In this document: piece after piece, positions 1 to 64,000 of the stretch
How the letters are laid out: each line of letters begins with the position of its first letter
Numbering within the stretch: the stretch's first letter is position 1
IMG/VR virus record: IMGVR_UViG_2510065010_000001
Location: 131,040 to 195,039 of that record
Length of the DNA: 64,000 nucleotides
Source: a virus
Lineage: Duplodnaviria; Caudoviricetes
Strand: one strand, 5' to 3'
Made by a program: the position numbers and the translations under genes
The notes under the pieces: model-generated
Seen by the model: only the letters and a program-made list of their open reading frames with translations
What the model was told of the DNA's origin: nothing
The model's database searches: none

Positions 1-722
1 TATTTGGTATACCACAGTCTATAACAACTCCAAACACGAACACGGTCAACTTAGGAGAAGAAGGTACTATCTCCACAGTTCGAGCGACACGTTTTGAAAT
101 TCGCTACACAAACGTTAACGGATCTAGTCAACTTTACCTCTTTAGTCTTCCACCAGCCATTGAAACAAACTTACGTTCAAATACAGCAGGTGCGTCTGTA
201 CCAGAAGTAAAACCAGGAATTTTGATAAGAACCAGTATGAACTACAAACGGTTTTTACTGCCTGGTGGTTCCCCCGCGTACCAGTCATTAGGGGTTGAAC
301 AAACAATGATCCAATTGGTTGGATTGTTTATCGGAGTAGAAGGGAACTTCTATGTAGCACCAGGGCAAGTACTTTATGGAAAATTTGCTGATACATTGAA
401 GCTCAACTCGGCATACCAAACTGCACGACGTTTTGACGAGGAAGTTGTACAGTCTGCACGAGAAGTTGACCTTTTTATTAATTCTGAATCGCCACAAGGA
501 CTAACGCCTATTAGTATTAACTATAGGTGCATTCTCAGAAGTATGAGATTGTTTGTCGCAAGACATGACCGAGTTTATTACGCACTAGATGCAGAAGTTA
601 CTACATTTAAGACAAATAGAATTTCTCCTATTAATCCAACCATTAATTCAATTGGTAGTGCAGTTTCTTCTATAACTCAAAGACCATCCACTAGCCCACA
701 ATCAAATCCTGCTAAACCATGA
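1..722 (+). CDS. 5'-truncated putative virion/tail protein
   Basis: The frame of ORF 222..722 stays open back to position 3 (FGIPQSITTPNTNTVNLG...), so the real start is upstream of the window. It lies in the structural block. Confidence 0.5.
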   Translation, partial: FGIPQSITTPNTNTVNLGEEGTISTVRATRFEIRYTNVNGSSQLYLFSLPPAIETNLRSNTAGASVPEVKPGILIRTSMNYKRFLLPGGSPAYQSLGVEQTMIQLVGLFIGVEGNFYVAPGQVLYGKFADTLKLNSAYQTARRFDEEVVQSAREVDLFINSESPQGLTPISINYRCILRSMRLFVARHDRVYYALDAEVTTFKTNRISPINPTINSIGSAVSSITQRPSTSPQSNPAKP

Positions 723-2146
723 CTCGTTTATCCGAACAAGCTCTTAAGTATTTAGACCAATTCGCAGCACAATTTGGTGGAGCATCTGAAGTTCTTTCTT
801 TACTACCAGATGTAGACCTTGAAAAGCTTTTAACTTTTCCTGGCAAAGTTTTTATTACAAAACCTTGGTCGGCAGCTATCGATCTAAGAGAGCTTGGCTA
901 TGTTGAGGGTACACCATACTCTCTTCTAGATAATCAACTTAAACTTATTAAAACAGATTATTCTGAAGATGGTTATTTTGGTGGAAAAGAAGAAGACCAA
1001 CAAATTTTATTAAATGCTCAACATGCTTCGTTTTTGTATTTGCAGTTTTTGGATCAGTTAGTACTGCTTTGGGTCTGTAATCGTCTATCTCAGACCCAGT
1101 TAAAACAGCAGATTAACCAGTGGCAAAAACAAGCTAGTTTGTTTAATGAAGTACTTTCAACATATGAGTTGTTTTTGCAGACAAACTTTCTTCTATCCAC
1201 TGACGTTATTCAAATAACACACGTCCCGGCTACATGGTCCGAACGATACACTATCCAGGAGTTGCGAAATCATCCAAATAAAGATGTTTCGGAACACAAA
1301 GGGTCAGATGAAATTATCAGCATATATTTCCAGAACTCTGGTTGGTATTTATTTGAAGTGATTCGTGGTTCAACTAGGTCAACACTTATCCTAGATGAGT
1401 TACAGGGTGTTGGAGTTAATAAAGTTAGAAGTGCACATACTGGGGCATACTTTGTTGCCTTAACAGGAAGAGAGCAGACAACAGCTGCAAGTTCTTCTAT
1501 CGTACAGTTACCATCTAAAACCTATGGGATACAAGGTGTGGAACCTTTTATTAGGTTGGAGGGAGTTCTTAAGTTCCGAGAACCTGAACTTTGCTTAGGT
1601 AAGACAACGGTTGTAGCAACTGCAAACGTTATGCGTCGAATGCTGCCAGCGACTTCTACAGGTAAGGCTACGGTCCAAGCTTCGCTTGCCGTTTCAATGG
1701 ATGGCATAGCTACTGGAGTAGCGACCCCATCAACACGTTTACCTTTACCTTTAGAATCGGAGCGTTTAGTTGTAATAGGTGCTGCAGTTATTAACCCAAC
1801 CGATAATGTTCGTTATTGTTCTGCAGATGGGAGAGCTACTGGCATTGCTTTAGCATCCGTTAACGGGTCAGCCTCCGATGATGAAGAAGCAATAGGAGAA
1901 GCTGAGGCTACTGCTGATATTGGCATTATTAAAAGCATAAATACTCTACAAACTCCTACTTATCAAATTGACCCTCTAGAGTTAATCCCTTTGACGTATG
2001 ACTTACCTGCAACGATGGACCCTCTAGAACGGGTATGGTTCAGTGTTGAGTACAAGCCTTATACTTTCGTGAATGCAGATGATGTTGTGGATGAACCAAT
2101 AGCTACAGGTGTTGCTTTTAGCAATGCAGAAATAACCATAATCTAA
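719..2146 (+). CDS. putative virion structural protein with Ala/Thr/Gly-rich C-terminal half
   Basis: 475-aa ORF; ATGA overlap with the upstream gene; recurring ATG.A-type motifs in the C-terminal part. Confidence 0.5.
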   Translation: MTRLSEQALKYLDQFAAQFGGASEVLSLLPDVDLEKLLTFPGKVFITKPWSAAIDLRELGYVEGTPYSLLDNQLKLIKTDYSEDGYFGGKEEDQQILLNAQHASFLYLQFLDQLVLLWVCNRLSQTQLKQQINQWQKQASLFNEVLSTYELFLQTNFLLSTDVIQITHVPATWSERYTIQELRNHPNKDVSEHKGSDEIISIYFQNSGWYLFEVIRGSTRSTLILDELQGVGVNKVRSAHTGAYFVALTGREQTTAASSSIVQLPSKTYGIQGVEPFIRLEGVLKFREPELCLGKTTVVATANVMRRMLPATSTGKATVQASLAVSMDGIATGVATPSTRLPLPLESERLVVIGAAVINPTDNVRYCSADGRATGIALASVNGSASDDEEAIGEAEATADIGIIKSINTLQTPTYQIDPLELIPLTYDLPATMDPLERVWFSVEYKPYTFVNADDVVDEPIATGVAFSNAEITII

Positions 2147-2160
2147 CAGATATAAATGAG

Positions 2161-2190
2161 CACATACACGGTCAAGTAAGTCTCTACGCT
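2161..2190 (+). promoter_or_regulatory. candidate phage late promoter CACATA-N18-TACGCT
   Basis: Same boxes and spacing as at 21631; lies in the intergenic gap before ORF 2216. Confidence 0.6.
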
Positions 2191-2215
2191 AAAGCTGAAA
2201 CTATAAGACCAGTGT

Positions 2216-2602
2216 ATGAGTGCTAAGTCTGATATTCTTGAAACAGAAATTATTAACCATTACTTCGGTGGAAGTGGAGCACCGCAGCCAACTCAATGGT
2301 GGTTAGCCATCTATAGTAGTGATCCGACGGATGCGATTACTGCAACAGTACCGACGGCTATTACCACACGTCTTGAAATTGATGGCTGGACTAGAAATGC
2401 GAATGAAGCCGTAAACACAAATAACTTACAGTTTCCTCCAGTACCCACCGGACAAACATGGACTGTCACACACTTTGCGATCTTCAACGCAATAACAGGG
2501 GGTAAGCCTCTATACCACAGCCCTTTTCGTATAGCAAAAACTTTACAGGAAGGCGACATTCTGTTTATTGCTGCGGGACAACTTGCTATCCGGGAGACAT
2601 AA
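2216..2602 (+). CDS. small phage tail/tail-fibre-associated structural protein
   Basis: Pattern SD.LE..I.NH...W.LA....DP.D...F......W.VTHFAIF.A.TGG..L is typical of a widespread phage tail protein family. Confidence 0.7.
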   Translation: MSAKSDILETEIINHYFGGSGAPQPTQWWLAIYSSDPTDAITATVPTAITTRLEIDGWTRNANEAVNTNNLQFPPVPTGQTWTVTHFAIFNAITGGKPLYHSPFRIAKTLQEGDILFIAAGQLAIRET

Positions 2603-2603
2603 A

Positions 2604-3302
2604 ATGTCTAGTGTTGTCCCATCTATTGTTTTAGGAGATCCCTTAACTGGACAAAGCGGGGATAACCTTTACCAGTGTTTTGGTAAGTTTAATGTCCACA
2701 CACACAGAAACAGTGCAAGTGTAGTGGCATTGCTTCAAGATGTTTCTCCAGGAGATGCAGTACAAACAGTCTCAGATTGTTTGCCCAACGCATTTCCCGC
2801 TGGAACAACTGTCTCCAGTATTTCTCGTACAACAATTACGGTAAGTCAAAACGCGACTAGATCTGCTCAGGGTTGCAAGCTTCAAGTTGGCACCAAAGTT
2901 TTAGAACATGCCAATATCGCGCTAGATTCAAACGCTATAACGTTTAATCATTTCAGTGGTTTTGTACCCGGCGAGTATTTATCAGGACTTCATTCGAAAC
3001 CTTTAAGCGGGTTAATAAACACAGCAAACTTAACATACCCTCTTTTGTGTAAAGTTCCCTGGAAAGGAATTCTAGACAGACTTGTTCTTAGAAACTTGAA
3101 CGGTTCGAGTACTGTTGAACTTTTAATAAACACTCGTCAAGTAGCGATCGCAAACGTTACGACCAATTACACTCAGATAGATTTCTTAGATACCGGAACA
3201 AACCGAACAGTGTTTGCTTCCGGGGATGATTTGTTTTTAAGAGTCACTAACGCCACTGGTAGTCCAAATCTTCATTACAGCTTGTATTTGCTGACTCTTT
3301 AA
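2604..3302 (+). CDS. putative tail/baseplate appendage protein
   Basis: Likely ATG at 2604. N-terminal GDNLYQCFGKFN resembles the GEDLRSAFDKVN motif at the start of tail fibre 61889. Confidence 0.5.
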   Translation: MSSVVPSIVLGDPLTGQSGDNLYQCFGKFNVHTHRNSASVVALLQDVSPGDAVQTVSDCLPNAFPAGTTVSSISRTTITVSQNATRSAQGCKLQVGTKVLEHANIALDSNAITFNHFSGFVPGEYLSGLHSKPLSGLINTANLTYPLLCKVPWKGILDRLVLRNLNGSSTVELLINTRQVAIANVTTNYTQIDFLDTGTNRTVFASGDDLFLRVTNATGSPNLHYSLYLLTL

Positions 3303-3303
3303 C

Positions 3304-5022
3304 GTGGCAAAAGATAATCGAATAGAACAACTAGAATTTAATAATCTTCTAGACAATTTAGTACTTGGGGTTGAGGAGCGATTAGCTAAGGCGGTTCCAG
3401 ACACCCTAAATATTCTTGAGTTTTTAGAAGAGGAAGTAGACCTGGGCATCGAGCTGACTTTACAGCAGCGTACTGTCCTCAAAGCTTTCTATAACTTACC
3501 GCTAACAGAGGAAGAAACCTCTGTATTAGAGTACTGGAACGCCAGAGATACATGTACTTGGCACCCTGATGATATTTACCAAGTACTTGTTTTAGAGGCT
3601 GGTCGGCGTTCTGGAAAAAGTTCTTTGGCGAGTATCATCACTGCGTATGAGTTCTATAAACTTTGCCGCTTGGCTTGTCCTCAGGAACATTATGGAATTT
3701 CAAAAAACACGCCTATTTCAATCATCGTTTTAGCAACGACAGCATCCCAAGGTAAAAAGACTATTTTTAAGGCTGTTGTTGGAGTTATACGCAATACCCG
3801 TTATTTCAACCAGCTTGAACAGCAAGGAAGACTCTTCGTTGGTAAAGAAGAGATCAGCTTTGAAGAGAAGCTTCTTTACATTTACTCAGGTAACTCCCAA
3901 TCGGGGGCACAGGTAGGAGGCACTGTTAAGGTGCTTGTTATGGATGAAGTTGCCCGATTCAAAGACCTGGACGGAGAATCCAATGCATTAGAGTTATGGT
4001 CTAACCTTGGTATTTCAACAACTACCTTTGGTCGAGAAGCGAGAAGAGTTGCTATCTCTTCTGCTTGGTACGAAGGTGATGCAATCGAAAAGTTATTTGA
4101 TGCATCAAAAACTGACCCAGTAGCTTTAGGAATCAGAGCTAAATCCTGGGATATGAATCCAATCCATGCTGCCAGGGATAATCCGGTAGTTGCGTCAGAG
4201 TATATCCGTGATCCTGTTCATGCAGCTCTTGAATTTGAAGGTATTCGTCCTGCAGCTGTAGATGCTTTCCTAAATGCAAATGAAGTAAAGGCAGCATTCA
4301 AAGGTCGTAGCGTTATTAAAGCATCTAGATACGAAGAAGAGGAGGCAGGGTTTAACCTTGTAAAACTCCGAGTTGAGCATATAGAACCGTTTAATGGAAG
4401 TACCGTTTTCCACGTAGACCCAGCTATTGGTACGGACACGTATGCAGCTGCTTTTGGACACAATGAGTTTGATGAAGCTCACCGTCAGATTGTTGTAATC
4501 GACGGTTTTCTTTGCTGGGAGCCAAATCATAAAGCTCAAGTTTCTATCACTAACGTGCAAGAAGCAATACTTGCAGTCAATCGCCGCCGCCCAATCTCTA
4601 AACTTTCTGCCGATCACTACAACTCGGTAGAAACTGTGCAACGAATGCGACAGCATGGCATTATGTGCGACATACAATACTTTAGCAACAATACACAAGT
4701 TGCCATGTATGACCTAGTTCGTATGTTGCTCCATGAACAACGGTTGATACTACCCTACGATTCAATATGGACACCTTTAGCGTTATCAGAGTTATGTAAG
4801 GTACAATTAATTAAAGGGAGAAAAATCGATCACCCTGCTTCGGGAAGCAAAGATCTTTCTGATTGTATAGCAGCTGTGTGCTGGCAACTTGCGTCTAGAG
4901 TTACACGCGACACAGTAGCAAAAAAAGGTGTTATTAAACATGTAAATTATCAATCTGGAAACTCTTCTCTGCAAAACTATCAATCTGCACGGGACAGATG
5001 GTTTTCATTAAAAGGAAGATAA
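3304..5022 (+). CDS. terL: terminase large subunit
   Basis: Walker A (AGRRSGKS), Walker B (VLVMDEVAR), and RNase H-like nuclease acidic motifs (FHVDPA, SADHY, SKDLSDC). Confidence 0.9.
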   Translation: MAKDNRIEQLEFNNLLDNLVLGVEERLAKAVPDTLNILEFLEEEVDLGIELTLQQRTVLKAFYNLPLTEEETSVLEYWNARDTCTWHPDDIYQVLVLEAGRRSGKSSLASIITAYEFYKLCRLACPQEHYGISKNTPISIIVLATTASQGKKTIFKAVVGVIRNTRYFNQLEQQGRLFVGKEEISFEEKLLYIYSGNSQSGAQVGGTVKVLVMDEVARFKDLDGESNALELWSNLGISTTTFGREARRVAISSAWYEGDAIEKLFDASKTDPVALGIRAKSWDMNPIHAARDNPVVASEYIRDPVHAALEFEGIRPAAVDAFLNANEVKAAFKGRSVIKASRYEEEEAGFNLVKLRVEHIEPFNGSTVFHVDPAIGTDTYAAAFGHNEFDEAHRQIVVIDGFLCWEPNHKAQVSITNVQEAILAVNRRRPISKLSADHYNSVETVQRMRQHGIMCDIQYFSNNTQVAMYDLVRMLLHEQRLILPYDSIWTPLALSELCKVQLIKGRKIDHPASGSKDLSDCIAAVCWQLASRVTRDTVAKKGVIKHVNYQSGNSSLQNYQSARDRWFSLKGR

Positions 5023-5032
5023 AATAAGCCGT

Positions 5033-5554
5033 ATGACTAAGTACACACCGATAATTATTAAATTTATTTCACCTGTTGTTGTTGAAGGACAAGAGCTTCC
5101 TCAACAATATCTAGAACCGCTTAAGTTAGCCATCTATAGTCCACAGACGAAGTTGTTGAGTGCCGAACAAGCTTTGCCACTGCCAACAGTTGTTACGGTC
5201 CCATTTGAAAAAGAGCTTCGTATGAAGCTTTTACCTTCTGCTGTGTATAACCCACACGGTCGATATAAAGTGAAGGTATATCAGGGGAAAAATAATGTAC
5301 CGCTCTATGAGATGGATTGGGTTGTTCCACAAATTCCTGAGCAGAAGTTTGTAGATGTTACACACTCGGAGACAGGAAGAGATTATCTCAATTTAGCCTT
5401 TTCAGAAATAATTTCTATTTCTCATGAAGGAGTCTGGGAAGTAGAAGACCAACATATTGTTTGGGTTCAAGACCGTCCCGTAATTGGGTCTTCCTATAGA
5501 GTTAAGTATCAGCCTGCTGTAACTTTAGGTGACCTGATAGTTTCTAATCCTTAA
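5033..5554 (+). CDS. hypothetical protein, probably structural
   Basis: 173-aa ORF between terL and the giant gene. Confidence 0.5.
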   Translation: MTKYTPIIIKFISPVVVEGQELPQQYLEPLKLAIYSPQTKLLSAEQALPLPTVVTVPFEKELRMKLLPSAVYNPHGRYKVKVYQGKNNVPLYEMDWVVPQIPEQKFVDVTHSETGRDYLNLAFSEIISISHEGVWEVEDQHIVWVQDRPVIGSSYRVKYQPAVTLGDLIVSNP

Positions 5555-5621
5555 GTAGAACTTAGACACATGAGAGTTCTTGTTTTAATGCACATTAAAT
5601 TGTCTGTTAGTACTATTTAAT

Positions 5622-8600
5622 GTGTTAGGTTTTAGTCCGATCAGCGAGTTAATACCTGCTTCGTCTGTTCCAACACGAACAGAAGATTTTTTGCGTTCAG
5701 CGGAATCGGGCACATTAACAGCAACTATATACTCGACGCCGCATGACCAGAGTTTATTAGAAAATGCTGGAAGAGTTGTCATCAACCGTGGCAAGCAGTC
5801 AGGTAGTACTGATAAATTAGACAGGTTTATTGAGAGTTCTTACTTAAAAGGATATGATGTTCGCACTTTTTCATCCCCTTCTGCTGAGCAGAGACTTCAC
5901 GCAAAAACTTACACAGCCATACTAAATCAGGTTGCTACCGCTCACGTTTCAACAGCTAACCTTTCTGAGACAGCTCTACAACAAACTCCTGGTTCTAGGC
6001 AAGAGCGTATAAGACAGTATTCAGGAAAAGTTTTTCAAGAAAACTTAGCATTTCAAACAACTGACAGGTCTTTAGTTGCACAGATTTCTCATTTTCAATC
6101 TGCAGTCTCTCAGAACCGAGTTCCTAGCTCTACTCAGAATGTTGCTGTAGGTGGAACTGCCTCGCAAGCTACTGCACATAGAATATCTAGAGCAAAGCGT
6201 GGCGATCGCGTTATTCTTAGTGGACCTTATTTAGATGACCCACTAGTTGTTGCTTCTCTGCTGACTGCAAAAGCACAAGGGGCAGAGGTAACTGTTTTAA
6301 GTGCTAATCCAAACACTCGGTTTGAAACAGCAACTAGTGGTACAGGTGAACATCGCGAAGCAGTAAACCAACTGTCAGCAGCCGGAGTTAAGGTTCTTAC
6401 ACCAACAGAGGATGACCCATTATTAATCCATACGAAAGCACTGGCGATTGTTGGAGAATCAGAGGCACTATTTGCGCTCGGCTCTCATAACTTCACTAAT
6501 GCGGCTAAGTCTAATCGATCAGTTGACCTTTTATTAATGTTGAATGACCCGCGTCTTGCAAAAGAACTTTATCACAACTTAAGCAATACGCAGGGTGTTC
6601 AACAACAGAAGAGGGAAGCGGTAGAGGTACCATCTTTACTTGAGCTAAAAATGACGCTTCAAGGAAGAGGTGGACTCTACCGCGTGTCCAGTTTAGGAGA
6701 ACGTGGACCAAACTTATCAATGCCGTTTTATCCAACTCGCATGGATGGGGCATTCTTCAAATTTTTTAATGATAAAAATACACCGTTTCCTAATCTTAAT
6801 ATCTATTCAAACTTATACGTATCGCGTACTGGTAGAACTGAGACGCCCGATGTTATTAAGCAATTAGATAGAGAAATCAGTGACCCAGGATTAGGATATT
6901 CGTTTAATAAACTTGTAGGTCAACCTATTTATGAGTCTGGATTTGGTATTATCGGCTCTGGTCTAAAATCTGTAGGGAAATTAATTGATTGGGCATTAGG
7001 GTTTGAAGCTCACAAAGAACGAGAAGACGAAAGAGATAACAAGAGTATAGGCGGCATTCGCAAATACTTCAGTTCTGCCTATCAGAGTAGTTATGGAAAA
7101 GAGTCTCAAGGACCTTTTGAAAGTATTTTTTCAAACTTTTACCAACTTGGAGCTGGAGCTGCTGCGACTCTATCTTTCTATGTAGGAGTGGACTTACCTC
7201 TCAAGTATTTTAAGGCAATGCTTGAGACTGATTATGCAGAAATGTTACTTCAGTTACCAGGTGATTCTCCAAAAAACTGGATGGCTAAAGGCGTATTGCA
7301 AGTAGCGCCAATGCTTCGAACAACGATGTTTGGTCCTGCAATTGGTGGTGCCTTAAATGAAGTAATTCAAGATACAACCACAACTCCCCAAAATTTTACT
7401 ACTCGACTGTATGACAGGCTTTATAAACCTGGGAATGTTCTAAAAGACCCAACCCGTGTAGCAGTAACTCAAGAGGGAAAGCTTACTAGCATTCAGTTAG
7501 GTGATGAAGGGTTATACGCAGCTTCTCAAATGTTGAGGCGTTTTGACCAAGTGCGGTTTGAGCAATTAACTGCTCCAATTTTAGAAGCGATTAACCCATA
7601 CACTGTTGATTCTATCCATTATCAGACATACAAACAATCCTTAACTCAGTTAACTGAAACTGTTGGAAAACCCACTGAGATTTTATTTCAACAACGGGCT
7701 GAAGACCCTAATGTTTATCGTCCTGTATTTAAGAACTTGGGTGTTGAGCGTGTTCGAGAAATTGCTAAACGCTATGACGACCTCGCATCTTTGCTGCCAG
7801 CAAACCTAACGTACTGGGTACCTCCCCTTCGCAGGCTATTAAACCTGGACGAGTTTGACCCAATGCAGCACATGACTGTGCGTGACGTTATTTCGTTCGA
7901 AGATGCAGTACTTTGGACAGACCGTTTCTATAAGCACACTGTTGCTGTTTTACAAAACCCGGCTCAGAATGTGCGTCAAATTCTAAAAGCTTGGTCGGGA
8001 GAGGTGGAACTTTTAAGAACTGAACGAAAACTGATCAAGGAACTGTCAAAAGAGTTTGCACCAACTCAGTTTAGCTTTCAGGCACAACACGCTGATGATG
8101 TTGCTGCTAATCTTAGTGCTCTTCATAGATATGGTGAAAACGTTTTAGACAGAACAAACCAGCAAGTTCAAACTATTTTGAATGACCAACGTGTTGTCAA
8201 ATACAGTAAGCAGCTGGAAGCTCAACGCAAATTACTGGAGCAATCACCCTTTCGTTTATTAAACGAGAATGTTGTCGTATCTGAAAGTAAGTACAAACCT
8301 TTTGAGTCGGATGCTCGACACAAAGTGTCAAACATGCGACGTATTTTGGCGCGAGTTGGCATAGCACTACTTGCGGATCGAATTGCTGACCAGTTTATAT
8401 TTCAACCTCTAGGAGCTAATTTATTAACTCAAATTAAGGCACACCAAGAACTATCTACTCAAGAAGGTCAAGTTGCACGATTTCAATTTACAGGAGACTT
8501 ATCTAAAGAGTTTGTTATTGCTAGTCAATTAGGCGCGGGTGCTGCAGTTGGATTTTTACTACCCGATGCTTTGGATAAAGGTAATCGTCCACAATCCATA

Positions 8601-11600
8601 AGTACAGTTCTAGACCCACTAAGAGAATTTCAGAAAAGTCTTAAGTTAACTGAGAGGTCCATATATAAGTCAGCTAGCGAAGAAATTCTTGAATCTGCTG
8701 ACATTCAGGTGTCTCGTCAAGCTTTGGCATCCACAAATAAACGGTACAAAACTCTACAAGCAGAAATTCAAGGTCTGAAGTATCGACGAGTAGGTTTAAG
8801 ATTCAATACTTCAGCAGCAATTGCTGCAGGACTTGTTGCTGGATTTGGACTCAAAACACTGTCAATGGGTGCTGCCTATGTTCTTAATTTAATAAATAAC
8901 AACACATCTGGCATATCGCCTTCAGGCATGGATGCTTACTTTTCATCCACGTTTGAGCGTTTAACTCAAGAAGGCATTGCAAAAGCGGTAACTCGCGAGG
9001 ACTATGTAAACTTAGCGATCGGTCATACTTTAGCCCAATCATTTTTGAACAGTGGAAAACAAAAGCAGAAAGTTTATACGGTTGCAACTCAGCTAACTTC
9101 ACCATTCATACAAGTTCCTTTTTTATTAAAAGCAGATTCCGTAACAGGAAAAGCTAGCCTTTCAGTTGGTCTACAGTTAATGCCTCTGTTAGGTTCTGGT
9201 GTGACTCCTGCTTTACCATTTTCAATCCGGCTTAATAAAGATGAGCTGGACTCATTCGACATTGGCGCTCAAGTACCAGGATTGTTTAGCTCTTTTCAAA
9301 TTGCTAGTGTCATGGCTAGAGGAATGCTCTCTGCTCTGACATTTGGAAACAGTCTTATTTACGAAAAAGAGTCTGTATATGAAAAAGGGATGGAGTTTGT
9401 AGGACTCAGTACCGCTCTTCTTTTAGGAGCTAACAAACTGTCTCAAGCAGATATTCGGTCAAAGCTTGCCAATAGAATTGGGTCTAACCACTCGTTATTA
9501 AAACAACTTGATGATGTTGATAAACACACTCGTGCTCTTAGACAAATAAGTAGAGGAGCCTTAGAGTTTTCGAATAAAACACTAAGGTTTATCTACTCTT
9601 TGCCCGTCGCGTTTGCAAGTAGTACTCTCCAAGCTGTTGCACCCATTATCAATCCACAGCTTGCTAATTTCAAAGTACCAAAAGGGTTACGTAAAGCAGC
9701 ACCTTACTATCTTAGTTTGGTGATGGCGAATCTTATGGCTGACCCTGATGGTGGTTATGTGGGTGAGTCTTTCAAAGATCCTTTGACAAAAGTTGGGGGA
9801 GTTCTTGGAGCAGGTTTATTAACAGGTGCAGTTTTAGATCGGATGGGAGTGTTTGCAGATACAGAGAGTTTAGCTGCTCAATTTCAGGCTAGTACTCGAA
9901 ATCTTTCTGCAAAAGAGTATAGGCAATTAGTTCAAGACTGGTTACCAAAGGCAAAGGCTGGAACATCTGCTGCAGACTATATTGACGAATTGGTTGAAAA
10001 CTTACGTACAGCTCCAGCTTCGTCGATTACTTCAAAAAGAGCAGTCTCACGTCAACTTTTATCTACTATAAGTGCTCCATCACTTTGGGAGCAGGCGCAT
10101 CGAATTTCAGAACTGAAATTTCTACACGAAGTGAGTGACGGAAGTTTAAAAACTCCAAATAAAATAGACCTTCCTTACAAGAATCTAAAATCTATTGGGG
10201 GAAGAATTGCTGCTGCTGCAATGGGGCTATTTGCCTTAAGAGGTACAGCATATGCGTTAGCTTCGATGATGCCAGAAGGGTTATTAAGTAATCTGTATAA
10301 TACTCCTGTGTTAGGTGCAACTTTACGATTACTTTCAGGAGTTGAGCCAGAGCCAAAGTCTAGACAAGGGGTTTTAGCCGGAGAACGTCCGAGGGGCGCG
10401 TATGGTGTTCTTAATAAACTGGCTAAAACTTTGTCTTTTGGTTTGTTTGAATTACCAAAAGCGTCAGGGTTGTACAGTGATACTACAGACCCATTCTTAA
10501 ACCTGATTGGACCTCTCGGAGCTACTTTTAAGTCTCATAAGACTAACTACTATATTCAGTATGCTTCTTCATTTAGTGATATTTCTGCTACTGCCTATGA
10601 TTTTGTCCGAGGTGGACTATCAACAGATTTACTAGCTAGAACCTACGGTTTGATGCATTTAGGTCAAGCTAAGTCGTTAAGTGAAGCATTAGCACAAATA
10701 AGAGGTGCAGCCCCACGTCAAAAGCTTGCGACTTACGAAACGATCACACCATATGAAATGGATGCGGTTCAAAGTGCTGGTATTTCACGCGCATTGGGAC
10801 TAAGACAATTTAGACTCCAACATGCTTCGAATCAGAGAGCGTCGGAATTACTGTTAGATTTCTTGAAAGAAGGCTATGCATTTGGCGAACTAGGGCATGA
10901 CATTATGCCTGGTTATCAGATGCAATACAGAGGGTATAAACCCTTTGATTTTCTGGCGCATAGTGACTTTATTTATCAAAAGTCAACTATAGAAGGAGGT
11001 GAACCACGACAACAAGACCCCTACGAAGCCTTTCTAAACTGGTTTCAAAAGTCACAGTGGAAGAGTCGAAAGTTAGCTGAAAGCTATAACCCTTTTGATT
11101 TAACAAATGGGCTGGGTTCGTTTTCTAACGCAGCCTGGTTAACAGCCCCTCTTGGGGTGTTACTAACATTTGGTGCAATAAGTGCTGGCACAGAAATCAC
11201 TGCAAAATTGTCTGCATATGTAGCACAAACAGAAATTAGTAAACTTACAGAAGCTTCTAAGTTAAGTCAGGGTAAGCAGCTAACAGCCCCCTATCGATAC
11301 GTCTTCACTTCTGGGAACCTTCCTGGTTCTGGCAAATCTACCATTTTTCAGATAGACAAACTCAATCGGTATAGCAATGTACATCGCTTACCGATAGACG
11401 TGAGTGAAATTATCGATGGGTCACCCTTTGAGTTAGTATCTGGTATCAATAAGTCTTACCAGAATTTGCACAACAGAGTTGGCAAGTACTTTACAGGTTC
11501 TTATCTAACCCAAGTTAAAAACCTTTTAACGCAGGTTGAAGGAGCAACAGATACTCAGAAAGCACAACTTACGCGAACGTTTAAGTCCACGGTGCAAAAC

Positions 11601-14600
11601 GAGGTTACTAAAATTGTTCGTCAACAGATGCAACGGGTCGTACTCAAAGGAACAGACCTAAACTTGTACAGAGCGTTTTACGGGGGTAGTAGTCGAAATG
11701 CGCCGTCTAATATCCGTGCCTACGTTGATGAAACCAAGTTGTTATTAGGACAAGCTTTAGATGAAGTATTAGACGAAGTTAATAAACTAGGTGACCTTAC
11801 AGCAGAATCTAGATACTTGCAGATCTTAAAATTAAACGCCCGGTTTGAGCAAAGTGAGGGGTTGCAGCGATTTTTAGGCAGATTGTCTGAACCGATTCGC
11901 GGCTCTTATGACTTGGATACAGACCGCCGCTCCTGGATGAAGTGGGTAGACCAGCAACTTTCAGGAGAAGATGCCAAGTCATCAGTACCGCAAGGAAAGG
12001 TTCAACGCTCTCTTGGAAACTTTGCATTTAATCAACCAGCGTTTACCCGTCCTTGGACTGAAGGGTTTCTTACTACAACTATAAAAGGTTTGAAAGGAGC
12101 CTCCATGCTGACAGGTGCTTGGGTTGCAACCGGGCGTTCCCTTTACGAAATATTTGAGTCGGGGGCAATTTTATTGGGGGGTTCTTCACAACCAATCTCA
12201 ACGAGGTTAGCGGCTGGTGAACAGATGACATCGGGTGCTTTGTACTGGGGGATTTCAGCCGGGATTGCTGGTGTGGCAGCGATGATCGGTTTAGGACCTC
12301 TGGGAGCAATCGCTTTAGGCATCGGTTCTTTAATTGGACTAGATCATCTTAAAGCAACCAGTACGCCACTTCGTCAACTAGAGCAGGGGTTAGTTAAATC
12401 AGTTGGTAGATTCTTAGCACAGCCTGTTGAGTCAGCAGCTAAACTAGCTGATTCATTTGGTTTAGGTTCATTCGTCAGAACCGCTGGTAATGCGATCGCA
12501 ACTCCAATAAGTTTCATCGCTTCAACCGTGTCTGCTCCATTTCGGTTTTTACTAGAGAACTTCGCAGCACCTTTTTTACAGGAACAGAATTTAAGTCTTT
12601 TCTCGGATTCACTTCCAGTACAAGTTGTAAAAACTTTGCTTTTACCTAGAAGTGTTTACACTCAGTTCGACTCGTATGAACCACGCTCTTCAACCCTTGC
12701 TGGGCGGGAACCTTTCGTTGGTGGGAACATTGCCCTTCATTTAAAACGGCAACAGACTGCAAACATTCAAAACGCCATATCTGCAAACACATTTATAGAT
12801 GAGACTACTGTTTATCCTTTGGCTATCGGTAGATTAAGCAGTTCTGGAGATAGGTTAACTGAGCAAAAGTATTTTGACTCATCAGCGGGTGGTCGAGTGC
12901 TTCAAGCTTTTGGTCCAGGTAACTATCGGATTAGTAATTCACTCCGGTTAGCCTTGCAGCGGCGACAAGCTATGTACCATGCAATGGTAACGGTTGCTGC
13001 TATAGCTAGACCACCTGAACCTGCTAACCTCTCAAGTTACAGCTTTTTACACGCTGCCTCTAGCACTTTATTAAAATTACAACTTGAAGATCTTAGCCAA
13101 CCTATCACTATTAAATTAAGTCAGCAGCTTTCTGACTCATTCATCACACTTAAGGGACTTTACAGTAAAGTCTCTGAAGCTTTATGGAAACCAGCAAACT
13201 GGTTACTAACTGTAGCAAACAGAGTGAAGTCTCGCTTATCTTATTTAGTTGAACCAATCACAAAGTTCAAGTTAGACTTCTCGTTTCTAAAAATTAATAA
13301 ACCTGATTTCAGGTTTAATGTACCCAAAGTAGGTGTACCTAACGCTCTTAAGTCAATCAGACTACCTAGTGTAGATTTTTCACGACTTACTGATAAAATA
13401 TTTGATTCTTTAGACTGGGCTTTAGACAAAATCTCAGATTTTAATCTTGGAAGTAAAGTCCCGTCTTACGATATTGGAAACTTTTTCCCTAACGGTTCTT
13501 TGCCATCGTTTAGTCGAGTTACCACAAAGTTATCTAGTACTTTTTCTTTAGTATCAGAAAAACTTGACCCAGTTATTAATCGCTTGAAGGTTGCTTTTTC
13601 TAATATTAGTGCAGCTAATCTACCTAATTTTACAACTCCCGATGTTAACGTATCTGGCATAGCAGACCCTCTTGAGAAAGTAGTTAAAACTGCTACTCGA
13701 AATGTTCAGAAGGCTATACCAAGAATTGGATTTGCATTATCAGATGCTTTAGCGTCTGTTCCAAAAGGTTTGTCCCCTGGACTATTTTTTGGTGGGTTAG
13801 ACTTTCTCTCAGCATTTTTAGCTGATGCGCGTTTGAAATCTTTGGATGAAGCAGACCCTTTTAAGGAGTTTCAGAGAGCTTATCAAGAAGCTGGAGCATC
13901 ATTTGTTGGATTCACTGTTGGGGGTTTTGTTGCAAGTTTAACTCGAAATCCCTTACTGAGTTTCGGGGCTTCTATTCTAGGTGGAATATTAGGATTAAAT
14001 ATTGGAGATTCACTTGCAAGGTCTGCCTACAAAAATCAGGAAGAAAATCCAGTACTTACTTATATTCAACAGTCGTTAACAACAGCTAGCGCAGTTACAT
14101 TAATCCAATTACCAAATCTTATTAAAAGTCGCTCAGTAGCTCGGACTGCTCTTCTTAATATCGGTTTGAGCTTTGCGACAGGTGGGCTTGGTCCGGTGAC
14201 TCAACTTTCAGCTGTACATAGTTTTTCCAACTTTATTAAGTCATTTCAGGAACAGCCAGGTAAGTTATCTACCTGGATAGCCAGAACAAAAGAGTTGATT
14301 CAAGATACTGCTGAAGCGTTTAAGTTTTGGAGTAGTGGCGAGGTTTCAGGTCAATACGTTAAAGCTACGAGATCGTTAAGTCGAAATATTCTTTTGGGCC
14401 TTGGTACGGAAGCTGACATTCCGTTGACCAGTGTTCGTACCCGTTCTTCTGGTAGTCGTTTCTCGATTGAAGGCAGCTATCAAAGTAAATACCGCTCTAT
14501 TCAACTGAGTAAGGCAACGGCAAGAGTTTTAGGAAGAGAAGCTGTTGGACGTAGGGTACGCCCCACTGATTTAGCTGAAGCTCGGTTCACACTGCTGCAC

Positions 14601-17600
14601 GAAGCTTCTCATGCTTTAGATGACTTGGGTCAAAAACAGCGTTTAACTTTGGATGATTTAGACCAGTTTATTTATTCACACGCCACAACTCGGTCAAATG
14701 TTCAAGAACTTAAGGACTTGCTAACTAGATCTAGTCAATCATCCACTGTCGCTTTGTATCAGAGGTTTTCCGGTGATGTAAACGCTAGCTTTTTGCAGCA
14801 GGTTTACAGTGATGAGTTATCTGCCAATGTTCGAGCGTTAGATGAATATATCAAGCGTTATCCCGGTCAGGTAGATGACTTGCTAAAAGTCCTGCGTAGG
14901 ACTAGTAATGCAGGCATCACAGACAAATATGAATCAATTCTAGAGTTAATAAAAGATCGAACGAGTTTTGTTGATCCAGGTGTTCGATACAGACGTGCAG
15001 CTAGTAAAGCTTTTCGTGTAGAACGAGCAGTTTTAGGTGACGTACTAAATGCACCTAAAAGGTTTGTTAAAGGTTTCGTTTCTCATAAGTCTACTGCCCC
15101 ACTTATTAATTTACGGTTTGCTGGACAAGCGCCAGATATGTCTGGGTGGAACTTAGCAGTCCAAACTTTTAACGCTGATTTTTCTGACCTTCCAAAACCT
15201 GTTGGAAAAATTCTTGGAGGGGTAGCAAAAGGAATTGGTTCTTACAGAATGCTTCGTTCCGGTTCAAGCATTCTTGCAGCTTCTCTGAGAAATGTAGCAT
15301 TAACTACGCTTGGTTCACTTGAGAAAGTTATTAACCCTGCCTACGCTGCAACCTACAATCTAAACTCTAAAATGTCTGCTGGCGGGGTTAGTGCTATTGG
15401 ATTGGTTGATTCTGTATTTATAGGAGTTGATTTATTTCAAGGTATTCAGTCCAACGCTGACTATGCTGCTCTTAATAAAAAGCTAAGACAGAACCCGGCA
15501 CAAGTGCAGGCATTTAAGCGAGAGATTATTAAGCTACGAAATAGTCAATTAGGAGGATTTCTGGGAGCAACACTAGGCGCTGCTGCTGGTTTGATTTCGA
15601 AAAATCCTCTCTATGGATTTATCCTGGGAGGAGCTGCCGGACTTGTTGCACCTTTGGTTGGATTCTTTGGACTCTCAGCTTATTTAGGTCAACAGGATTT
15701 AGAGTATGCAGCTAACGGTCATGCTCTATATGACCCAATGCAGTCACCTTCAATTTACTTACGAGTTAATAAACAATTGCTAGCAGAGAAGGAAGCAACC
15801 ACAAGAGTGCTGCGTCCTTTAAGGTCTAGTATTAAAAAGTTTGTTTCTCAAACAATGCGGTTAGTTGGACGAGCTGTGTTTCAGGCAGCTAAGCTTGGCT
15901 ATAATGCTTTGTCGCATCTGACTGCACTGGGGGTTGCGGCTACCACAACAACGGCTGCATTTTTAGGCTCTTCTCTGGCACTTGCAATTCCAGTCTTAGG
16001 AAAGGCTTACAACTTACTAGAGTTTGGCGCAAAAGGATTTGGACGATTTGCCTACTCTCTTGGAAAACCGTTATTTCCAGTGGTTGCATACCCTATTCGG
16101 CAACTGGGTAAACTCACTAGAAAAGGTATAGCTTTAAGCGCGACGGTTGTTAACAAAGTGACAGAATTTACTACCAATCAGGTAGCTAAACTAGGCAGAT
16201 TCAGTCAGCAAATTCTTTCAAATGTTTGGTCGTCTGGAGTGTATGTTGCAAGTCAAGCTTTGCGTATGGCTTCAAAAGCTGAGAGCTACTTAGGAGAAGC
16301 TGCCGCTAAGTTATATCAATATATTCCTCAATTTTCTTACTGGTCGGATGACCTGTTTCTTCCAGCCTTAAAATTTGCAGGTAGTACTGCACTGAAAACT
16401 GCACAACTCTCGATGGCTGCTGGTCGGGCTGTATTAAGTTCTTCATTTAGCCTGGTTAAATCAACAGTCAAAGCTTTTACACAGACTGTTAGGTTTGCTT
16501 CCGAGAATTCTTACAAGCTAGCCAAACCTATTATTAATGCATCAATCCAAGGATTACAGCTAGGAGTATCAGCAGCTTTCGAAATTGCTCGTCCGATAGC
16601 TAGCTTAACTAATAATCTTTTACGCTCTTCTTTTTACTTAGGTTCTAGTGTTCTTAAAGCTGGCGTTCATACTGTCTCGCTTCTTGCTCGAACAGGTTTT
16701 AACGTTTTAAGTAAAGTAACACAAGCACTGGCACAGTCAGCTGGATCTGAACTGCTACGAATCGGGGGTGGTATCTATTCAGAGTTAGCTACGTTCGCAA
16801 AGTATATACCTGGTTATCTAAAAACAAAAGGTAGTTTGCTTCGTCAGCTTGGGCGGTCTGCGTCATCTCTAGTTAAAGCTACAGTCAATATAGGTTCAGC
16901 TATAGCTCTATCTGCGGGTAAAGCTTTAGTAAGAGGCTCTAGGTTTGCAGCATCGGTAATAGGTTCTTCTGCACAAGCACTATGGCAAACCACGCAACGA
17001 CTTACAGGTTTAAGGTCAGTTTTTCCATTTTTAACAAATTTGGCAATAGGTGCAACAAACCTGCTCTACAAGACGTTAGGAAAACCAGCGATCGCTGCGA
17101 CATCCCTTGCCTTAAAACTAGGTGGTAGAGTAATTACCACTTCAGCAAAAGCTGCATTCCACTTATTAAAAACTACTCATTTGCCGAAAGGGTTTGTCTC
17201 CAAGACTATTTCTGCACTTAGAGATATTGGAGAGTATGCTTCTATAACCACGATGAGTGCCGCTCGGTCTTTTATTAAAACTACAGGTGCCTATCTTCGG
17301 GAATCATCTAAACTTTTAAGCAATCTGGGTACTCTTACAGGACAGACAGCTAAATTCTTATTTGACTCTTCTGTAGCAACAACCAAAGCTGTAGCAACGT
17401 TTGGAAAGCACATAATTAACGGTACGGGTCAAGTAACGTCTTACGCTCTTAGATCAACACTTGCCGCCGCCCGGTTTGCTAAGTCAACTGTTAAAAGTGC
17501 CGGAAAGTTATTAGCGTTTGCAGGTAGTGTTACTAACCAACTGGTTGACCGAGGTATAAGACAACTTGTTAGATACACACCAGGTCTTGCCAAAACCATA

Positions 17601-20600
17601 TTAGCTCACGGATATAAAGAGACTTTCTTAAACGTTCTCAGCCCTGCTCTTGATCTTGCCACAGTTGGTGGAGGAGTCTTTAAGGCAGGACAACTTAATG
17701 CTTACAGCTCTCTTTCAGAAGTAGAAGAAGCTTACATCCAAGCAGGTGCAGGGCGTGGCAGTTTAGTAGGCTCTGTTTTTGGACTCTTTGCAATGGGTCC
17801 GTTAGGCGATGTGGCTGGGTCTTTGTTAGGACAGTTTATTGGGTCTGAGGCTGCTAAAGAACGTGCTCGACTTCGTTACGAAGCTAGAGATTACGGTATC
17901 GTCCCTATTCTGGAAGATTTCGTCGAACCTTTAACGAGAGATACCGTGCTGGCTGGATATGTAGGGAAACAAGTAGGTAAGATGGGCAGTGCTGCTGTGC
18001 AGTCTTACCTACAAAATTCCTTAGCAAAGATAGCCAGTGGAAAAGCTAATAAGCTCGATCGCATGGTTACAGCAGCGTCAGCTGCTTACCGACAAGGATT
18101 CCGCTCCCAAGTAGCACAAGCAACTGGTCGATTTAGTAGAGTGCTGGGTCATGCGCCAGGTGCAGCCTCTATTGGAAAACTAGTTGGTGGAACGTCTAAA
18201 GTTGTCACAAAAACTGCTGGAAAGATTCTTCAAATTCTCGGACCTGCAATAGACGTTACTCGGATAGGAGCTGGATATGTGCAATCTCAATCGGCACGAA
18301 CTGAGGCTGAGTACCAAGTTTCTGTTCGAAGAACATCTGGTGGATTAGGTTCTATCGCAGGAGGTTTAATAGGGGGTGCTTTAGGAGGACCGATCGGTGC
18401 AGTCGCAGGTAGTCTCTTAGGTGATTTCGTTCTTGATAAAGTTGGTGAGAATCTGGCACAAGAAGCATACATGCGTAATGTGAGCGCTGGAACAATCACT
18501 ACAGGGCAAATTGCAGGGGGTGTAATTGGTGCTGGAGTAGGGTTATTAGCTGGGGGGTTATTAGTCGGTGCTGGATTAGTGGCAGCAGTGGCGACAGCTC
18601 CTATTCTTTTAGCAGCAGCAGGTATTGGTCTTTTGGTAGGTGCTGTAGCAGGCGGATACGCTATGCTCACTGGTAAGAAAAAAGACGAATCAAAAACTCG
18701 CCTGGTTCAAGTAGCTCAACGTCGCCGCGCAAGATGGAATACACCTGATGCTCTAAATCAACCCATTAAAAAGCAAAGCATTATTAAACAAACTGATAAT
18801 GAAATACTCGATGTAACCAAACGTTCTAAAGAGCGCTTAGCAATTGCACAGTCTTATTTGAGTCCTACTCAGCAACCTGAGTCAGCTACTAACGTAATGA
18901 CTCAAGCTAAAACATCTAACCAGACACAGAGAGACCAGCAACGTCAATGGTGGTCTGGTGTTTATGAAGGAGTTGTTGCAGTCGGACGAAAAAGTATGGA
19001 GTTGGTTGAAGGAGTGCGATCGTACATCAAACGTACCTACTCTGATTTTCAAACGATTCTCTCTAAAGTGTCAGAGTTTAAGGCTTCACTGTTTAATAAA
19101 TCCCAAAAAACGTCTGCTAAAGAATCTTTACCAACTACACAAGTTGAAGTAAGCGACCCTACTGATACGTCTACGGTTACTGGTACACCAGTAACGGTTA
19201 AGGGAGGTGTGAAACTTAACGAGGCAGATGCTTACCGACTTGCAGCACTTGCAATCATGGAAGCTCCAACTCGGATGGGTCGTTTGGATGTTGCCCAAGC
19301 GGTTTTCAATAGAATAAACGCACCTAAAGTAGGAGCCGCTTCTTATGGTTCTAGTGTTACAGCAGTAGTGTTTGCGTCTGGACAGTTCGAACCGTATTTT
19401 GGTGTAAGTGCTTCTGAAATTAAGAATAGGTCTGATGCCGTCTCTATTCTTAAAAGAAAACGAGGGATGAGCAGTGCCCAAGCGAACCAGTTATTAAACC
19501 AGTTTTTTGCAGATGTGGCTGACCCCGCAAAGATGGCTCAAGCCAGAAAACATGTTGGAGGACGTACCGACTTTAAAGGTACAACCATGTATAGCAACAT
19601 GGTTAAAGGTGAGGACAAGCTACGAACTTATGGAGAGAATTTCTTCCACATTGGTTCGGGTCAAAGCTATAAACAGCTTGCAAAATTGGAACAGCTCGGA
19701 CCTTCTGTAATTGTTAAAGAAGGACAAGAGTTGCCTAAATCGGTTGCAGGTTCCTCTCCTCCACAAAATTTATCAGGAAGATTATCTGGCAAGGTAGTTC
19801 CGTTTAAGGGCATCATCGTTACTTCTGCAGTAGATGCTTCAGGTGAACCAGGTCTTGACTATGTTGTTGAGTCAGGTAAGCGTGGTGCTCAGTTTGGTTC
19901 CCTAACTTCTGGACAAGTTATTGAAGTAGTAGCTAATCAAAACTGGGAGTCACATTTAGAGCGAGGAGATACCCGTAGAGGTTATGGTAATCGGGTAATT
20001 GTTCGTAGTAAAGATTCAAAAACTGGAGAATTCGTAGACATCCTTTACGCCCACTTAGACCGTGTGAACGTGAAGAAAGGTCAGAGTGTTGTGGTAGGTA
20101 GCGTTCTAGGTACTCAAGGTAGAACTGGTTCGACAACAGGTGCTCACGTTTCAGTTGACTTTTATGCAAAAGATGCAAATCACGCTTCAAGAGCATCCAT
20201 AGCGATGCGCGACCGTTTAGCGCGTGAATTATCTAGAGGTGCCCCAAATCTTAATAAACAAGTGAAACAAACACAGCAAGCAGCCGCAACTCAGGCACCT
20301 GCTACTGTACCTACAACGGCTTCTACTATTTCTAAGTCTGCACCTACTGTTTCAACTGAACAAAATGGTCAAATTGTAACAACCTCAAAGCTGAATACTA
20401 CAAGACAATCAGCTACTACAAAGTCCGTTGATAAGATTGCATCTAGTACGCCAATTCGTATTCCCTCTGGTTTGAATGCTAGAGGAAAAAAAATGGCGCA
20501 ATACTTAGCAAATCCAAATGTTCGAGCGGTTTTAGACACGATCGCTTATGCAGAAGGGTTGTGGGGTAAACCCGGTGGTGGCTATGACTTAGGCTTTAAC

Positions 20601-21476
20601 TACCGCAAGATTTCTAATATGTCGAAGCATCCGTTTCACGGAAACGAGAGAACACCAGGGGGTGGTAGCTCTGCCAGTGGACGTTATCAAGCTATGGGAC
20701 ACACATGGGCAGAAGCAGCAAGGAATTATGGACTGAAAGATTTTAGTCCTGCATCACAAGATGTTTTTGCTGTCGCAAAACTAGCAGACCGAGGTATTTT
20801 AGAGCGTATTGCAGCTGGTAAGATTAACGATCCATTTGTGCGCCGTCAGTTAGGTTACGAATGGGCATCGTTTGAAGGTAATCCGTATGGACAAGGAACC
20901 TCAATGGGTAGTTGGAGTAAAGCGATTCCTTTCTTTCACAAACGAGTAAAAGCTTACCGTAACCCTATTGGTCCAGAGGAGATGGAAAAGGTAGCAGAAT
21001 CGTTTACACCTCCGTCTGAAAGAGTTACACCTACTGAACAATCTGTCCCAGCTTCAGCACCAACTGAAACTATAAAACCTGCTCATGTTGTTTCACCTTC
21101 AAACCAAAAGCGACGTAGGAAGAACCTACATTCATCTGTGCACACGCCTGCTGCAGATGTGAATAAACTGAATCAAGCGGCAGTTGTTCAGCCTATGAAT
21201 CTTGGCGTTGTTGAAAAGATGCTGGCAGTTGTTAACAACGTATCGGAGCAGGCAAAAAAATCAATCAAGCCCCCAAGCAATAAACAAATTCAGGTTGCTA
21301 CTGCACAGTTACCTCAATCAGTAGCCTCACTCGATACAACATGTAATTCTCAAAAGCATGATTGCCTGCAAGCAGTTGTTGCAGGCAATCATATAGACTT
21401 AAGCTCTTTAACAGGATACCTAAAAGATTGGGTATCTGTTACGGGGATGACATCACCTTTAGAGTTTGCAAGTTAA
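5622..21476 (+). CDS. giant (5284 aa) tape-measure-like/ejected virion protein: tandem PLD-like domains, HExxH motif, glycine zippers, SleB-type hydrolase, M23-like peptidase, lambda-type lysozyme
   Basis: HAK..STANLS and HTK..GSHNFT; LLHEASH; LAALAIMEA..VAQAVFNR..GQFEP; GYGNRVIV..YAHL..GRTGSTTGAH; RAVLDTIAYAEG..ASGRYQ..DFSPASQD. Confidence 0.8.
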   Translation: MLGFSPISELIPASSVPTRTEDFLRSAESGTLTATIYSTPHDQSLLENAGRVVINRGKQSGSTDKLDRFIESSYLKGYDVRTFSSPSAEQRLHAKTYTAILNQVATAHVSTANLSETALQQTPGSRQERIRQYSGKVFQENLAFQTTDRSLVAQISHFQSAVSQNRVPSSTQNVAVGGTASQATAHRISRAKRGDRVILSGPYLDDPLVVASLLTAKAQGAEVTVLSANPNTRFETATSGTGEHREAVNQLSAAGVKVLTPTEDDPLLIHTKALAIVGESEALFALGSHNFTNAAKSNRSVDLLLMLNDPRLAKELYHNLSNTQGVQQQKREAVEVPSLLELKMTLQGRGGLYRVSSLGERGPNLSMPFYPTRMDGAFFKFFNDKNTPFPNLNIYSNLYVSRTGRTETPDVIKQLDREISDPGLGYSFNKLVGQPIYESGFGIIGSGLKSVGKLIDWALGFEAHKEREDERDNKSIGGIRKYFSSAYQSSYGKESQGPFESIFSNFYQLGAGAAATLSFYVGVDLPLKYFKAMLETDYAEMLLQLPGDSPKNWMAKGVLQVAPMLRTTMFGPAIGGALNEVIQDTTTTPQNFTTRLYDRLYKPGNVLKDPTRVAVTQEGKLTSIQLGDEGLYAASQMLRRFDQVRFEQLTAPILEAINPYTVDSIHYQTYKQSLTQLTETVGKPTEILFQQRAEDPNVYRPVFKNLGVERVREIAKRYDDLASLLPANLTYWVPPLRRLLNLDEFDPMQHMTVRDVISFEDAVLWTDRFYKHTVAVLQNPAQNVRQILKAWSGEVELLRTERKLIKELSKEFAPTQFSFQAQHADDVAANLSALHRYGENVLDRTNQQVQTILNDQRVVKYSKQLEAQRKLLEQSPFRLLNENVVVSESKYKPFESDARHKVSNMRRILARVGIALLADRIADQFIFQPLGANLLTQIKAHQELSTQEGQVARFQFTGDLSKEFVIASQLGAGAAVGFLLPDALDKGNRPQSISTVLDPLREFQKSLKLTERSIYKSASEEILESADIQVSRQALASTNKRYKTLQAEIQGLKYRRVGLRFNTSAAIAAGLVAGFGLKTLSMGAAYVLNLINNNTSGISPSGMDAYFSSTFERLTQEGIAKAVTREDYVNLAIGHTLAQSFLNSGKQKQKVYTVATQLTSPFIQVPFLLKADSVTGKASLSVGLQLMPLLGSGVTPALPFSIRLNKDELDSFDIGAQVPGLFSSFQIASVMARGMLSALTFGNSLIYEKESVYEKGMEFVGLSTALLLGANKLSQADIRSKLANRIGSNHSLLKQLDDVDKHTRALRQISRGALEFSNKTLRFIYSLPVAFASSTLQAVAPIINPQLANFKVPKGLRKAAPYYLSLVMANLMADPDGGYVGESFKDPLTKVGGVLGAGLLTGAVLDRMGVFADTESLAAQFQASTRNLSAKEYRQLVQDWLPKAKAGTSAADYIDELVENLRTAPASSITSKRAVSRQLLSTISAPSLWEQAHRISELKFLHEVSDGSLKTPNKIDLPYKNLKSIGGRIAAAAMGLFALRGTAYALASMMPEGLLSNLYNTPVLGATLRLLSGVEPEPKSRQGVLAGERPRGAYGVLNKLAKTLSFGLFELPKASGLYSDTTDPFLNLIGPLGATFKSHKTNYYIQYASSFSDISATAYDFVRGGLSTDLLARTYGLMHLGQAKSLSEALAQIRGAAPRQKLATYETITPYEMDAVQSAGISRALGLRQFRLQHASNQRASELLLDFLKEGYAFGELGHDIMPGYQMQYRGYKPFDFLAHSDFIYQKSTIEGGEPRQQDPYEAFLNWFQKSQWKSRKLAESYNPFDLTNGLGSFSNAAWLTAPLGVLLTFGAISAGTEITAKLSAYVAQTEISKLTEASKLSQGKQLTAPYRYVFTSGNLPGSGKSTIFQIDKLNRYSNVHRLPIDVSEIIDGSPFELVSGINKSYQNLHNRVGKYFTGSYLTQVKNLLTQVEGATDTQKAQLTRTFKSTVQNEVTKIVRQQMQRVVLKGTDLNLYRAFYGGSSRNAPSNIRAYVDETKLLLGQALDEVLDEVNKLGDLTAESRYLQILKLNARFEQSEGLQRFLGRLSEPIRGSYDLDTDRRSWMKWVDQQLSGEDAKSSVPQGKVQRSLGNFAFNQPAFTRPWTEGFLTTTIKGLKGASMLTGAWVATGRSLYEIFESGAILLGGSSQPISTRLAAGEQMTSGALYWGISAGIAGVAAMIGLGPLGAIALGIGSLIGLDHLKATSTPLRQLEQGLVKSVGRFLAQPVESAAKLADSFGLGSFVRTAGNAIATPISFIASTVSAPFRFLLENFAAPFLQEQNLSLFSDSLPVQVVKTLLLPRSVYTQFDSYEPRSSTLAGREPFVGGNIALHLKRQQTANIQNAISANTFIDETTVYPLAIGRLSSSGDRLTEQKYFDSSAGGRVLQAFGPGNYRISNSLRLALQRRQAMYHAMVTVAAIARPPEPANLSSYSFLHAASSTLLKLQLEDLSQPITIKLSQQLSDSFITLKGLYSKVSEALWKPANWLLTVANRVKSRLSYLVEPITKFKLDFSFLKINKPDFRFNVPKVGVPNALKSIRLPSVDFSRLTDKIFDSLDWALDKISDFNLGSKVPSYDIGNFFPNGSLPSFSRVTTKLSSTFSLVSEKLDPVINRLKVAFSNISAANLPNFTTPDVNVSGIADPLEKVVKTATRNVQKAIPRIGFALSDALASVPKGLSPGLFFGGLDFLSAFLADARLKSLDEADPFKEFQRAYQEAGASFVGFTVGGFVASLTRNPLLSFGASILGGILGLNIGDSLARSAYKNQEENPVLTYIQQSLTTASAVTLIQLPNLIKSRSVARTALLNIGLSFATGGLGPVTQLSAVHSFSNFIKSFQEQPGKLSTWIARTKELIQDTAEAFKFWSSGEVSGQYVKATRSLSRNILLGLGTEADIPLTSVRTRSSGSRFSIEGSYQSKYRSIQLSKATARVLGREAVGRRVRPTDLAEARFTLLHEASHALDDLGQKQRLTLDDLDQFIYSHATTRSNVQELKDLLTRSSQSSTVALYQRFSGDVNASFLQQVYSDELSANVRALDEYIKRYPGQVDDLLKVLRRTSNAGITDKYESILELIKDRTSFVDPGVRYRRAASKAFRVERAVLGDVLNAPKRFVKGFVSHKSTAPLINLRFAGQAPDMSGWNLAVQTFNADFSDLPKPVGKILGGVAKGIGSYRMLRSGSSILAASLRNVALTTLGSLEKVINPAYAATYNLNSKMSAGGVSAIGLVDSVFIGVDLFQGIQSNADYAALNKKLRQNPAQVQAFKREIIKLRNSQLGGFLGATLGAAAGLISKNPLYGFILGGAAGLVAPLVGFFGLSAYLGQQDLEYAANGHALYDPMQSPSIYLRVNKQLLAEKEATTRVLRPLRSSIKKFVSQTMRLVGRAVFQAAKLGYNALSHLTALGVAATTTTAAFLGSSLALAIPVLGKAYNLLEFGAKGFGRFAYSLGKPLFPVVAYPIRQLGKLTRKGIALSATVVNKVTEFTTNQVAKLGRFSQQILSNVWSSGVYVASQALRMASKAESYLGEAAAKLYQYIPQFSYWSDDLFLPALKFAGSTALKTAQLSMAAGRAVLSSSFSLVKSTVKAFTQTVRFASENSYKLAKPIINASIQGLQLGVSAAFEIARPIASLTNNLLRSSFYLGSSVLKAGVHTVSLLARTGFNVLSKVTQALAQSAGSELLRIGGGIYSELATFAKYIPGYLKTKGSLLRQLGRSASSLVKATVNIGSAIALSAGKALVRGSRFAASVIGSSAQALWQTTQRLTGLRSVFPFLTNLAIGATNLLYKTLGKPAIAATSLALKLGGRVITTSAKAAFHLLKTTHLPKGFVSKTISALRDIGEYASITTMSAARSFIKTTGAYLRESSKLLSNLGTLTGQTAKFLFDSSVATTKAVATFGKHIINGTGQVTSYALRSTLAAARFAKSTVKSAGKLLAFAGSVTNQLVDRGIRQLVRYTPGLAKTILAHGYKETFLNVLSPALDLATVGGGVFKAGQLNAYSSLSEVEEAYIQAGAGRGSLVGSVFGLFAMGPLGDVAGSLLGQFIGSEAAKERARLRYEARDYGIVPILEDFVEPLTRDTVLAGYVGKQVGKMGSAAVQSYLQNSLAKIASGKANKLDRMVTAASAAYRQGFRSQVAQATGRFSRVLGHAPGAASIGKLVGGTSKVVTKTAGKILQILGPAIDVTRIGAGYVQSQSARTEAEYQVSVRRTSGGLGSIAGGLIGGALGGPIGAVAGSLLGDFVLDKVGENLAQEAYMRNVSAGTITTGQIAGGVIGAGVGLLAGGLLVGAGLVAAVATAPILLAAAGIGLLVGAVAGGYAMLTGKKKDESKTRLVQVAQRRRARWNTPDALNQPIKKQSIIKQTDNEILDVTKRSKERLAIAQSYLSPTQQPESATNVMTQAKTSNQTQRDQQRQWWSGVYEGVVAVGRKSMELVEGVRSYIKRTYSDFQTILSKVSEFKASLFNKSQKTSAKESLPTTQVEVSDPTDTSTVTGTPVTVKGGVKLNEADAYRLAALAIMEAPTRMGRLDVAQAVFNRINAPKVGAASYGSSVTAVVFASGQFEPYFGVSASEIKNRSDAVSILKRKRGMSSAQANQLLNQFFADVADPAKMAQARKHVGGRTDFKGTTMYSNMVKGEDKLRTYGENFFHIGSGQSYKQLAKLEQLGPSVIVKEGQELPKSVAGSSPPQNLSGRLSGKVVPFKGIIVTSAVDASGEPGLDYVVESGKRGAQFGSLTSGQVIEVVANQNWESHLERGDTRRGYGNRVIVRSKDSKTGEFVDILYAHLDRVNVKKGQSVVVGSVLGTQGRTGSTTGAHVSVDFYAKDANHASRASIAMRDRLARELSRGAPNLNKQVKQTQQAAATQAPATVPTTASTISKSAPTVSTEQNGQIVTTSKLNTTRQSATTKSVDKIASSTPIRIPSGLNARGKKMAQYLANPNVRAVLDTIAYAEGLWGKPGGGYDLGFNYRKISNMSKHPFHGNERTPGGGSSASGRYQAMGHTWAEAARNYGLKDFSPASQDVFAVAKLADRGILERIAAGKINDPFVRRQLGYEWASFEGNPYGQGTSMGSWSKAIPFFHKRVKAYRNPIGPEEMEKVAESFTPPSERVTPTEQSVPASAPTETIKPAHVVSPSNQKRRRKNLHSSVHTPAADVNKLNQAAVVQPMNLGVVEKMLAVVNNVSEQAKKSIKPPSNKQIQVATAQLPQSVASLDTTCNSQKHDCLQAVVAGNHIDLSSLTGYLKDWVSVTGMTSPLEFAS

Positions 21477-21492
21477 CTAACTTGTTCTACTT

Positions 21493-21621
21493 CTACATGC
21501 ACTTTTCTTCCGTACCCACCCGCTTCAATTTTAATTGTAACGGCTTGGTTGTGCGGTCTGCCTTCTGCAGATACCGTGGGCTTACATACGCTTGGATGTA
21601 TTGATTGTTGTTACCAGTCAT
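21493..21621 (-). CDS. possible 42-aa small ORF (MTGNNNQYIQAYVSPRYLQKADRTTKPLQLKLKRVGTEEKCM)
   Basis: Fills the intergenic gap; translated by hand; no recognisable motif. Confidence 0.3.
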   Translation of the reverse strand: MTGNNNQYIQAYVSPRYLQKADRTTKPLQLKLKRVGTEEKCM

Positions 21622-21630
21622 TTTTTTGAA

Positions 21631-21660
21631 CACATACTCAACGGATAAGTGCACTACGCT
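21631..21660 (+). promoter_or_regulatory. candidate phage late promoter CACATA-N18-TACGCT
   Basis: Boxes and spacing identical to 2161; about 40 nt upstream of ATG 21699. Confidence 0.6.
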
Positions 21661-21698
21661 GAGTGCGTTATAAAAGTTCGTTTTATTCTTGCTCCATT

Positions 21699-22067
21699 AT
21701 GGCAACTGACCACCTATCACTTTTTCTCTCAACTTCAGCGGAAGGTGTACCTGTTCTTGTTACATCAACAACCCACCCGGCGCAACTTGTGCATGTAGCA
21801 CACGCAACTGCTCACGACTACATTACTCTTTGGGTTAATAACTTTCACACTGATGACGTAGAAGTAAACACTTACGTCACAGCCAACGGAGTTGCTTCAG
21901 ATAGTACGTCACCTGTTGCATCCACCATCATTATTCCACCTAAATCAGGAAAAGCCATTCTGGAACCAGGAGTACCTTTAACGGGTAGTCGAAATTTGAA
22001 AATAAGGGCGTCAGTCACAAATGTCGTGACTTTTCAAGGGTATGTCTATCGTCGCATCCAGACTTAA
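21699..22067 (+). CDS. small beta-rich putative virion protein
   Basis: Likely start MATDHL at 21699; first gene of the tail-appendage cluster. Confidence 0.55.
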   Translation: MATDHLSLFLSTSAEGVPVLVTSTTHPAQLVHVAHATAHDYITLWVNNFHTDDVEVNTYVTANGVASDSTSPVASTIIIPPKSGKAILEPGVPLTGSRNLKIRASVTNVVTFQGYVYRRIQT

Positions 22068-22070
22068 ACC

Positions 22071-23033
22071 ATGCGTTTATCCTTATCAAAAGGTTCAAGT
22101 GGGGTTATTAATCTCCCTAAAAACTTGAAAGTGAATGCACAAAGACTTCAGGGTGTTTTAGTAACAGTCCCGAACACCGATGATGAAGTTTTTGTGTGGA
22201 GGAATAATACCTGGTTACCAGACAAGTTTTTGCCCAGTATAGGGATAGAAGGACTTACTCTATCTAATAATGCGATCGACGCTGACCACGATTTGAATTT
22301 TAGTGCGGGTGCTGCCCTAACTACGATTGGACAAAGAAGAGTCGCAAGACTCGATACAACTTTAGTAAAACAATTAGATAGTTCTTGGGAAGCTGGCAAC
22401 AACAGCGGTGGTTTATTTAATGATGTAAACCTAGAAGCACCCAATACTTACCATTGCTTTCTTTTAGTTAATAACTCTACAGGAGAAGTGGATGCTGGTT
22501 TTGATGATAATCTAAATGCAGAAAATCGCCCAGCCGGATGGTCTGCTAGACGAGTTGGTTCCATTTTATATAGAGGTTCCAGCATTGTTGCGTTTAATCA
22601 GTTTGGGTGGTTTTTTGAGCATAAAACTCCCATAGTTGATTTGAATGGTGTTGAAATAGCCACAACTAGTACTCTATATACGTTAAGTGTACCAACGGGA
22701 TTACCTGTGGAGGCTTCCTTTATTTTTGCTGGTGGTTTAGCTGGTGATATTGAAGGCGGGGACGTTAGTATTTCTGTGCAATCACCGGACCAAAACACGC
22801 AGACTCCAAATTTGGGTCCACACGTAGGTTCCTTTCGGGGAACTTATGGCAGCTTTTTTGTGTTTACTCCAGTAGACCTCACTGACACAACTACGGTTTT
22901 ATCGTTACTCAGGCACACAAATGCAGAAGCAAAGATAAAGATGATTAGAACCGGAGAATACTTAGGGAGTGCTTGGCAGACCACTTTAATAACTACTGGG
23001 TGGTATGACCATGCTTTGCTAAGGGGATACTGA
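22071..23033 (+). CDS. tail fibre/spike-type protein, paralog 1
   Basis: Shares EGL, TYH.FL, .DAGFD, P.GW..RR.GSI and GW.D motifs with the next two genes. Confidence 0.65.
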   Translation: MRLSLSKGSSGVINLPKNLKVNAQRLQGVLVTVPNTDDEVFVWRNNTWLPDKFLPSIGIEGLTLSNNAIDADHDLNFSAGAALTTIGQRRVARLDTTLVKQLDSSWEAGNNSGGLFNDVNLEAPNTYHCFLLVNNSTGEVDAGFDDNLNAENRPAGWSARRVGSILYRGSSIVAFNQFGWFFEHKTPIVDLNGVEIATTSTLYTLSVPTGLPVEASFIFAGGLAGDIEGGDVSISVQSPDQNTQTPNLGPHVGSFRGTYGSFFVFTPVDLTDTTTVLSLLRHTNAEAKIKMIRTGEYLGSAWQTTLITTGWYDHALLRGY

Positions 23034-23989
23034 TGTACAGCAACCTGAACCCTTACGTAATAAACGTATACTCTCAACGTCCGTTATGGAACGCTGCTTC
23101 TTTTCGTGGTCTGCATGTTAGAAGAACACAGGAGGCAACTACAAATGCACTCTTCTGGACAGGAACTCAATTTGAACCGCTGCCTTCTTTGAAAGCAACT
23201 CATCTCGAAGGTTTAACAATCGTAAACAACTCAACTAACCCAAACACGCATATCGATGTTACACCCGGTTATTGTGTCACAACGGTTGGTGGTCGGTACG
23301 CTGTTCAAGCAGTTAGCTCGTTAACTAAAAACTTGGAAGCGACGTGGGCACCAGGAAACAATAACGGTGGTCGTTTCAACTCTGTTTCTTTGACAGACAG
23401 CACTTACCATTTTTTCCTAATTTTCAACCCTCAAACAAAAGCGATCGATGCCGGGTTTGATAGTGCAGTTAGCGGCACAAACATTCCTACAGGTTGGGTT
23501 GGTAGACGGTTAGGCTCAATCAGAAGGGTATCTGGTGCAATTGAGCTGTTTAATCAAATTGGTGCTTACTTTCAACGAAAGACTGTTGCTGTTGACTTAA
23601 ACTCCATTGCTATACCAACTACGGGAGCTGATTATACGTTGAGTATTCCGGTTGGAAAATCCATGTTGGCGCATGGAAATTTTTCCCCTGGTGCAACCGC
23701 AATAAATGAAGCAATGGCACTAGTAGTCCATAGTCCTAATAAAACTAGTTTTGTGCCTAACTCCAGTCCGGCTACTGCAGACTTTAAGGGTACATCTGGA
23801 TCGTGGTTGTTTTACGATACCGTTGTTGACTACGCTCTGGTTTCACCAAACACAGAAGTTTGGGTACCAACTAACGGTAATGCTCAAGCTCATTTTCGTA
23901 GGACGGGAAACTATGCAGCTGACGTAAACCAGCAGTCAACTTTTCAGACTCTTGGGTGGTATGATTTATCCCTACTGGAGGGTTTATGA
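23033..23989 (+). CDS. tail fibre/spike-type protein, paralog 2
   Basis: TYHFFL..IDAGFD..PTGWVGRRLGSI..TLGWYD. Confidence 0.65.
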   Translation: MYSNLNPYVINVYSQRPLWNAASFRGLHVRRTQEATTNALFWTGTQFEPLPSLKATHLEGLTIVNNSTNPNTHIDVTPGYCVTTVGGRYAVQAVSSLTKNLEATWAPGNNNGGRFNSVSLTDSTYHFFLIFNPQTKAIDAGFDSAVSGTNIPTGWVGRRLGSIRRVSGAIELFNQIGAYFQRKTVAVDLNSIAIPTTGADYTLSIPVGKSMLAHGNFSPGATAINEAMALVVHSPNKTSFVPNSSPATADFKGTSGSWLFYDTVVDYALVSPNTEVWVPTNGNAQAHFRRTGNYAADVNQQSTFQTLGWYDLSLLEGL

Positions 23990-24951
23990 CACTCTTTCCA
24001 AGACGAAGTGGGTCTATTAACAATATCTGTCTGCATAGAAATTTTGACGCTACTTCAATTAAAAGTGTGCCTGTACCAACGCAAACTCCGTCAGTTGGGG
24101 AAATTCTTGGTAGGTTTAACACTGAGATTAAAACTGCTCCTTATTTTATTGCCACAGCACCAGAGGGGTTGAGTTTATCCTGGCATAGTAGCTCAGAGAT
24201 AACGGTTAAATCTGGAAGAGCTGTCACAACTATTGGAGCTTACTGGCAAGCGTATTTACCTACGGATGTAACAAAGAGTATTTCGTCCACCTGGACGTAT
24301 GGAGGAGCTGGCGGAAGATTCTCTGGGGTAACTCTGGAAGCTGGCACCTATCATGTATTTTTGATTTACGATCTATCAACCGGATTAGTTGATGTTGGAA
24401 TTGATAATAGTATAGTGGCAGCAAACAGACCGTCAGGATGGTTTGCTAGAAGGCTCGGCTCAATTGTCTACAAAGACGGTGTTATCTTAAAATTTTTCCA
24501 GAACGGGTTTTTGTTTGAGTACGATGTGCCTCAGCGAGATATTATTGACGGTGCAATTGCTGATACTCCAACGTTGTATGTGCTTACGTTACCAACAGGT
24601 TTAGCAGTAATCGCAAAAATAATACTCTCAGCTGGCGTACCTTTGATAGATTTAGGAGCAAAAGCCATAACGATTAGTATGCAATCTCCTTTGTCCACAA
24701 TGTTACCCCCGCAAAGTACTATCCAGCTATCGACAGGTTTTCAGGGGATGGCAGGAGGTGTGTCCGTTGTTCACACTTTATCTTTTAATAACTCACTTAC
24801 AGTAAACTCTTCGACTAGCGAGTATAAGATCCCCACAAATACGTCTGCTCAAATTCAAATGCAACGTATTGGTACGTATAACTGGACGCTAGCAACTACT
24901 AGTATTCAAACGCTTGGTTGGGAAGATTTCAACCTTTACAAAGGTGGGTAA
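23986..24951 (+). CDS. tail fibre/spike-type protein, paralog 3
   Basis: TYHVFL..VDVGID..PSGWFARRLGSI..TLGWED. Confidence 0.65.
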   Translation: MTLFPRRSGSINNICLHRNFDATSIKSVPVPTQTPSVGEILGRFNTEIKTAPYFIATAPEGLSLSWHSSSEITVKSGRAVTTIGAYWQAYLPTDVTKSISSTWTYGGAGGRFSGVTLEAGTYHVFLIYDLSTGLVDVGIDNSIVAANRPSGWFARRLGSIVYKDGVILKFFQNGFLFEYDVPQRDIIDGAIADTPTLYVLTLPTGLAVIAKIILSAGVPLIDLGAKAITISMQSPLSTMLPPQSTIQLSTGFQGMAGGVSVVHTLSFNNSLTVNSSTSEYKIPTNTSAQIQMQRIGTYNWTLATTSIQTLGWEDFNLYKGG

Positions 24952-25001
24952 ACTTCAATTATCTAAAAGTAAATATTGACTGATCACAAAAGGTAAAACA
25001 A

Positions 25002-25454
25002 ATGTTTGTACAGAAAGATAGTAACGGCAATATCATTAGCGGAGCATTTGCAAACTTCCAGGAAGGCGTAGCTGAACACCCTATTACAGAAGAGGAGTGG
25101 CAAGAGTTTCAGGTGTCTCAGACAACTAATGTAAATGTGTTTTCAGTACAAACTCCAACACAAAAACTATTTCAAAGGATAAAAGAACAGCCTGAGTTCC
25201 CTTGGCAAAAGTTTTACGATTCCGCAAAAATTTCAGTGGAAGCTCAAGCTGTTTTTACTTTATTATTTACTGGACTAACTTCGAATCTATCCTTAGATTT
25301 TATTGCATCTAGATTCAAAGAACTTTTAGATATTTTAGAGCAAGATCCAAAACTTCCGAAGTTAACGGCTCCTGAAATGGATAAGTTTAGAGAAGTTTTA
25401 CAAGAAAGTGGTATCGAACTAGCTTTATTTTTCGAATCAGAAACCTTTAACTAG
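25002..25454 (+). CDS. putative tail fibre assembly/chaperone-like protein
   Basis: Directly follows the fibre-like genes; N-terminus FVQKDSNGNII..F...Q...AE. Confidence 0.4.
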   Translation: MFVQKDSNGNIISGAFANFQEGVAEHPITEEEWQEFQVSQTTNVNVFSVQTPTQKLFQRIKEQPEFPWQKFYDSAKISVEAQAVFTLLFTGLTSNLSLDFIASRFKELLDILEQDPKLPKLTAPEMDKFREVLQESGIELALFFESETFN

Positions 25455-25787
25455 CTTTACGAATTTTTGACCGCAGTATAACCCGATTAGCATAAAACAA
25501 CTTGCAATAAGTGCTTGAACCCAGTTCATGTTTTTGATAAGCAATACTATTGGGATTGAAAGCTTGTTTACATGAAAAACAGAGAAGACAAAAACTAAAA
25601 CAGCGATTAAAACGTGTTCTACTTTAGATCGTGTAGCTTTGTCCACTAAAGTATCTACAGTGAAGACAATGGCGGCTGCAGGTATAAAGGTTGCAATAAA
25701 GTAAGGGACAGTTAGCAGTAACAAGATGGGTAAACTCATGTTAGAAAGGGTGGGAAAACCCACCCCGGTATTATTTTCTCGACTCAC
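25437..25787 (-). CDS. small membrane protein
   Basis: Three to four hydrophobic segments. Confidence 0.5.
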   Translation of the reverse strand: MSRENNTGVGFPTLSNMSLPILLLLTVPYFIATFIPAAAIVFTVDTLVDKATRSKVEHVLIAVLVFVFSVFHVNKLSIPIVLLIKNMNWVQALIASCFMLIGLYCGQKFVKLVKGF

Positions 25788-28700
25788 AAATCAGTCCTTC
25801 ACAAGCACTATCCTGTGGTCCTGATTCAGTTTTGTTTTTTAAGTGTTTTGACAACAGCTTATTAAAGTCTGAAGACTTCCGCCGTTGACTAACGCCTTTC
25901 ATTAACTCGTTATACTTCTCTCTAGAAATAGCTTCATAGGGCAGTCTAGGAAAAGGAGCATCGAATTTAGCTAATAGAGCCATCCCGACATAACCTTCAT
26001 CATCCCGGATTGCTTCGTAAATGCGTTTTGCTAGCGGCTTAATCTCATCCTCTGATAATGAAATCGTAACACTACCTGTGTGTCCAATATAATTTTGCTG
26101 CACAACCATATAGAAATCAAAGTGCGCTAATGCGCTGAATTCTCGAAACTTGATATTTTCGAGTTCAGGGAAGGCATTCACAATTTGGTTTTTGACCGGA
26201 ACTTCAACTAACCACTCTGTGCATCTATCATCAAAGGGGTCATTTAACAGTTTTCCAGTCTCGTCTTTGTCTGACTGAGAGGGAACTACATTGTACCCGT
26301 AGTCAATTGCAGCAAGTGCGACCGGATCGTTTTTACCAAAAGTCATCCGGCGTATAAAGTAAGCAGCAAACGGTGGGTGTAACCCGTTACAGTCGGTGCC
26401 CGTCAGCATAGACATAGAACCAGACGGTTTTACGGTAGTGCAGCGATTGGGTCGGCGTAGCCCGTGACGATCGCAATACTCGTATACAGTACACTCCACA
26501 ACATCACGCCAGCGTTTGCAATACTCTGCCTCGATTCGTTTGTACAGTTTTCCAGCACAGTCATAGTCGAATCCGATTAGTTTACTGGCTCGAACAAGTA
26601 GGGAATCACCATCAGGAGATAAGTCATCCCAGTTAGGATTTCTTCCAGCCTCCCACCACCTTACATAATCAACACCAAACAGTTTGGTAAAGAACGTGAA
26701 AAACCCTGTAGCAGATACACCTACTATAGGGTCGATCGTTCTTGCATAGTTTATTCGAGGGTGTGCGAAGTCTCTTTGTAGTAGAGCACTTGCTTGCAGA
26801 GAGCTTGCTCTGAAAGCATCCTTCTGCTCCTGAAAGTTATACGGGTCTAATTGGTTTAAGTGAACTTCAGCTAAGTTGCACATGAAATCAGAGCCTATTA
26901 TTTCGTGGCAATTGTGCGCAATATACCCTTCTACAACTCCCCAGTTTGTTGCTGGTTCAGAGAAATCATAAACTTTTTCGAAACCAATACTTTTGACAGA
27001 TGTAATTCTCGGTGCCTGCCTAATTAGAAGACTTTGTAGTTTCTCTGTTTTATAACTCAGAGAGAAGTTAATTAAGTTGAAGAATAATAGACGTGATTCA
27101 TACTGCTGAATACATACGTCATATGATTCTCTACAGGTGTACTCCCCGTTTCTAAACTTGACTTTTTTAGGCTTATTTGTCGTGAAATAAGCGTTGATTC
27201 CAAATTCCCTTTTCAGTGAATTAATCACTTGAGTTACTAATTCTCTTGATGTTGTTTTGAGTGTCACCCTCCCTTCATTTTTCAAGACTGAACCGTTTGC
27301 TGTAAACAGCCCATTTAAAAACGCAGCTTTTTTATCTACGCTCCAATCTTTATAAGTTGTTGGTAAGCTTCTATCTGGGAGTGGTGCAGAAGAAAATCCG
27401 TCACTTATCAATTTGTCTTTTAAACCTTGAACGTAAACAGTAGACTGGCTGTTCCACTCATACATATATCCGCAGTCCTCTAAAAGACTAAGAAACTCTT
27501 GGTCTTTTGTGCCTATGTTTATTTCAACACCCAAATGGTTCGTTGATTTTAATCGACACAAATTTCCATCTCCTTGAACAAAACCATCGATTACATACTC
27601 TTGCTTGTGATTCGGTACATTTAAGTAAGGAAGCAAGCGCTTACCTTTCAAATGTTTAGCGTCACAGTCTCCTTCAGTTGTGTACCATACGTGGTCTGGT
27701 GTACACTTTAGAATTTTTTTACTAGATAGCCTTAACCGAACAACCTCTTTTTCTCCTGAGCACCAAACTTTAGAGTTGGATATGTTCCCATTCTTGTTTA
27801 TTATTTTTGGTTCGGTATTTTCCAACTCAGCAAAAGACTTATAACCAGTTACGGTTAACAGTTTCATGTCTCCGGTAAAACAAGGATTTGCTGAATACCT
27901 CCTAATCCTATTCTCAAGAACTTTTTCGTCTAAGTCAGACCCGTTACTCAGAGACTTTAAGTATGCTTTTGCTGCTTCAATGCTCTCCTGGTATAGAGAT
28001 AAAAATAAAGCTTTCTTTTCAGGTGAGTTTAATAAGTCGGCATTGGCACGGGCAACTGCTTCGCCGCTCCATTGAATTGCACCTTCACCAGAGTGATACT
28101 GTTTAGTAACAGCCTCAAGACATTCTTCGTAGGTTGGTTTTTTATGAAATGCACGAGTGTGGTTTGCACTCCTGAGCGCATCGCGTTTGTGATCGATCAC
28201 CCAGTTACCACTTTCATCTTGCTGCCACAGGTTGTCTTTAGACGTAGTAAAATCAGGATCGTCTGAAGACCCTACACGTAGACCTGCTGAGTTATGTGTT
28301 AAGTAACCGTTGCAATAGAAACAATTAACTTCTTCAACTTCTATGTCATAAGTTTCCATAGTCTCGAAAAACTCTACAGATTCAACCGTAACCGGAATAT
28401 CGATTTCTACGTCTGACTCCTGAGAATATTTCTCATAGTTTGAGTCATGCTGTCTGCTAGCGCTCAGTTTCATACCTCTCATTTGTGTGTAGGTATATTC
28501 TTCTCGCATTAAAGTCGCTGGTATTGTATACCCGTACATTTTGAGTCCTATTTTAATTGGACCCTTCAGAGAGTATGGAGCTATCAAGCTGTTATACAAA
28601 GGCTTTAATGCTGGAATGTTTACGCTATGTCTAATATTCCAGTTGGGATTGCTTGGTAGAGACATTGCATATCTGCCTGCAATTCCCAAACTAGATAGTA

Positions 28701-30342
28701 CAGATCCAACCTGATAAATGAATGTTTTACTAATGTTTGTCACTAAAACGGGAGGTCTGTTGTAAATAGCGCCGTCACTATCTACTAAACCAGCTAAGTA
28801 AGCTGATCTGATCGAGGCATCCCCTTTTAGAATGAAATCTGGAACTTCTAATGACCGTCCAGCCTGTTTAATAAACTTGTGAAAGTATTCAGCCAAACGA
28901 ATGGAACAGCAGTTAAACCTTATTGTGTTTTCACCTTTTATTGGAGTGACTTCTATATCTAGCCCAAATTCTGCAATCCCGTTTTTTATTTTTTCTTTTA
29001 ACCTTGTTAAAAACTCTTCAGAGTAAGTAGCATTTGTTGTCCAGTTTACATACCCGTATGGCTTTCCGTACTTGTTACGTCCTAACCCGACGTGACCGTT
29101 TCCGTGTGTAAATCCGATCAACCAAGCAATTAAAGGTGTCAGAGATGGAATAGTTAAGTTCTTAGCTGTTGTACTGTTTTTAGGTCGTAGCTGTGTAAAG
29201 TCAGGAGGGAGGTCTGTTTTTGTTCCAGGGAGCACATCCTTTGTATGTAAAAGACGATCACCTTCAATTAAGTCATTACAACTTACCCAACGAAAATCTC
29301 CTTTAGCTGAAGCTAACACAGCGTGTCTATGTGACAGAGTGGACCTAAAGGGCATTGAGTTTGTTCTAATCTCATAGACATCCTGCAATCCCTGATAGAA
29401 CTTGTTTGTTACTCTTTTGAAACCAGCAGGTGTTTGAACTAAGTCTCCCACGTTGACAGCTTTAATCGGTACTAAACCATTAGCAGTATGAACTAGAGCA
29501 TCTTCTGGCAAGCATCGACGCACATTTCCTGCTACTACTGCTGCAGCTGCTTCACCAATCAACAAACAAACTTCTAAACTATTAAGCTTACGTCCGACAG
29601 CTTGATTCAAAACATCAGCGCATTTTAAGAACATTCCAGGTAATGCAATAGGGTTAGCTATTCCGCCAAATCCTAACAACCGTTCTCCTGCTGGACGTAC
29701 ACCAGAAACATCAACAAATACTTTTAGTTCATCTTTATCAGATGCACTTAACTCTAAAAGCTTTTGATAAGCGTTTACCCAGCCCTGTCTGCTATCCCCG
29801 ACTAAAATCCAAGCAGATCCTTTTAGAAACCAAACTAAAGTTTCTTCGCTACGTTTATGAGCTTCTCGTTGACCGGGTTCACCAACTATCTTAACTTCGA
29901 GTTTAGTGTTAATAACAGGTAACTGCTCAATACAACGTAGCTCAACATTTGCACCAGTGCCACACCCTTGCATGGCTAAATCCATCATGATTCCGAAAGA
30001 ATCCCAATCGACAATCTCCCAAGCACTACAGTTAAACCCACCTGGATAGTTTTCAGGTTTTTCAACCCACTTACTACCCCCTACCCACAACCATCTTGCT
30101 GAACCAAATGCCTTTCGTTCGCGCATCATTTGGTCAACTAATCGAGTTTCCTCTTCTGTAAATTTTCCTAGAAACTTTAACCCAAGATGAGAGCTGTAAA
30201 GACAACGGTCTACAGTTTCATCCCAGGTTTCAAGTCGCTCTTCCCCCTCTACCCTTCGAGCGTAGGAGCGGGTGCGAATTAATTCAGACATAGGGGCAGG
30301 GTCATATTCTAGATTCTGTACTGGCTCAAAAATGTCTGTCAT
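25771..30342 (-). CDS. nrdJ: class II (adenosylcobalamin-dependent, monomeric RTPR-type) ribonucleotide reductase with two inteins
   Basis: RSYARR..ETWDETVDR, FNCS, AGNVRR|SA, NP|CHE active-site loop, TTVKPSG, and a C-terminal Cys pair (ACEGLIC). Confidence 0.92.
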   Translation of the reverse strand: MTDIFEPVQNLEYDPAPMSELIRTRSYARRVEGEERLETWDETVDRCLYSSHLGLKFLGKFTEEETRLVDQMMRERKAFGSARWLWVGGSKWVEKPENYPGGFNCSAWEIVDWDSFGIMMDLAMQGCGTGANVELRCIEQLPVINTKLEVKIVGEPGQREAHKRSEETLVWFLKGSAWILVGDSRQGWVNAYQKLLELSASDKDELKVFVDVSGVRPAGERLLGFGGIANPIALPGMFLKCADVLNQAVGRKLNSLEVCLLIGEAAAAVVAGNVRRCLPEDALVHTANGLVPIKAVNVGDLVQTPAGFKRVTNKFYQGLQDVYEIRTNSMPFRSTLSHRHAVLASAKGDFRWVSCNDLIEGDRLLHTKDVLPGTKTDLPPDFTQLRPKNSTTAKNLTIPSLTPLIAWLIGFTHGNGHVGLGRNKYGKPYGYVNWTTNATYSEEFLTRLKEKIKNGIAEFGLDIEVTPIKGENTIRFNCCSIRLAEYFHKFIKQAGRSLEVPDFILKGDASIRSAYLAGLVDSDGAIYNRPPVLVTNISKTFIYQVGSVLSSLGIAGRYAMSLPSNPNWNIRHSVNIPALKPLYNSLIAPYSLKGPIKIGLKMYGYTIPATLMREEYTYTQMRGMKLSASRQHDSNYEKYSQESDVEIDIPVTVESVEFFETMETYDIEVEEVNCFYCNGYLTHNSAGLRVGSSDDPDFTTSKDNLWQQDESGNWVIDHKRDALRSANHTRAFHKKPTYEECLEAVTKQYHSGEGAIQWSGEAVARANADLLNSPEKKALFLSLYQESIEAAKAYLKSLSNGSDLDEKVLENRIRRYSANPCFTGDMKLLTVTGYKSFAELENTEPKIINKNGNISNSKVWCSGEKEVVRLRLSSKKILKCTPDHVWYTTEGDCDAKHLKGKRLLPYLNVPNHKQEYVIDGFVQGDGNLCRLKSTNHLGVEINIGTKDQEFLSLLEDCGYMYEWNSQSTVYVQGLKDKLISDGFSSAPLPDRSLPTTYKDWSVDKKAAFLNGLFTANGSVLKNEGRVTLKTTSRELVTQVINSLKREFGINAYFTTNKPKKVKFRNGEYTCRESYDVCIQQYESRLLFFNLINFSLSYKTEKLQSLLIRQAPRITSVKSIGFEKVYDFSEPATNWGVVEGYIAHNCHEIIGSDFMCNLAEVHLNQLDPYNFQEQKDAFRASSLQASALLQRDFAHPRINYARTIDPIVGVSATGFFTFFTKLFGVDYVRWWEAGRNPNWDDLSPDGDSLLVRASKLIGFDYDCAGKLYKRIEAEYCKRWRDVVECTVYEYCDRHGLRRPNRCTTVKPSGSMSMLTGTDCNGLHPPFAAYFIRRMTFGKNDPVALAAIDYGYNVVPSQSDKDETGKLLNDPFDDRCTEWLVEVPVKNQIVNAFPELENIKFREFSALAHFDFYMVVQQNYIGHTGSVTISLSEDEIKPLAKRIYEAIRDDEGYVGMALLAKFDAPFPRLPYEAISREKYNELMKGVSQRRKSSDFNKLLSKHLKNKTESGPQDSACEGLICESRK
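26911..27882 (-). mobile_element. intein 2 in NrdJ (324 aa) with LAGLIDADG homing endonuclease
   Basis: Starts CFTGDMK after ANP; block B CTPDH; ends IAHN before the catalytic Cys; contains IDGFVQGDG and LNGLFTANG. Confidence 0.92.
28291..29514 (-). mobile_element. intein 1 in NrdJ (408 aa) with LAGLIDADG homing endonuclease
   Basis: Starts CLPEDALV after AGNVRR and ends LTHN before Ser; contains LIGFTHGNG and LAGLVDSDG. Confidence 0.92.
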
Positions 30343-30370
30343 GTTTTTAGTTAATTTAAGTTGAAAATTA

Positions 30371-30955
30371 TTAGACTTTAGCTAGTGTTACTGCTTGCGG
30401 TTGATTTTGGTATTTGCCGTTACGATCTTCGTATGAAATCGCACACGGTTCTCCTCTCAAAAATAGAGCTTGGATAACACCTTCATTTGCATAAATTCGG
30501 GCATCAGCTGGTGAAGAATTAGATACTTCTAACGTTAAATAACCTTGCCACCCGGCTTCCCCAGGTGTAACATTCCAATGCAGCCCACACCTTGCGTAGG
30601 TTGACTTTCCTATAAATACACAAGTCACATCTTTTGGAATTTTTAATCTTTCAACTGCTACGCCTAACGCATAGCTGTGACCTGGGAGAATAAAATATTT
30701 TCCGTCTTCGTCTTTGTAAATCTCTGATTCTTCTAGATTTTTTTCGTTAAATTTTTTAGGGTTGATGATACTACCCGGAACGTGGCGAAAAATTCTAAAA
30801 TCTTTTTCAGATAGTCGAAGGTCGTATCCATAAGATGACTGACCATAGGAAATTACTTTTTGGTTTCCTACCTTTCGGATTAACCCTTCGGAGAAAGGTT
30901 CGATCATTCCTTCTTCAACTGCTAAACGGCGTATTTCTATGTCATTTAGAATCAT
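30371..30955 (-). CDS. dcd: dCTP deaminase
   Basis: ISYGQSSYGYDLRL, GKSTYARCG, EAGWQGYLTLE, YANEG, GKYQNQ. Confidence 0.95.
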   Translation of the reverse strand: MILNDIEIRRLAVEEGMIEPFSEGLIRKVGNQKVISYGQSSYGYDLRLSEKDFRIFRHVPGSIINPKKFNEKNLEESEIYKDEDGKYFILPGHSYALGVAVERLKIPKDVTCVFIGKSTYARCGLHWNVTPGEAGWQGYLTLEVSNSSPADARIYANEGVIQALFLRGEPCAISYEDRNGKYQNQPQAVTLAKV

Positions 30956-31353
30956 GCGGCAACCCCTAAAATTTTATCTGTAGAATTTAATTCGTGTAAG
31001 TAATGCTGTAACTTACAAGAAGGTGTGTACCACCATTCTTTTAAGCCAGGAGAGAGCTTTGAGTACTGCACTGTGTAAATCAGTTCTATCATCTTCCACT
31101 CTCCGTCCTCAAATTTACGCTCTCCTAACAACTGCACGTTGTAGGACGGCGATCTATTGGTTCCCATATCTGGGACAAACCTTCTTCCAACTCTATTCCA
31201 GCTGGGTTCTTTACCTTTCCAACTCAACCGACAACAGGGATATGGTAATTCCTCGCGATCATAGAGTCTACAAACAGGACCTATGATCTTGTAAGTATAG
31301 AGTTTTCCAGGACTGGAAAAAGTAAATCCGTTACTCCACAAAGCTTCAGTCAT
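30952..31353 (-). CDS. hypothetical protein
   Basis: 133-aa ORF with overlapping stop/start codons on both sides. Confidence 0.6.
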   Translation of the reverse strand: MTEALWSNGFTFSSPGKLYTYKIIGPVCRLYDREELPYPCCRLSWKGKEPSWNRVGRRFVPDMGTNRSPSYNVQLLGERKFEDGEWKMIELIYTVQYSKLSPGLKEWWYTPSCKLQHYLHELNSTDKILGVAA

Positions 31354-31565
31354 AACTCTGCCCTAACTTGGTAAATTGGGTGAATTCCCCACAGGGCACC
31401 TTGTTGGTAAGGATTCAGTCTGATAAAACTTCCATTTTCCGTAATGATTATTGTCTCCGTCTGGTTATTGCTAAGTAAATAACCATAGTAAAATTGCTCG
31501 GACTCTTCAGAATTTTCATTCTTTGAAGAATCTTTCTGGATAAACCAAACGTAAGGTAAGTCCAT
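31350..31565 (-). CDS. hypothetical protein
   Basis: 71-aa ORF in operon context. Confidence 0.5.
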   Translation of the reverse strand: MDLPYVWFIQKDSSKNENSEESEQFYYGYLLSNNQTETIIITENGSFIRLNPYQQGALWGIHPIYQVRAEL

Positions 31566-31590
31566 GTACTGGATGTGTGAACAGCAAGTT

Positions 31591-31617
31591 ACTTAGCTTT
31601 AATAAAGTAAGCTAAGT
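31591..31617. terminator. intergenic hairpin (ACTTAGCTT...AAGCTAAGT)
   Basis: 9-bp inverted repeat downstream of ORF 31654. Confidence 0.4.
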
Positions 31618-31653
31618 CTTCATCTAAATGGTGTTCAATTTAAGTCTCGATTA

Positions 31654-32364
31654 TTACGAGATTGAAAGGTCTTCTGTTTGAGCTGGCAGTAAGGAACTTG
31701 ATGCACTAATACTCGCAGCTCTTATCTTCTTAAGAATTTCTACCTTTTTGTGAGGCAATTCATTTATTAATATTTCAGCTATGACTTCTTGTAGCCGAGT
31801 CATCCTTTCATAGTTTGCCATCTTTTCAGCGAACTTAGTAGCTAGTTCGATTAGTTGGCGCATTTCGCCAATGAATTTAACGCCAACTTCATCATTGCCT
31901 CCTTCCAGTCGGGCTATCCCCCGTTGTATAACAACAGCTAGATCCTCTAATTGCTGAGTCGTATCAAAGATACTTGTTCGACGCATCCGGATTTGCTCTT
32001 TCTTTGAGGCATTCTCGTAAATCTTAAAGAATCTGCGAATAGTAGGCTCACTAATACCGAACTGCGTTGATAGCTCAGCAAGTGTGTGTTTGCGTTCTGC
32101 CCTCAGTCTTATTAATTCACCCCCGGCACCCAATCTTTCGATAATAGACCGGGGTAGTGCCCCCGTCAGTTTAAGACCATCCGGTAGCATTACTCCATCA
32201 ACATCGAGCAACTCGACAAGCGATTTTAGTGTGGTTAGATGCACCTCTAGCTCACTCTGATATTGGTCAGGTAAAACTTGCGCCAGTCCTGATAAGTTAG
32301 CAATTAACTTCTCGAACTGTTCGATAACTGCCAGTGAGCTATAAGTCTTATCGAGTTCCGTCAT
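31654..32364 (-). CDS. helix-turn-helix DNA-binding protein
   Basis: TLAELSTQFGISEPTIRRFF HTH followed by a helical C-terminus. Confidence 0.6.
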   Translation of the reverse strand: MTELDKTYSSLAVIEQFEKLIANLSGLAQVLPDQYQSELEVHLTTLKSLVELLDVDGVMLPDGLKLTGALPRSIIERLGAGGELIRLRAERKHTLAELSTQFGISEPTIRRFFKIYENASKKEQIRMRRTSIFDTTQQLEDLAVVIQRGIARLEGGNDEVGVKFIGEMRQLIELATKFAEKMANYERMTRLQEVIAEILINELPHKKVEILKKIRAASISASSSLLPAQTEDLSIS

Positions 32365-32747
32365 TGTTCATTGGTTTCGTAAACACTTTCGAGAAAGAAA
32401 ACTTCTGGTACCAGCTCAGGAAACCAAAGCATTAGAAGTAGTTTATCTACACTTTCATCCCACAATCGTTTAATTGTTGATGCTGAGCAATGAAGTCGGT
32501 CTGCAGTAAAACTACGGGTGCCTTGTGAAGTCCAGAGAAACCAAAGGGCGTCGTAACCTTTTGGATCAATTTTTCTCAACTCCACAAGCCTTCGGTGTAT
32601 AAGTTCGTGTGGTATGACTAACTTTGTGCAAGGATGTACCCACGGCTGTTTGTACGGAAAGACTCCCCTTAAATAAGAGAGAAAGGACGTTCGCACAATT
32701 CCAGGGCTGTTTGGTGAGGAAGGAAGGCTTTTCTTTGGTTTAGGCAT
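32361..32747 (-). CDS. HTH protein, sigma region 4-like
   Basis: TRSFTADRLHCSASTIKRLW; probable start at MPKPKK. Confidence 0.5.
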   Translation of the reverse strand: MPKPKKSLPSSPNSPGIVRTSFLSYLRGVFPYKQPWVHPCTKLVIPHELIHRRLVELRKIDPKGYDALWFLWTSQGTRSFTADRLHCSASTIKRLWDESVDKLLLMLWFPELVPEVFFLESVYETNEQ

Positions 32748-32800
32748 TTTCGTGCAAATGATGAATGTACTTGCACGACCGATCAATTATTAACTAGGAA

Positions 32801-33181
32801 TTATTCATCTTCAGCAAACTCAAGTTCACTGTCTTCGCTATTGTTTGCTTCAGAGATGAATTTTTCAAGTAGTGAAACTTGTAATCTCTTTCGAAGCAAA
32901 GTGCTAGAAGTAAACTTCACAGCCATCTTAGGCTGAAAGACAATCCTATCGGAAGTTCTTGGATGCTTAGCATATCTACCTTTTCGTAAAATTGGTGTGA
33001 ATTTTCCCACACCTGGAAGATACACTACTTTTCCAGAACATAAGGCTAACGCTAATTGCTCACAGAAGTTACTGATAATTGCTTCTGCAGCAGCAATGCT
33101 AGGTGTGCCACTAAGAGATTGACCGGAACCAGCATGAGCTAGTCCTATAGCCAGGTCACGCTTTCTGTATTTGGGTAGCAT
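32801..33181 (-). CDS. HU/IHF-family DNA-bending protein
   Basis: GKVVYLPGVGKF...RKGRYAKHPRTSDRI....KMAVKF. Confidence 0.85.
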   Translation of the reverse strand: MLPKYRKRDLAIGLAHAGSGQSLSGTPSIAAAEAIISNFCEQLALALCSGKVVYLPGVGKFTPILRKGRYAKHPRTSDRIVFQPKMAVKFTSSTLLRKRLQVSLLEKFISEANNSEDSELEFAEDE

Positions 33182-33298
33182 AGGCTTACATAGATAATTG
33201 CAGGAGAGAATTTATTACCTGCTCTTATCTAGTTAATAACATTTACGACCTATGCCTTACAGGGATAGTTATTAACAATCGAGTTTCTTTATATTTTC

Positions 33299-34348
33299 TT
33301 AACAAACAGGGGTTATCGCTTCGTGAAAAGAACTCCAGCATTTATCCAGATACGGACAAGTACTTACAATGTCTTTTGTCTTCCAGTCTTTTTTAACACA
33401 AGGGGAGTTATACTCGCCAGGATGTCTTTTCAAAAATCTTTTGGCGTAAATTTGATCTTGAATTTCACGAAGATATTCAACAGTGTTGACTTGTACTTCC
33501 TTGTCTACTTCTGCAAGTACAGAAGACCCCGTAGGTAAATGATGAATGCCAATACCCTTGGGACTGATGCCGTATACCATCTCGTATAAATAAGCATAAA
33601 AAACTAACTGGACATGGTGGAGCACGTCCACCGGAGAGGGTTTTGATGCGTCTGTTTTGTGGTCCAGGATGAAAACGTCCCCTTCTATTTCAACTACCCA
33701 ATCTATATAGGCGTTAACAAATAAGTTAGCCTCTCCCGGAAATAACACTTTGTTAGTATCGGTAGTGGACAGGGGTACTTCCACACCAATTGTTTTTAAC
33801 CAGGGTGGTGGCTGAAAATTATACACATAGCTGTAAGCTTCAGCTAGTAAATAGCTAAGGGGATGCTTTATAAAAATCGGGTTACAATTTCCAGCAATAT
33901 TGTCAAGCGCATAACGTGCTTGGTGCAAGCCTGATTCCTTCATAGCTTTTGTCCAGCTGCTTGGAGGATACTCAATTACGTTCGATGGAATGGTACCATT
34001 CTGATTTCGTATAGCATCGTCTCCGTGACACCGAGCACTAGCTCTATAAAAGAGCTTACCAAGAGGGATAACCGTTTTAAGAATATCCTCTAATCGCAGG
34101 TTGTCTAACCCATATTGCTTAACCCAAGATTCAAGCAAAAGGCTAAATACCTCTAATGAGTCAGCAGAGTCTGTTTCCGGGTCTAAAATTTCTTCTAAAA
34201 CTTGATGCGCCAACCTTCCTATTACAAAGTTTGGATTAAATTCTTCAGGGGTACGTATCTTCTCGACGTACTTGAAGCGGTATAACTCACCGCATTGTAC
34301 GTAAGTGTTTAGTCTAGATACAGAAGTAATAGGAAAGTTTGGCTTCAT
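33299..34348 (-). CDS. PD-(D/E)xK exonuclease, RecB/AddB/Cas4-like
   Basis: SVSRLNTY..C, G.LAH.VLE, E, YID, ILDHKT, Q...Y, and C-terminal Cys residues. Confidence 0.85.
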   Translation of the reverse strand: MKPNFPITSVSRLNTYVQCGELYRFKYVEKIRTPEEFNPNFVIGRLAHQVLEEILDPETDSADSLEVFSLLLESWVKQYGLDNLRLEDILKTVIPLGKLFYRASARCHGDDAIRNQNGTIPSNVIEYPPSSWTKAMKESGLHQARYALDNIAGNCNPIFIKHPLSYLLAEAYSYVYNFQPPPWLKTIGVEVPLSTTDTNKVLFPGEANLFVNAYIDWVVEIEGDVFILDHKTDASKPSPVDVLHHVQLVFYAYLYEMVYGISPKGIGIHHLPTGSSVLAEVDKEVQVNTVEYLREIQDQIYAKRFLKRHPGEYNSPCVKKDWKTKDIVSTCPYLDKCWSSFHEAITPVC

Positions 34349-34350
34349 AG

Positions 34351-34851
34351 TTAGTTTGGATTATTAATTAAAATGCGCCGACCATACTCTAAGATACACA
34401 GGGCATCTGCTATCCCATCATGTGGAGTTCGACATCGTGGTGGAATCAAAGAAACACTTGGAAATACTCTTCTACAATAGTCAATAGCAGCATCTTTATC
34501 TTTCTTAGTACCTTTCAGGACTTCTCCTTTCCAGATTTGAGGTCTTACGAGTTCTGTCGGAGTCCCTAACCCAGCTAAAACTCCTAGAAGTTTTCCGTAA
34601 ATTACTCCAAACGAAAAAGAAGATACAACTCCCTGCGGTATTCCATTTTTTGACATTGCTTGAACTTGTTCAACAATTGCTTTCTGTGGTTGATGGTCCT
34701 TTAACAATTGAGTAATTGTTGGTAAGTCAAGCTCTTTGCCTGCTATAGGCATAACCATAGCTTCATAAGTGTATGTGTTATCACTGTTTAACTGTAAGAA
34801 AGCTATACCCCCTGACTTACCAGGATCAATTGCAACTAACAAGCAACTCAT
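34351..34851 (-). CDS. RuvC-like Holliday junction resolvase
   Basis: AIDPGKSGGIA, IVEQV, F.FG..YG, P..WK, DGIADAL. Confidence 0.85.
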   Translation of the reverse strand: MSCLLVAIDPGKSGGIAFLQLNSDNTYTYEAMVMPIAGKELDLPTITQLLKDHQPQKAIVEQVQAMSKNGIPQGVVSSFSFGVIYGKLLGVLAGLGTPTELVRPQIWKGEVLKGTKKDKDAAIDYCRRVFPSVSLIPPRCRTPHDGIADALCILEYGRRILINNPN

Positions 34852-34859
34852 TAAGTCTC

Positions 34860-35279
34860 CTAAAAGGGTATTTGTTTAGAAAGTACATCTAGTCCCACCG
34901 TCTCTGCAAAGAGTTGATATATTGCTGGTCTAATATCTTCTGCGTACCACAAGGTTATCCGCTTTTGCTCGTCAGGTTCGTCCATATGCGTCCAAATGCA
35001 CAGGTGAGCTAACGACTTTAAGTAATCTAAGTTAGAAATTTCTCCATTTGGAGTCGAACAACTTTGCTGTTTTAGTAAACTCTGAAATTCCGGGGAGAGT
35101 ATTTCGTATTCTTGTTGTATCTGCTCCCAGATTAGAAAATGGTCTGCCAACTCTAATACAGGACCTAACCGACGTATTTCATTAGCACAACTTAAGGATA
35201 GAAATCTATCCGCTAAAACTAACTTTTCCGCTCGGCTATAGTGATTCGGGTGTTTTTGTAATAAATTTGCTAGTTTCAT
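34860..35279 (-). CDS. hypothetical protein
   Basis: Probable start at MKLANLL, directly after the upstream stop codon. Confidence 0.55.
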   Translation of the reverse strand: MKLANLLQKHPNHYSRAEKLVLADRFLSLSCANEIRRLGPVLELADHFLIWEQIQQEYEILSPEFQSLLKQQSCSTPNGEISNLDYLKSLAHLCIWTHMDEPDEQKRITLWYAEDIRPAIYQLFAETVGLDVLSKQIPF

Positions 35280-35280
35280 T

Positions 35281-36102
35281 TTAGAAGAAGGGTTCCGGTG
35301 CATTTTCTTTACACCATTGTTGAAAATCTTTAGGGATAGGCGTCTTCTTTTTGTAACGCTCTCCCTGATAGTAACAAAGTAATTCTTCGACCTTTTCGCG
35401 TTGCGAACTAGACAAAGAACTCTTAAACGGAACATCTACAAACTTGCTCCACCACCAAGGTTCGTAATTATCTCTCAACCAGATAACAAACATTGAAACA
35501 CTTTTATCGTTTAGCTCTAACCTCTTATATAAGAAGGGAGCTATCGAAAGCAACCCGTTGCGTCTATGAATGGGTGATGGACCATACTTTAATAAACCCA
35601 TCATATGCTTTTTACAGGGACGTGCAAAGTTAATGTGCCAACCGTAATATGGGTAAATTTTTGACTGTTGTACCATATAGGTTGCAAAATGCTTAAAAGC
35701 GATCGCGTTGGCTAAAACTGTTTCTGCACATTTTTCAACACGCATTATTGGGTATTGTTTAGGGGCTGGATGTTCATCATCAGAAGAGTACACCACAACA
35801 TCGTCAAATATCTGCTGACGCAGGCACACCAGTGCGATCAGACTATCTATACGTTCCCTCAACGCCTCTTTCAAACCTAGTAGGTCTATCTGCTCTTTTT
35901 TTACGAAAATGCTGTGTTCTTTGAAAGAACTGCTAATACGTTCGATTTCTTCTGCAATTTCTGTATGCTGGTAAGCATATCTTTTTATCGCTTGAGCATT
36001 TAATATGCTGCTGCTTAATTCTCTCGTTAACACGACAGCTGAGAGTAAAACGTCTCCAGCTATGGACTTAGACCCCGAAGTTCCAATATAAATCTTAGAC
36101 AT
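35281..36102 (-). CDS. RNase HII-like protein with degenerate active site
   Basis: IYIGTSGSKSIAGDVLLSAVVL and YPYYGW....H...LLKYGPSPIHRR match the RNase HII N- and C-terminal blocks, but the DEAGRG motif is absent. Confidence 0.65.
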   Translation of the reverse strand: MSKIYIGTSGSKSIAGDVLLSAVVLTRELSSSILNAQAIKRYAYQHTEIAEEIERISSSFKEHSIFVKKEQIDLLGLKEALRERIDSLIALVCLRQQIFDDVVVYSSDDEHPAPKQYPIMRVEKCAETVLANAIAFKHFATYMVQQSKIYPYYGWHINFARPCKKHMMGLLKYGPSPIHRRNGLLSIAPFLYKRLELNDKSVSMFVIWLRDNYEPWWWSKFVDVPFKSSLSSSQREKVEELLCYYQGERYKKKTPIPKDFQQWCKENAPEPFF

Positions 36103-37300
36103 AGCGAAAGGCTTTTAATAAATACTTAGTCGGGTCAGGTTCTAAACTCTGTTGACAGTTCTTGAATAGTTCGAGTTCTTCCTGTCTGGGATTGTCCCCC
36201 AAACTTTTTATTAAAATTGGCTGATGCTCCCAACTGCCTCCTAAAGCGGTTAATGCAAACGGCAATAACTTGGTTGCATGACTTTGGACATACTCAGCAA
36301 AACTTGTCGGAGATATTCCTTGGCGTAACCAGTCATTTACGTCTTTAACCCCACTGACATTTGGTGGAGGACAGCACCAAATATGCAGGCGGGGGAGCAT
36401 CTTTTGTAGCTCTACCAAAGAATAAATCATGGGAGTCCACGATTTGTAGAGTCCCGCATTTTGAGAAGAGAGTAGTGGATACCTATCATTGTCTAGAACA
36501 ACGCATAAGTTCGAGACTTTACTAAAAAGGTTTAGAAAATGGCATAGGTCTATTTGTACGCCAAAACAGGACACCGCTGGTACATCCAACTCGATTAAGG
36601 AGAGTCCGTCAGATATGCCTTCAGCTAAAAATAGCCAGTCAATATTCTCTCTGCTGCGATAGTAGTGACCTTCAAACAAATAATTGTTTATGGAAGAAAC
36701 GCCTTTGACTGTAGGAGTAGATAACCACCTTAGTGATTCCTCTTGCACGACAGACCTTCCTTGTAGATGAACCAGGTTTCCCCGAAGGTCACGAATTCCA
36801 AATACTACTCTATTCTGGAAAAACTCTTTTCCAGTTGGATAGGCTAGTCCCTGCTCTACTAATGCGGAAAGCTTAAATCCACAAGATTGTAGGTAATTAC
36901 TTGAAGGTGCAAACCCAAATGGAATTTCTTCCAGTGCAGTGTAGTACCCTCGCCCATTTAGAAATTCCAGCACTTCGTCTGTAATTGCTTGTCGGTAACA
37001 GACAAAAACTTTCTCTAAAAAGTCAATCCGCTTTTTCCAACCTGTGTTGCTCCCACCTTCACTCTGAGACAAAAAACTTTGTGCATCACGAAGACTACAG
37101 TTTTTTATTTCTTTAATAAAATCCGTAACAGTTCCATGCTTAGCGCAGTCAGGGTGGTAACAGCGGTAGTAGCTCTGTGTTACTTTTAATTTTTTTTGTC
37201 TATTACAAAAAATGCAATCGTTATAACCTAGCTTCAAGGTCTTGCCTAGAGCTGCACTCGCATCTAAAAGGTCCATGTTTTTATTAATCACGAACACCAA
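36095..37300 (-). CDS. DnaG-type DNA primase
   Basis: Zn finger C..C...C....C; F.NRVVF; TOPRIM motifs LAEGISD, VVLDND, KDVND. Confidence 0.88.
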   Translation of the reverse strand: MVFVINKNMDLLDASAALGKTLKLGYNDCIFCNRQKKLKVTQSYYRCYHPDCAKHGTVTDFIKEIKNCSLRDAQSFLSQSEGGSNTGWKKRIDFLEKVFVCYRQAITDEVLEFLNGRGYYTALEEIPFGFAPSSNYLQSCGFKLSALVEQGLAYPTGKEFFQNRVVFGIRDLRGNLVHLQGRSVVQEESLRWLSTPTVKGVSSINNYLFEGHYYRSRENIDWLFLAEGISDGLSLIELDVPAVSCFGVQIDLCHFLNLFSKVSNLCVVLDNDRYPLLSSQNAGLYKSWTPMIYSLVELQKMLPRLHIWCCPPPNVSGVKDVNDWLRQGISPTSFAEYVQSHATKLLPFALTALGGSWEHQPILIKSLGDNPRQEELELFKNCQQSLEPDPTKYLLKAFRYV

Positions 37301-37739
37301 GTCTAGCCATTGCCTGCTTCGCTGGCTCTTTCTCAGTCCCTAAGACTAGTTCGATGTTTAACTTGTGAACGCTGTCAGGTACTTCTCTGTAGACTGAACA
37401 AAGTCCATGCTCTATTTGATGCAGTCTATTTAATAACTCTTGCCGTCTAACTATTTGACGTTGATTCTGTCTCGAAAGCAGAAACAATCGTTCTGCTTCG
37501 TTAATCCCTTCTTTTAAGCAATCATTTTTATTAACACAAGAAGACACTGAAACTTCAAGTCTCATATTTACCCAAGCCCACATTTCGTAGTAAATCTGTT
37601 CAGAAAAATGTGCAGCTGGAATAAAAATAGACCACCGATGCCATGTGTGGTTAAACATGATCAACCAAAATTCTCGAATTGCATCTCTAACTAGCTTCGC
37701 GCTTATTTTCATCACAGGCAAATATTTTGTCGATAGCAT
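37284..37739 (-). CDS. hypothetical protein (start uncertain)
   Basis: ORF between the helicase and the primase. Confidence 0.5.
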   Translation of the reverse strand: MLSTKYLPVMKISAKLVRDAIREFWLIMFNHTWHRWSIFIPAAHFSEQIYYEMWAWVNMRLEVSVSSCVNKNDCLKEGINEAERLFLLSRQNQRQIVRRQELLNRLHQIEHGLCSVYREVPDSVHKLNIELVLGTEKEPAKQAMARLGVRD

Positions 37740-39201
37740 TAATAGATGATAAAGACTTTACAGATCCAGGGTAAATTTTTTCCACTGTTTCAATTCTTGC
37801 CGTAGAAGCAAATCGAAGGTAAAACTTCTCCAAGTCTTCTAAGTCAATAATAATCGCTTTTTTCTTTTCTTCAAAACGTCGGCAAATTCTACCTATTTGT
37901 TGAATAATCTTGGAGGAAGCACTGCCCCCACCTGCAATAATTCCAACACCCAATTGAGGTACATCGACACCTTCTTTCAAAATGCTAGACGCTATTATTA
38001 AACGACTTTTCTTACCTAAGTCATCGAGAGCTTGCTTACGTTCTTTAGTTTTGGTATCTCCACTAATAAACTCAATTTCGTAACCTTTATCTTTTAACAA
38101 CCTTTGTATATGCTTGCCATGAGAAATGCGCTCAACCAGTACCACAGCAGGGTACGGATAATCACTTTTAAGAAACGCTTCAGCTACCTGCACAATGAGT
38201 TCGTTTCGTTTGTCATAGTAAAGTAAAGCCCTTTCTACAACCTCATTTCGATCAGGTTTGCCATCAGGAAGATGGTCATACGAATATTGAACTTTTCCGG
38301 TCCTGCTAATCTCACGAACTGCTCCAGCATAAACAAACTCTGGGTCTGGTACTTCGATAACCCAGTACTCTACTGGCATAATCAGCTTATTTTCTTGTAA
38401 GACTTTTTCTGAGATTTCTAGGATTATTGGACCTAGTACACCCTCCATCACCAGGTCGTCACCGTTTTCTCTCCACGGTGTAGCACTAAACCCTAATCTC
38501 ACGTCTGTGTTTCGACAGGCATTGCCTACTCGAACATAGTATTCAGACGCAGCTTTGTGGCACTCGTCAACTAGTAAGACTTGGATGTTACTAAACAAAT
38601 CTGCGTTACTAGATAGATTACTGAGAGAGTTAATAATTCCAACGGTTACTCTCTGCCAGTCTTGTAGGTCATCCCCAATTCGCCCGACTTTCTCACCTAT
38701 GACTCCTTCAATCTCTTTTGCAGTTTGATGTAATAGCTGTTTGCTAGGGACTGTTACTAAAATTTGAGCATTAGGGTATTGCATAATTAAAAATGCAATT
38801 GCCTTACTTTTTCCACTCCCCGTTGGGGACTTGATAATTCCTCTTTGCTGTTCAACACCAACTCTTACAATTTCACATTGGTGCTCATATGCCCAATCCG
38901 GTAGTGCCCACTCTGTAGGAGATACTGGTTCAATACGGTTTTTTAAGTTAACAGTAAACCCAGAGTTGATAAGTGCGCGACAAACCTTTGGTAGTAACCC
39001 AGTCGGGAATGTTTTATTTGTATGGTCGTACAGACAAACTTTATCGCTTCTTCTTAAAAACGCAGGTTTATTTCGGTTAGAGAATGATATTTTTTTGTCT
39101 GTATATGTTAGTCGTTTTGCACAGATTATCGGAACTTGTAGTTCCTGCGCAGTAAAGTTTGTTGTTATTTGAGCAACTGCTGCATCAAAGTGAATGTCCA
39201 C
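37687..39201 (-). CDS. SF2 helicase, UvsW/RadD-like
   Basis: PTGSGKS, DECH, SATP, EGVDVP, QQIGRICR. Confidence 0.9.
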   Translation of the reverse strand: MDIHFDAAVAQITTNFTAQELQVPIICAKRLTYTDKKISFSNRNKPAFLRRSDKVCLYDHTNKTFPTGLLPKVCRALINSGFTVNLKNRIEPVSPTEWALPDWAYEHQCEIVRVGVEQQRGIIKSPTGSGKSKAIAFLIMQYPNAQILVTVPSKQLLHQTAKEIEGVIGEKVGRIGDDLQDWQRVTVGIINSLSNLSSNADLFSNIQVLLVDECHKAASEYYVRVGNACRNTDVRLGFSATPWRENGDDLVMEGVLGPIILEISEKVLQENKLIMPVEYWVIEVPDPEFVYAGAVREISRTGKVQYSYDHLPDGKPDRNEVVERALLYYDKRNELIVQVAEAFLKSDYPYPAVVLVERISHGKHIQRLLKDKGYEIEFISGDTKTKERKQALDDLGKKSRLIIASSILKEGVDVPQLGVGIIAGGGSASSKIIQQIGRICRRFEEKKKAIIIDLEDLEKFYLRFASTARIETVEKIYPGSVKSLSSINAIDKIFACDENKREAS

Positions 39202-39223
39202 TTGGTATATTTCCGTTAATTAA

Positions 39224-39270
39224 GAAAAAATAATAAAGGCACCTAAGCATTTAGCCAAGGTGCCTTATTT
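39224..39270 (-). terminator. intrinsic terminator
   Basis: AAGGCACCT/AGGTGCCTT stem followed by a T-rich run on the minus strand, just after ORF 39276. Confidence 0.65.
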
Positions 39271-39275
39271 GGCAA

Positions 39276-40607
39276 TTACTTACCGTTCCGGCTGAAAACT
39301 ACAGGCATCTCAGAAACAGGAGTTGTAGTAGTATCTACAGCATCTTCATTGTCTTCGACTGCAGCAGACTTTAGTGCCATTGGGTTAGCTGCCTTCTGAG
39401 TAGATTGCTCTTCAGAAATAGCTAAAACAACTCGTTTTGCTATATGCTGCTGCAAAGCTCTTTGCTCTTCGTCTTCTGTAATATTAAAACTTTTAGCTGG
39501 AAGTTTACCATCTACAAGTTTTCCGCCGTAGGCTACGTACTCTTTTTTGTAAATCTCATAGCAACCTGCTACTAGCTTCTGCATTGCGACCGTGTTAATA
39601 AGTTCTGGGTTAGCAATTCTAAAACCAGGCAATGCTTTGACGGTTGCAGACAAATACTTTTTCGGATCAGTTGGTTTACCTGCCCACATTTCTACCAGCA
39701 CTGGAGCTAGTAGATGCCCAACATTTTCATGACCTAAATAGTCAGTCACCAGGTCATTTTGAGCTAGCTCTGCATAAAATTTAGACCAGCACTTTGTATC
39801 TGGCGGAGTTAAGTTAGTCAAAGCGTCATTAGGGAAACGAGCTGATCCAGCCCGAATGGATACGTGTAGAACAAAAGGACCTTTATAGACTTGGTTACCA
39901 TCGCTATCTTTAACAGCTTGTACTGGCACCCACTCGACTTTTCTTGTCTTAGTAGTAAGATCCGTTTTGCTGATAGCCAGGTGGCTTACTACTATCAGAA
40001 TTGAGCTTGAGCCATTACATTTATCTGTTTGTACCGTACCATCCTTAGAGATGTATTGCTGTTGGTGTAGTCCTGCTTTAATACATTCAGCACAACTAAA
40101 CTTACGACTTCCGTAAGGGTACATCCTTATAATATCGCGGGATGGCGTATTCTCTTTTTGGTAAGCAACCCCGTTGTACAGAGGTTGTGTCAGAGGACCA
40201 AGCTCGTTATAGTACACCGTATCTTTATCGGGTACGATCGCAACAGTGTGGCAGACTGTATTACTAGTATTTGAGTCATACAGACTCAACCCATGAAAGA
40301 TACCTACAGGTACCCCGCGAACAGCTAAAACCTCGTAAGGACACTCTTTAATATCGGTTGTAGGAACAAACCAGGTTAGCAGAGACTCACTGGATGGCTT
40401 ACACAGACGAAACTTCCATTCTGGGTTGAAAGTTCCACCTTTTGCCAGTTCTTCAGCCAAAGACGCAAGACTGCCAGCCTTTCGCTCTGTTATTTGCAAA
40501 TCCCCTTCGCTTAGATTATCCAGATTTGCAAAAAGGTCATTAAGGTCTGAAGTTACATTGTCTAATTCAGAAGTTACTTCGCTATTTTGGATTTCTTCGT
40601 TACTCAT
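39276..40607 (-). CDS. hypothetical replication-cluster protein (possible ssDNA-binding/annealing protein)
   Basis: Acidic termini, CAEC..C motif, own terminator; function inferred from context only. Confidence 0.4.
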   Translation of the reverse strand: MSNEEIQNSEVTSELDNVTSDLNDLFANLDNLSEGDLQITERKAGSLASLAEELAKGGTFNPEWKFRLCKPSSESLLTWFVPTTDIKECPYEVLAVRGVPVGIFHGLSLYDSNTSNTVCHTVAIVPDKDTVYYNELGPLTQPLYNGVAYQKENTPSRDIIRMYPYGSRKFSCAECIKAGLHQQQYISKDGTVQTDKCNGSSSILIVVSHLAISKTDLTTKTRKVEWVPVQAVKDSDGNQVYKGPFVLHVSIRAGSARFPNDALTNLTPPDTKCWSKFYAELAQNDLVTDYLGHENVGHLLAPVLVEMWAGKPTDPKKYLSATVKALPGFRIANPELINTVAMQKLVAGCYEIYKKEYVAYGGKLVDGKLPAKSFNITEDEEQRALQQHIAKRVVLAISEEQSTQKAANPMALKSAAVEDNEDAVDTTTTPVSEMPVVFSRNGK

Positions 40608-41557
40608 TGGATGTTTTGTGAATAAAAGGAAAAAGAGTTAGAGCGTAATTGCTCCAACATTTCAAAAGCTTTATTTGACGGGGAGAAATTATAAAAGGTT
40701 TTACCTTTTGCAGCACGAACTACAAATCCTTTATGCTTACTTGTTTGTAAACAAGTGGTAGCTATGAACACCCAGCGTACAAATAATCTAACTGCATAAA
40801 CTGGGTCTAAAGGCATTTCTAAAAATAGACTTAGGTATACCCAAAGCTCAGGGCATAACCCCATTTTAGTACCACCTCCTGCAAGAATTTTATAAAATCC
40901 AACACCTTCTCCTTCTGCTGCGATCAATCTATACATGTCATAGGAGCTAAGCTCCCACAATTTAAGGGATAAGGGTGTGCCCAGACAATGCAGTAAGTCA
41001 TTGACTTGAACACCTGGTTCATCGGCTAGGTCATAGTCCAGTGGATTTGAAGACTTTGCAAGGCTTAAAAGGACATTAGGGGATTCAATATCCTTCAAAA
41101 GTTGGTTTTTAACCCTTGGGGATAAGTGTGCTAACGCTGATTGAACTAATTCGTTTTGTTTCCATTCGTATTTATTCAAATCAACTTGGATAAAACAACC
41201 TCCTGAAAGAGACTTAAAAACTTTTTCTGCTTCCTTAGATAAAGAGCCATCTACTTCTGAAAGCAGTAAGAAAATTCTTGTCTGTTCGTCTGGAACGGAT
41301 TTTAGTGCACTGAGCTGTTGTAGCTCTTTAATAGAGCTTGGAACAATAACAAAGTCAGCGGGTTCGAACCTCGATGAAACTATTGTTTCTACTAGTTCGT
41401 TCAAGCTTGCTTTGTACAAAAACTTGAAGGAGACTTCTCGCAGTAGAAACCAGAAAATATCCACCCTACCTTTAACTAAGTAAACGTTTCCCCTATCAAA
41501 TATTTCATGCATAAGTAGGTTGAGGGGTGGAGATTCGCTCATATCCAGATTGCTCAA
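40604..41557 (-). CDS. hypothetical protein, possible clamp-loader delta-like subunit
   Basis: Adjacent to the DnaX-like gene; size about 310 aa; N-terminal VYLVKG. Confidence 0.35.
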   Translation of the reverse strand: MSNLDMSESPPLNLLMHEIFDRGNVYLVKGRVDIFWFLLREVSFKFLYKASLNELVETIVSSRFEPADFVIVPSSIKELQQLSALKSVPDEQTRIFLLLSEVDGSLSKEAEKVFKSLSGGCFIQVDLNKYEWKQNELVQSALAHLSPRVKNQLLKDIESPNVLLSLAKSSNPLDYDLADEPGVQVNDLLHCLGTPLSLKLWELSSYDMYRLIAAEGEGVGFYKILAGGGTKMGLCPELWVYLSLFLEMPLDPVYAVRLFVRWVFIATTCLQTSKHKGFVVRAAKGKTFYNFSPSNKAFEMLEQLRSNSFSFYSQNIQ

Positions 41558-42623
41558 GTGGACTTCTAGTTAATAATGTTTCATCCGTTATAAGATCCAA
41601 GCCTATTAATAACTTAAGCGTATCTAACACACGGACTTTTCGAGAAGTACAGACGTGGTGATACAGCAGAGAATGAGCACGTAGTTGGTCAGCAGTTGGT
41701 CTTTTGACCATTGCGAGGTCAAGATCGCGCATCATTTGAATAACAAGTTTTTGCTCGTCGAAGTGGTAGATGTTTTGCTGCCAAAATGTATGAAGTCCTT
41801 TATAGTCATACTCCTGGATCATTTTCCAGATTCTTAGTCTGGTTGCAGCAGAAACATAATAAAGAGTCTCTGCCACATTTTCTACACTCAAATGACTGTC
41901 TACTTCTAAACAATCGTCTAGGGCGCTCAGGGCACCACGGATAGATCCATCTGCATAATGGGCGATGATTTCAAGACTTTCATCAGGTGCATAAGGCTCT
42001 TGTTTCTTCAAGTACTGAAAAATTTCAGTTTCGGATAACTTTCGAAAACGAAAGTATCGTGCACGGTCACGTAACGGCTTAAACACACCTTCTTTTATGT
42101 TTTCCTCTGCCATTGTCAGAAAAATAAAAATTACCCGGCTACGCTCTGTGATCGTTGGTACTTCAGGGTAAAACAATAAGTCTTGCAGCCGATCCTTCGG
42201 AATAGACTGGAGTTCGTCAAAAACGATTACCTTGTAGTGTCTATGGTCTTCATCCATCCCATATGGAGGTTGGTTTGCTTCTTGCAAAGCTTTCTTAAAC
42301 TGATTGGCTAAGGTTTCATCTTGCCCACGTTGAACCCAAGTCACATTATTAAGACTTGTCGATGTTCGAGGGTCAGACTTACAGGTGCGGCACTCACCAC
42401 AAGGTTGGGACTCTCCAGCCTTACGGTTTTCGCAGAACAGAGCTTTGATAAATAACCTAGCCGCTGTGGTTTTGCCAGTTCCAGTAAACCCGCTGAGGAC
42501 TATGGCATAGGGCATTTTATCTTTGTCGTTTTCTAAAAACCCTCGAAGACGTTTGACCTCTTTTTCGTGATACCAAAACTCATCCCAGTTTTGTGGGTCT
42601 TTCTCGATCGTTAACTGTTTCAT
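41505..42623 (-). CDS. dnaX: clamp loader ATPase, DNA Pol III gamma/tau (DnaX)-like
   Basis: P..WDE, SGFTGTGKTTAAR, PCGECRTC, YKVIVFDELQ, ADGSIRGALSALD. Confidence 0.85.
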   Translation of the reverse strand: MKQLTIEKDPQNWDEFWYHEKEVKRLRGFLENDKDKMPYAIVLSGFTGTGKTTAARLFIKALFCENRKAGESQPCGECRTCKSDPRTSTSLNNVTWVQRGQDETLANQFKKALQEANQPPYGMDEDHRHYKVIVFDELQSIPKDRLQDLLFYPEVPTITERSRVIFIFLTMAEENIKEGVFKPLRDRARYFRFRKLSETEIFQYLKKQEPYAPDESLEIIAHYADGSIRGALSALDDCLEVDSHLSVENVAETLYYVSAATRLRIWKMIQEYDYKGLHTFWQQNIYHFDEQKLVIQMMRDLDLAMVKRPTADQLRAHSLLYHHVCTSRKVRVLDTLKLLIGLDLITDETLLTRSPLEQSGYERISTPQPTYA

Positions 42624-42692
42624 GTTAAAACGCTCAGTTTGGATTTTGATAGTTGCACAAATTTGTACAACTTAACTGCTCAAGTTTGCAGG

Positions 42693-44330
42693 TTAAATTG
42701 CCTCTAGAATTTTGTCGAGAATATCTAGCGCTTTAATTCTTCCTGGGTCGTACCCTTGGTCTGGGGAGTAATCAAGTAATAGCTGCATATGCTTTAGCTT
42801 TTCAGCAGCAAGTTCGTGCATGTGCTCGTCGATTGTTTTTGGAGCTACCAAATGCACGATTTCAACAAAGTCGTTAACAGCACCAGGACGAACACAGCGA
42901 CTTGTTGCTTGCGCAACTTTAATAATTTCCCAAGGCACATCGTAAAAAATAATTGCGCTGGCTTGTAGTAGGTCAAGACTTTCCCCAGCTAGACGGATTG
43001 AAAAGACTCCGGCACAAACTTTTTCTGAAAACAAAAACTTCGTGAGTGCTTCCTCACGCTTATCCGTGTTCATGTGCTTTGGAGTTGCTTCCGCATCTTC
43101 AGCATACAACCGAACTACGCTTTCCTCCCCGAATTTTTTTTGCAATTCGGAGTAAACTAACCGACCAGACCCTACGTTGTTATGAAAAACAACGGTTTTA
43201 AGCCCACGGGCTTTGAACTCCCCAACTAGCTCAACACAACGTTGAATTTTTGTAGAAACATGCCCATCTGGAAAATTTACACATTTAATAAGAGGATGAA
43301 TTATTTGTAAAGCTTTAGCCTCAGCTCTGTAGTCTCTGCAACTACGTATGTCGTTTAGATGCCTATGCACAAGATTTTTGTAATCTTGATTATGCACCAG
43401 GTCTAACTCCACAAGCTCTACACGTTTACGTGGTTCTGGTAACTTGATTACACTACGGACGAAAGAATCATTTAGAGTTACACGATGAACTTTGGTTTTC
43501 ATCTGTGTGTAGTAATCTGGCACCTTAAACACAGATAACTGTGGTAAGTACCTTTTCGGTAAGTCTACTAAATCCTCTTCTCCTGCCAAGTAGTTTGTTT
43601 TTGATTGCTTAATAGTTTGAAACTCTTGTAAAAAAGCAGACCGACTAGTTTTCCAGTCTCTTCTATAGCAAAACTTTAATAAACAGTGAAGATGCTCTAA
43701 GTCATCCGCCAATGTACCGGATAAGAGCAGAACACGCTCAGCTCTTTTGCGTAAAATCTGCATGTGCTGCATCCGAAGACTCTTTGCCTGTAAGTGGTGG
43801 GCTTCATCAACAATTAATAATTTTGGAAACAGTTTGTTTTTAACGATTAACCGACTCACATAGGGACGTGCTGTAGATAACTGTTTGGTCTTTCGTTTCA
43901 GAAAATCATGCGTGTAAACCCAGCATGGTTTTTTCGATGCTAGAAGTTGTTTGTCTGAGTTTATAACCTCTACACAGTCTTGCAAGTCTCTTAGTAACAG
44001 TAGATCAGGGAGCCATCTGGAGCGTCCGAATAACAAACTTGGGACAGCTATTTGTACTGTCCCTGGATTGGGTGATTTTTTTTGAAAGGTGGATAATAAT
44101 AATGAGATGATTAATCCTGTGATCAGCGTCTTACCTAATCCTTGACCTCCAACGCAGATGTTGTTTGGTCTGCTGGCATACATTGCCGCCAACTGAGGTT
44201 GGTACGGTCTCTGGTCTAAACCAGGATTGTCTAGTAAGAGGTCACTATAAATTTCTTGTATCTTCTTAAAATTTTCATGAAATAGGGGAGTGTCTGTAAC
44301 GAGAGGAGATCGTTCCACATAATTAAGCAT
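42693..44330 (-). CDS. SNF2-like SF2 helicase
   Basis: RPYQ, GLGKT, DEAH, LSGT, GESLDL, QATSRCVRPG, TIDE. Confidence 0.85.
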   Translation of the reverse strand: MLNYVERSPLVTDTPLFHENFKKIQEIYSDLLLDNPGLDQRPYQPQLAAMYASRPNNICVGGQGLGKTLITGLIISLLLSTFQKKSPNPGTVQIAVPSLLFGRSRWLPDLLLLRDLQDCVEVINSDKQLLASKKPCWVYTHDFLKRKTKQLSTARPYVSRLIVKNKLFPKLLIVDEAHHLQAKSLRMQHMQILRKRAERVLLLSGTLADDLEHLHCLLKFCYRRDWKTSRSAFLQEFQTIKQSKTNYLAGEEDLVDLPKRYLPQLSVFKVPDYYTQMKTKVHRVTLNDSFVRSVIKLPEPRKRVELVELDLVHNQDYKNLVHRHLNDIRSCRDYRAEAKALQIIHPLIKCVNFPDGHVSTKIQRCVELVGEFKARGLKTVVFHNNVGSGRLVYSELQKKFGEESVVRLYAEDAEATPKHMNTDKREEALTKFLFSEKVCAGVFSIRLAGESLDLLQASAIIFYDVPWEIIKVAQATSRCVRPGAVNDFVEIVHLVAPKTIDEHMHELAAEKLKHMQLLLDYSPDQGYDPGRIKALDILDKILEAI

Positions 44331-44706
44331 GAGGTGGCATGTGAAGATAATAATTGAACTAGACGGAAAACCCGATTCCTTAAAAACACTCTTGTTACAG
44401 GTATCACAGTATGTATGTGACCCGGTTGTAAAACAATTAGGTATATCTCTTGACGTAAAAAATGCTGCGGTTATAGGGCGCGTGACTATCGAGCCAGAAT
44501 CGCAACAGGATGCAGACTTGCAAGAAAAGGCAGTTCTATTTTTAAGGTCTGCTTATCTCTCTTACGAAACAGAGCACCCTGAAGTCTGGAAGCTCTGTGC
44601 GGCTGCTAACTTTGCAATGGAAACCGGGTTGGATATTAGATTCTGTAAACAGCTTATGGATGAACTTCTAGATAAAACCGTTTTTTACGCTAACTCAACG
44701 ACTTGA
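44329..44706 (+). CDS. hypothetical protein
   Basis: 125-aa ORF that exactly fills the gap between two minus-strand genes. Confidence 0.55.
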   Translation: MRWHVKIIIELDGKPDSLKTLLLQVSQYVCDPVVKQLGISLDVKNAAVIGRVTIEPESQQDADLQEKAVLFLRSAYLSYETEHPEVWKLCAAANFAMETGLDIRFCKQLMDELLDKTVFYANSTT

Positions 44707-45929
44707 CCAAAAGGTGGAATAAATTCATCGTCTGGTCGTAATAATCTATTACATGCCCACAAGACGGGAATTTTAGAGGATTTTGGAAAAGGTCCGTACA
44801 AGTCCGTTGCAATAATCATACAAGCGGGTTTAACCTTAATCTTCTTGTTATGGTCTTGTAAGAACTCTTCAAAAAGGCAAAGAAAATCGGTTCCACCTCC
44901 TCCATGAAATTTAACGTCCTTTAAGGCTTTGGCAAAAGTGTTGGAACCAGCCTTAAATTGCATAATGTCTTGAATTTCAGTGTCGAAAGTTACTAACGTT
45001 ATCGGGCATCTATAAATTCTTTGGATTTTAACAATGTTTGAGGCAAACATTGACAAAAGTCTATCTGACCAACAACTTCCAGAAACATCTACAGCGATGA
45101 TAAGGTGATCGTATTGTTGCTGTTTTTGTTGAGCAGGTAGATAAACATCAACAATGCCTGCTGTATACAACCTATTTGGGCGTCCCCAAAATGTTTTATA
45201 TTTCGGGGCTAATTTTTTCTGCAAGAAACCATTTAGATACTTCTGCCAGGGTGTGTGAACTTTGGGTAAGTCTCCACTTAGTAGTTTGAAGAATTCACCG
45301 AGCGCAGATCCATAGTTAGCCATTCGGCTAAGAATTTCTTGCATTTCTTCAACCTCTAGCTCCTCTGGTAGAGGAGGAACTTCCTTACCTTCAGTAAACT
45401 CAACACTTAATTCTTCCGCTTCATGAGTGGTTATCAAATCTTCTAAGGGATTTTTGAGGTTAGAAGTCCTGTGCTTTTTCAAAAGTTCAAACAAATCTTC
45501 TGTCCGTAACCCAGCTTTATCTAAGGGAAGTTCTTGTTTGACTTCACCTGGTAATGAATCATAAGTTAACATTCCAAGAATAGGTTGTAACCATTTTTGA
45601 GTTTTTATGGCTTCGTTGATAATGATGTCTGCGGCATAGTTCCACAGCTGTCTATCATTCACGCTGTTCACAAAATCTACAGACCGTTGTGCATGTCTTA
45701 GCGCTATGTGGTTTAGTTCATGCACGTATATAAAACACTGCTGTGGCAATGAGTACTCAAAAAATCTGTTGTGGAAATAAATGGTTCTCCCATCTGTGCA
45801 GGCAATATATTTAGGTTCGTCAACTATTTTGTTAGCTGCCCAAAGTGCCAGCTCGGTAATAGGGGAAAATTCGGAGATACAACATTGTCGTACCTCCTCT
45901 AAACACTCAATTTTCTTCGCTAACTCCAT
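44685..45929 (-). CDS. metallopeptidase-vWA protein (DUF2201-like)
   Basis: ACTDG, HELNHIALRH, WNYAAD..IN; MIDAS motif DVSGS, GGGGTDF, TD. Confidence 0.88.
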   Translation of the reverse strand: MELAKKIECLEEVRQCCISEFSPITELALWAANKIVDEPKYIACTDGRTIYFHNRFFEYSLPQQCFIYVHELNHIALRHAQRSVDFVNSVNDRQLWNYAADIIINEAIKTQKWLQPILGMLTYDSLPGEVKQELPLDKAGLRTEDLFELLKKHRTSNLKNPLEDLITTHEAEELSVEFTEGKEVPPLPEELEVEEMQEILSRMANYGSALGEFFKLLSGDLPKVHTPWQKYLNGFLQKKLAPKYKTFWGRPNRLYTAGIVDVYLPAQQKQQQYDHLIIAVDVSGSCWSDRLLSMFASNIVKIQRIYRCPITLVTFDTEIQDIMQFKAGSNTFAKALKDVKFHGGGGTDFLCLFEEFLQDHNKKIKVKPACMIIATDLYGPFPKSSKIPVLWACNRLLRPDDEFIPPFGQVVELA

Positions 45930-47083
45930 CAAGCACCCCCTAGTAAGTTACGTCGCATCGCGCTTGCTTTCGAAATGTACGGAGCAAAGTGTTTCATATA
46001 CTCCTGTTTGAACTTTCCAAATAGCAATTCTTGTTGCGCCTGTTCATCATTTACTAACTTTTTCATGAGTAGCTCATACCCTACGGTTTTTACTTCATTA
46101 CGGTAAGGGATGCTTTCTACTGAACAAACTGCGTTAATAATTTTGGCTGCAGCTAAGATGCTTTCACTATTGTTTGCTCTGTAAACTACGTTGTAAAGTA
46201 ACCCATACAGCGCATCTGTTGTGTCAGGTGCGATCGTTCTCAATTTTTCTGAGTCATTTGAAAACTCGAAGTAGTCTTCAATCGGATTAAGGTTATTTAA
46301 TCGTTTTCGAAACACTCGAAACGAATGTGCTGCCATAATACCTAACCACCCTGGAACAATATGCTCTAACACAGATGGATCATCTCCATACTTGTAAAGT
46401 ACGTTTGAAACTCGATTCCAAGACCGGGGGCTGGGTGTAATCAGATGCTCATCATTTCTAGAACCGCTGCCGCCATAGTCACTATCCACATATTCTTCGT
46501 CTAGATAACGTGGTTTAGCTCGTAGAAATGCAATCACATCTGGGTGCCACCCCTTACGTTCTGCATAATTTAACGTGCTAACAATGTCAGCCTTGACATT
46601 AAAATGACATAGACGGTCAGCCAGCGCTGTTCCCATTTCGTAAGCGATCGCTCCATCTTCTGGTCGATTACCTGCTCCAGCTAACCAGACGTTATCCGGC
46701 AGTTCGTAGTCTCGGAGTTTTCGGTCTTGTAAAATTTGGTATGCACATACCTGCACATCAGGAGTTGCAGCAGATAACTCATCAAACAGCAATATGTGGA
46801 TACGGTCATCTGGGATAGAAGCAATAAAATCGGGTAGGGTCCACAGCGTTACACCTTTTTCCCGATCAATCATTGGTAACCCAGCTGCGTCACCTGCCTG
46901 TTTTTGTCCAAGGTATACAGCTTCAAATCCAAAACCTTGTGATTCAGCTAAGTCTCGGAACGATTCTGTTTTACCAATTCCAGGCTTACCGTGAAAGTAA
47001 ACCGCATACCCAGCAGACATTACTTTAATTGCTGCTTGGATTGCTTGGTCAACACTTAACGATACGGTATTTACAATTGTCAT
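45929..47083 (-). CDS. MoxR-like AAA+ ATPase
   Basis: GKPGIGKT, LLFDEL, AGNRPED, ALADR, SPRSW. Confidence 0.88.
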   Translation of the reverse strand: MTIVNTVSLSVDQAIQAAIKVMSAGYAVYFHGKPGIGKTESFRDLAESQGFGFEAVYLGQKQAGDAAGLPMIDREKGVTLWTLPDFIASIPDDRIHILLFDELSAATPDVQVCAYQILQDRKLRDYELPDNVWLAGAGNRPEDGAIAYEMGTALADRLCHFNVKADIVSTLNYAERKGWHPDVIAFLRAKPRYLDEEYVDSDYGGSGSRNDEHLITPSPRSWNRVSNVLYKYGDDPSVLEHIVPGWLGIMAAHSFRVFRKRLNNLNPIEDYFEFSNDSEKLRTIAPDTTDALYGLLYNVVYRANNSESILAAAKIINAVCSVESIPYRNEVKTVGYELLMKKLVNDEQAQQELLFGKFKQEYMKHFAPYISKASAMRRNLLGGA

Positions 47084-47142
47084 GAAAGTATAACAAATAC
47101 ATCAAGGCTTTAATAAGTAGGCAAATTCTAACTCAAACCAAT

Positions 47143-48057
47143 TTATATGAAGGAGTTAATCAACCCACGCAATTCTTCGTAAGAAGACCCATATAGGATA
47201 TGTGGATCGTTATATCCTTTAATAACTAGCTGGTGTTTTTGCAGTCGTTTGATAAATGGTACTTGGTCAGCGGTGCTAGAACCTATTAGCAAGTCGCACC
47301 CGACCTGGCGAGTGGCACCTTCGTATCGAAATGCAGCGTTTACTGCATCCCCTAGCGGACTAAAATCTTGAATGCCACCACTCCCGTTGTTTCCAACCAT
47401 TGCTCTACCAGTATTGATACCAGAGCCGATCAATACTTTATGCTCCATTCCGTGGTGCAAAGCCAGGTCTTTTGTAATTGATGCACAATCTAACATGCAG
47501 TGGATTACATTTAATAGATCAGGGACAGCTTTATTGTTGTGAACCCAAGTAGCCATCACGGAGTCTCCGATAGATTTGTGGGAAAAAGCTCCGTATCTTT
47601 CCGCTGTCAATCCGCAACGCATCGACCAGTCAGAAATAAAGCCTGCTAATTGATAGGCAGGTATCTTTTGAGATAACTCGCAATAACCACGAATGTCAAC
47701 AACTAGGATCGTTGTTAATCTTTCTAAAATGTTAACCTCCGTTGGAGGTTCTTGTGAAACTGTTTGTGTTTCACTCACCTCTTCTAAACAAACCTGCAAC
47801 CTTGAGGTACCTATTTCGATTGTATCCTGGTGACGTAAAGATACTTGTTTTGACACTCTCCGTCCATTTACGAATGTCCCATTTCTGCTTCCTAAATCAA
47901 TTAAATACAAATGGTCCGCTTGCCAAAACAGTTTAGCGTGTGTTCGAGACACTAATTGATCCGGTAGTTGAATGTCATTGGCAGTGGTTCTACCAATAGT
48001 CCATTCAGTTTTGTCATCAAGCATTTTACGGCTTGATTGTACAAGTAAATAAGCCAT
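47143..48057 (-). CDS. FHA-domain class III adenylate cyclase (cyanobacterial Cya1-like)
   Basis: FHA: IGR...NDI....VSR.HA...DLGSRNGTFVNG. Cyclase: VVDIRGY, KSIGDSVM, GINTG, GDAVNAAFRYE. Confidence 0.9.
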   Translation of the reverse strand: MAYLLVQSSRKMLDDKTEWTIGRTTANDIQLPDQLVSRTHAKLFWQADHLYLIDLGSRNGTFVNGRRVSKQVSLRHQDTIEIGTSRLQVCLEEVSETQTVSQEPPTEVNILERLTTILVVDIRGYCELSQKIPAYQLAGFISDWSMRCGLTAERYGAFSHKSIGDSVMATWVHNNKAVPDLLNVIHCMLDCASITKDLALHHGMEHKVLIGSGINTGRAMVGNNGSGGIQDFSPLGDAVNAAFRYEGATRQVGCDLLIGSSTADQVPFIKRLQKHQLVIKGYNDPHILYGSSYEELRGLINSFI

Positions 48058-48082
48058 TGTTTTTTATAAAATAAAGAACATA

Positions 48083-48113
48083 AAAAACCACCTAACTACT
48101 TAAGGTGGTTTTT
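48083..48113. terminator. bidirectional intrinsic terminator-like hairpin
   Basis: AAAAACCACCT-loop-AGGTGGTTTTT. Confidence 0.7.
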
Positions 48114-48163
48114 GAGTGAAAATCGATGATTCACATCACTGTTTAACGGTGTTTGTTTCTTTT

Positions 48164-48379
48164 TTAAAAACCCTTTCCAAAATGCAGTCTGTATAGTTCT
48201 TCTGCTTCAGCTAACAGATCGTCCCATCTAAGCTTCGCTTCAAAATGTTGAGCCATTGAAGTAGAGTGCACTACAAATTTTGTGGTTTCGATCACAGGTT
48301 TATACTTCGATACCAAAAGGTTAACCGCTACACTAGTCAATGTTTGTAAGTTTTTGAATTGGTTTTGCTCTTTTTCCAC
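48164..48379 (-). CDS. hypothetical protein
   Basis: 71-aa ORF in operon context. Confidence 0.45.
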   Translation of the reverse strand: MEKEQNQFKNLQTLTSVAVNLLVSKYKPVIETTKFVVHSTSMAQHFEAKLRWDDLLAEAEELYRLHFGKGF

Positions 48380-48608
48380 ACCATTTTTTTAGCTGAAATT
48401 GAACATGAGCATAATTCGAGTTAGCCTCTGCTATTAACGTGGTTCTAGGAAATTTAATTACTTGAATGAGCAAATAAGAAAAAGCATAATCTTTATGAAA
48501 CCATAAATCTTTGAGTGAATGACAAACTCCAAATACGGACTCTTCCAAAGTCTCTAAAGACAGCTTTGGTTCGGCAAAGATTGGTTTTGACTGAGTTAAC
48601 TCAAACAT
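48333..48608 (-). CDS. hypothetical protein
   Basis: 91-aa ORF overlapping the stop of the UDG-like gene. Confidence 0.45.
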   Translation of the reverse strand: MFELTQSKPIFAEPKLSLETLEESVFGVCHSLKDLWFHKDYAFSYLLIQVIKFPRTTLIAEANSNYAHVQFQLKKWCGKRAKPIQKLTNID

Positions 48609-49380
48609 CTAAAAAGTTTCTTAAAGGTTCTAAATCTTTTCTGAAGTGCCACACTGGGCTACCAATAATGGGGGGTTCGATCACTCGAACTGCTTCTACT
48701 AAATAAGTGTCGTCACTATCCAAGGTTACTGATGTTTCAATCCTAAACTCAGAACGAGCAACTGGGGCAGGATTGAACGTAAAAATTAGAGGATGGTCAC
48801 CTAATCTATAGTGGTTAGTGCGACGGCAATCATTAAGTGAATTAGGGAGGGATCTTTTTAGTTCTGGGAAACACGCAACTATCCCCTTAAATGCTAGCGT
48901 CCCGGCAATTAAAATAGGAACTTCAGGTACAAACTGATCAAGAGTTGCCAACTCTTTTTTAAACCAGGCATTTGCACAAGCTTTCGCATGTGCCTCCTGC
49001 GGTTTTGTAGCCTTTGGGTCACATTTAATAATGTTGGTACACCATATGTCTGTGTAAGTGTCTAACCCAAACATTGTTTTTAAGGTGTGACGAAGCATAG
49101 ACCCTGCGTTACGAAACCCTTCTGGAGTTTTGCGTCCAGTTTTTTTATTAATTTTGGAAGCACGTTTTCCATCGTTATCGAAAAACGGGTGATTTACTTG
49201 AATTTCGTAGGCACCAGGGTGGTCTGATACTACAATGAGCTTCACGTCAGTTAGCTCATCGGGTCCACCACCTGCAACTGCTTCTTTGCAGGATAGTGGA
49301 CACTTTTTGCAACTTCGGTCAAAAGAAATGAGAGGGTGCTTGTCGGAACCCAGTTCATACGCAGTTGGTAAACTTATCAT
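48601..49380 (-). CDS. uracil-DNA glycosylase family 4-like (Fe-S) protein
   Basis: CKKCPL, SDHPG..E, AG.ML, TNIIKCDP, AC, TFNPA. Confidence 0.8.
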   Translation of the reverse strand: MISLPTAYELGSDKHPLISFDRSCKKCPLSCKEAVAGGGPDELTDVKLIVVSDHPGAYEIQVNHPFFDNDGKRASKINKKTGRKTPEGFRNAGSMLRHTLKTMFGLDTYTDIWCTNIIKCDPKATKPQEAHAKACANAWFKKELATLDQFVPEVPILIAGTLAFKGIVACFPELKRSLPNSLNDCRRTNHYRLGDHPLIFTFNPAPVARSEFRIETSVTLDSDDTYLVEAVRVIEPPIIGSPVWHFRKDLEPLRNFLDV

Positions 49381-49568
49381 TGGTGTGGTTCTAAATCTAG
49401 CGTTGGAATCTCACCGGGCACAACTGACCGATGAACTTTTTTAATAACAAATTGCTGCCCACTCTCGTCTTCTAAGACATCTCCTTCTTTAAGAGTCCAG
49501 ATTCTCGAAGACCAGGGCAGCTCGATCGGATAAGTTAACTCATGTCGTTTGTTCTTATTTCGAGCCAC
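49377..49568 (-). CDS. hypothetical protein
   Basis: 63-aa ORF, translationally coupled to its neighbours. Confidence 0.5.
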   Translation of the reverse strand: MARNKNKRHELTYPIELPWSSRIWTLKEGDVLEDESGQQFVIKKVHRSVVPGEIPTLDLEPHQ

Positions 49569-49570
49569 TA

Positions 49571-50866
49571 CTATTCCGCCACATCAAGTTGGTCACTAAC
49601 TTTCTCAGCATGACGGACAACTACAAAGCTTTGTAATTGTAATGCGTCTGCTTCTTCAAAAGATTGCATAGCTAGTAACCAGCTCTTATTCCCTGAAGCA
49701 CGTTGCGTTGACTTTTGGGTTAGTACCAAAGCACTTGACGCAAGGTTTGTAAATTTGAAATAACTTTGAAAACTGCGGAGGATGGAAACAAATGCCTGAG
49801 CATTGATTAAAACAGGTGCCCATTCTTCGCTAATAACGGATGGGTCTATGTGAACGAAAGCTCGTTCTTTACCTTTCACGTCTGAAGCTTGGAGAATTAC
49901 CAAGTGTGGTTTTTGCTCAACAAGTACAAGTTCCTGTTGTAGCTCCGTTTCATCTGGCAACTGCAAAGTGACAGACGTTAATAAGTCTTGCAGGGCAACC
50001 AGCCTATTACTTTCTTCTTTTACTCTGGGGTCGTTACCAAACAGTGCATAATTCATGAGTGTCCTATCTTCTGGGTCAACACACTTAAGGGACACTCTCC
50101 CACGATCGCCTTGAAAAGTTACCCAGTCTTCACCGTCTATTTGGTCTAAGTAAATCTCAACTGGAGCTTCCAAACTAAGCTTGATTAAACGCTTCATGTG
50201 CCGTCCTTCAACAGCAAACTTGTTTTCTACAAGCTCACTACCAGGGATAGTCACACCCAAATAACACATATAGGATGCTTTATGGTTAGCTACTCCTAAA
50301 ATCTTATCCGGTTGGATGTCTAGAAAGACTGTGCGACCTACAATATCACTGCCGGGTTTTTCATTAAAGTCTGCGAACTTTTGGAGTAAACTTACCCAAT
50401 TAGAAAAATCTTTTGCTAAAACTTTTCCTATTAAATTCGAAGCTTCGAAGACTTCTCCAAAGTCAGAAAGGGTTCCGCCATATTGACGAACAGCTAACCT
50501 CCCCCTTTCTTTCTCTCCAGTTTGTGTAACAGCATAGTCTACTAAAAGGTTTAAAGTTCCTCTATTAACTCTTAGCGTAAGACTACCAACTCCAGCCTTG
50601 TGTAACTTACCAAGTTTAGACTTTAACTCTGTTTGGTCAATTAAATAAACAATTCCAGGCTCTCCCCCAGCATCACTATCTTGGTGTACATGATACCGCT
50701 GGACGATCGCTTTATTTGGTTCTTTAGTCGTAGCAACAGTTAAGTTGTGCTCTACCTGTTCGAGTAGAACACAACTGTGTGCAGACAAAGCTTCGGTTGT
50801 AGCAGCGCAGTAAACTTGCTCAAACAATAGCTTGAGCATAGTAGCTTTTTCAAAGCGTATAGTCAT
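49571..50866 (-). CDS. divergent sliding clamp (DnaN/beta-like) candidate
   Basis: N-terminus MTIRFEKATMLKLL..V......L....VLLEQVEHNLTVATT parallels the DnaN N-terminus; alternating alpha/beta pattern; V.INAQ.F..IL near the C-terminus. Confidence 0.55.
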   Translation of the reverse strand: MTIRFEKATMLKLLFEQVYCAATTEALSAHSCVLLEQVEHNLTVATTKEPNKAIVQRYHVHQDSDAGGEPGIVYLIDQTELKSKLGKLHKAGVGSLTLRVNRGTLNLLVDYAVTQTGEKERGRLAVRQYGGTLSDFGEVFEASNLIGKVLAKDFSNWVSLLQKFADFNEKPGSDIVGRTVFLDIQPDKILGVANHKASYMCYLGVTIPGSELVENKFAVEGRHMKRLIKLSLEAPVEIYLDQIDGEDWVTFQGDRGRVSLKCVDPEDRTLMNYALFGNDPRVKEESNRLVALQDLLTSVTLQLPDETELQQELVLVEQKPHLVILQASDVKGKERAFVHIDPSVISEEWAPVLINAQAFVSILRSFQSYFKFTNLASSALVLTQKSTQRASGNKSWLLAMQSFEEADALQLQSFVVVRHAEKVSDQLDVAE

Positions 50867-51477
50867 AGTTGTTCATCATTAGCGTCTCCAAAGTCTTCAT
50901 CTAGCCACTCTTCATCAAGGTGTTTACTGTTGTTAAAAGCAACTGCTGCAGTAGATTGGGCTTGTTGCAGTGGACCTTCAATATCTGCGTTTAATCTCCG
51001 CACCAAATTTAGGAACTGGTTCTGACTTGATAAATGCCAAGGTTCTAATCGTGTGTTATAGATTAATCGTATTGCTGGGTCAATAAGATCACTATAGATA
51101 CTGACAGTCCCTTCCGTAGCAAGTAGATTCAATATCCCAACTGAACTAATTACAAATTCTAAAACAGCCTGACTGACCGTTCCGTTATCACCCACTCGAA
51201 TATTAACTGCTCCCATGTTCATCAACAACCAATAAGTTATTGATTTGTTGGCAGACAGCTTTGGTTGAATAATAAAAATAAGGGACTGTCTAAAGTGGAC
51301 TGTCAAGTACGGTAAACGACACTGGTCGTCGATGATAGCTGCTCGAATTTCGGTAGGCGTTACCTCTAATCCAGTTCGTACCAAAGATTTTACAAAAAGG
51401 TGGCTGTCTAGCCACCTACGGACGTTTGCTAGTTTCCGAACAATTCGGATTCTTTGCCTTGTTTCGTTTTTATCCAC
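50863..51477 (-). CDS. hypothetical protein
   Basis: 204-aa ORF with an acidic tail. Confidence 0.55.
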   Translation of the reverse strand: MDKNETRQRIRIVRKLANVRRWLDSHLFVKSLVRTGLEVTPTEIRAAIIDDQCRLPYLTVHFRQSLIFIIQPKLSANKSITYWLLMNMGAVNIRVGDNGTVSQAVLEFVISSVGILNLLATEGTVSIYSDLIDPAIRLIYNTRLEPWHLSSQNQFLNLVRRLNADIEGPLQQAQSTAAVAFNNSKHLDEEWLDEDFGDANDEQL

Positions 51478-52192
51478 GATTGAAAACCTCCGAGGATAGG
51501 GTTATCCACAATGATTTGGAGGCTGCGGCTTGTTTCAGTTCGAAAGCAATCCGGTGAATTCTAGGAAGAATTTCTCGCGCTTCTTTCTGTAGTTCTTCCA
51601 AACTCATCTGATCATCAAACTGAACCTCTACGATCCCTAGCTCTTTATCTCTGTCCAACATTAAGAAGCATATGTTGTGAGATACACCCATTGCTTGCAT
51701 TAACTGAGAATGCAGGTCAGGGGTACTGTTAAGTGCACGGTAGATGTAAGGTATCTGATTTTTAGGATCGGCTTTTTGAAGTTCGTCCAGCTCTTCTAAT
51801 AAAGTGGCAATTACAGAAATAGGACTGTCCTTTATCTCTTTTACTAAAGCGAACCCAGCATGTGCATATTGGTTTGTAACCGAAACTCGCTGGAAGTGTC
51901 TACCGCTAGTCAATTTAGTTCCATTGTGAAACTCATACAGTAATATCCTGCAAGCATTTGTTTTACCAACACACTCAGCGAGTATGTGCTGTAGATTCAA
52001 GTCATGTTTGTAAGAACGTTTACTTACAATTCTATGCATCCATCTCACTAACTGTACGGAGATAAACTGCCGCCAAATTGCAACTGCCAGCAGAATACCC
52101 ATGATAACCACCTCAGAACTTATATCAAACGAAATGGTTTTAGTAGGTATATTTTCTAAGGTGGGTTCTTGAGTTTGATGGGTTTGAGACAT
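51470..52192 (-). CDS. single-TM protein with GAF-like soluble domain (possible T4 gpT-type holin)
   Basis: N-terminal TM segment, then ACRILLYEFHNG...LGIVEVQF. Confidence 0.45.
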   Translation of the reverse strand: MSQTHQTQEPTLENIPTKTISFDISSEVVIMGILLAVAIWRQFISVQLVRWMHRIVSKRSYKHDLNLQHILAECVGKTNACRILLYEFHNGTKLTSGRHFQRVSVTNQYAHAGFALVKEIKDSPISVIATLLEELDELQKADPKNQIPYIYRALNSTPDLHSQLMQAMGVSHNICFLMLDRDKELGIVEVQFDDQMSLEELQKEAREILPRIHRIAFELKQAAASKSLWITLSSEVFNRG

Positions 52193-52289
52193 AATCCGAA
52201 AAATAAACTATCTCAGTTTGACAGATTTATTAACTGTTCGAGTGCTGAGATATTTACTTGTGTTATCCGAGTGATTTATATCACAAAGA

Positions 52290-52850
52290 CTATTTAGACC
52301 ACATTTTAGAAATAGCAGCTTCAGCCCGTCCACTCCATTCGTTGTTAAAAGTTTCTGCTTGGGCTTTTTCCATTAGACTCTTACAAATATTTCCCCAATG
52401 CTTTGCCTCTTCATTAGGTTCATAATACGGTTTGAAAATACCGTTTTTAATAATGCATTTATCTTCAACAAGAACTACATCACCGGGAACACAGCAAACT
52501 AGTTCGTCATGGACCAGCATACAAATTTTTGCGTCTGTCCCTAAGAACTCATCATATACGTAATCCATTGAGAGCTTAATTTGTGTAGAACCATATCCTT
52601 GAATTTGAAAGTTGACTCCAGACCTAGCAGGGCTGGCACCCGCTTGTTTGCTGTTATCTTCTGCCACCCATCTCAACCTTCCGTCACGATTTCTACTCCA
52701 TCCACGAACGGTGCAAAGATGTCCAATTTCCTTCGCCCACTTGTGAAATCCTGGATACGTTTGCTCGTGACGTTTGATCCAATCAGCGCAAAGTTCTTCT
52801 TTGACGTGGTAAAGGTCGGACATTGCCTTTGATGTCTGACCGTATATGAT
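52290..52850 (-). CDS. polA: family A DNA polymerase, C-terminal subunit, exon 2 (end of motif B, motif C)
   Basis: IIYG..., GRLRW, NFQIQG, LVHDELV. Confidence 0.9.
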   Translation of the reverse strand: MIYGQTSKAMSDLYHVKEELCADWIKRHEQTYPGFHKWAKEIGHLCTVRGWSRNRDGRLRWVAEDNSKQAGASPARSGVNFQIQGYGSTQIKLSMDYVYDEFLGTDAKICMLVHDELVCCVPGDVVLVEDKCIIKNGIFKPYYEPNEEAKHWGNICKSLMEKAQAETFNNEWSGRAEAAISKMWSK

Positions 52851-53092
52851 CACTTAGCCCCTAATTACTTAGGGAGTAGACTATACCTTAGTTGTTGTTT
52901 TGTGAAAAACAGAACAACAACTCCTGCCGTATTACCCATTTTTGAGTCTCAGAGTCACCTTATCCACTGGACTTAGGCTATCTTCAGTCGTTACACCATT
53001 CGATCATATTTCTAAGATCCCTGGCTCGGTATTGCCGCTCGTATGAGTACGGTTTCACCGAATTGAGCAGGTTTTACTTCGGCTATCACTTA
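52851..53092 (-). ncRNA. group I self-splicing intron (242 nt, no ORF)
   Basis: 5' exon ends in U (TTCGGT) and pairs with IGS GCCGAA via a U.G wobble. P AATTCGGTGAAAC, Q AATACCGAGC, R GTAACGACT, S AAGGTATAGTCT. P9 has a GTAA tetraloop and the intron ends in G. Splicing restores KRVNFG|IIYG. Confidence 0.92.
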
Positions 53093-53509
53093 ACCGAAAT
53101 TTACTCGCTTTGCATAGTCGCGAGGTTTTCCCTTCTGAGTAATTAAACTCTCATTCTTAGCAATATCTACCCACTCGTGCCGTTGCTTTCCTACAAATAA
53201 ATGTGGAAAGCAACAACCCATGCAAGTTAGAGTATGCAAGTCTGCGTCCGGGTTTGGATAAAATACTTGCTTGCCGTCTTTGACTACCTGTTTTCCATCC
53301 AGGTCTAACAAAGGTAAGGTTTCTTCTGACAAAAACGCTTTCAGCATTGTCTGGTCCTGAGAAAGGACGGCAGCAATATACAGTTCTTGTGAACTGAAGT
53401 CCACTGAAAGTAGAACGTATCCAGGTGGAGCGACAAACCCTCCTCTTGCTGTTAGTGAAAGCCTGACAGTTGTACCACCTGCTTTTATTGCTTCTGTGGT
53501 TTGATTCAA
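53093..53509 (-). CDS. polA: family A DNA polymerase, C-terminal subunit, exon 1 (motif A, start of motif B)
   Basis: RGGFVAPPGYVLLSVDFSSQEL, DLH, RDYAKRVNFG; GGAGG 5 nt before the TTG start. Confidence 0.9.
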
Positions 53510-53524
53510 TGCATCCTCCAGTGA

Positions 53525-53737
53525 TTAACGTTGTGTTAACGCACGACCAAGCCTGGTTAATCGATAAGGCTTCTCAGTTATTAAACGTTTTGAAATTAAC
53601 AACTTCAATAACTGATGAATCTGCTTACGATTAAACCTGGTTTCTAATGCCTTATAAGGCAAAACTAGCTTGTTGTCGGTACCAAATGCACGAAGAACAA
53701 CTAGCTCTTCTTCACTCACTGGTGTAAACCCTAGCAT
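53525..53737 (-). CDS. small winged-helix-like protein between the polA halves
   Basis: EEELVVLRAF...IHQLLKLLISKRLI....YRLTRLGR. Confidence 0.55.
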   Translation of the reverse strand: MLGFTPVSEEELVVLRAFGTDNKLVLPYKALETRFNRKQIHQLLKLLISKRLITEKPYRLTRLGRALTQR

Positions 53738-53867
53738 TTTCTTTTTCCTTTATTCGAAGGTCTACCTTATCGATAGTCGCTAGTAGCGCAGCTTTAACTG
53801 CGTACCATTGTTCTAAGGTCAAGTCACCAAGCTCATCTAAGTTAATAAAAGTCTCTACGCTTTGCAT
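53712..53867 (-). CDS. 51-aa ORF between the polA halves (MQSVETFINLDELGDLTLEQWYAVKAALLATIDKVDLRIKEKENARVYTSE)
   Basis: Translated by hand; overlaps both neighbours in operon fashion. Confidence 0.5.
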   Translation of the reverse strand: MQSVETFINLDELGDLTLEQWYAVKAALLATIDKVDLRIKEKENARVYTSE

Positions 53868-55270
53868 GGCGGCACCCAATCAGGAATAAGAGATTCGTAG
53901 TTTGCGGAGCTAGGGAAAAGTTTTTCCCGCTCTCGTTCAATCTCGACATACGTTCTAGCAGATACGTTCTGCAGATTGGGTCCACTAGACGAACTACGTC
54001 CAGTGGCAGCACCGAGAACGTCTAATCGGGAGTGGATACATCCAGTGAGAGGATTGATGTGACTTCTCAAATCCATCGAGTAAAGCTTGCGTAACTGCTT
54101 ATACTCAATGACCAACTTCGCAAGTTCAGAAGCTTGTACTGCCTCGCATTCGGAATAATCAAGGATTTGTCGGTACAATTCCTCTTCATCCTGGTCAACA
54201 AACTCGGTTGCTCCCTCTTTTGCTATCTCTTCTGTTAAGTCAATAAATCTCTCTAAGACTTGCGTTTGAGAGTTATCTAGCTCTAAGCCCACTTGTTTAT
54301 TAATTAACTCTTTTAGAATTTGAGGGTTGTTAAGAGCTTTGTACGATCGCTGAGTAGGTAACTTCGTGTCTCCCCAAAAAGAAGGCTCAGTATCTAACCC
54401 AAACTTTACGCACAACTTACTAGCAACTGTAGTTAAAGCTCCTTCTCCGGTGCTTGGGTCCTGGATAGATTTTTGAATTTGGTCAAAGATTTCACGCGAA
54501 GCTGGCAACCCGTTGTATTCCATCTCAGCAGCTACTACTGCCATCTTCATTTCTAATGGCAAGATAGCACTCATGCCTAATCCATGTGAACCTTCAACCC
54601 CATCAGCAAGAATTGGACTGTAAGGTAACGGGTCACAGATGACCTTCAAAAACAAGTCATGTAAATCAAACAGATACTTAACGTCGTTAGCTGCGTACTT
54701 CAACTTATCAAAAACCCAGTATTTATAACCCTCTGACTCTCGATTAGTAAAATCTGGACGTGCATACCAGTCTGTCGTCTGTTCTGCACCTTTTCCTACC
54801 AGGTTAATACCTAAGTAATCTCGGCATAGGTCTGCTAACGTATGCCCACACAATTTACCGTATTTACTACCTGTGGCATTTGTTATTAACTTCGCCATCA
54901 GTCTAGTACACCAGAGGTTTGAAGGTACTATGCCGTAGTGTCGCTTAAGGAACTTTCCGTCGAACTGAGCGTTATGAAAGATCAGTTTTTTACGGGACAC
55001 GAGTAAATCATGCATTAGCTGCGGATTATACCCGTTACGTTCTAGAAGAAGAATGTCAAACACGATAGGCACATCGTCTCTGCCCTGTAAAGTTAGCACA
55101 CTTATCCTTCCTGTATGAGGGTCTAATGCACTCGCTCCTTTTAGGTGACGATATTGAGGTAAAGTATACGTCTCTGAATCCCCTGCTAATTCCTCAAAGG
55201 ATTCTAGATGGTCAACGAAAAGACAGTACTCATCACGTTCTGTAACATAAACGAACTCATCTTTACTCAT
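53855..55270 (-). CDS. polA: family A DNA polymerase, N-terminal subunit (3'-5' exonuclease, thumb, start of palm)
   Basis: ExoI DSET, ExoII HNAQFD, ExoIII YAAND, EYNG, GCIH...ATGRSSSSGPNLQN. Confidence 0.9.
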   Translation of the reverse strand: MSKDEFVYVTERDEYCLFVDHLESFEELAGDSETYTLPQYRHLKGASALDPHTGRISVLTLQGRDDVPIVFDILLLERNGYNPQLMHDLLVSRKKLIFHNAQFDGKFLKRHYGIVPSNLWCTRLMAKLITNATGSKYGKLCGHTLADLCRDYLGINLVGKGAEQTTDWYARPDFTNRESEGYKYWVFDKLKYAANDVKYLFDLHDLFLKVICDPLPYSPILADGVEGSHGLGMSAILPLEMKMAVVAAEMEYNGLPASREIFDQIQKSIQDPSTGEGALTTVASKLCVKFGLDTEPSFWGDTKLPTQRSYKALNNPQILKELINKQVGLELDNSQTQVLERFIDLTEEIAKEGATEFVDQDEEELYRQILDYSECEAVQASELAKLVIEYKQLRKLYSMDLRSHINPLTGCIHSRLDVLGAATGRSSSSGPNLQNVSARTYVEIEREREKLFPSSANYESLIPDWVPPCKA

Positions 55271-55577
55271 ATGAGGTGATAAACGAATTAGGTGCAACAA
55301 CTTCTGGTATAGAGCTAATAAGACTTGTACTATCTGCCCTTACTTTGTCTCGTACAGTTTGGAAATCATCTGTTTCTGAGGCTTGTGCGGCTTGCTGAAC
55401 CTTCTCATCACGTTCTATTTGCAAGTCAGCAAGTCTAGCTTCAAACCATATCTGGGCAAATACACAACCTTGAAGATTTTTTATTAACTCCTCTTGCTGA
55501 CTACGTAACCTAACTTCAATAGCTTTTAACTGATTAATCTGCTCAGTGTATTCTTCAATTAGTAAAGTCTCTCTCAC
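55263..55577 (-). CDS. coiled-coil hypothetical protein
   Basis: 104-aa ORF. Confidence 0.5.
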   Translation of the reverse strand: MRETLLIEEYTEQINQLKAIEVRLRSQQEELIKNLQGCVFAQIWFEARLADLQIERDEKVQQAAQASETDDFQTVRDKVRADSTSLISSIPEVVAPNSFITSYE

Positions 55578-55598
55578 AGTAAACTCCGTAAATGAAAT

Positions 55599-55626
55599 GC
55601 CTCGATTAGAAAATTCTAATCGAGGC
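55599..55626 (-). terminator. hairpin downstream of recA
   Basis: GCCTCGATTAGAA/TTCTAATCGAGGC inverted repeat. Confidence 0.6.
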
Positions 55627-55652
55627 TAGCCACTACCACCAAGCTCACTATC

Positions 55653-57725
55653 CTATATAGGAAGCGTGATTAGGTGGTCGTATAATTTGTTGAAAATCTC
55701 TGGGTTGGCTTTTAGGAAAGCAGTAACGCTATCGATGCCTTGTCCAATTTTGGACTCTACTCCATATTGAGTTGCAACTTCGTCGCTGAATTTATACCAG
55801 GACCCAGATCTGTTGACCAGTCCGGCATAGACTAGTTCTCCAGCTAACACGTCTTCAGGAACAATGCCATCTGCTTTATAGATGTTTACGTCAACACTTT
55901 CCCGTACAGAACCATTGGTGTGATTTTTTTGGATTTTTACTTGAGTAATTTGACCTTTAATAAATCCATCTTTAGTTTTGATAGCTTCCTTCTTCATAAG
56001 TTGAAGCCGCAAAGATGGCATGTGCCTTGCTCCATGCCCACCTGGAGTTCCAGTGGAATTGTGCACATTGATTCCGTACAAGTTGCCAGCAAAATAATTG
56101 TGAGTATCCGCCACTTCCAGATCGTACATTGTTTGCTCACCAATATTGGCTTTTGAAACCCCTGTAATAGTCAGGTGGCGAGGTACAACTTGTTGGTCTA
56201 TCAACCAAGTTTTAGGAGTGTTTAAGCGCTCAACTTCTAAATGCAAAGCATCCTGAGCAAACGTTGGTACCCAATCCTTAATAAGTTCTGATAACTTCTT
56301 AAAGGCATTTTGAGTGAGAAGAATCCCTTCTTGGCTAGACACGATGAGAATTTCAGATGCCTCGCACTCTATGAAATCTACCCACATTTTGTGGGCACGT
56401 TCTGTATCTGCCTTAGCTCGATACTGCTTAAATAGATGGTCGAGCCTGATGAAAAAGGTATTTTGGTCTGTCGATAGTTTTGGCTTTACTACGTTTGCTA
56501 CAAACCAGGCAGTTGCCATCTGTGGGGTTAAACCCAACTGTCGAGGTATAGTTCTAACTAGTTTATGAGATGGATCAGCAATGTAATATTGCTTTTTGAA
56601 TATTGCCATCTCCTCGTCTTGCCGAGAACGTCGCATAACTCGGTTGTTATGCTCATTTGTTCTCAGCTCTAGTAGTTCTTCTAGAAGTGAATTAATCCAC
56701 TCATTAAACCTTGGGTCAAGATTACTTGCGGTGTAGCAAAGTCTTGCTGTGCCAAGTTTAGTTTGTTCCAAATAGAACAAGCCTGAGAGCAATAAACCGT
56801 GTAACAATCCATACCCATCTGGGCTTGCAGTAATAGAAGTATACGCAGATGTGACAACATCATCCGGTTTTAACTGAGCAGATGGTAGATCACCCCGATT
56901 AATGGTAGGGACTATATGATCGTGCGTAGTTACTAAACGTCCAGGCATTTCTAAAAACTGAACAGCAATCCAATCTTTAGACTTACCGTTGATAAACCAG
57001 TTGGTGACTGGTTTTGAAACAATTTTACCCGTATCTATGTCTTTAGACAGTACATTTACTGAAAGTTTTTCTCTAACTACGGTTTCTATCGATTTTCGGG
57101 TTCCATCACTTAACGAGATTTTCATACTTGCTGGAAGACATCCACCCCCTGGACCACCAATACTAGACCGGATTTGGTTTGTAAAAACTAGAATACCCTG
57201 GTTGTCGTCTACTACTGGCACGAGCAAACTTTTAGCGTGGTTAATAAATCGGGAGAGGTAAGCAACACCTCTGGACTCGTCAATGCTTTTAGCCAAAATG
57301 TCAGATGGAACTAATGCTTCTATTGAGTCTAGAAAAGCAATTCTATGCTCACCTGATTTGAAAAATTCGATTAGAATTTCTATCGCTTCTTCGGCTGTAG
57401 GTGGCTTAGCATAGAAAAAATCGGATAGTTGAAATCTTTCCCTAGTGTTATTTGAGAAAGCTTTCCTCTCCATATCTAAGTACATTCCGATCCAACCTTG
57501 CTTTTGGGCGGCACTTAGAATTGCAAAACAAGTACTGCTTTTGCCTGCGTCAGGTCCACCATAAATCTCTGTGATTCTACCGATAGGTAACCCACCACCC
57601 AATGTTCTATCCAGTGAAATAATATTTGTACGTAAAAATTTGAGTTTAGGGTAGTCTCCAAACTTTACGTAACTCTGTTTAGCAAATAAATTTTGAACTG
57701 TACTAATTTCAGATAGCTCTACCAT
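55653..57725 (-). CDS. recA: RecA-family recombinase with intein
   Basis: SLD..LGGGLP.GRITEIYG..AGKS, LDSIEAL, FTNQIR, TPGG. Confidence 0.92.
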   Translation of the reverse strand: MVELSEISTVQNLFAKQSYVKFGDYPKLKFLRTNIISLDRTLGGGLPIGRITEIYGGPDAGKSSTCFAILSAAQKQGWIGMYLDMERKAFSNNTRERFQLSDFFYAKPPTAEEAIEILIEFFKSGEHRIAFLDSIEALVPSDILAKSIDESRGVAYLSRFINHAKSLLVPVVDDNQGILVFTNQIRSSIGGPGGGCLPASMKISLSDGTRKSIETVVREKLSVNVLSKDIDTGKIVSKPVTNWFINGKSKDWIAVQFLEMPGRLVTTHDHIVPTINRGDLPSAQLKPDDVVTSAYTSITASPDGYGLLHGLLLSGLFYLEQTKLGTARLCYTASNLDPRFNEWINSLLEELLELRTNEHNNRVMRRSRQDEEMAIFKKQYYIADPSHKLVRTIPRQLGLTPQMATAWFVANVVKPKLSTDQNTFFIRLDHLFKQYRAKADTERAHKMWVDFIECEASEILIVSSQEGILLTQNAFKKLSELIKDWVPTFAQDALHLEVERLNTPKTWLIDQQVVPRHLTITGVSKANIGEQTMYDLEVADTHNYFAGNLYGINVHNSTGTPGGHGARHMPSLRLQLMKKEAIKTKDGFIKGQITQVKIQKNHTNGSVRESVDVNIYKADGIVPEDVLAGELVYAGLVNRSGSWYKFSDEVATQYGVESKIGQGIDSVTAFLKANPEIFNKLYDHLITLPI
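56058..57140 (-). mobile_element. intein in RecA loop L2 (361 aa), endonuclease apparently degenerate
   Basis: Starts CLPASMK; block B TTHDH; ends MYDLEV..THNYFA...VHN before Ser. Confidence 0.9.
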
Positions 57726-57758
57726 GTTTTCTCACGAGAATGTTAAAAAATACTATTC

Positions 57759-58238
57759 TTACGAACAGCCGTATTTCACTTGAAGTAATGCAAGATAGTC
57801 AGCTGTGACAGTAAAGCTCTCTTGTACTTCGCGTGTGACCACTTTTATTAATGCTTCTAGCGTTTGTCTTACTCTAAGCAAAACAACTTGTCTGCTTTCT
57901 TCGTAAGACAGGTCATACGTCTCTTGCAGACGTAAGGCAAAAGTATCTATTATTGCTAAATTTTTAGAAATGTTCAGGACATAAAGCAACAACTCTAAGC
58001 TTTCAAGTAAGTCCTCAGATAACCAATACCGAACATTTGACATTAATGCTCGGTCAATTGTTCGGTATTCCTGGGTAGCTATATCACTAGCTAAAAGTAT
58101 AACTTCCCCAATGGTTCGATTTCCTGTAAGAAGAATGGCTCTTAAACTTTCTAATAAACGCAATAATTCAGGCTGTTCGTACTCAAAGTTTATTAACTGG
58201 TCAATAATTTTGTCGGAGGTTCTTGTTGATGTTTTCAT
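57759..58238 (-). CDS. hypothetical protein
   Basis: 159-aa helical ORF. Confidence 0.55.
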   Translation of the reverse strand: MKTSTRTSDKIIDQLINFEYEQPELLRLLESLRAILLTGNRTIGEVILLASDIATQEYRTIDRALMSNVRYWLSEDLLESLELLLYVLNISKNLAIIDTFALRLQETYDLSYEESRQVVLLRVRQTLEALIKVVTREVQESFTVTADYLALLQVKYGCS

Positions 58239-58259
58239 GTTCGTGCATGGTAATATCGC

Positions 58260-58814
58260 CTACTCCTGCATAGCAGCAATCCCTCTTTCGGCTAAAGAAA
58301 GAAGGTTAGAGTAAGCGTCTAAAGTCAGAATTACAACTGTTTCAGACTGTTTTTCCACGGTAACCACCCAGGTGGTGATTCCCTGCGCACGACCTTTTTC
58401 AAACTCAGCGCTGCTGATGCCAAAACTACGACCAGTAATCCGTAGTTTTGCGTCAGCACGAAAGTAACTATCTAATATTGAAAAGTCCCCGTCTCCAAAT
58501 ATAGCTCCAGATTTCGAGGTTTTTTGAATTATCTTGTTTTTTATTTTATCTTCATTCTTCAGCCCCCTTTTTGTGAACCTACTGTTAGGGGATTCTTTAC
58601 GTCTTGATTTTATAGCCACTTTCTCAGACTTAACTGTTTTGCGGTGATCTTCTAAAAACTCTTGATGCGGGTGTTTAAGTAACTCAGACTCAACGACGGG
58701 GTTATATAAAAGCTTACCCGTCAGTTTTCCATTACCTGCACTACATATATTACAGAGCCTTAAACGGTTTTTACAATTTTGGTAAAAATCGACTGGGCAG
58801 CGTTCTAATTGCAT
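58260..58814 (-). CDS. putative PD-(D/E)xK nuclease/resolvase with N-terminal Cys cluster
   Basis: C......C......C..C; G..NE...SGA..GDGD....ADAK. Confidence 0.55.
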   Translation of the reverse strand: MQLERCPVDFYQNCKNRLRLCNICSAGNGKLTGKLLYNPVVESELLKHPHQEFLEDHRKTVKSEKVAIKSRRKESPNSRFTKRGLKNEDKIKNKIIQKTSKSGAIFGDGDFSILDSYFRADAKLRITGRSFGISSAEFEKGRAQGITTWVVTVEKQSETVVILTLDAYSNLLSLAERGIAAMQE

Positions 58815-58843
58815 ACATATACTCTGTTACTTTGAGTTAGCCT
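58814..58843 (+). promoter_or_regulatory. candidate late promoter TACATA-N18-TAGCCT
   Basis: Same spacing as 2161 and 21631; upstream of the isolated + strand gene 58866. Confidence 0.5.
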
Positions 58844-58865
58844 AAACTAAACAATTTGGTGGGCT

Positions 58866-59243
58866 ATGAGCTATCTTTTGACGGGAACTGCTAGTGTACA
58901 AGCGTTGTCCGGCGCACAAGATTTTCAGACTTTAGTAAAGTACTCCCTGTCTGCCTTAGAGGTAGACAGCAGCCTAGTCATTCCGGTCACACTTGCACCT
59001 AATACTCCATTCACTATTCCCCTGACTTCCTTACAGGAAGTGCAAGTCATTGTAGTCAAGTCAAAGACCGTTACACCTGTTGAAGTAAGCCTGTTCCAAA
59101 CCACCGGAGTTGATACTTGGACAGGACTTCCTTCGCAATTTCAAATGTTTGTAAGATCAGATGCAGTCGTTGTTACTCAACTTAAACTTAGGAGTACTGC
59201 TGTAACTGCCGTGGAGGTAATCGTAGCTGGTAAATTCACTTAG
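58866..59243 (+). CDS. small beta-rich putative virion protein
   Basis: Val/Thr-rich; preceded by the late-promoter-like motif. Confidence 0.5.
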   Translation: MSYLLTGTASVQALSGAQDFQTLVKYSLSALEVDSSLVIPVTLAPNTPFTIPLTSLQEVQVIVVKSKTVTPVEVSLFQTTGVDTWTGLPSQFQMFVRSDAVVVTQLKLRSTAVTAVEVIVAGKFT

Positions 59244-59919
59244 AAACATTAAACGTCTGTTTAATAGTTTTTCGAGTAGTTTCTGTTGCTAATGAGATAC
59301 ATTCATTTATTTCTTTTTTTGTCAAGCTAGCGTAAAAATTCTTTGCGAATTCTCGACAGTCTTCCAATAACAATACGTGATTTAAGTCATAAGGTACTCT
59401 TGAGTCTGTTTGTAGGTATCGGAAACCACATACAAAGGCTGCTGCTGCAACCACACTTTTTGGGTGTGATAAGACTAGTCCATAACTTAAATCTGGAAAA
59501 TAATCCCCAAACACGTCATCCACTTGTTGCCACCGAAACTCATCCGTGGTTAGCCAACAACATAATGCCGTGGGTAAATTTACTCTGTCTGCATCTGCTT
59601 CCATCAATCTACAGATTAACAAACCTTCTGGATTACCTGCCATTTGACGTTCTTCGGAAGTTTCAGTCGCGACTTTTGACACTACTAGCTGCATTAGATA
59701 AAAACATTCAAAATACTTTTGCAAAACAAATTTATTACTGGGTAGATGATACAAACCACCCTTATCATTTCTCGCCCAACTGGTTTCTTCAGGGCGTAAA
59801 AACAGGATGCCTTGTCTTTGAGAAAGGCAAATATCTACAAAGAATTGCCGCATAACGGACCACCGACTCATCTCTTGGAACTTATCAAGTAGATGATCTA
59901 ACTGATTCTGATTCTCCAT
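59236..59919 (-). CDS. hypothetical protein
   Basis: 227-aa ORF. Confidence 0.55.
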   Translation of the reverse strand: MENQNQLDHLLDKFQEMSRWSVMRQFFVDICLSQRQGILFLRPEETSWARNDKGGLYHLPSNKFVLQKYFECFYLMQLVVSKVATETSEERQMAGNPEGLLICRLMEADADRVNLPTALCCWLTTDEFRWQQVDDVFGDYFPDLSYGLVLSHPKSVVAAAAFVCGFRYLQTDSRVPYDLNHVLLLEDCREFAKNFYASLTKKEINECISLATETTRKTIKQTFNVSK

Positions 59920-59927
59920 GAAGACGA

Positions 59928-60596
59928 ATGAAAGATAACGACAACAAAAACAGATTCAAATTAACCTGTGATCAGAAAAAACTGGCGCAAAGTATCTGGC
60001 AAAACGACATTACTCTGGCGTTTGGAAGTGCTGGTACGGGTAAGACCGCAACCACACTGCAAACTTTTTTGGATCTTATGTCACACAATCACATCAATAA
60101 AATTGTTTGTGTGCGTTTGATAAGTGACACCTTTGACGAGCATCTTGGCGCTTTACCAGGAGATAAAGACGAAAAACTAACTCCCTTTCTTGGTCCATTA
60201 ATGGACAACCTTACTCAATTATTAAAGCCAGGACCATTAGAATACCTTCTAAACAAGAATCAAATAGAAGTTATCCCTGTTAGTCACGTCCGAGGACGTA
60301 CCTTTTTTCAATGCGGAGTGATCGTTGATGAATGTCAGAACATGTCTGACGAAATGATCTTGACGATCGCTACTCGTATTGGAGAAGGAAGCCGTATGGT
60401 TTTCTGCGGTGACCCGATGCAGAGAGATTTCAGAGGACGAAATGGGATAGCCTATGCCTGTCGTCTATTTAATAACATTGAAGGTGTTGGTGTCGTACAT
60501 CTACCAGACCAAAATATTTGCCGCCATCCTTTAATCAAAGACATTCTAAAACAAGCTAAGGCACTTGCTGCAAATGAAGTAGAAACTAGTAAATAA
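59928..60596 (+). CDS. phoH: PhoH-family ATPase
   Basis: GSAGTGKT, LGALPG, RGRTF, VDECQN, TRIGEGS, GDPMQ, RHPL. Confidence 0.93.
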   Translation: MKDNDNKNRFKLTCDQKKLAQSIWQNDITLAFGSAGTGKTATTLQTFLDLMSHNHINKIVCVRLISDTFDEHLGALPGDKDEKLTPFLGPLMDNLTQLLKPGPLEYLLNKNQIEVIPVSHVRGRTFFQCGVIVDECQNMSDEMILTIATRIGEGSRMVFCGDPMQRDFRGRNGIAYACRLFNNIEGVGVVHLPDQNICRHPLIKDILKQAKALAANEVETSK

Positions 60597-60629
60597 TCGA
60601 GTACGCAGCAAACCTTATTAAAGATTTGA

Positions 60630-61799
60630 ATGGAGGGGACTACATTCCCCTCCGTTTTAATGTTAATTGAAAAAATCAAGTCACGGCTTCAAACTCCTAC
60701 TTTACTGGAAGACGTAGCTTCAGAATTTAAGATTTCACCGGGGGCAGCTCTAGATATTGCCTTTTCCCTTGGAGCGAAGTTGGCAGACAGTACCCTGAGC
60801 TTTAATAAAAGCTCGTTACTCCTTGGTCTTCAAAAACAAAATAGAGAGTTAAAGCAAGAGCTTTTAGAGCAAACAAGACTTAATAAACTAATAAGCCTTG
60901 AGTTAGAAGCCGCTGAAAGTAGAAATCATCTACTAGACACACTTCATACAAATAGTGGAGGTCCTACTCTAAAAATTCCTGCTACTGATTTAGAAGAAGC
61001 AACTGCAATCATCCTCGCCTCAGATTGGCATGTGGGTGAAAGAGTTGACCGTAAAACCACTAATGGGTTAAATGAGTTTAATCCTGATATAGCTACTAAA
61101 CGAGCTGGCAAGTTCTTTGCAAACGCTTGCAAATTGATAGAAAAGGAAAGACATAGCGTTCCGATTAACCACGCTATTCTATGGCTTGGTGGTGACCTGA
61201 TCACAGGGTATATACACGAAGAGCTACAAGAATCAAACTACTTATCTCCTGTTGAAGAAAGTTTACTAGTTCAAGATCTAGTAAGTGATGGTATTTCTTA
61301 CTTATTAAAATACGTCGATAAAATAACAGTTATTTGCTCCTACGGAAATCACGGTCGTACCGAGAAGAAAAAGCGGATTAGCACAGGAGCTAAAAATAGC
61401 TATGAATGGTTACTTTATCAACAATTAGCGCACAGAATCAAATCGGTGGACTGGCATGTGGGAAGTGGATACTTCTCTTATTTACAACTTTACGACCAAG
61501 TAATCCGCTTTCATCATGGTGACGGGATTAAGTATCACGGAGGTATCGGAGGGGTAACAGTTCCACTTATTAAATTTGTTAATCGTTGTAACACACAAAC
61601 TAAAGCGACATTAGATGTAGTGGGACATTTTCACACTCTTACTTTTCATAACCAGTTTATTGTAAACGGGTCTTTAATTGGCATGACTCCTTACGCAATG
61701 CAGATTGGTTGCTCGTATGAAAGACCACAACAAGGGTTTCTGGTTGTAGAACAAAAGCATGGAATAACCAGTCAGGCTCCTATTCTGGTTGAAGACTGA
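60630..61799 (+). CDS. calcineurin-like metallophosphoesterase with N-terminal coiled coil
   Basis: SDWH, GGDLI, GNHGR, HHGD, GHFH. Confidence 0.85.
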   Translation: MEGTTFPSVLMLIEKIKSRLQTPTLLEDVASEFKISPGAALDIAFSLGAKLADSTLSFNKSSLLLGLQKQNRELKQELLEQTRLNKLISLELEAAESRNHLLDTLHTNSGGPTLKIPATDLEEATAIILASDWHVGERVDRKTTNGLNEFNPDIATKRAGKFFANACKLIEKERHSVPINHAILWLGGDLITGYIHEELQESNYLSPVEESLLVQDLVSDGISYLLKYVDKITVICSYGNHGRTEKKKRISTGAKNSYEWLLYQQLAHRIKSVDWHVGSGYFSYLQLYDQVIRFHHGDGIKYHGGIGGVTVPLIKFVNRCNTQTKATLDVVGHFHTLTFHNQFIVNGSLIGMTPYAMQIGCSYERPQQGFLVVEQKHGITSQAPILVED

Positions 61800-61832
61800 T
61801 TTTTTTGCGTTTATGCGCTCCAAATATCTGAG

Positions 61833-61862
61833 CACATAAGCGTTGAAAGAGCTTCTTAAAGT
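61833..61862 (+). promoter_or_regulatory. candidate late promoter CACATA-N18-TAAAGT
   Basis: Same spacing as the other copies; directly upstream of the tail fibre gene. Confidence 0.55.
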
Positions 61863-61888
61863 AGGGCTGTTCTGCATTTTGCCCTACT

Positions 61889-64000
61889 ATGCCTATTAAT
61901 TTACCTGACCTTCGGCTTGGTCTGAAACAAGTTAACACAGGACTTGCTCCAAACGATGGTCAGGGGGAAGACTTAAGAAGTGCTTTTGATAAGGTTAACT
62001 TCAACACAAACATCTTAGCCAACATGGTTGGCGAAGCACTTACTAACACTAAAGATTATTGGGTATCTACTAGTGGAGTTGATACCAACAATGGATTAAC
62101 TGAAGGGACCGCTTTTCGAACAATTAGTAAAGCCGTATCCACCATTTATAAAGACCTGAAACTTAGTGGGCAGCAGGCAACTATCAATTTAATGCCTGGT
62201 GACTACGTTGAATCTATTCTTATTAATGGTTTACCTGATGGGGCTTATGGAGTAAATGCTCCTATTAGAATTCGTAAAGCAGCTGGACAAGCCGGAACTG
62301 TTTATTGGTCTTTCAATCCTGCTAATCACAATTACGCTTTAAGAATCAGTGGCGGAGCTAGGGTGCTACTAGATGGTATTCATTTTCGTACCTCTGTCCC
62401 AGGTTCTCTCAATGCAGGTAAACATTTAATAGATGTACTTTCTAGTTCTAGCCTTTGGCTTGGTTCCTGTGAATTTGCGTTGATGGGAGCAACTACCCTT
62501 AATGATGCCGTACACATTTATGTGTACAACGACTCGGAGCTTCAGCTACAAAAGGCGTACACAATCAAGGGAGGGGGCACAACTCATATTTATGTTGGAG
62601 ATGGCTCAAAAGTTTGGAGTCCTCCATCAACAGGTGACCCTAAAATTTGTACGTTGGATGGCACAGTCGAATTTCGTGAATTCATTCAGGTTCGAGGACG
62701 CTCTGATGTCCAGTTGTCTGCAGACAATATTCAGTATCAGGGCAACTTACAAGGAAGACAGTTCAACACAGACATTTTTTCTACCGTTCAATTAGGTGTA
62801 AACCTTTTACCCAACAGTGCTCAGGTAGGTACCTATGAACAACAGTCGTTAAACGGTTCGCTCACCTTTCTGTCTCCCACCACGATGGCAGCAAGTCTGT
62901 CAGTACTGGGGACATCTAGCTTCCAGGGAGCAATGACTGTTAGTGGTCAAGCTACTTTTTCAAACACAACCAATTTTACAAGTGCAGTCTCACTTACGGG
63001 TATTACCACTGCTTCTGCCCCTCCCAATGACGACAACAGTGGACGAGTAGCTACTACTGGGTTTGTTCAACAAGTTGTCCAGGATAAAATTTTGGCAGCA
63101 GTAGGTATTGCAACCCCCGCGTTATTCGGTTTAGTCAAAATTGATGGTGCTGACGCTGACCCGATCGTTTATCGGAAAGTCACAGTTGATACGCTACTTG
63201 GCTTAAAAGCAAATTTAGCCAGCCCGACTTTTACTGGAGAACCAAAAGCACCCACTCCTTCCAGTGCAGACAATTCAACAAATTTGGCAACAACAGCTTG
63301 GGTGCGAAATTACACTGCTGGTATCTCTTCAATGCCAACAGGTGCAATTTTACCATTTGCTGGTCCAACTACTGCAATTCCCTCAGGATGGCTCTTGTGT
63401 GATGGAGCATATGTAAGCCGCACTACCTACGCCACATTGTTTACTGCAATAGGTACACGCTGGGGTTCTACGTCTGAAAGTAATTTCAGATTACCCTTAT
63501 TAACTGATAGAGGGTTGATGGGTGCTGCAGCCGACGAAAACGTTGGACAGCTAAGTGGTTCTGCAAGCGTAACACTGACTACACCTAATCTTCCAGCACA
63601 TACACATAACGTCATCGATCCAGGACACGTTCACTCGACAACAGACCCAGGACATGCTCACGGCATTTCTGACCCAGGACACGTTCACGGTGTATTTGAC
63701 CCTGGACATTCGCACGTTGTCACCACGCCTATTGTCACGACTGGGTTAAACCCTCCCAACTTATTGTGGGAAGCTTGGAGCAACCCAGGTGCTGGAGCGT
63801 ATGGCAGTGCCACAGCCGTAACTGCACTAACAGGTATTTATATAGATAGAGCGTGGACTGGCATAACTATTAATGGCGCTTTAAGCAACTTGTCTATTAA
63901 CGCTTCTGGTACTGGAATTACCTTACAAAACACAGGCAGCGGTCAATCGTTCAGTGTTATTAATCCTCACGGAAAAGTCCACTGGATAATAAAAGCGTAG
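61889..64000 (+). CDS. tail fibre protein with tail-collar domain
   Basis: GEDLRSAFDKVN, KANLASPTFTG.P.APT, MPTGAILPFAG..PSGWLLCDG..VSRTTYATLF, HxH repeats; stop codon at 63998-64000. Confidence 0.9.
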   Translation: MPINLPDLRLGLKQVNTGLAPNDGQGEDLRSAFDKVNFNTNILANMVGEALTNTKDYWVSTSGVDTNNGLTEGTAFRTISKAVSTIYKDLKLSGQQATINLMPGDYVESILINGLPDGAYGVNAPIRIRKAAGQAGTVYWSFNPANHNYALRISGGARVLLDGIHFRTSVPGSLNAGKHLIDVLSSSSLWLGSCEFALMGATTLNDAVHIYVYNDSELQLQKAYTIKGGGTTHIYVGDGSKVWSPPSTGDPKICTLDGTVEFREFIQVRGRSDVQLSADNIQYQGNLQGRQFNTDIFSTVQLGVNLLPNSAQVGTYEQQSLNGSLTFLSPTTMAASLSVLGTSSFQGAMTVSGQATFSNTTNFTSAVSLTGITTASAPPNDDNSGRVATTGFVQQVVQDKILAAVGIATPALFGLVKIDGADADPIVYRKVTVDTLLGLKANLASPTFTGEPKAPTPSSADNSTNLATTAWVRNYTAGISSMPTGAILPFAGPTTAIPSGWLLCDGAYVSRTTYATLFTAIGTRWGSTSESNFRLPLLTDRGLMGAAADENVGQLSGSASVTLTTPNLPAHTHNVIDPGHVHSTTDPGHAHGISDPGHVHGVFDPGHSHVVTTPIVTTGLNPPNLLWEAWSNPGAGAYGSATAVTALTGIYIDRAWTGITINGALSNLSINASGTGITLQNTGSGQSFSVINPHGKVHWIIKA
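63616..63714 (+). repeat. 27-nt period coding repeat (four DPGHxH units)
   Basis: GATCCAGGACACGTTCAC / GACCCAGGACATGCTCAC / GACCCAGGACACGTTCAC / GACCCTGGACATTCGCAC. Confidence 0.85.

Follow-up and report, generated by a model that had tools for sequence, protein, structure and literature searches.

A prophage seated in a cyanobacterial chromosome encodes a 5,284-aa protein that we judge somewhat more likely than not to be a 'polyvalent' megaprotein carried in the virion and ejected from it, as opposed to a plain tape measure; its presence in the virion is our inference. The phage is a contractile-tailed cyanophage of the Ma-LMM01 type. Read from the N- to the C-terminus, the chain is predicted to carry a Nuc/phospholipase D (PLD) domain and the core, followed by a zincin-like HExxH...E domain and Gly-zipper/hydrophobic segments; a basic amphipathic stretch of 600 aa then leads to two or three peptidoglycan hydrolase domains. 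The ejection reading stays the best on indirect grounds: the gene lies in a virion operon, the chain contains two cysteines in 5,284 aa, its pair of wall hydrolases resembles the proven virion hydrolases of A-1(L) gp15, and its conserved zincin-like domain belongs to a type that has been suggested to process polyvalent proteins. Little is understood of how large cyanophages get through the thick, many-layered envelope of cyanobacteria; phages of the Ma-LMM01 type infect cyanobacteria that form blooms and make toxins. The gene holds a fixed place in several phage genomes, and its family comprises at least 51 diverged clusters. If packaged and ejected, the protein would be among the largest delivered phage proteins, uniting wall hydrolysis, membrane insertion, self-processing, and a delivered nuclease in one natural chain.

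Genomic context and protein family

We analyzed a window of 64,000 nucleotides, the whole stretch of DNA under study. The giant gene (protein P0001; 5622..21476, + strand) is an uninterrupted ORF with a GTG start and occupies about 16 kb. The start is backed by homologues, whose N-termini align from residue 2 on. A sequence-only reading of the window had described one unbroken 15.9-kb ORF two genes after terL, and this is the arrangement found. The large terminase TerL (3304..5022, +; phrog_17415, E 2.9e-21; 36% identity to the Ma-LMM01 terminase) is followed by a 173-aa ORF (5033..5554, +) directly upstream of the giant gene, which is thus the second gene after terL. The 173-aa ORF had no Pfam or PHROG match; counterparts in the related loci L007 (36% identity) and L009 (28%) each lie directly 5' of a giant gene, and its product is possibly a partner or chaperone of the giant.

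The surrounding genes form the structural operon of a large contractile-tailed prophage, for which the host call comes from 18 phycobilisome-family matches. On the + strand, the operon runs from portal, major head protein, tail sheath (phrog_30392, E 6.1e-57), baseplate wedge proteins, and fibres to TerL and then the giant, and continues to a terminator-like hairpin at 25748. The giant gene lies ~20 kb downstream of the sheath gene. As a tail sheath is present, myovirus proteins are the proper comparison set. The order TerL, small ORF, giant recurs in Ma-LMM01 (gp118, gp119, and the 2,898-aa gp120) and in the IMG/VR contig L007, while Microcoleus phage My-WqHQDG has two small ORFs between TerL and a 4,151-aa ORF. 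Exceptions are L008, with neither TerL nor the small ORF within 8.8 kb upstream of the giant, and L009, where TerL is inverted.

The search for homologues of similar architecture that the sequence-only reading had suggested yielded 51 cluster representatives at E <= 0.001 (44 at <= 1e-10), of which 43 are 2,862-7,866 aa long. Family members share a colinear core of ~2,100 aa with exchangeable enzyme modules before and after it. In the giant, this family-defining core (aa ~365-2480; 6714..13061, +), delimited by a BLASTP map against 53 proteins, makes up about 40% of the chain. It matched Ma-LMM01 gp120, but no Pfam or PHROG model; a profile of aa 395-800 had no PDB match, and the Atlas gave no informative match. 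A core without recognizable fold or function means that the central job of the family may be unrelated to entry.

Ma-LMM01 gp120 and the My-WqHQDG ORF are true relatives by weak colinear core homology (gp120: E 2e-7, tblastn E 1.5e-4; My-WqHQDG: E 3e-7 and 6e-4), with about 21-28% identity to the giant over short stretches only. Unlike the giant, gp120 has no Pfam domain at all and no detectable hydrolase, and the My-WqHQDG ORF carries its PLDc_2 domain (E 1.1e-9) at aa 1043-1176 and not at the N-terminus. Both are annotated 'hypothetical protein', and the accessible text of the papers on these phages contains no discussion of them that we could find; the available text of the Ma-LMM01 transcriptome paper names five late genes, gp120 not among them. 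In tblastn searches of 50,697 phage records, giant residues 1-1000 matched nothing at E 1e-5 and residues 1001-4000 nothing at E 1e-3. The architecture is thus not one already common in described tape-measure proteins, in line with what the sequence-only reading had supposed; the existence of a whole family with a set genomic place goes beyond that reading. With no mention found in the searched literature, the family appears to be undescribed and unannotated.

Cysteine is nearly absent from the giant, with 2 in 5,284 aa. Elsewhere in the prophage region, ORFs of 150 aa or more have 1.12% (binomial 2e-23), and a host sample has 0.95%. The sheath and baseplate proteins of the prophage are also cysteine-poor; its replication proteins are not. 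Among 46 long family proteins examined, 30 have no cysteine and 16 have 1-3. Such avoidance would suit a chain that has to thread a narrow channel and function outside the cytoplasm, and an almost complete lack of cysteine, over as many as 7,866 residues, would offer a clean, testable signature of tail-travelling proteins.

Predicted enzymatic and membrane modules

The tandem PLD-like domains proposed for the N-terminus are borne out by alignment, profile search, AF2, and Foldseek, which delineate a two-lobed PLD/Nuc-type phosphodiesterase domain at aa 1-335 (5622..6626, +). The PLD (HKD) superfamily is defined by two HxK...G(S/T)xN half-sites. The giant has two HxK...(S/T)xN half-sites, H93/K95/N113 (with T111) and H270/K272/N290 (with G287 and S288); in an alignment of 14 sequences, K95, T111, H270, K272, G287, S288, and N290 are invariant (14/14), and H93 and N113 are conserved in at least 90%. 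Where the classical HxKxxxxD has its Asp, the giant has Ile100 (first motif) and Val277 (second), and the alignment shows no conserved Asp there; some branches of the superfamily likewise do without it. The domain profile matched the Nuc endonuclease 1byr (E 3.9e-11) and entries with the PDB molecule name mitochondrial cardiolipin hydrolase (9lkx, 4ggj; E 1.5e-5), which we take to be Zucchini/PLD6. The AF2 model (pLDDT 91.7, pTM 0.90) had 179 Foldseek matches at E <= 0.001, among them 7e0m (E 6.8e-17, TMq 0.67), with PLD, PssA, PPK, PLD3/4, and F13 as fold matches. Pfam PLD models did not match the giant itself at E <= 0.1.

The HxK and GSxN motifs are common to this domain and the Nuc/Zucchini/PLD3-4 branch, whereas the conserved Asp of HxKxxxxD is missing in the giant. 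Both half-sites of the giant lie in one chain; Nuc is a dimer of single domains. The module is more likely a nuclease than a phospholipase. Module exchange among relatives favors the nuclease role, since the pre-core slot held by PLD in the giant is taken in relative P0033 by an SNase nuclease (aa 41-148, E 5.8e-20). Across 12 relatives, Pfam identified PLDc_2 in six, M23 in four, VanY in two, and SNase, DPBB_1, and Hydrolase_2 in one each.

Downstream of the core, alignment, AF2, and VIA-align point to a zincin-like (gluzincin-type) domain at aa 2893-3121 (14298..14984, +). The HExxH motif singled out in the sequence-only reading is the only one in the protein (HEASH at aa 2993), with DELSAN ~85 aa downstream, and is present in 20 of 46 long family members examined. 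The downstream Glu of (D/E)ExxAN occurs in 9 of 11 aligned rows, all picked for having HExxH. In VIA-align, 24 of the 25 top rows for the model (AF2 pLDDT 80.5) were metallopeptidase-type (M1, M13, M48, M56, minigluzincins, SprT), at Z scores of only 5.6-6.9 (5-6.9 for the zincin top rows as a whole), a range that according to the tool can arise from common arrangements. Foldseek returned nothing at E <= 0.001 (best, IrrE/PprI at E 0.05), and the domain had no Pfam and no PDB-sequence match. The HExxH...ExxAN domain is probably zincin-like by predicted fold, at modest scores. The VIA-align row 3cmn is described merely as a 'putative hydrolase with a novel fold'.

Hydrophobic GxxxG segments and amphipathic stretches had also been noted in the body of the protein, and both withstood quantification. 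GxxxG motifs number 60, against 35.5 +/- 5.2 in shuffles, and cluster at aa 2701-2800, 3301-3400, and 4001-4400. Three stretches are strongly hydrophobic (aa 2206-2240, 3330-3356, and 4296-4350). The first, within the core, is Gly/Ala-rich (12237..12341, +; Kyte-Doolittle 19-residue mean up to 1.92), has no charged residue, and is long enough for 1-2 membrane spans. The second belongs to a Gly-zipper plus hydrophobic segment at aa 3305-3356 (15534..15689, +), defined by hydropathy and GxxxG count. The third, a 55-residue block without charge, ends a region of conserved Gly-zipper modules at aa 4040-4350 (17739..18671, +). Between the last two lies a basic, acid-poor, Ala/Ser/Thr/Gly-rich stretch of strongly amphipathic helical character (aa 3400-4000; 15819..17621, +); the helical hydrophobic moment of the giant is at its maximum at aa 3401-4000. 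This stretch is the least conserved part of the protein, indel-rich and of variable length among relatives, and BLAST found no internal repeats in it.

Of three cell-wall hydrolases proposed for the C-terminus, the last is the clearest. The lambda-R-type lysozyme/lytic transglycosylase domain (aa 4966-5092; 20517..20897, +) matched 1am7 and 3d3d (both E ~1.5e-12; 1am7, 1.5e-12), phrog_90 'endolysin' (E 4.8e-27), and the A-1(L) hub 8kea_A (E 1.2e-11). Its Glu-containing N-terminal motif AYAEG, the Glu of which is presumably catalytic, is kept in relative P0003 and reads YSEG in P0005. The Peptidase_M23 domain (aa 4755-4850; 19884..20171, +) is supported by Pfam (E 8.8e-10; 39.1 bits against a cut-off of 28.7) and also matched 8kea_A (E 0.0012), but its last motif is H4842-V-S4844 where ShyA has H-L-H. 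The HxH of M23 enzymes combines the catalytic His and a zinc-ligand His; the second His is absent here. P0003 likewise has HxS, while P0004 and P0005 retain HxH. The SleB/CwlJ-like (Hydrolase_2) match (aa 4552-4611; 19275..19454, +) falls below threshold (Pfam E 0.001; 20.1 bits against a cut-off of 27) and had no PDB sequence match at E <= 1; the segment is 62-70% identical in P0003 and P0004, and the one Hydrolase_2 match among the 12 relatives has E 4.3e-4. Most of the proposed domain calls hold, the SleB-like match below cut-off and the zincin without Pfam match being the weaker ones. Since the M23 domain lacks the second His of HxH and the SleB-like match is sub-threshold, the lysozyme looks to be the sole fully canonical wall hydrolase of the giant.

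Proposed entry model and known systems

We hypothesize that the particle holds the chain in its head or tail lumen and that the chain, mostly unfolded, exits via the tail tube before the DNA or together with it. Local opening of the thick cyanobacterial wall would fall to the C-terminal lytic transglycosylase, along with the M23 and SleB-like modules; the Gly-zipper segments would insert in the cytoplasmic membrane and lengthen the conduit; the N-terminal enzyme, more probably a nuclease than a phospholipase, would act in the cytoplasm; and the zincin domain may cut the chain into working pieces. Counting against ejection, no contractile-tailed phage is known to need a long ejected conduit protein beyond its tape measure.

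A conceptual parallel lies in the phage polyvalent proteins of Iyer et al. 2017 (PMC5512222), described in the accessible text as many-domain giants encoded with late virion genes and proposed to be injected with DNA and self-processed. Lysozyme domains are frequent in them; they also have a transglycosylase of SpoIID-like type, listed there under Pfam PF07486, and a zincin metallopeptidase to which cleavage of the chain has been ascribed as a proposal. The giant likewise has at least five distinct domain types in one chain, inside a structural operon. By contrast, its 2,100-aa core is not seen among the domains described there, and the terms PLD, phospholipase D, transmembrane, and M23 are all absent from the main text as available. 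The Pfam models of the polyvalent-protein zincin (MPTase-PolyVal) and LPD domains did not match the giant at E <= 0.1; the sole link to these signature domains comes from the Atlas, where LPD23 scored 0.88, short of the 0.9 line of that tool.

As a precedent for a packaged protein of this size, the best analogue is the DarB-like 4,515-aa gp69 of podophage JC1, which the accessible text of PMC9144972 reports in virions by mass spectrometry; in these Bcep22-like podophages, roughly one fifth of the genome is given over to the protein, whose gene closes the morphogenesis module. The giant differs from it in both domain content, the conserved-domain table of that paper giving gp69 a HepA (helicase-type) superfamily hit, and the podovirus setting, and tblastn with giant aa 1-4000 found no match in the phage collection. 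For the wall hydrolases, the hub gp15 of Anabaena myophage A-1(L) (8kea) combines a lambda-type lysozyme and an M23-type domain on a virion protein, both matching domains of the giant; according to the available text of PMC10966104, host cells were lysed in assays by its endoglucanase and peptidase domains. That hub is an 899-aa protein with a barrel domain, whereas the enzymes of the giant end a chain of 5,284 aa whose gene lies apart from those of the baseplate.

Alternative readings

Rather unlikely, but the strongest of the alternatives, is a tape measure in disguise, in which the giant, or a piece of aa ~3400-5284, sits in the tube lumen, sets tail length, and is expelled first to open wall and membrane, the upstream part being cargo. 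The interval from the tube-like gene to the VgrG-like spike yielded no tape-measure gene of conventional type: the intervening ORFs (168, 574, 678, and 395 aa) had no tape-measure family match, contain proline, and are not long helical. The stretch at aa 3400-4000 has the strongest helical amphipathicity of the protein and varies in length among relatives, and the zincin domain just upstream of aa 3400 could release a tape-measure piece. The order of helical stretch, membrane-active segment, and wall hydrolase in T5 pb2, TM4 Tmp, and P7-1 TMP resembles giant aa 3400-5284; these proteins differ in gene position, the giant is 4-8 times longer, and it adds PLD, zincin, and core modules. Hydrolase domains and a part in membrane channels are on record for tape measures, the P7-1 paper (PMC13338283) citing TM4, T5, and HK97 in its accessible part.

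Against a tape measure, the gene follows fibres and TerL and does not lie between tube and hub. The only tape-measure family match (phrog_4070, E 1.2e-4) falls on the M23 domain, with no Pfam tape-measure family found. At ~1.5 Å per residue, the whole giant would correspond to ~790 nm and its relatives to 430-1,180 nm, the factor deriving from the 1045-Å tail of A-1(L) and its TMP, with modelled C-terminal residues 666-689 (accessible text of PMC10966104). The basic stretch that would form the ruler is the least conserved part and undetected by BLAST in Ma-LMM01 gp120. Because hub/ruler proteins of T4-type phages do not look helical, the ruler might yet be the 678-aa ORF. The tape-measure framing of the sequence-only reading is thus mostly wrong for the whole protein, given a gene outside the tube-to-hub block, relatives of 2,862-7,866 aa, and a family defined by its ~2,100-aa core, not by a helical ruler; as no conventional tape-measure gene was found, part of the giant may still act as a ruler.

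A broader version of the ejection reading is speculative, and we give it little credence: in Ma-LMM01-type cyanophages, one cysteine-free megaprotein, threaded through the tail, would replace separate tape measure and ejection proteins, serving as ruler, wall drill, membrane conduit, and nuclease carrier. The zincin would cut the parts on entry, the core would be a trans-envelope channel builder new among contractile-tailed viruses, and swapping of terminal modules (PLD, SNase, M23, VanY, lysozyme) would track host envelope and defence.

We consider it improbable that the giant acts outside the particle, as a late intracellular or membrane-anchored factor whose PLD domain degrades host DNA and whose C-terminal hydrolases lyse from within via the hydrophobic segments. 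The C-terminal domains do belong to endolysin families, as the phrog_90 match indicates; 519 phage records matched solely through the lysozyme domain, many of them annotated endolysin, and hydrophobic segments precede the hydrolases. However, endolysins are small, and a lysis function does not readily account for 5,284 aa of carrier protein or for the conservation of a 2,100-aa core. The gene lies in the virion operon beside TerL in four phage genomes, the family-wide cysteine avoidance resembles the structural and not the replication proteins of the prophage, and Ma-LMM01 retains gp120 although it has no detectable hydrolase domain. A non-ejected structural element, whose core builds an internal head body, scaffold remnant, or external fibre decorated with enzyme domains, would suit the placement among structural genes, the large core without enzymatic signatures, and a fibre-type neighbor (Pfam Gp80, E 7e-31; 2216..2602), but is just as improbable, given that no fibre-like or internal repeats were found, that a static structure would have little use for hydrophobic Gly-zipper blocks or for nuclease and zincin modules, and that the C-terminal hydrolases imply contact with the host wall.

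Further features of the giant and the prophage

The chain ends in a tail with a W-x-S-x-T-G-M motif (aa 5262-5284; 21405..21473, +), where W5270, T5274, and G5275 are invariant in an alignment of five sequences. The motif is confined to the closest 6-7 relatives, and the only two cysteines of the giant, 5241 and 5248, lie just upstream of this tail. The same prophage encodes a second cysteine-free giant, a 3,311-aa PLD-RNA-polymerase fusion, which suggests that packing very large PLD-headed proteins may be a habit of this phage group.

Results and discussion

The giant protein (P0001) is encoded by a single uninterrupted frame of 5,284 codons on the plus strand (5622..21476), in agreement with the sequence-only reading. 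Its start codon is GTG; the ATG two bases 5′ of it lies in a different frame that stops at once, and the GTG start is sound because homologues align beginning at their residue 2. As that reading had also claimed, the gene lies two genes after terL: only a 173-aa ORF (5033..5554, +) separates it from TerL (572 aa, 3304..5022, +; phrog_17415, E 2.9e-21; 36% identity to the Ma-LMM01 terminase). The window DNA comes from the complete 5.53-Mb chromosome of a cyanobacterium, with 18 phycobilisome-family matches. Upstream of the giant, the strand that carries it also encodes a portal, a major head protein and a tail sheath of 939 aa (phrog_30392, E 6.1e-57). It further encodes gp25/gp6-type baseplate wedge proteins, a baseplate-wedge fibre-network protein and a VgrG-like spike, the last by a weak match to DUF2345. 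The portal, head, sheath and wedge genes identify the element as a large contractile-tailed prophage. No tRNA genes were found in the window.

The giant belongs to a family that is visible only by exhaustive phmmer, as word-indexed protein searches returned few proteins (five relatives of 3,294–5,260 aa with the giant as query, four with an alignment). The sequence-only reading had proposed looking for homologues of the same architecture, and phmmer with aa 1–1200 recovered 51 cluster representatives at E ≤ 0.001 (44 at ≤ 1e-10), which are characterized by a colinear core with variable terminal modules. Most representatives (43/51) are 2,862–7,866 aa long, and the eight shorter ones may be fragments. 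BLASTP mapping placed the core, common to most family proteins, at about aa 365–2480 of the giant. The phospholipase D (PLD) module ahead of it is kept in many members and replaced or displaced in others, and only subsets of the family have the Gly-zipper and hydrolase modules at the C-terminus. Among 12 members searched against Pfam, PLDc_2 was found in six, M23 in four, VanY in two, and SNase, DPBB_1, Hydrolase_2 and PP_kinase_C_1 in one each. The core itself had no match in Pfam, in PHROGs or in a PDB sequence-profile search (aa 395–800), and no informative one in Atlas. A core-alignment scan of species-representative genomes gave 123 pattern matches, none of them confirmed; the core was likewise not found in 400 other genomes of the host's phylum, and searches of viral contigs and metagenome contigs gave one locus and two loci, respectively. 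Two metagenome relatives are labelled 'muramidase (phage lysozyme)' and 'murein DD-endopeptidase MepM/ murein hydrolase activator NlpD'. P0002 (3,294 aa, from a 91-kb contig) is 99% identical to the giant and spans aa 1991–5284 only; its gene call may have been truncated, or a near-identical phage may carry a broken copy.

Gene order links the giant to large proteins of described phages. In Ma-LMM01, gp119 (211 aa) and gp120 (2,898 aa) come after the terminase gp118, and Microcoleus phage My-WqHQDG carries TerL, two small ORFs and a 4,151-aa ORF; gp120 and the 4,151-aa ORF are both annotated 'hypothetical protein' in GenBank phage records. A related 195-kb IMG/VR contig (L007) repeats the order of the window: its fibre genes precede TerL, then comes an ORF homologous to the 173-aa one, and then a giant. 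Pairwise BLASTP aligned the giant with gp120 (E 2e-7, plus weaker colinear segments) and with the My-WqHQDG protein (PLD E 3e-7, core E 6e-4), and gp120 as tblastn query recovered the giant in a 75-kb region (E 1.5e-4). Both links were missed by collection-wide tblastn at standard thresholds, indicating that the family diverges fast. The TerL arrangement is not universal: the metagenome locus L009 has the small partner ORF with TerL inverted, and a second one, L008, has neither within 8.8 kb upstream of its giant. The 173-aa ORF adjoins the 5′ side of the giant in related loci even where TerL has moved (36% identity in L007, 28% in L009), and a role as dedicated partner or chaperone is conceivable.

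Pfam searches were negative for PLD on the giant's own copy, and a single-sequence search with its N-terminus reached Nuc at E 0.013 only. When the N-termini of 14 family sequences were aligned, K95, T111, H270, K272, G287, S288 and N290 proved invariant; H93 and N113 are conserved at ≥90%. The profile of these N-termini matched Nuc endonuclease (E 3.9e-11), mitochondrial cardiolipin hydrolase (1.5e-5), polyphosphate kinase and, on the first lobe, BfiI (0.011). A confident AF2 model of aa 1–345 (pLDDT 91.7, pTM 0.90) matched, along its entire length, two-lobed PLD enzymes (7e0m, E 6.8e-17, TMq 0.67), with further structural matches to PssA, PPK, PLD3/4 and vaccinia F13. The N-terminal tandem PLD of the sequence-only reading is thus substantiated by invariant half-site residues, profile and fold, although both half-sites lack the classical Asp after Lys. 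In the family protein P0033, an SNase domain (aa 41–148, E 5.8e-20) stands in place of PLD, directly ahead of the core; because a second, unrelated nuclease occupies the same slot, we favour a predicted nuclease over a phospholipase for the giant's module. Four members without a standard PLD (P0028, P0035, P0041 and P0045) had N-termini without a Pfam match at E ≤ 0.01. The same prophage encodes a second PLD-headed giant of 3,311 aa, 41,117 to 31,182 bases before the window start (L002:84-10019, a stretch upstream of the window). The PLDs of the two giants are only weakly alike around the motifs (E 0.002–0.003), which shows that they did not arise by recent duplication.

The HExxH motif noticed in the body of the giant occurs there once, at aa 2993, and is also present in 20 of the 46 long family members, in most of them at a comparable position after the core and in many in a context similar to ARFTxLHExxHA. 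A (D/E)ExxAN Glu follows ~85 residues downstream in 9/11 aligned rows, which were picked for having HExxH, so that the invariance of HExxH in this alignment is circular. The predicted model of the domain was fair (pLDDT 80.5). Foldseek gave no match at E ≤ 0.001, and its top rows were IrrE/PprI, selecase, abylysin and lethal factor. In exhaustive structure alignment, nearly all of the top-ranked entries were zincin catalytic domains (ERAP1, BepA, neprilysin, PepO, jannalysin, BlaR1, HtpX and Spartan), with Z scores of 5.6–6.9, a range that is not decisive. The domain appears zincin-like and is probably a gluzincin.

Two of the three cell-wall hydrolases noticed at the C-terminus held up in profile searches. 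The lambda-R-type lysozyme domain is clear (E 1.5e-12), and the M23 domain scores above the Pfam cut-off; the SleB-like match falls under the cut-off and had no PDB support. Active M23 enzymes read H-x-H at the last motif. The giant has H-V-S there (aa 4842–4844, window 20145..20153), compared with H-L-H in ShyA; its closest relative, P0003, likewise has HxS, and P0004 and P0005 retain HxH. The predicted wall hydrolases look like one fully canonical enzyme, one variant and one tentative member.

The hydrophobic GxxxG segments are real features of the protein: 60 GxxxG motifs (35.5 ± 5.2 in shuffles) are grouped in four Gly-zipper modules. A strict hydropathy threshold leaves only three blocks (aa 2206–2240, 3330–3356 and 4296–4350), none of them charged and all Gly/Ala-rich. 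BLAST detected no internal repeats. An amphipathic stretch at aa 3400–4000 has the highest helical hydrophobic moment in the giant; it is basic (net charge ~+10 per 100 residues), has hardly any acidic residues, and shows the lowest conservation and the most indels of all regions. Amphipathic stretches had been claimed for the body as tape-measure-like, but gene position, family lengths of 2.9–7.9 thousand residues and the poor conservation of the helical stretch all speak against a tape-measure role for the giant. So does the length of ~790 nm that the full giant would imply at the 1.5 Å per residue seen in A-1(L). No conventional tape-measure gene was found in the interval from the tube-like gene to the spike (L003, 13,219 to 5,547 bases before the window start); the only family assignment among the four ORFs there (168, 574, 678 and 395 aa) is phrog_34291, a family without annotated function. 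That absence, and a last third laid out like the multifunctional tape measures described in PMC13338283, would suit a tail ruler released as a segment of the giant, which we consider unlikely and which would be compatible with ejection of the chain. The accessible parts of PMC3426561 and PMC9229316 contain nothing on the giant's gene or tail length, and no mention of '209 nm' for Ma-LMM01 was found in the literature searched.

The giant is nearly devoid of cysteine. It contains two Cys, located in the last 45 residues, against a mean of 1.12% in other prophage-region ORFs (≥150 aa) and 0.95% in a host sample; at 1.12%, the probability of two or fewer in 5,284 residues is ~2e-23. The upstream giant of 3,311 aa lacks Cys altogether, and the sheath, spike and baseplate proteins are also poor in it, whereas replication proteins are not. 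Across the family, 30/46 long proteins examined lack Cys and the remaining 16 contain one to three; a 7,866-aa member is among those without. We infer that selection acts on proteins which exit the cytoplasm and have to remain unfolded, or to refold once outside.

On balance, domain content and composition tilt us slightly towards the giant being a packaged and ejected multi-effector chain. Predicted wall enzymes like those demonstrated for the A-1(L) hub (PMC10966104) would open the peptidoglycan, Gly-zipper blocks would insert into the membrane, and the nuclease-type head domain would work inside the host cell. The zincin-like domain might cut the chain into its parts, a role that PMC5512222 proposes in polyvalent proteins. 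The size is compatible with a virion component, since a 4,515-aa DarB-like protein was detected by mass spectrometry in particles of podophage JC1 (PMC9144972). Giant injected polyvalent proteins are already known as a kind; in the literature searched, we found no description of this family, its core, the PLD/SNase head, the membrane modules or the Cys avoidance.

Several neighbouring genes merit mention. The ORF at 2216..2602 (+) is clearly homologous to Pfam Gp80 ('podophage GP4 fiber I protein', E 7e-31), here in a contractile-tailed phage; its counterpart in the related IMG/VR contig is 50% identical. A podophage internal protein, considered for the giant on account of this match, was rejected given the 939-aa tail sheath and the baseplate wedge genes in the operon. 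Five further plus-strand ORFs lie downstream of the giant. Just 3′ of it, three tandem paralogues (22071..24951, +; 320, 318 and 321 aa; mutual identity 32–38%) had no match in Pfam or PHROG. The plus-strand virion operon ends at a strong terminator-like hairpin, G+C-rich with a T tract (25748..25765, +), which marks the junction with opposite-strand replication genes, where a 1,523-aa minus-strand ORF contains 32 Cys.

Follow-up and report, generated by a model that had tools for sequence, protein, structure and literature searches.

A family A DNA polymerase gene cut inside the catalytic palm in a cyanophage-type element, with a small winged-helix gene at the cut

The family A polymerase is the textbook example of a polymerase made as one chain. 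In the window analysed here, a 64,000-nt stretch of DNA from a large cyanophage-type element in a bacterial chromosome, the gene of such an enzyme (PolA) lies in two halves with small ORFs between them. Is this a working polymerase made as two chains, or a broken gene, and what do the small ORFs contribute? We conclude that the locus quite probably encodes a genuine, anciently split family A polymerase. The layout is common to a group of cyanophage-like viruses, including cultured Microcystis phages, in which the chain is cut inside the catalytic palm; the motif A aspartate and the primer-binding PNLQN..R motif therefore lie on different polypeptides. Such loci offer a natural system for asking how an active site is rebuilt from two pieces, what role a small winged-helix protein has at such a cut, and how selfish elements, three kinds of which crowd this gene family, reshape an essential enzyme. 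They also matter for annotation, in which '3'-5' exonuclease' and 'DNA polymerase', or else 'hypothetical', are the usual labels of the two genes.

Layout of the locus and position of the cut

All parts of the locus are where an earlier sequence-only reading had placed them, on the minus strand (Table 1). An alternative N-half start, a TTG at 55300, would give 481 aa; the database copy of the N-half (P0005) has 471. The 51-aa ORF, which could also start at a TTG at 53879 to give 55 aa, runs over the stop of the N-half at one end and, by 26 nt, into the 70-aa ORF at the other. As the same reading had noted, the C-half has a GGAGG and a TTG of its own; they stand 5 nt apart, the TTG is at 53509, and the protein begins MNQTTEAIKAGGTTVRLSLTARGGFVAPPGYVLLSVDFSSQEL. 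The N-half, the 51-aa ORF, the winged-helix ORF and the C-half follow one another closely, overlapping or set 15 nt apart, no terminator-like site was found in the gap between the halves, and promoter-like sites occur at chance level (8 seen, 6.9 expected). In the window these genes would be co-transcribed and translationally coupled.

Table 1. Features of the split polymerase locus (window coordinates)
Feature	Coordinates	Strand	Description
PolA N-half gene	55270-53855	minus	471 aa from ATG 55270 (ORF list)
51-aa ORF	53867-53712	minus	ATG 53867 (ORF list)
70-aa winged-helix ORF	53737-53525	minus	Family alignments, AF2 fold
PolA C-half exon 1	53509-53093	minus	139 codons, TTG start
Group I intron	53092-52851	minus	242 nt, RF00028 match, without ORF
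PolA C-half exon 2	52850-52290	minus	186 codons and stop

The N-half contains a 3'-5' exonuclease domain (PF01612, E 2.9e-18), the thumb and the palm up to PNLQNVSAR, followed by a 32-aa tail (TYVEIEREREKLFPSSANYESLIPDWVPPCKA) that ends ...GPNLQNVSARTYVEIEREREKLFPSSANYESLIPDWVPPCKA at the stop. The Exo I-III motifs read as intact (DSE, NAQFD and YAAND), and across 36 relatives D41 and E43 never vary and D114 hardly does. In the C-half, exon 1 opens with a 20-aa head and goes on through the R..F strand and motif A (DFSSQEL) into motif B as far as NFG; exon 2 takes motif B up again at IIYG and adds motif C (VHDE) and the C-terminal end. All three polymerase motifs read as intact, motif B as RDYAKRVNFG/IIYG across the intron (slash). 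By these motifs the predicted product is a family A DNA polymerase with a proofreading exonuclease. PolA sequences in the PDB match down to E 9e-33, PHROG matches were obtained to 31382 (E 1.7e-23) and 35406 (E 1.6e-6 and 3.1e-9), and the AF2 model of the N-half (pLDDT 84.5) retrieves the Klenow, Aquifex and apicoplast PolAs in Foldseek. Both halves appear to be under purifying selection, with dN/dS values in the L007/L008 pair of relatives of 0.065 for the N-half and 0.17 for the C-half at a dS near saturation.

Matches to PF00476 fall on the N-half (positions 67-149), the 139-aa piece encoded by exon 1 (140-184) and the last piece (217-344), and the cut is therefore inside the polymerase domain. 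The 139-aa piece is matched at 34.1 bits, slightly below the cut-off of 34.3, and exon 2 with an E of 1.1e-15; exon 1 also aligns to the uninterrupted C-halves of relatives. The cut lies in a short loop of the palm, with the PNLQN..R motif before it and the R..F strand, which precedes motif A, after it, as first read from the sequence. It corresponds to the TPLGQ loop of Taq polymerase (chain 2ktq_A), on which the end of the N-half profile and the start of the C-half profile are only a few residues apart.

The sequence-only reading had further claimed that the catalytic subunit needs RNA splicing, and a match to RF00028 together with the reading of the ligated exons supports this. The match, at 53102-52858, spans the full model length (1-253) with 48.1 bits and an E of 4.1e-10, where the Rfam gathering score is 50. 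The predicted intron interrupts motif B between NFG and IIYG. In its P1, UUCGGU would pair with GCCGAA, placing U53093.G53083 at the 5' splice site; in P10, AUCAU (52850-52846) pairs with GUGAU (53089-53085), and the terminal G is 52851. Exon ligation would be in frame and yield NFG/IIYG, identical to the sequence of the intron-free relatives L006 and L008. On this reading the C-half mRNA must first lose its 242-nt group I intron. Group I introns occur in relatives as well, at the same NFG site in L007 and in motif A in L010 and L011. HTH and LAGLIDADG ORFs of L010 and L011 were considered as occupants of the gap between the halves and rejected, since they sit within the group I intron that interrupts C-half motif A.

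The same cut in relatives and in known phages

We counted 91 relatives of the N-half at E<=8e-50. In 82 an xNxQ[NQ] motif stands near the end and the stop follows 12-58 residues later (median 25), five have a variant motif with the stop likewise shortly after, and four are fragments ending at or before the motif. The sequence-only reading had proposed checking whether relatives conserve the split, and none of the 91 strong N-half relatives is a fused N+C polymerase. No N-half relative at E<=1e-10 reaches 843 aa, and a search for longer proteins with the 139-aa piece returned only two matches, both C-halves. A cis intein (PF14890) is present in at least 28 of the 91, close upstream at a different site, GR(S)/C, and these proteins still end at the cut. 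The cut is not due to chance, because it recurs in about 90 relatives, and these comparisons indicate that it is ancient. The N-half tail is conserved at the protein level, with a positionally conserved ...[D/N]-L-[F/Y/W] at the C-terminus that many relatives overrun by 1-5 residues. A scan of genome contigs with the N-half gave 54 pattern matches and no true relatives; among metagenome contigs, two of the 80 loci kept (L016 and L017) are true relatives and the others are generic exonuclease-domain matches.

The gap between the halves ranges among relatives from 250 nt to 46 kb and is varied in content. Two opposite-strand genes separate the halves in L012, and in the contig of L013 they are ~46 kb apart. 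Since the halves are unlinked in these relatives, their products must meet as separate proteins. Conservation throughout a deep clade and the unlinking of the halves in some of its members uphold the earlier claim that the split is genuine and not a product of decay or assembly.

The closest known counterpart is found in cultured phages. Microcystis phage Ma-LMM01 has gp180, annotated '3'-5' exonuclease', and gp178, annotated 'DNA polymerase', with gp179 between them. In Ma-LMM01 and the MaMV phages (Fukuivirus) the chain is cut at the same place as here. A P/N-x-Q-Q motif and a short strand closing with ..LF stand before the cut, and the R..F strand lies beyond it; in Ma-LMM01, gp180 ends ...ISNVELMVDIEEDRLFEDN at its stop and gp178 begins MTKIKMNSRFALQAPPGY. 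By its cut site, the polymerase of the window can be classed as a Ma-LMM01-type split PolA (PHROG 31382 and 35406). Both systems have a small ORF at the cut, a gene for a beta-clamp homologue a few genes downstream, and a clamp-loader gene in the genome. However, the N-halves are only about 24-26% identical, gp179 falls outside the winged-helix family described below (no HMM match at E<=1, on which ground we rejected it as a winged helix), and the C-half of Ma-LMM01 is uninterrupted in its annotation, whereas that of the window has a group I intron. We also rejected a reading of gp179 and gp178 as one frameshifted gene; gp178 aligns from its own start. The cut layout has thus stood in the Ma-LMM01 annotation for years, and its novelty is lower than the sequence-only reading had assumed. 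Our literature search, which did not extend to the Ma-LMM01 genome paper itself, found no paper discussing the split in this phage.

Split PolAs as such have been published, but the search found no account of the present cut within a domain or of the winged-helix gene. In T7-like cyanophages (S-SBP1-like, 'clade B') PolA is encoded by two genes whose products are presumed to reassemble (Czernecki et al. 2023, PMC10201439; PMC12695635), which makes these, like the present case, cyanophage-type family A polymerases in two genes. Their cut separates the exonuclease domain from the polymerase domain, and the ends it creates are exposed to solvent (PMC10201439; PMC12695635), whereas here it is inside the polymerase domain, with PF00476 on both sides; the accessible parts of these reports describe no conserved small gene at the cut. 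The 2023 reclassification of family A calls the exo/pol split the first seen in PolAs (PMC10201439). A further published phage lineage is reported to have two polymerase genes separated by an uncharacterised small ORF, a layout like the present one; its authors considered an intron but could not show it.

The proposed heterodimer and the winged-helix gene

We propose that the two polypeptides would be made separately and would reassemble non-covalently into one enzyme. Two alternating-hydrophobic strands, TYVEIE in the N-half tail and TVRLSL in the C-half head, would replace the ancestral loop and add to the interface; the sequence-only reading had suggested that they may pair. In the monomer model the tail past TYVEIE folds back onto the N-half with high confidence (pLDDT 87-91 for residues 451-480), and it is therefore more than a loose linker.

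The suggestion in the sequence-only reading that the small ORFs may be accessory factors gains support for the 70-aa ORF, which is conserved in the closer clade, and loses it for the 51-aa ORF, for which no relative was found and which may be no gene at all. The latter has no tblastn match in related loci and no Pfam or PHROG family, and an ORF at the same place in L006 was rejected as its counterpart after BLASTP of the 51/55-aa ORF gave no match. It is probably lineage-specific or spurious. The 70-aa product is basic (net charge about +8) and is modelled by AF2 as a winged-helix fold with a pLDDT of 89 (helices 9-16, 27-31 and 37-49; strand 58-60). The best Foldseek matches are winged helix-turn-helix (wHTH) domains of MarR type (TM 0.76, E 0.02), and a PDB profile search matches the eS19 winged helix (E 1.9e-5). 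As modelled, the protein is a stand-alone winged helix, a three-helix bundle with a beta-hairpin wing. It has no curated family: the best Pfam match, PF24409, scores 17.6 bits against a cut-off of 27, and no PHROG was matched.

By HMM search, the winged-helix gene is at the cut in all 11 informative loci of the closer clade, overlapping or abutting the C-half start in eight and the N-half end in eight. Its dN/dS in the L007/L008 pair is about 0.09, which points to purifying selection. However, the gene is missing from Ma-LMM01-type relatives and from G008 (0 of 2 loci), which are cut at the same place. Reassembly as such can therefore do without the protein. Our best guess, a tentative one, is that it serves the split polymerase as an accessory factor that binds nucleic acid.

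It is also quite possible that the winged helix stands outside the enzyme and that the polymerase is a plain heterodimer. The protein would then regulate the polymerase operon, at the level of transcription or translation, or be a domesticated DNA-binding remnant of whatever mobile element first split the gene. MarR-like winged helices are typically transcription factors, and the nearest folds to the 70-aa model are of this type, but as a single 70-aa domain it does not have the MarR dimerisation helices. A remnant would suit a polymerase gene that is a hot spot for selfish elements, with inteins in N-halves and group I introns bearing LAGLIDADG or HTH ORFs in C-halves, and would suit the varied cargo of the gap in relatives, but a pure remnant would be expected to decay. 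The loci that are cut yet have no winged-helix gene favour a place outside the enzyme, as does the finding that none of the 107 representatives of the winged-helix family (E<=1e-3) is fused to a polymerase piece; long proteins matched by the family profile are multi-wHTH proteins, not polymerases. Against this, the gene is constant in the closer clade, stays with the C-half where the halves are 46 kb apart, and is under selection as strong as that on the polymerase.

A more elaborate version of the accessory-factor reading seems unlikely to us. It holds that the cut is adaptive and that the holoenzyme has three parts, a clamp-binding N-half tail and the winged helix as a DNA-binding third subunit among them. 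Other replicative polymerases carry clamp-binding C-terminal tails; here the palm-loop split would make a new N-half C-terminus that works as such a tail, its target being the element's own beta-clamp homologue (49571-50866), and the cut would be the docking site of the basic winged-helix protein. This homologue, a 431-aa ORF, is putative: an Atlas structure search points to it, and the ORF has no BLASTP match to Ma-LMM01 gp176 and no PDB sequence match. In a variant, the winged helix would once have been a domain inserted in the palm loop. The N-half, the 70-aa ORF and the C-half share one reading frame here, and only a single TAA and five codons separate the 70-aa ORF from the C-half start.

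Unlikely alternatives, rejoined halves or a dead gene, and selfish elements

That shared frame, in a locus rich in introns and inteins, could instead mean that the halves end up in a single polypeptide, whether through trans-splicing, an intron that escaped detection, ribosomal bypass or a cryptic split intein. We consider this very improbable. The sequence-only reading saw neither intein nor intron in the gap, and Pfam and Rfam agree: there is no Rfam match on its coding strand at E<=1 and no Pfam intein domain on the N-half, its tail included, or on the 139-aa piece with the C-half head. The residues of a split intein (Cys/Ser for an N-intein; HN and Cys/Ser/Thr for a C-intein) are also absent from tail and head. 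Reading frames differ among relatives, the gaps can be long or hold opposite-strand genes, the tail is conserved and confidently modelled as protein, and the C-half has its own ribosome-binding sequence and start codon, all of which argue against joining.

That the gene is decaying in a dead prophage, or that the assembly is at fault, is hardly credible. The element's location within a bacterial chromosome and the scarcity of relatives in the same order (one among 89 other genomes) might point that way. Against it stand the recurrence of the cut in cultured lytic phages as well as in about 90 independent assemblies, intact catalytic motifs with no frameshift or lost catalytic residue seen in this copy, purifying selection, and a genome that is a single 5.53-Mb contig.

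Selfish elements have divided other phage enzymes. In Aeromonas phage Aeh1 a free-standing homing endonuclease, mobE, reportedly made a gene in pieces, nrdA-a and nrdA-b, and gp43 of T4-like phages is also split. As in these cases, an essential phage enzyme is encoded here by two genes with foreign DNA at the cut, from which the enzyme would reassemble. Unlike the nrdA/mobE locus, the gap has no nuclease domain, with no HNH, GIY-YIG or LAGLIDADG family found on the 55-aa or 70-aa ORF in Pfam or PHROG, and the LAGLIDADG ORFs of relatives sit in C-half introns instead of the gap. The element lies in a prophage-like region of the bacterial chromosome and could be a silent prophage; the window's copy shows that such an element can reside in a complete bacterial chromosome.

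Layout of the split polymerase and its intron

The minus strand from 55300 to 52290 holds five elements (see table), among them the N-half and C-half of a family A DNA polymerase (PolA) cut inside its polymerase domain. Pfam places PF01612 and positions 67–149 of PF00476 on the N-half, positions 140–184 of PF00476 on the second piece and 217–344 on the third. Every exonuclease motif is intact, as are motifs A, B and C of the polymerase. The layout, the Pfam pieces and the intact motifs bear out the arrangement proposed in the sequence-only reading, a polymerase divided between two genes with two small ORFs between them, and establish that the enzyme is encoded in two, here three, coding pieces. 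The gap had been said to show neither intein residues nor an intron core, and we found no Rfam family on its coding strand at E ≤ 1 and no intein domain on the N-half tail or the C-half head. Nor was a terminator-like site found between the polymerase genes of the window. The two polymerase halves and the 70-aa ORF between them share one reading frame (53510–53857, minus strand), with seven in-frame stops between the N-half and the 70-aa ORF, and one TAA plus five codons between the 70-aa ORF and the C-half start. The shared frame may be due to chance (about 1 in 9); the frames differ in relatives.

The catalytic half had also been thought to require RNA splicing. The Rfam group I model matches 53102–52858 over its full length with 48.1 bits (E 4e-10), narrowly missing the 50-bit cut-off. 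In our reading of the sequence, P1 is formed by exon bases UUCGGU (53098–53093) and GCCGAA (53083–53078), with the canonical U.G pair falling at the splice site that follows the Gly codon GGU, and P10 by the first exon-2 bases AUCAU (52850–52846) and GUGAU (53089–53085); the terminal G of the intron is G52851. The ligated product, ...NFG/IIYG..., is identical to the coding of the intron-free related loci L006 and L008. Because these pairings and the terminal G form a consistent splice solution and ligation restores NFG/IIYG, we place the intron limits at 53092–52851; splicing itself is a prediction. A group I intron occupies the same NFG site in the related locus L007, and others lie in motif A, between DY(A/S)G and QEL, in L010 (81.8 bits) and L011. 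Some of these C-half introns contain HTH(-repeat) or LAGLIDADG ORFs, and the L010 C-half ORF (614 aa) may also carry an intein.

Features of the window, and intron regions in related loci
Feature	Position	Strand	Remarks
Class II ribonucleotide reductase, 1523-aa ORF	25771-30342	-	B12-dependent RNR insertion domain; intein with LAGLIDADG homing endonuclease
Clamp-loader-like protein	41505-42623	-	PF13177
Beta-clamp-like protein, 431-aa ORF	49571-50866	-	Atlas structure search
C-half, last segment	down to 52290	-	reads IIYGQTS...VHDE...
ORF-free stretch, 242 nt	between 139-codon ORF and last C-half segment	-	
C-half, first piece	TTG 53509	-	139-codon ORF ending ...RVNFG-TAA; 15-nt spacer with GGAGG before TTG
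70-aa ORF (winged helix)	53737-53525	-	26-nt overlap with 51-aa ORF
51-aa ORF	ATG 53867, within last N-half codons	-	55 aa if start is TTG 53879
PolA N-half	55270-53855	-	471 aa from ATG, the length of database copy P0005; TTG at 55300
Terminator-like hairpin, strong, 12 pairs	55599-55626	-	between RecA gene and 104-aa coiled-coil-like ORF
RecA-like recombinase	55653-57725	-	PF00154, PF21096; close upstream of polymerase operon
Intron regions of relatives	L010 9023-9260, 11031-11319; L011 8028-8261, 9148-9346; L007 7919-8669		C-half motif A or B (after NFG)

Conservation of the cut and separation of the halves

A protein search with the N-half returned 259 matches at E ≤ 0.001, of which the best 91 (E ≤ 8e-50) make up a clade, the next match lying at 4e-11. 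The motif xNxQ[NQ] stands near the end of 82 of the 91, with a stop 12–58 residues (median 25) later; five have a variant motif, likewise with a stop soon after, and four are fragments ending at or before the motif. None of the 91 continues into motif A, and at E ≤ 1e-10 the search for relatives of at least 843 aa was negative. A cis intein (PF14890) sits just upstream of the cut, between GR(S) and C, in at least 28 of the 91, and these too end at the cut. Many N-half relatives, P0017, P0018, P0028, P0057 and P0074 among them, have an intein at this site, ∼10 residues ahead of PNLQN, some with an HNH or LAGLIDADG-type insert and some lacking one. Inteins, introns and a gene split have all invaded this polymerase family within about 150 codons. 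Aligned to Taq polymerase, the two half-profiles join to within a few residues, and the cut corresponds to the loop TPLGQ between NLQNIPVR and RIRRAF. The position of the stops shows that the split is conserved in relatives, real and old.

In nine IMG/VR loci and one metagenome locus, ∼250 nt to ∼2 kb separate the N-half from the C-half downstream of it. The cargo of the gap varies: L006 has DUF3850 and a Dam methylase, L017 an HTH protein and L012 two opposite-strand genes. In record G090 (L013; L097–L099) the halves are unlinked, with the N-half at ∼90.4–88.7 kb and the C-half, on the same strand ∼46 kb away, at 43.1–40.2 kb; the C-half consists of three pieces, a 283-aa ORF lying between the first two. 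This distance and the opposite-strand genes in L012 rule out cis joining as a general mechanism.

Only 12 records of the phage collection match the N-half, and the host is a cyanobacterium wherever one is stated. In Microcystis phage Ma-LMM01 the match corresponds to gp180 (annotated '3'-5' exonuclease'), with gp179 (51 aa) and gp178 ('DNA polymerase') next in order; gp180 ends ...ISNVELMVDIEEDRLFEDN and gp178 starts MTKIKMNSRFALQAPPGY, so that the cut site is the same as in the window. In Pseudanabaena phage PA-SR01, in contrast, the gene is fused in the ordinary way, and a short loop, ADGSELN, stands here. The split PolA at G008:C209 (locus L096; 6000–8900, minus strand) is likewise of the Ma-LMM01 type and lacks the winged-helix gene; it lies in the only other genome of the order with a relative (1/89), and its C-half matches are spread over different frames, suggesting frameshifts or introns. 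The split is real and conserved, and split phage polymerases as a kind are already in print. The exo/pol split PolA of T7-like cyanophages is described as the first in the PolA family in a passage of PMC10201439 and appears also in one of PMC12695635, and a passage of PMC7824862 describes a split Pol III alpha in jumbo phages. Full-text searches of literature outside subscription journals turned up no description of the intra-domain cut in the Ma-LMM01-type PolA, and none of the winged-helix gene.

The N-half tail and reassembly

The tail of the N-half is conserved as protein in nearer relatives (..RP..[D/N]LFPSSANY..L.PDW.P). An AlphaFold2 model of the N-half alone has a mean pLDDT of 84.5 and a pTM of 0.80. 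Residues 431–447, including GRSSSSGPNLQNV, fall below a pLDDT of 50, as would be expected if this stretch requires the other half or DNA, and tail residues 451–480 reach 87–91. These values and the conservation indicate that the tail is a folded part of the N-half and not junk behind a broken frame; together with the intact motifs and the conserved cut, they uphold the earlier argument against decay.

Conservation further suggests that the halves reassemble non-covalently. Hydrophobic residues alternate across relatives in a strand of the N-tail (T-Y-V-E-I-E) and one of the C-head (T-V-R-L-S-L), and these probably form a two-stranded ribbon replacing the ancestral loop. The mechanistic core of the split PolA lies in this proposed interface and in the putative role of the winged-helix protein.

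A [D/N]-L-[F/Y/W] peptide is positionally conserved at or near the new C-terminus; the loose pattern occurs in 66 of 82 tails, against 40–45% expected by chance on our own rough estimate. More speculatively, given the clamp-motif consensus and the parallel of T4-type C-terminal tails, this end of the N-half might bind the beta-clamp homologue that the element itself encodes. A clamp loader is also present in the window. That homologue, the 431-aa ORF, resembles the DNA polymerase III beta sliding clamp in the Atlas search (TM 0.73 on the query and 0.83–0.85 on the target, over 361–368 residues); it had no match in Pfam, PHROG or PDB sequence searches, nor by BLASTP to Ma-LMM01 gp176. A passage of Kazlauskas and Venclovas (PMC3201878) proposes that in Ma-LMM01 the PolA works with the phage's beta-clamp homologue. 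A free peptide is made somewhat less likely by the high pLDDT that the tail reaches when the N-half is modelled alone.

The winged-helix gene and its genomic setting

Homologues of the 70-aa ORF lie at the cut in L006–L012, L014 and L017, and in G090 (L013) a homologue (E 1e-26) directly precedes the distant C-half and overlaps its start. All 11 informative loci in the closer clade have the gene (L016, which ends at a contig edge, was left out); it overlaps or abuts the C-half start in 8/11 and the N-half end in 8/11, and nothing else occupies the gap consistently. It is missing from L001 and L096, the two loci of the distant Ma-LMM01-type branch, as well as from PA-SR01 with its fused polymerase gene. 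That the Ma-LMM01 branch lacks it shows that the protein is not needed for reassembly itself.

A profile search of 1.84 billion representatives gave 107 members at E ≤ 1e-3, 28 of them at E ≤ 1e-10. Almost all stand alone, with lengths of 62–129 aa; the long matches are multi-wHTH proteins, and none of the 107 is fused to a polymerase. For the L007/L008 pair, whose dS is close to saturation, dN/dS is ∼0.09 for the winged helix and, for comparison, 0.065 and 0.17 for the two halves of the polymerase. The 70-aa ORF is a real gene family. Its AlphaFold2 model (pLDDT 89) is a minimal winged helix, closest in fold to MarR-type domains (TM 0.76, Foldseek E 0.02); the best PDB sequence match is the eS19 winged helix (E 1.9e-5), no Pfam cut-off was reached and no PHROG matched. 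The protein has 14 Lys/Arg versus 6 Asp/Glu. We tentatively favor a nucleic-acid-binding accessory at the polymerase; a regulator or a domesticated mobile-element remnant is only slightly less likely. The suggestion that the small ORFs may be accessory factors survives in part: the 70-aa ORF is conserved at the cut, but the 51/55-aa ORF has no match in the related loci, Pfam or PHROGs, and may be lineage-specific or not a gene.

The window spans bases 749843–813842 of a single-contig genome of 5.53 Mb. It looks phage-like throughout by gene content, with a primase, helicases, UDG, PhoH and a tail-collar protein, and the setting of the split polymerase is chromosomal and prophage-like. The 104-aa coiled-coil-like ORF precedes the N-half, and the RecA-like gene contains an intein of ∼355 aa (GGC/LPAS...VHN/S), to which the PF14890 match is weak. 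A single ORF of 5284 aa occupies 5622–21476 on the plus strand.

Follow-up and report, generated by a model that had tools for sequence, protein, structure and literature searches.

A probable ORF-less group I intron of phage type in motif B of a split prophage DNA polymerase gene

On the minus strand of the DNA analysed here (64,000 nucleotides, referred to as the window), 242 nt separate the ...RVNFG of a family A DNA polymerase from its continuation, IIYGQ.... What is this insert, and can the polymerase be made in spite of it? A first-pass annotation had described it as a group I intron without an open reading frame (ORF). We consider it very likely that the insert is a genuine, splicing-competent, ORF-less group I intron of phage type (IA2-like), situated in the C-piece gene of a polymerase that a prophage encodes in two genes. 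This assessment draws on features that can be read directly from the sequence: the anatomy of the intron, its match to a covariance model, covariation, intron-less alleles, and relatives at the same site with and without an ORF.

The split polymerase and its uninterrupted alleles

The window is a prophage, with genes for a head protein, a large terminase and a tail fibre. Its minus strand carries a replication module consisting of primase, helicases, clamp loader, exonuclease, ribonucleotide reductase (RNR) and RecA. Large genes of the prophage include:

5622-21476, plus strand: ORF of 5284 aa, with matches only in its C-terminal part (peptidase and lysozyme/endolysin)
25771-30342, minus strand: class II ribonucleotide reductase, 1523 aa, with a LAGLIDADG intein at about residues 856-1144
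55653-57725, minus strand: RecA, 690 aa, with an intein at about residues 203-556 (Pfam Intein_splicing)

The polymerase locus is laid out as follows (in the sequences below, a slash marks an insertion point or junction):

53855..55300, minus strand: polymerase N-piece gene, 481 aa, encoding the 3'-5' exonuclease and the N-terminal part of the polymerase (Pfam)
53712-53879, minus strand: orf55, between the polymerase pieces, conserved in the related metagenome loci L005 and L006 (55% over 40 aa)
53525-53737, minus strand: orf70, between the polymerase pieces, with a weak winged-helix match; not found in six related metagenome loci
53093..53509, minus strand: exon 1 of the C-piece gene, 139 codons, with a TTG start and GGAGG 5 nt upstream
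53093, minus strand: end of exon 1, read in the sequence as ...AAT TTC GGT
53092, minus strand: 5' end of the intron, TAAGTGATAGCCGAA
52851..53092, minus strand: the intron, a 242-nt ORF-less insert read from 53092 to 52851
52851, minus strand: 3' end of the intron, ...CTAAGTG
52850, minus strand: start of exon 2, ATC ATA TAC GGT
52290..52850, minus strand: exon 2, 186 codons and a stop, completing motif B (IIYG) and containing motif C (VHDE)

Motif A (DFSSQEL) lies in exon 1, which also supplies the opening K..NFG half of motif B. The translation of exon 1 ends in ...PRDYAKRVNFG, that of exon 2 begins with IIYGQTSKAMS..., and the two exons match positions 140-184 and 217-344, respectively, of the Pfam DNA_pol_A profile. 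All family-invariant residues are kept in exon 2, including those of motif C. Residue 1 of exon 2 aligns to residue 669 of full-length Taq polymerase (1taq_A), and motif A of exon 1 aligns to Klenow chain residue 382. These alignments place the interruption inside motif B (the O-helix), between the residues aligned to Taq 668 and 669. From the equivalences between Taq and Escherichia coli numbering, we take this junction to correspond to residues 763 and 764 of E. coli Pol I. The first three bases of the intron, UAA, are in frame with exon 1. The 242 nt contain no ORF of at least 40 aa on either strand, in agreement with the earlier description of the intron as ORF-less.

The division of the polymerase into two genes is a separate matter from the insert. 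The N-piece terminates about 32 aa past the sequence PNLQNVSAR, and the C-piece begins with a TTG codon at 53509. All close relatives of the N-piece share this break point as well as a conserved tail, RTxVxIERPxxNLFPSSANYxxLxPDWxP, and in L005 and L006 the gene order is the same as in the split polymerase described here. We considered a second intron at the break between the N- and C-pieces, and ruled it out because the break is common to the family and Rfam shows no intron there. Some relatives contain a cis intein at GRSS/S.PN.QN, which is the classic intron site of SPO1 and Pf-WMP3.

A profile-free search with exon 2 among 1.84 billion representative sequences returned 62 proteins at E<=1e-10. 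The best homologues are 295-350 aa long and have the equivalent of exon 2 residue 1 at about position 105-160, which identifies them as uninterrupted C-pieces; all seven full-length homologues that were aligned run continuously across K..NFG/I.Y.QTA. A scan of metagenomes yielded six loci, five of which cover the junction (L005, L006, L007, L009 and L010), the sixth (L008) beginning within exon 2. In each of the five, the matches to exon 1 and exon 2 lie at consecutive bases and in one frame, and none of the six loci has a match to the Rfam group I intron model RF00028 at E<=0.01. The nearest intron-less allele, that of L005 and L006, reads AATTTCGGA/ATT. The proposal that removal of the insert restores K..NFGIIYG in frame is thus borne out by contiguous exons in five of five loci and seven of seven homologues.

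Four further proteins of 183-197 aa (P0133, P0144, P0147 and P0157) have N-termini that coincide with the junction or lie no more than nine residues from it, and may mark additional interruptions at the same site within the split-polymerase family.

Close relatives of the locus itself are scarce. A megablast search of phages with 3.2 kb of the locus gave no match; neither a single-protein scan of genome contigs nor A3 profile scans of viral contigs and genome contigs revealed a close relative. The exon-2 protein was found in none of 60 related genomes at E<=1e-10. Among 400 genomes of the class, its matches were all weaker (E 3e-31 or worse), the best of them in frames of 840-1020 aa, which we read as ordinary chromosomal polymerase genes. 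In tblastn searches of phages, exon 2 produced nothing at 1e-8, and exon 1 retrieved distant polymerases only, with that of a Microcoleus phage being the best (36%).

Ribozyme anatomy, covariation and the proposed splicing course

The first-pass annotation had recommended a search with group I covariance models. RF00028 (Intron_gpI) matches positions 52858-53102 on the minus strand over its full length (model positions 1-253) with a score of 48.1 bits, which is under the gathering score of 50. The E-value is 1.2e-10 in a 2-kb search and 3.8e-9 in a search of the whole 64-kb window, where this is the sole match at E<=1e-3. At the curated gathering threshold (50 bits) Rfam reports nothing anywhere in the window; the intron is missed at default settings because its score falls 1.9 bits below the cut-off. 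By the same model, the experimentally validated polymerase intron of Pf-WMP3 scores 31.9 bits and the tRNA-Leu intron of the host 64.6 bits. The minimum free energy of the intron is -77.5 kcal/mol, compared to -58.5 +/- 5.0 kcal/mol for 200 shuffled sequences (z -3.8), none of which is equally stable.

The elements of the ribozyme are located as follows:

53093..53099, minus strand: 5' strand of P1, UUUCGGU, the final 7 nt of exon 1, pairing with intron positions 10-16 without mismatch
53084..53088, minus strand: intron strand of P10, (G)UGAU, forming five contiguous pairs with the start of exon 2 (52846-52850)
53077..53083, minus strand: internal guide sequence GCCGAAG, the 3' strand of P1
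53066-53071 with 52923-52928, minus strand: P3 (intron positions 22-27 and 165-170), from the Rfam alignment and the pair list
52986-52989 (GACU) with 52879..52882 (AGUC), minus strand: P7
52951-52983, minus strand: P7.1, a hairpin between P7 and P3'
52934-52947, minus strand: P7.2, a hairpin between P7 and P3'
52890..52922, minus strand: P8, a perfect 10-bp helix with a 13-nt loop
52859..52874, minus strand: P9, CCCUAA-GUAA-UUAGGG, with a GNRA loop

The intron coordinates and every helix quoted in the first-pass annotation could be indexed in the sequence and are correct, and the pair list of the intron contains no mismatches. P1, for which a U.G pair at the splice site had been predicted, pairs UUUCGGU with GCCGAAG over seven positions, U53093 making the U.G pair at the 5' splice site; across nine relatives, 93.7% of the P1 cells are paired. 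P10, put forward as TGAT with exon ATCA, extends to five contiguous pairs, (G)UGAU with AUCA(U). Five of six ORF-less relatives can form at least four P10 pairs with their own exon 2, using differing sequences. The last base of the intron, 52851, is omega-G, and all six ORF-less members end in G.

P3, P7, P8 and P9, as they had been proposed, each pair without mismatch. The span enclosed by P3 (52923..53071) contains P4, P5/P5a, P6/P6a with a GAAA loop, the 5' strand of P7, P7.1 and P7.2. P3 is paired in 100% of cells in nine sequences, with two compensatory pairs; P8 shows compensatory changes in nine of its ten pairs (nine sequences); P9 is likewise 100% paired, with compensatory changes in five of six pairs. 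P2 is absent, its positions being deleted in the Rfam alignment. The 57 nt inserted between P7 and P3' fold locally into the two hairpins P7.1 and P7.2, which have 71-77% of cells paired and compensatory changes among relatives, and are the least supported helices of the structure. Around P7, J6/7 and J8/7 are near the consensus, and the 3' strand of P7 sits in a 17-nt block spanning J8/7, P7 and J7/9, AAGGUAUAGUCUACUCC.

More than 104 viral contigs share this 17-mer, some of them in introns at the nrdD site. The best intron among the matches listed, L098, interrupts the exonuclease domain of a different phage polymerase (...STLFG/KETFD). The intron at L098:68-349 (plus strand) is the same as that at L017:569-1073 (minus strand), which is enlarged in its P7.2 loop by about 285 nt of additional sequence containing no long ORF. 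In a comparison of our intron with L098, 17 of 70 pairs are compensatory, compared to 1-3 in controls slid by 1-3 columns; the four pairs of P7 are all invariant. None of the 104 loci retrieved with the 17-mer has K..N[FY]G directly upstream of the intron.

A covariance model, R1, was built from the polymerase intron and L098. Relatives at the same site were sought with a pattern combining the guide and J1/3; this returned 120 loci, including many chance matches, which were then filtered with R1. Six introns at the motif-B site were obtained, by this route only: L195 (130 bits), L142 (86.5 bits; also fetched as L238), L216 (73 bits) and three that carry an ORF, L138 (49 bits), L150 (43 bits) and L254 (40 bits). 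All six follow ..[NSVG]FG, with the exon ending in TTCGGT and the guide reading GCCGAA. Pairing between exon TTCGGT and guide GCCGAA was seen in seven related introns; the common TTCGGT is partly built in, as the fetching pattern contains the guide sequence. In an alignment of nine related introns, which was fitted to the model and is therefore biased in its favour, pairing extends to 87.8% of cells, compared to 34-46% when partners are slid; compensatory changes affect 43 of 66 pairs, compared to 10-19 in the same controls. The assignment to group I is thus upheld by the Rfam match, the canonical anatomy, the intron-less homologues and the covariation with related introns.

These data also bear on the reading in which nothing is spliced and the polymerase consists of three polypeptides, the 242 nt being a structured spacer and exon 2 being translated from a GTG codon at 52853. 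The polymerase family has already been split once into two genes, and a purine-rich AGGGG does lie a few bases upstream of this GTG, but the candidate ribosome site is inside the stem of P9. Moreover, the break would cut the motif-B helix between NFG and IIYG, where the five site-covering loci and seven homologues are continuous, and the supposed spacer matches a ribozyme model over its full length, with covariation. We regard this reading as extremely unlikely.

A decayed intron that can no longer splice, which would make the C-piece a pseudogene in a prophage unable to replicate itself, is improbable. Decay would fit a score just below the Rfam cut-off and the lack of an endonuclease, a condition in which the homing cycle ends. 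Nor did the 60 related genomes or the 400 genomes of the class yield a close prophage relative, which precludes a comparative check of gene integrity. However, the ribozyme is intact in all its core helices, in the U.G pair and P10, and in the terminal G and J8/7-P7 block, the adjoining prophage genes are long and uninterrupted, and exon 2, which would be untranslatable junk after decay, retains all family-invariant residues.

For the functional intron that we favour, we infer transcription, the splicing chemistry and the role of the UAA to be as follows. Transcription would run through the intron in the polymerase C-piece gene, and the in-frame UAA at the start of the intron would halt ribosomes, so that the folding ribozyme is kept free of them. 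The guide GCCGAAG and the exon end UUUCGGU would form P1, with the U.G pair at the cleavage site, and a free guanosine at P7 would cut after U53093. P10, formed by (G)UGAU and AUCA(U), would then recruit exon 2, with the terminal G52851 occupying the guanosine site. Ligation of the exons would give ...AAT TTC GGT/ATC ATA TAC GGT... and restore the motif-B helix, K..NFG/IIYG.

Since the in-frame UAA would allow unspliced RNA to yield a truncated product only, one could imagine a functional intron whose splicing is conditional, switching polymerase production when the prophage is induced. We think this very unlikely, as the sequence is no different from that of ordinary constitutive phage introns and relatives occur in lytic-phage-like contigs.

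Annotation of such loci is directly affected. Default Rfam searches miss the intron, and gene callers cut the C-piece into two false proteins; one of these is on record as P0125, a protein of 177 aa with an internal Met start.

Relatives at the same site and routes of mobility

The same-site relative with the highest R1 score, L195, is 66% identical to our intron at the nucleotide level and likewise starts with UAA. The polymerases hosting the same-site introns are very divergent, with no more than 29% identity over short stretches. Similar introns lying in flanks that can barely be aligned usually indicate that an intron has passed between divergent hosts at a conserved site, as we suggest has happened here. 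All six same-site relatives come from viral metagenome contigs and none from a bacterial chromosome. The metagenomes show that the motif-B site is well used, and because the family there includes members that have an intron ORF as well as members that lack one, every stage of the homing cycle can be seen at this one site. The window also extends the host range of this phage-type intron lineage to a prophage of a probably cyanobacterial chromosome.

In one of these viruses the polymerase gene contains two introns, at L142:479-738 and L142:1073-1327 (both minus strand), which are 67% identical and closely alike in P7.1. Motif A is interrupted by one of them (SADFS/QQELR, exon TTCAGT, guide GCTGAA) and motif B by the other (VVFG/VVYG, exon TTCGGT, guide GCCGAA).

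The first-pass annotation had remarked that, with no homing endonuclease of its own, any mobility of the intron would have to be supplied in trans. This is reasonable. Among the ORF-bearing relatives, the L150 intron has an ORF of 139 aa, which starts just past P3', at the position of P8, and reaches Pfam HNH. In L138 the ORF encodes 176 aa, with an HNH-like H..H..N..H motif discernible by eye and no Pfam match. L254 resembles L150, but its ORF is cut short. In the window, by comparison, no HNH domain was found: the Pfam family PF01844 has four matches in the genome, of which none falls within the range of the window. When the HNH protein of L150 was used as a query, no homologue was found in the prophage-bearing genome, and a blastn search of phages with the L150 intron and its HNH gene gave no match.

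A gene at 44685-45932 that PHROG labels "HNH endonuclease" was examined as a candidate trans-acting endonuclease and rejected, since Pfam finds DUF2201 and VWA domains in it. The region at 44685-47083 (minus strand) comprises this ORF, a DUF2201 metallopeptidase-like/VWA protein, which adjoins an ATPase.

Without an endonuclease, the intron cannot home alone. The likeliest reading is that it represents the endonuclease-less state of a homing intron family that occupies this site; we infer that its endonuclease was lost or never gained. On the same likeliest reading, the intron would be retained because splicing renders it harmless, and would be mobile only through a trans-acting endonuclease provided by a co-infecting relative. 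A route of this kind, with the endonuclease supplied in trans, is documented for other phage introns (PMC3984707).

Endonuclease homing may not be the only way in which the lineage spreads. Relatives that were not selected by their guide are found at three other places, all of them following UUCNGU:

polymerase exonuclease domain, LFG/K: exon TTCGGT (L098 and L017)
polymerase motif A, DFS/Q: exon TTCAGT, with the compensating guide GCTGAA (L142)
ribonucleotide reductase gene: exon TTCTGT (L255)

The L255 intron, a close relative (R1 87.8 bits; exon TTCTGT), lies at L255:1183-1397 in Rhizobium phage RHph_N3_13, where it is unannotated and splits an RNR gene annotated as two partial proteins. 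By eye, the flanks of the introns at UUCNGU sites show no similarity past the hexamer. It is possible, though we are inclined to doubt it, that the lineage moves between unrelated sites by reverse splicing guided by the 6-nt match, and not by endonuclease homing. The UUCNGU pattern is weak evidence for this because a P1 match to the exon is required of every functional intron, by whatever route it came. If reverse splicing were the explanation, phage protein genes would hold a clean natural record of RNA-guided intron transposition.

Subgroup and comparison with known systems

The first-pass annotation had likened the P/Q elements to those of cyanobacterial tRNA-Leu-type introns. This likeness does not hold up: the P, Q, R and S elements agree just as well with the group I consensus at large, P2 is missing, and P7 is separated from P3' by 57 nt, compared to 3 nt in the tRNA-Leu intron. 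A direct comparison is afforded by the tRNA-Leu(UAA) intron of the host, located in the anticodon loop at G000:C1:3617108-3617388 (L001:1501-1781), in a tRNA that ARAGORN does not call. We take this intron, which is of the classic cyanobacterial and plastid type, to belong to subgroup IC3. It shares with the polymerase intron its genome and the generic P/Q/R/S consensus, but it has P2, only 3 nt between P7 and P3', and a position in a tRNA anticodon loop. R1 matches phage polymerase and RNR introns and misses the host tRNA-Leu intron (E<=1); its one match in the host genome is the polymerase intron itself.

The architecture, the relatives found with R1 and the occurrence of the 17-mer in nrdD-site introns instead point to an IA2-like intron of phage type. 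The hairpins P7.1 and P7.2, whose position between P7 and P3' is a hallmark of subgroup IA, are present with moderate support; since no other helices are supported less well, it is architecture and relatives, and not a subgroup-specific model, that underlie the IA2 label. The polymerase intron of Pf-WMP3, which is classed as IA2, lacks P2, has P7.1 and P7.2 and starts with an in-frame UAA (PMC3428280), and it is these features that suggest the IA2-like label here.

Group I introns are classically found in phage polymerase genes, and in this respect the intron is a phage element of an ordinary kind. In large phages, small group I introns lacking an ORF have been reported by the thousand (PMC12880540). 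Our understanding of how group I introns work is unchanged by this example. The polymerase intron sites listed for phages in PMC3428280 correspond to E. coli residues 674, 676 and 881. Motif B is not among these three, and adds to them. Full-text literature searches found no description of a polymerase intron in motif B or the O-helix, which does not prove that the site is unpublished.

The intron of cyanophage Pf-WMP3, which encodes I-PfoP3I, is alike in interrupting a phage family A polymerase, in lacking P2, in having P7.1 and P7.2 and in starting with UAA (PMC3428280). It also shares a core block, ...AUAGUCUACUCC, followed by the P9 hairpin, and scores 20.8 bits with R1 (E about 1e-4). It differs in its site: the introns of Pf-WMP3 and of SPO1, SP82 and Bastille are inserted at ...SSSKP/NIQQIP (E. 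coli 674-676), outside motif B (PMC3428280); residue 674, with ...SSSKP/NIQQIP, was confirmed in L004. These introns carry an HNH gene, whereas the motif-B intron has none.

A second known type is found in T3/T7-like phages (PhiI, W31), represented here by Escherichia phage Sekstaphage-1 (L256). This is again a group I intron in a polymerase gene, with an R1 score of 22.3 bits and local blastn similarity in P3-P5. Unlike ours, it is inserted in motif C, after ...MAWVH (site 881; PMC3428280), a position confirmed by our reading of L256, and has an HNH gene.

Further counterparts are the same-site introns (L195, L142/L238, L216, L138, L150 and L254), which share the TTC GGT insertion point, the guide GCCGAA and the start of J1/3-P3, and score 40-130 bits with R1. 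They differ in that their host polymerases are very divergent and that three of the six carry an ORF in P8.

With respect to mobility, a parallel is the psbA intron of cyanophage S-PM2 and the free-standing endonuclease F-CphI. The S-PM2 intron resides in another gene and is not matched by R1 at E<=1, and no adjacent endonuclease gene was found for the intron described here; a 36-nt stretch of the S-PM2 intron is 92% identical to L195. For this intron and F-CphI, collaborative homing has been described (PMC3984707), and the two systems are alike in combining a small ORF-less intron, a cyanobacterial virus and mobility in trans, which for the motif-B intron is the route we consider likeliest.
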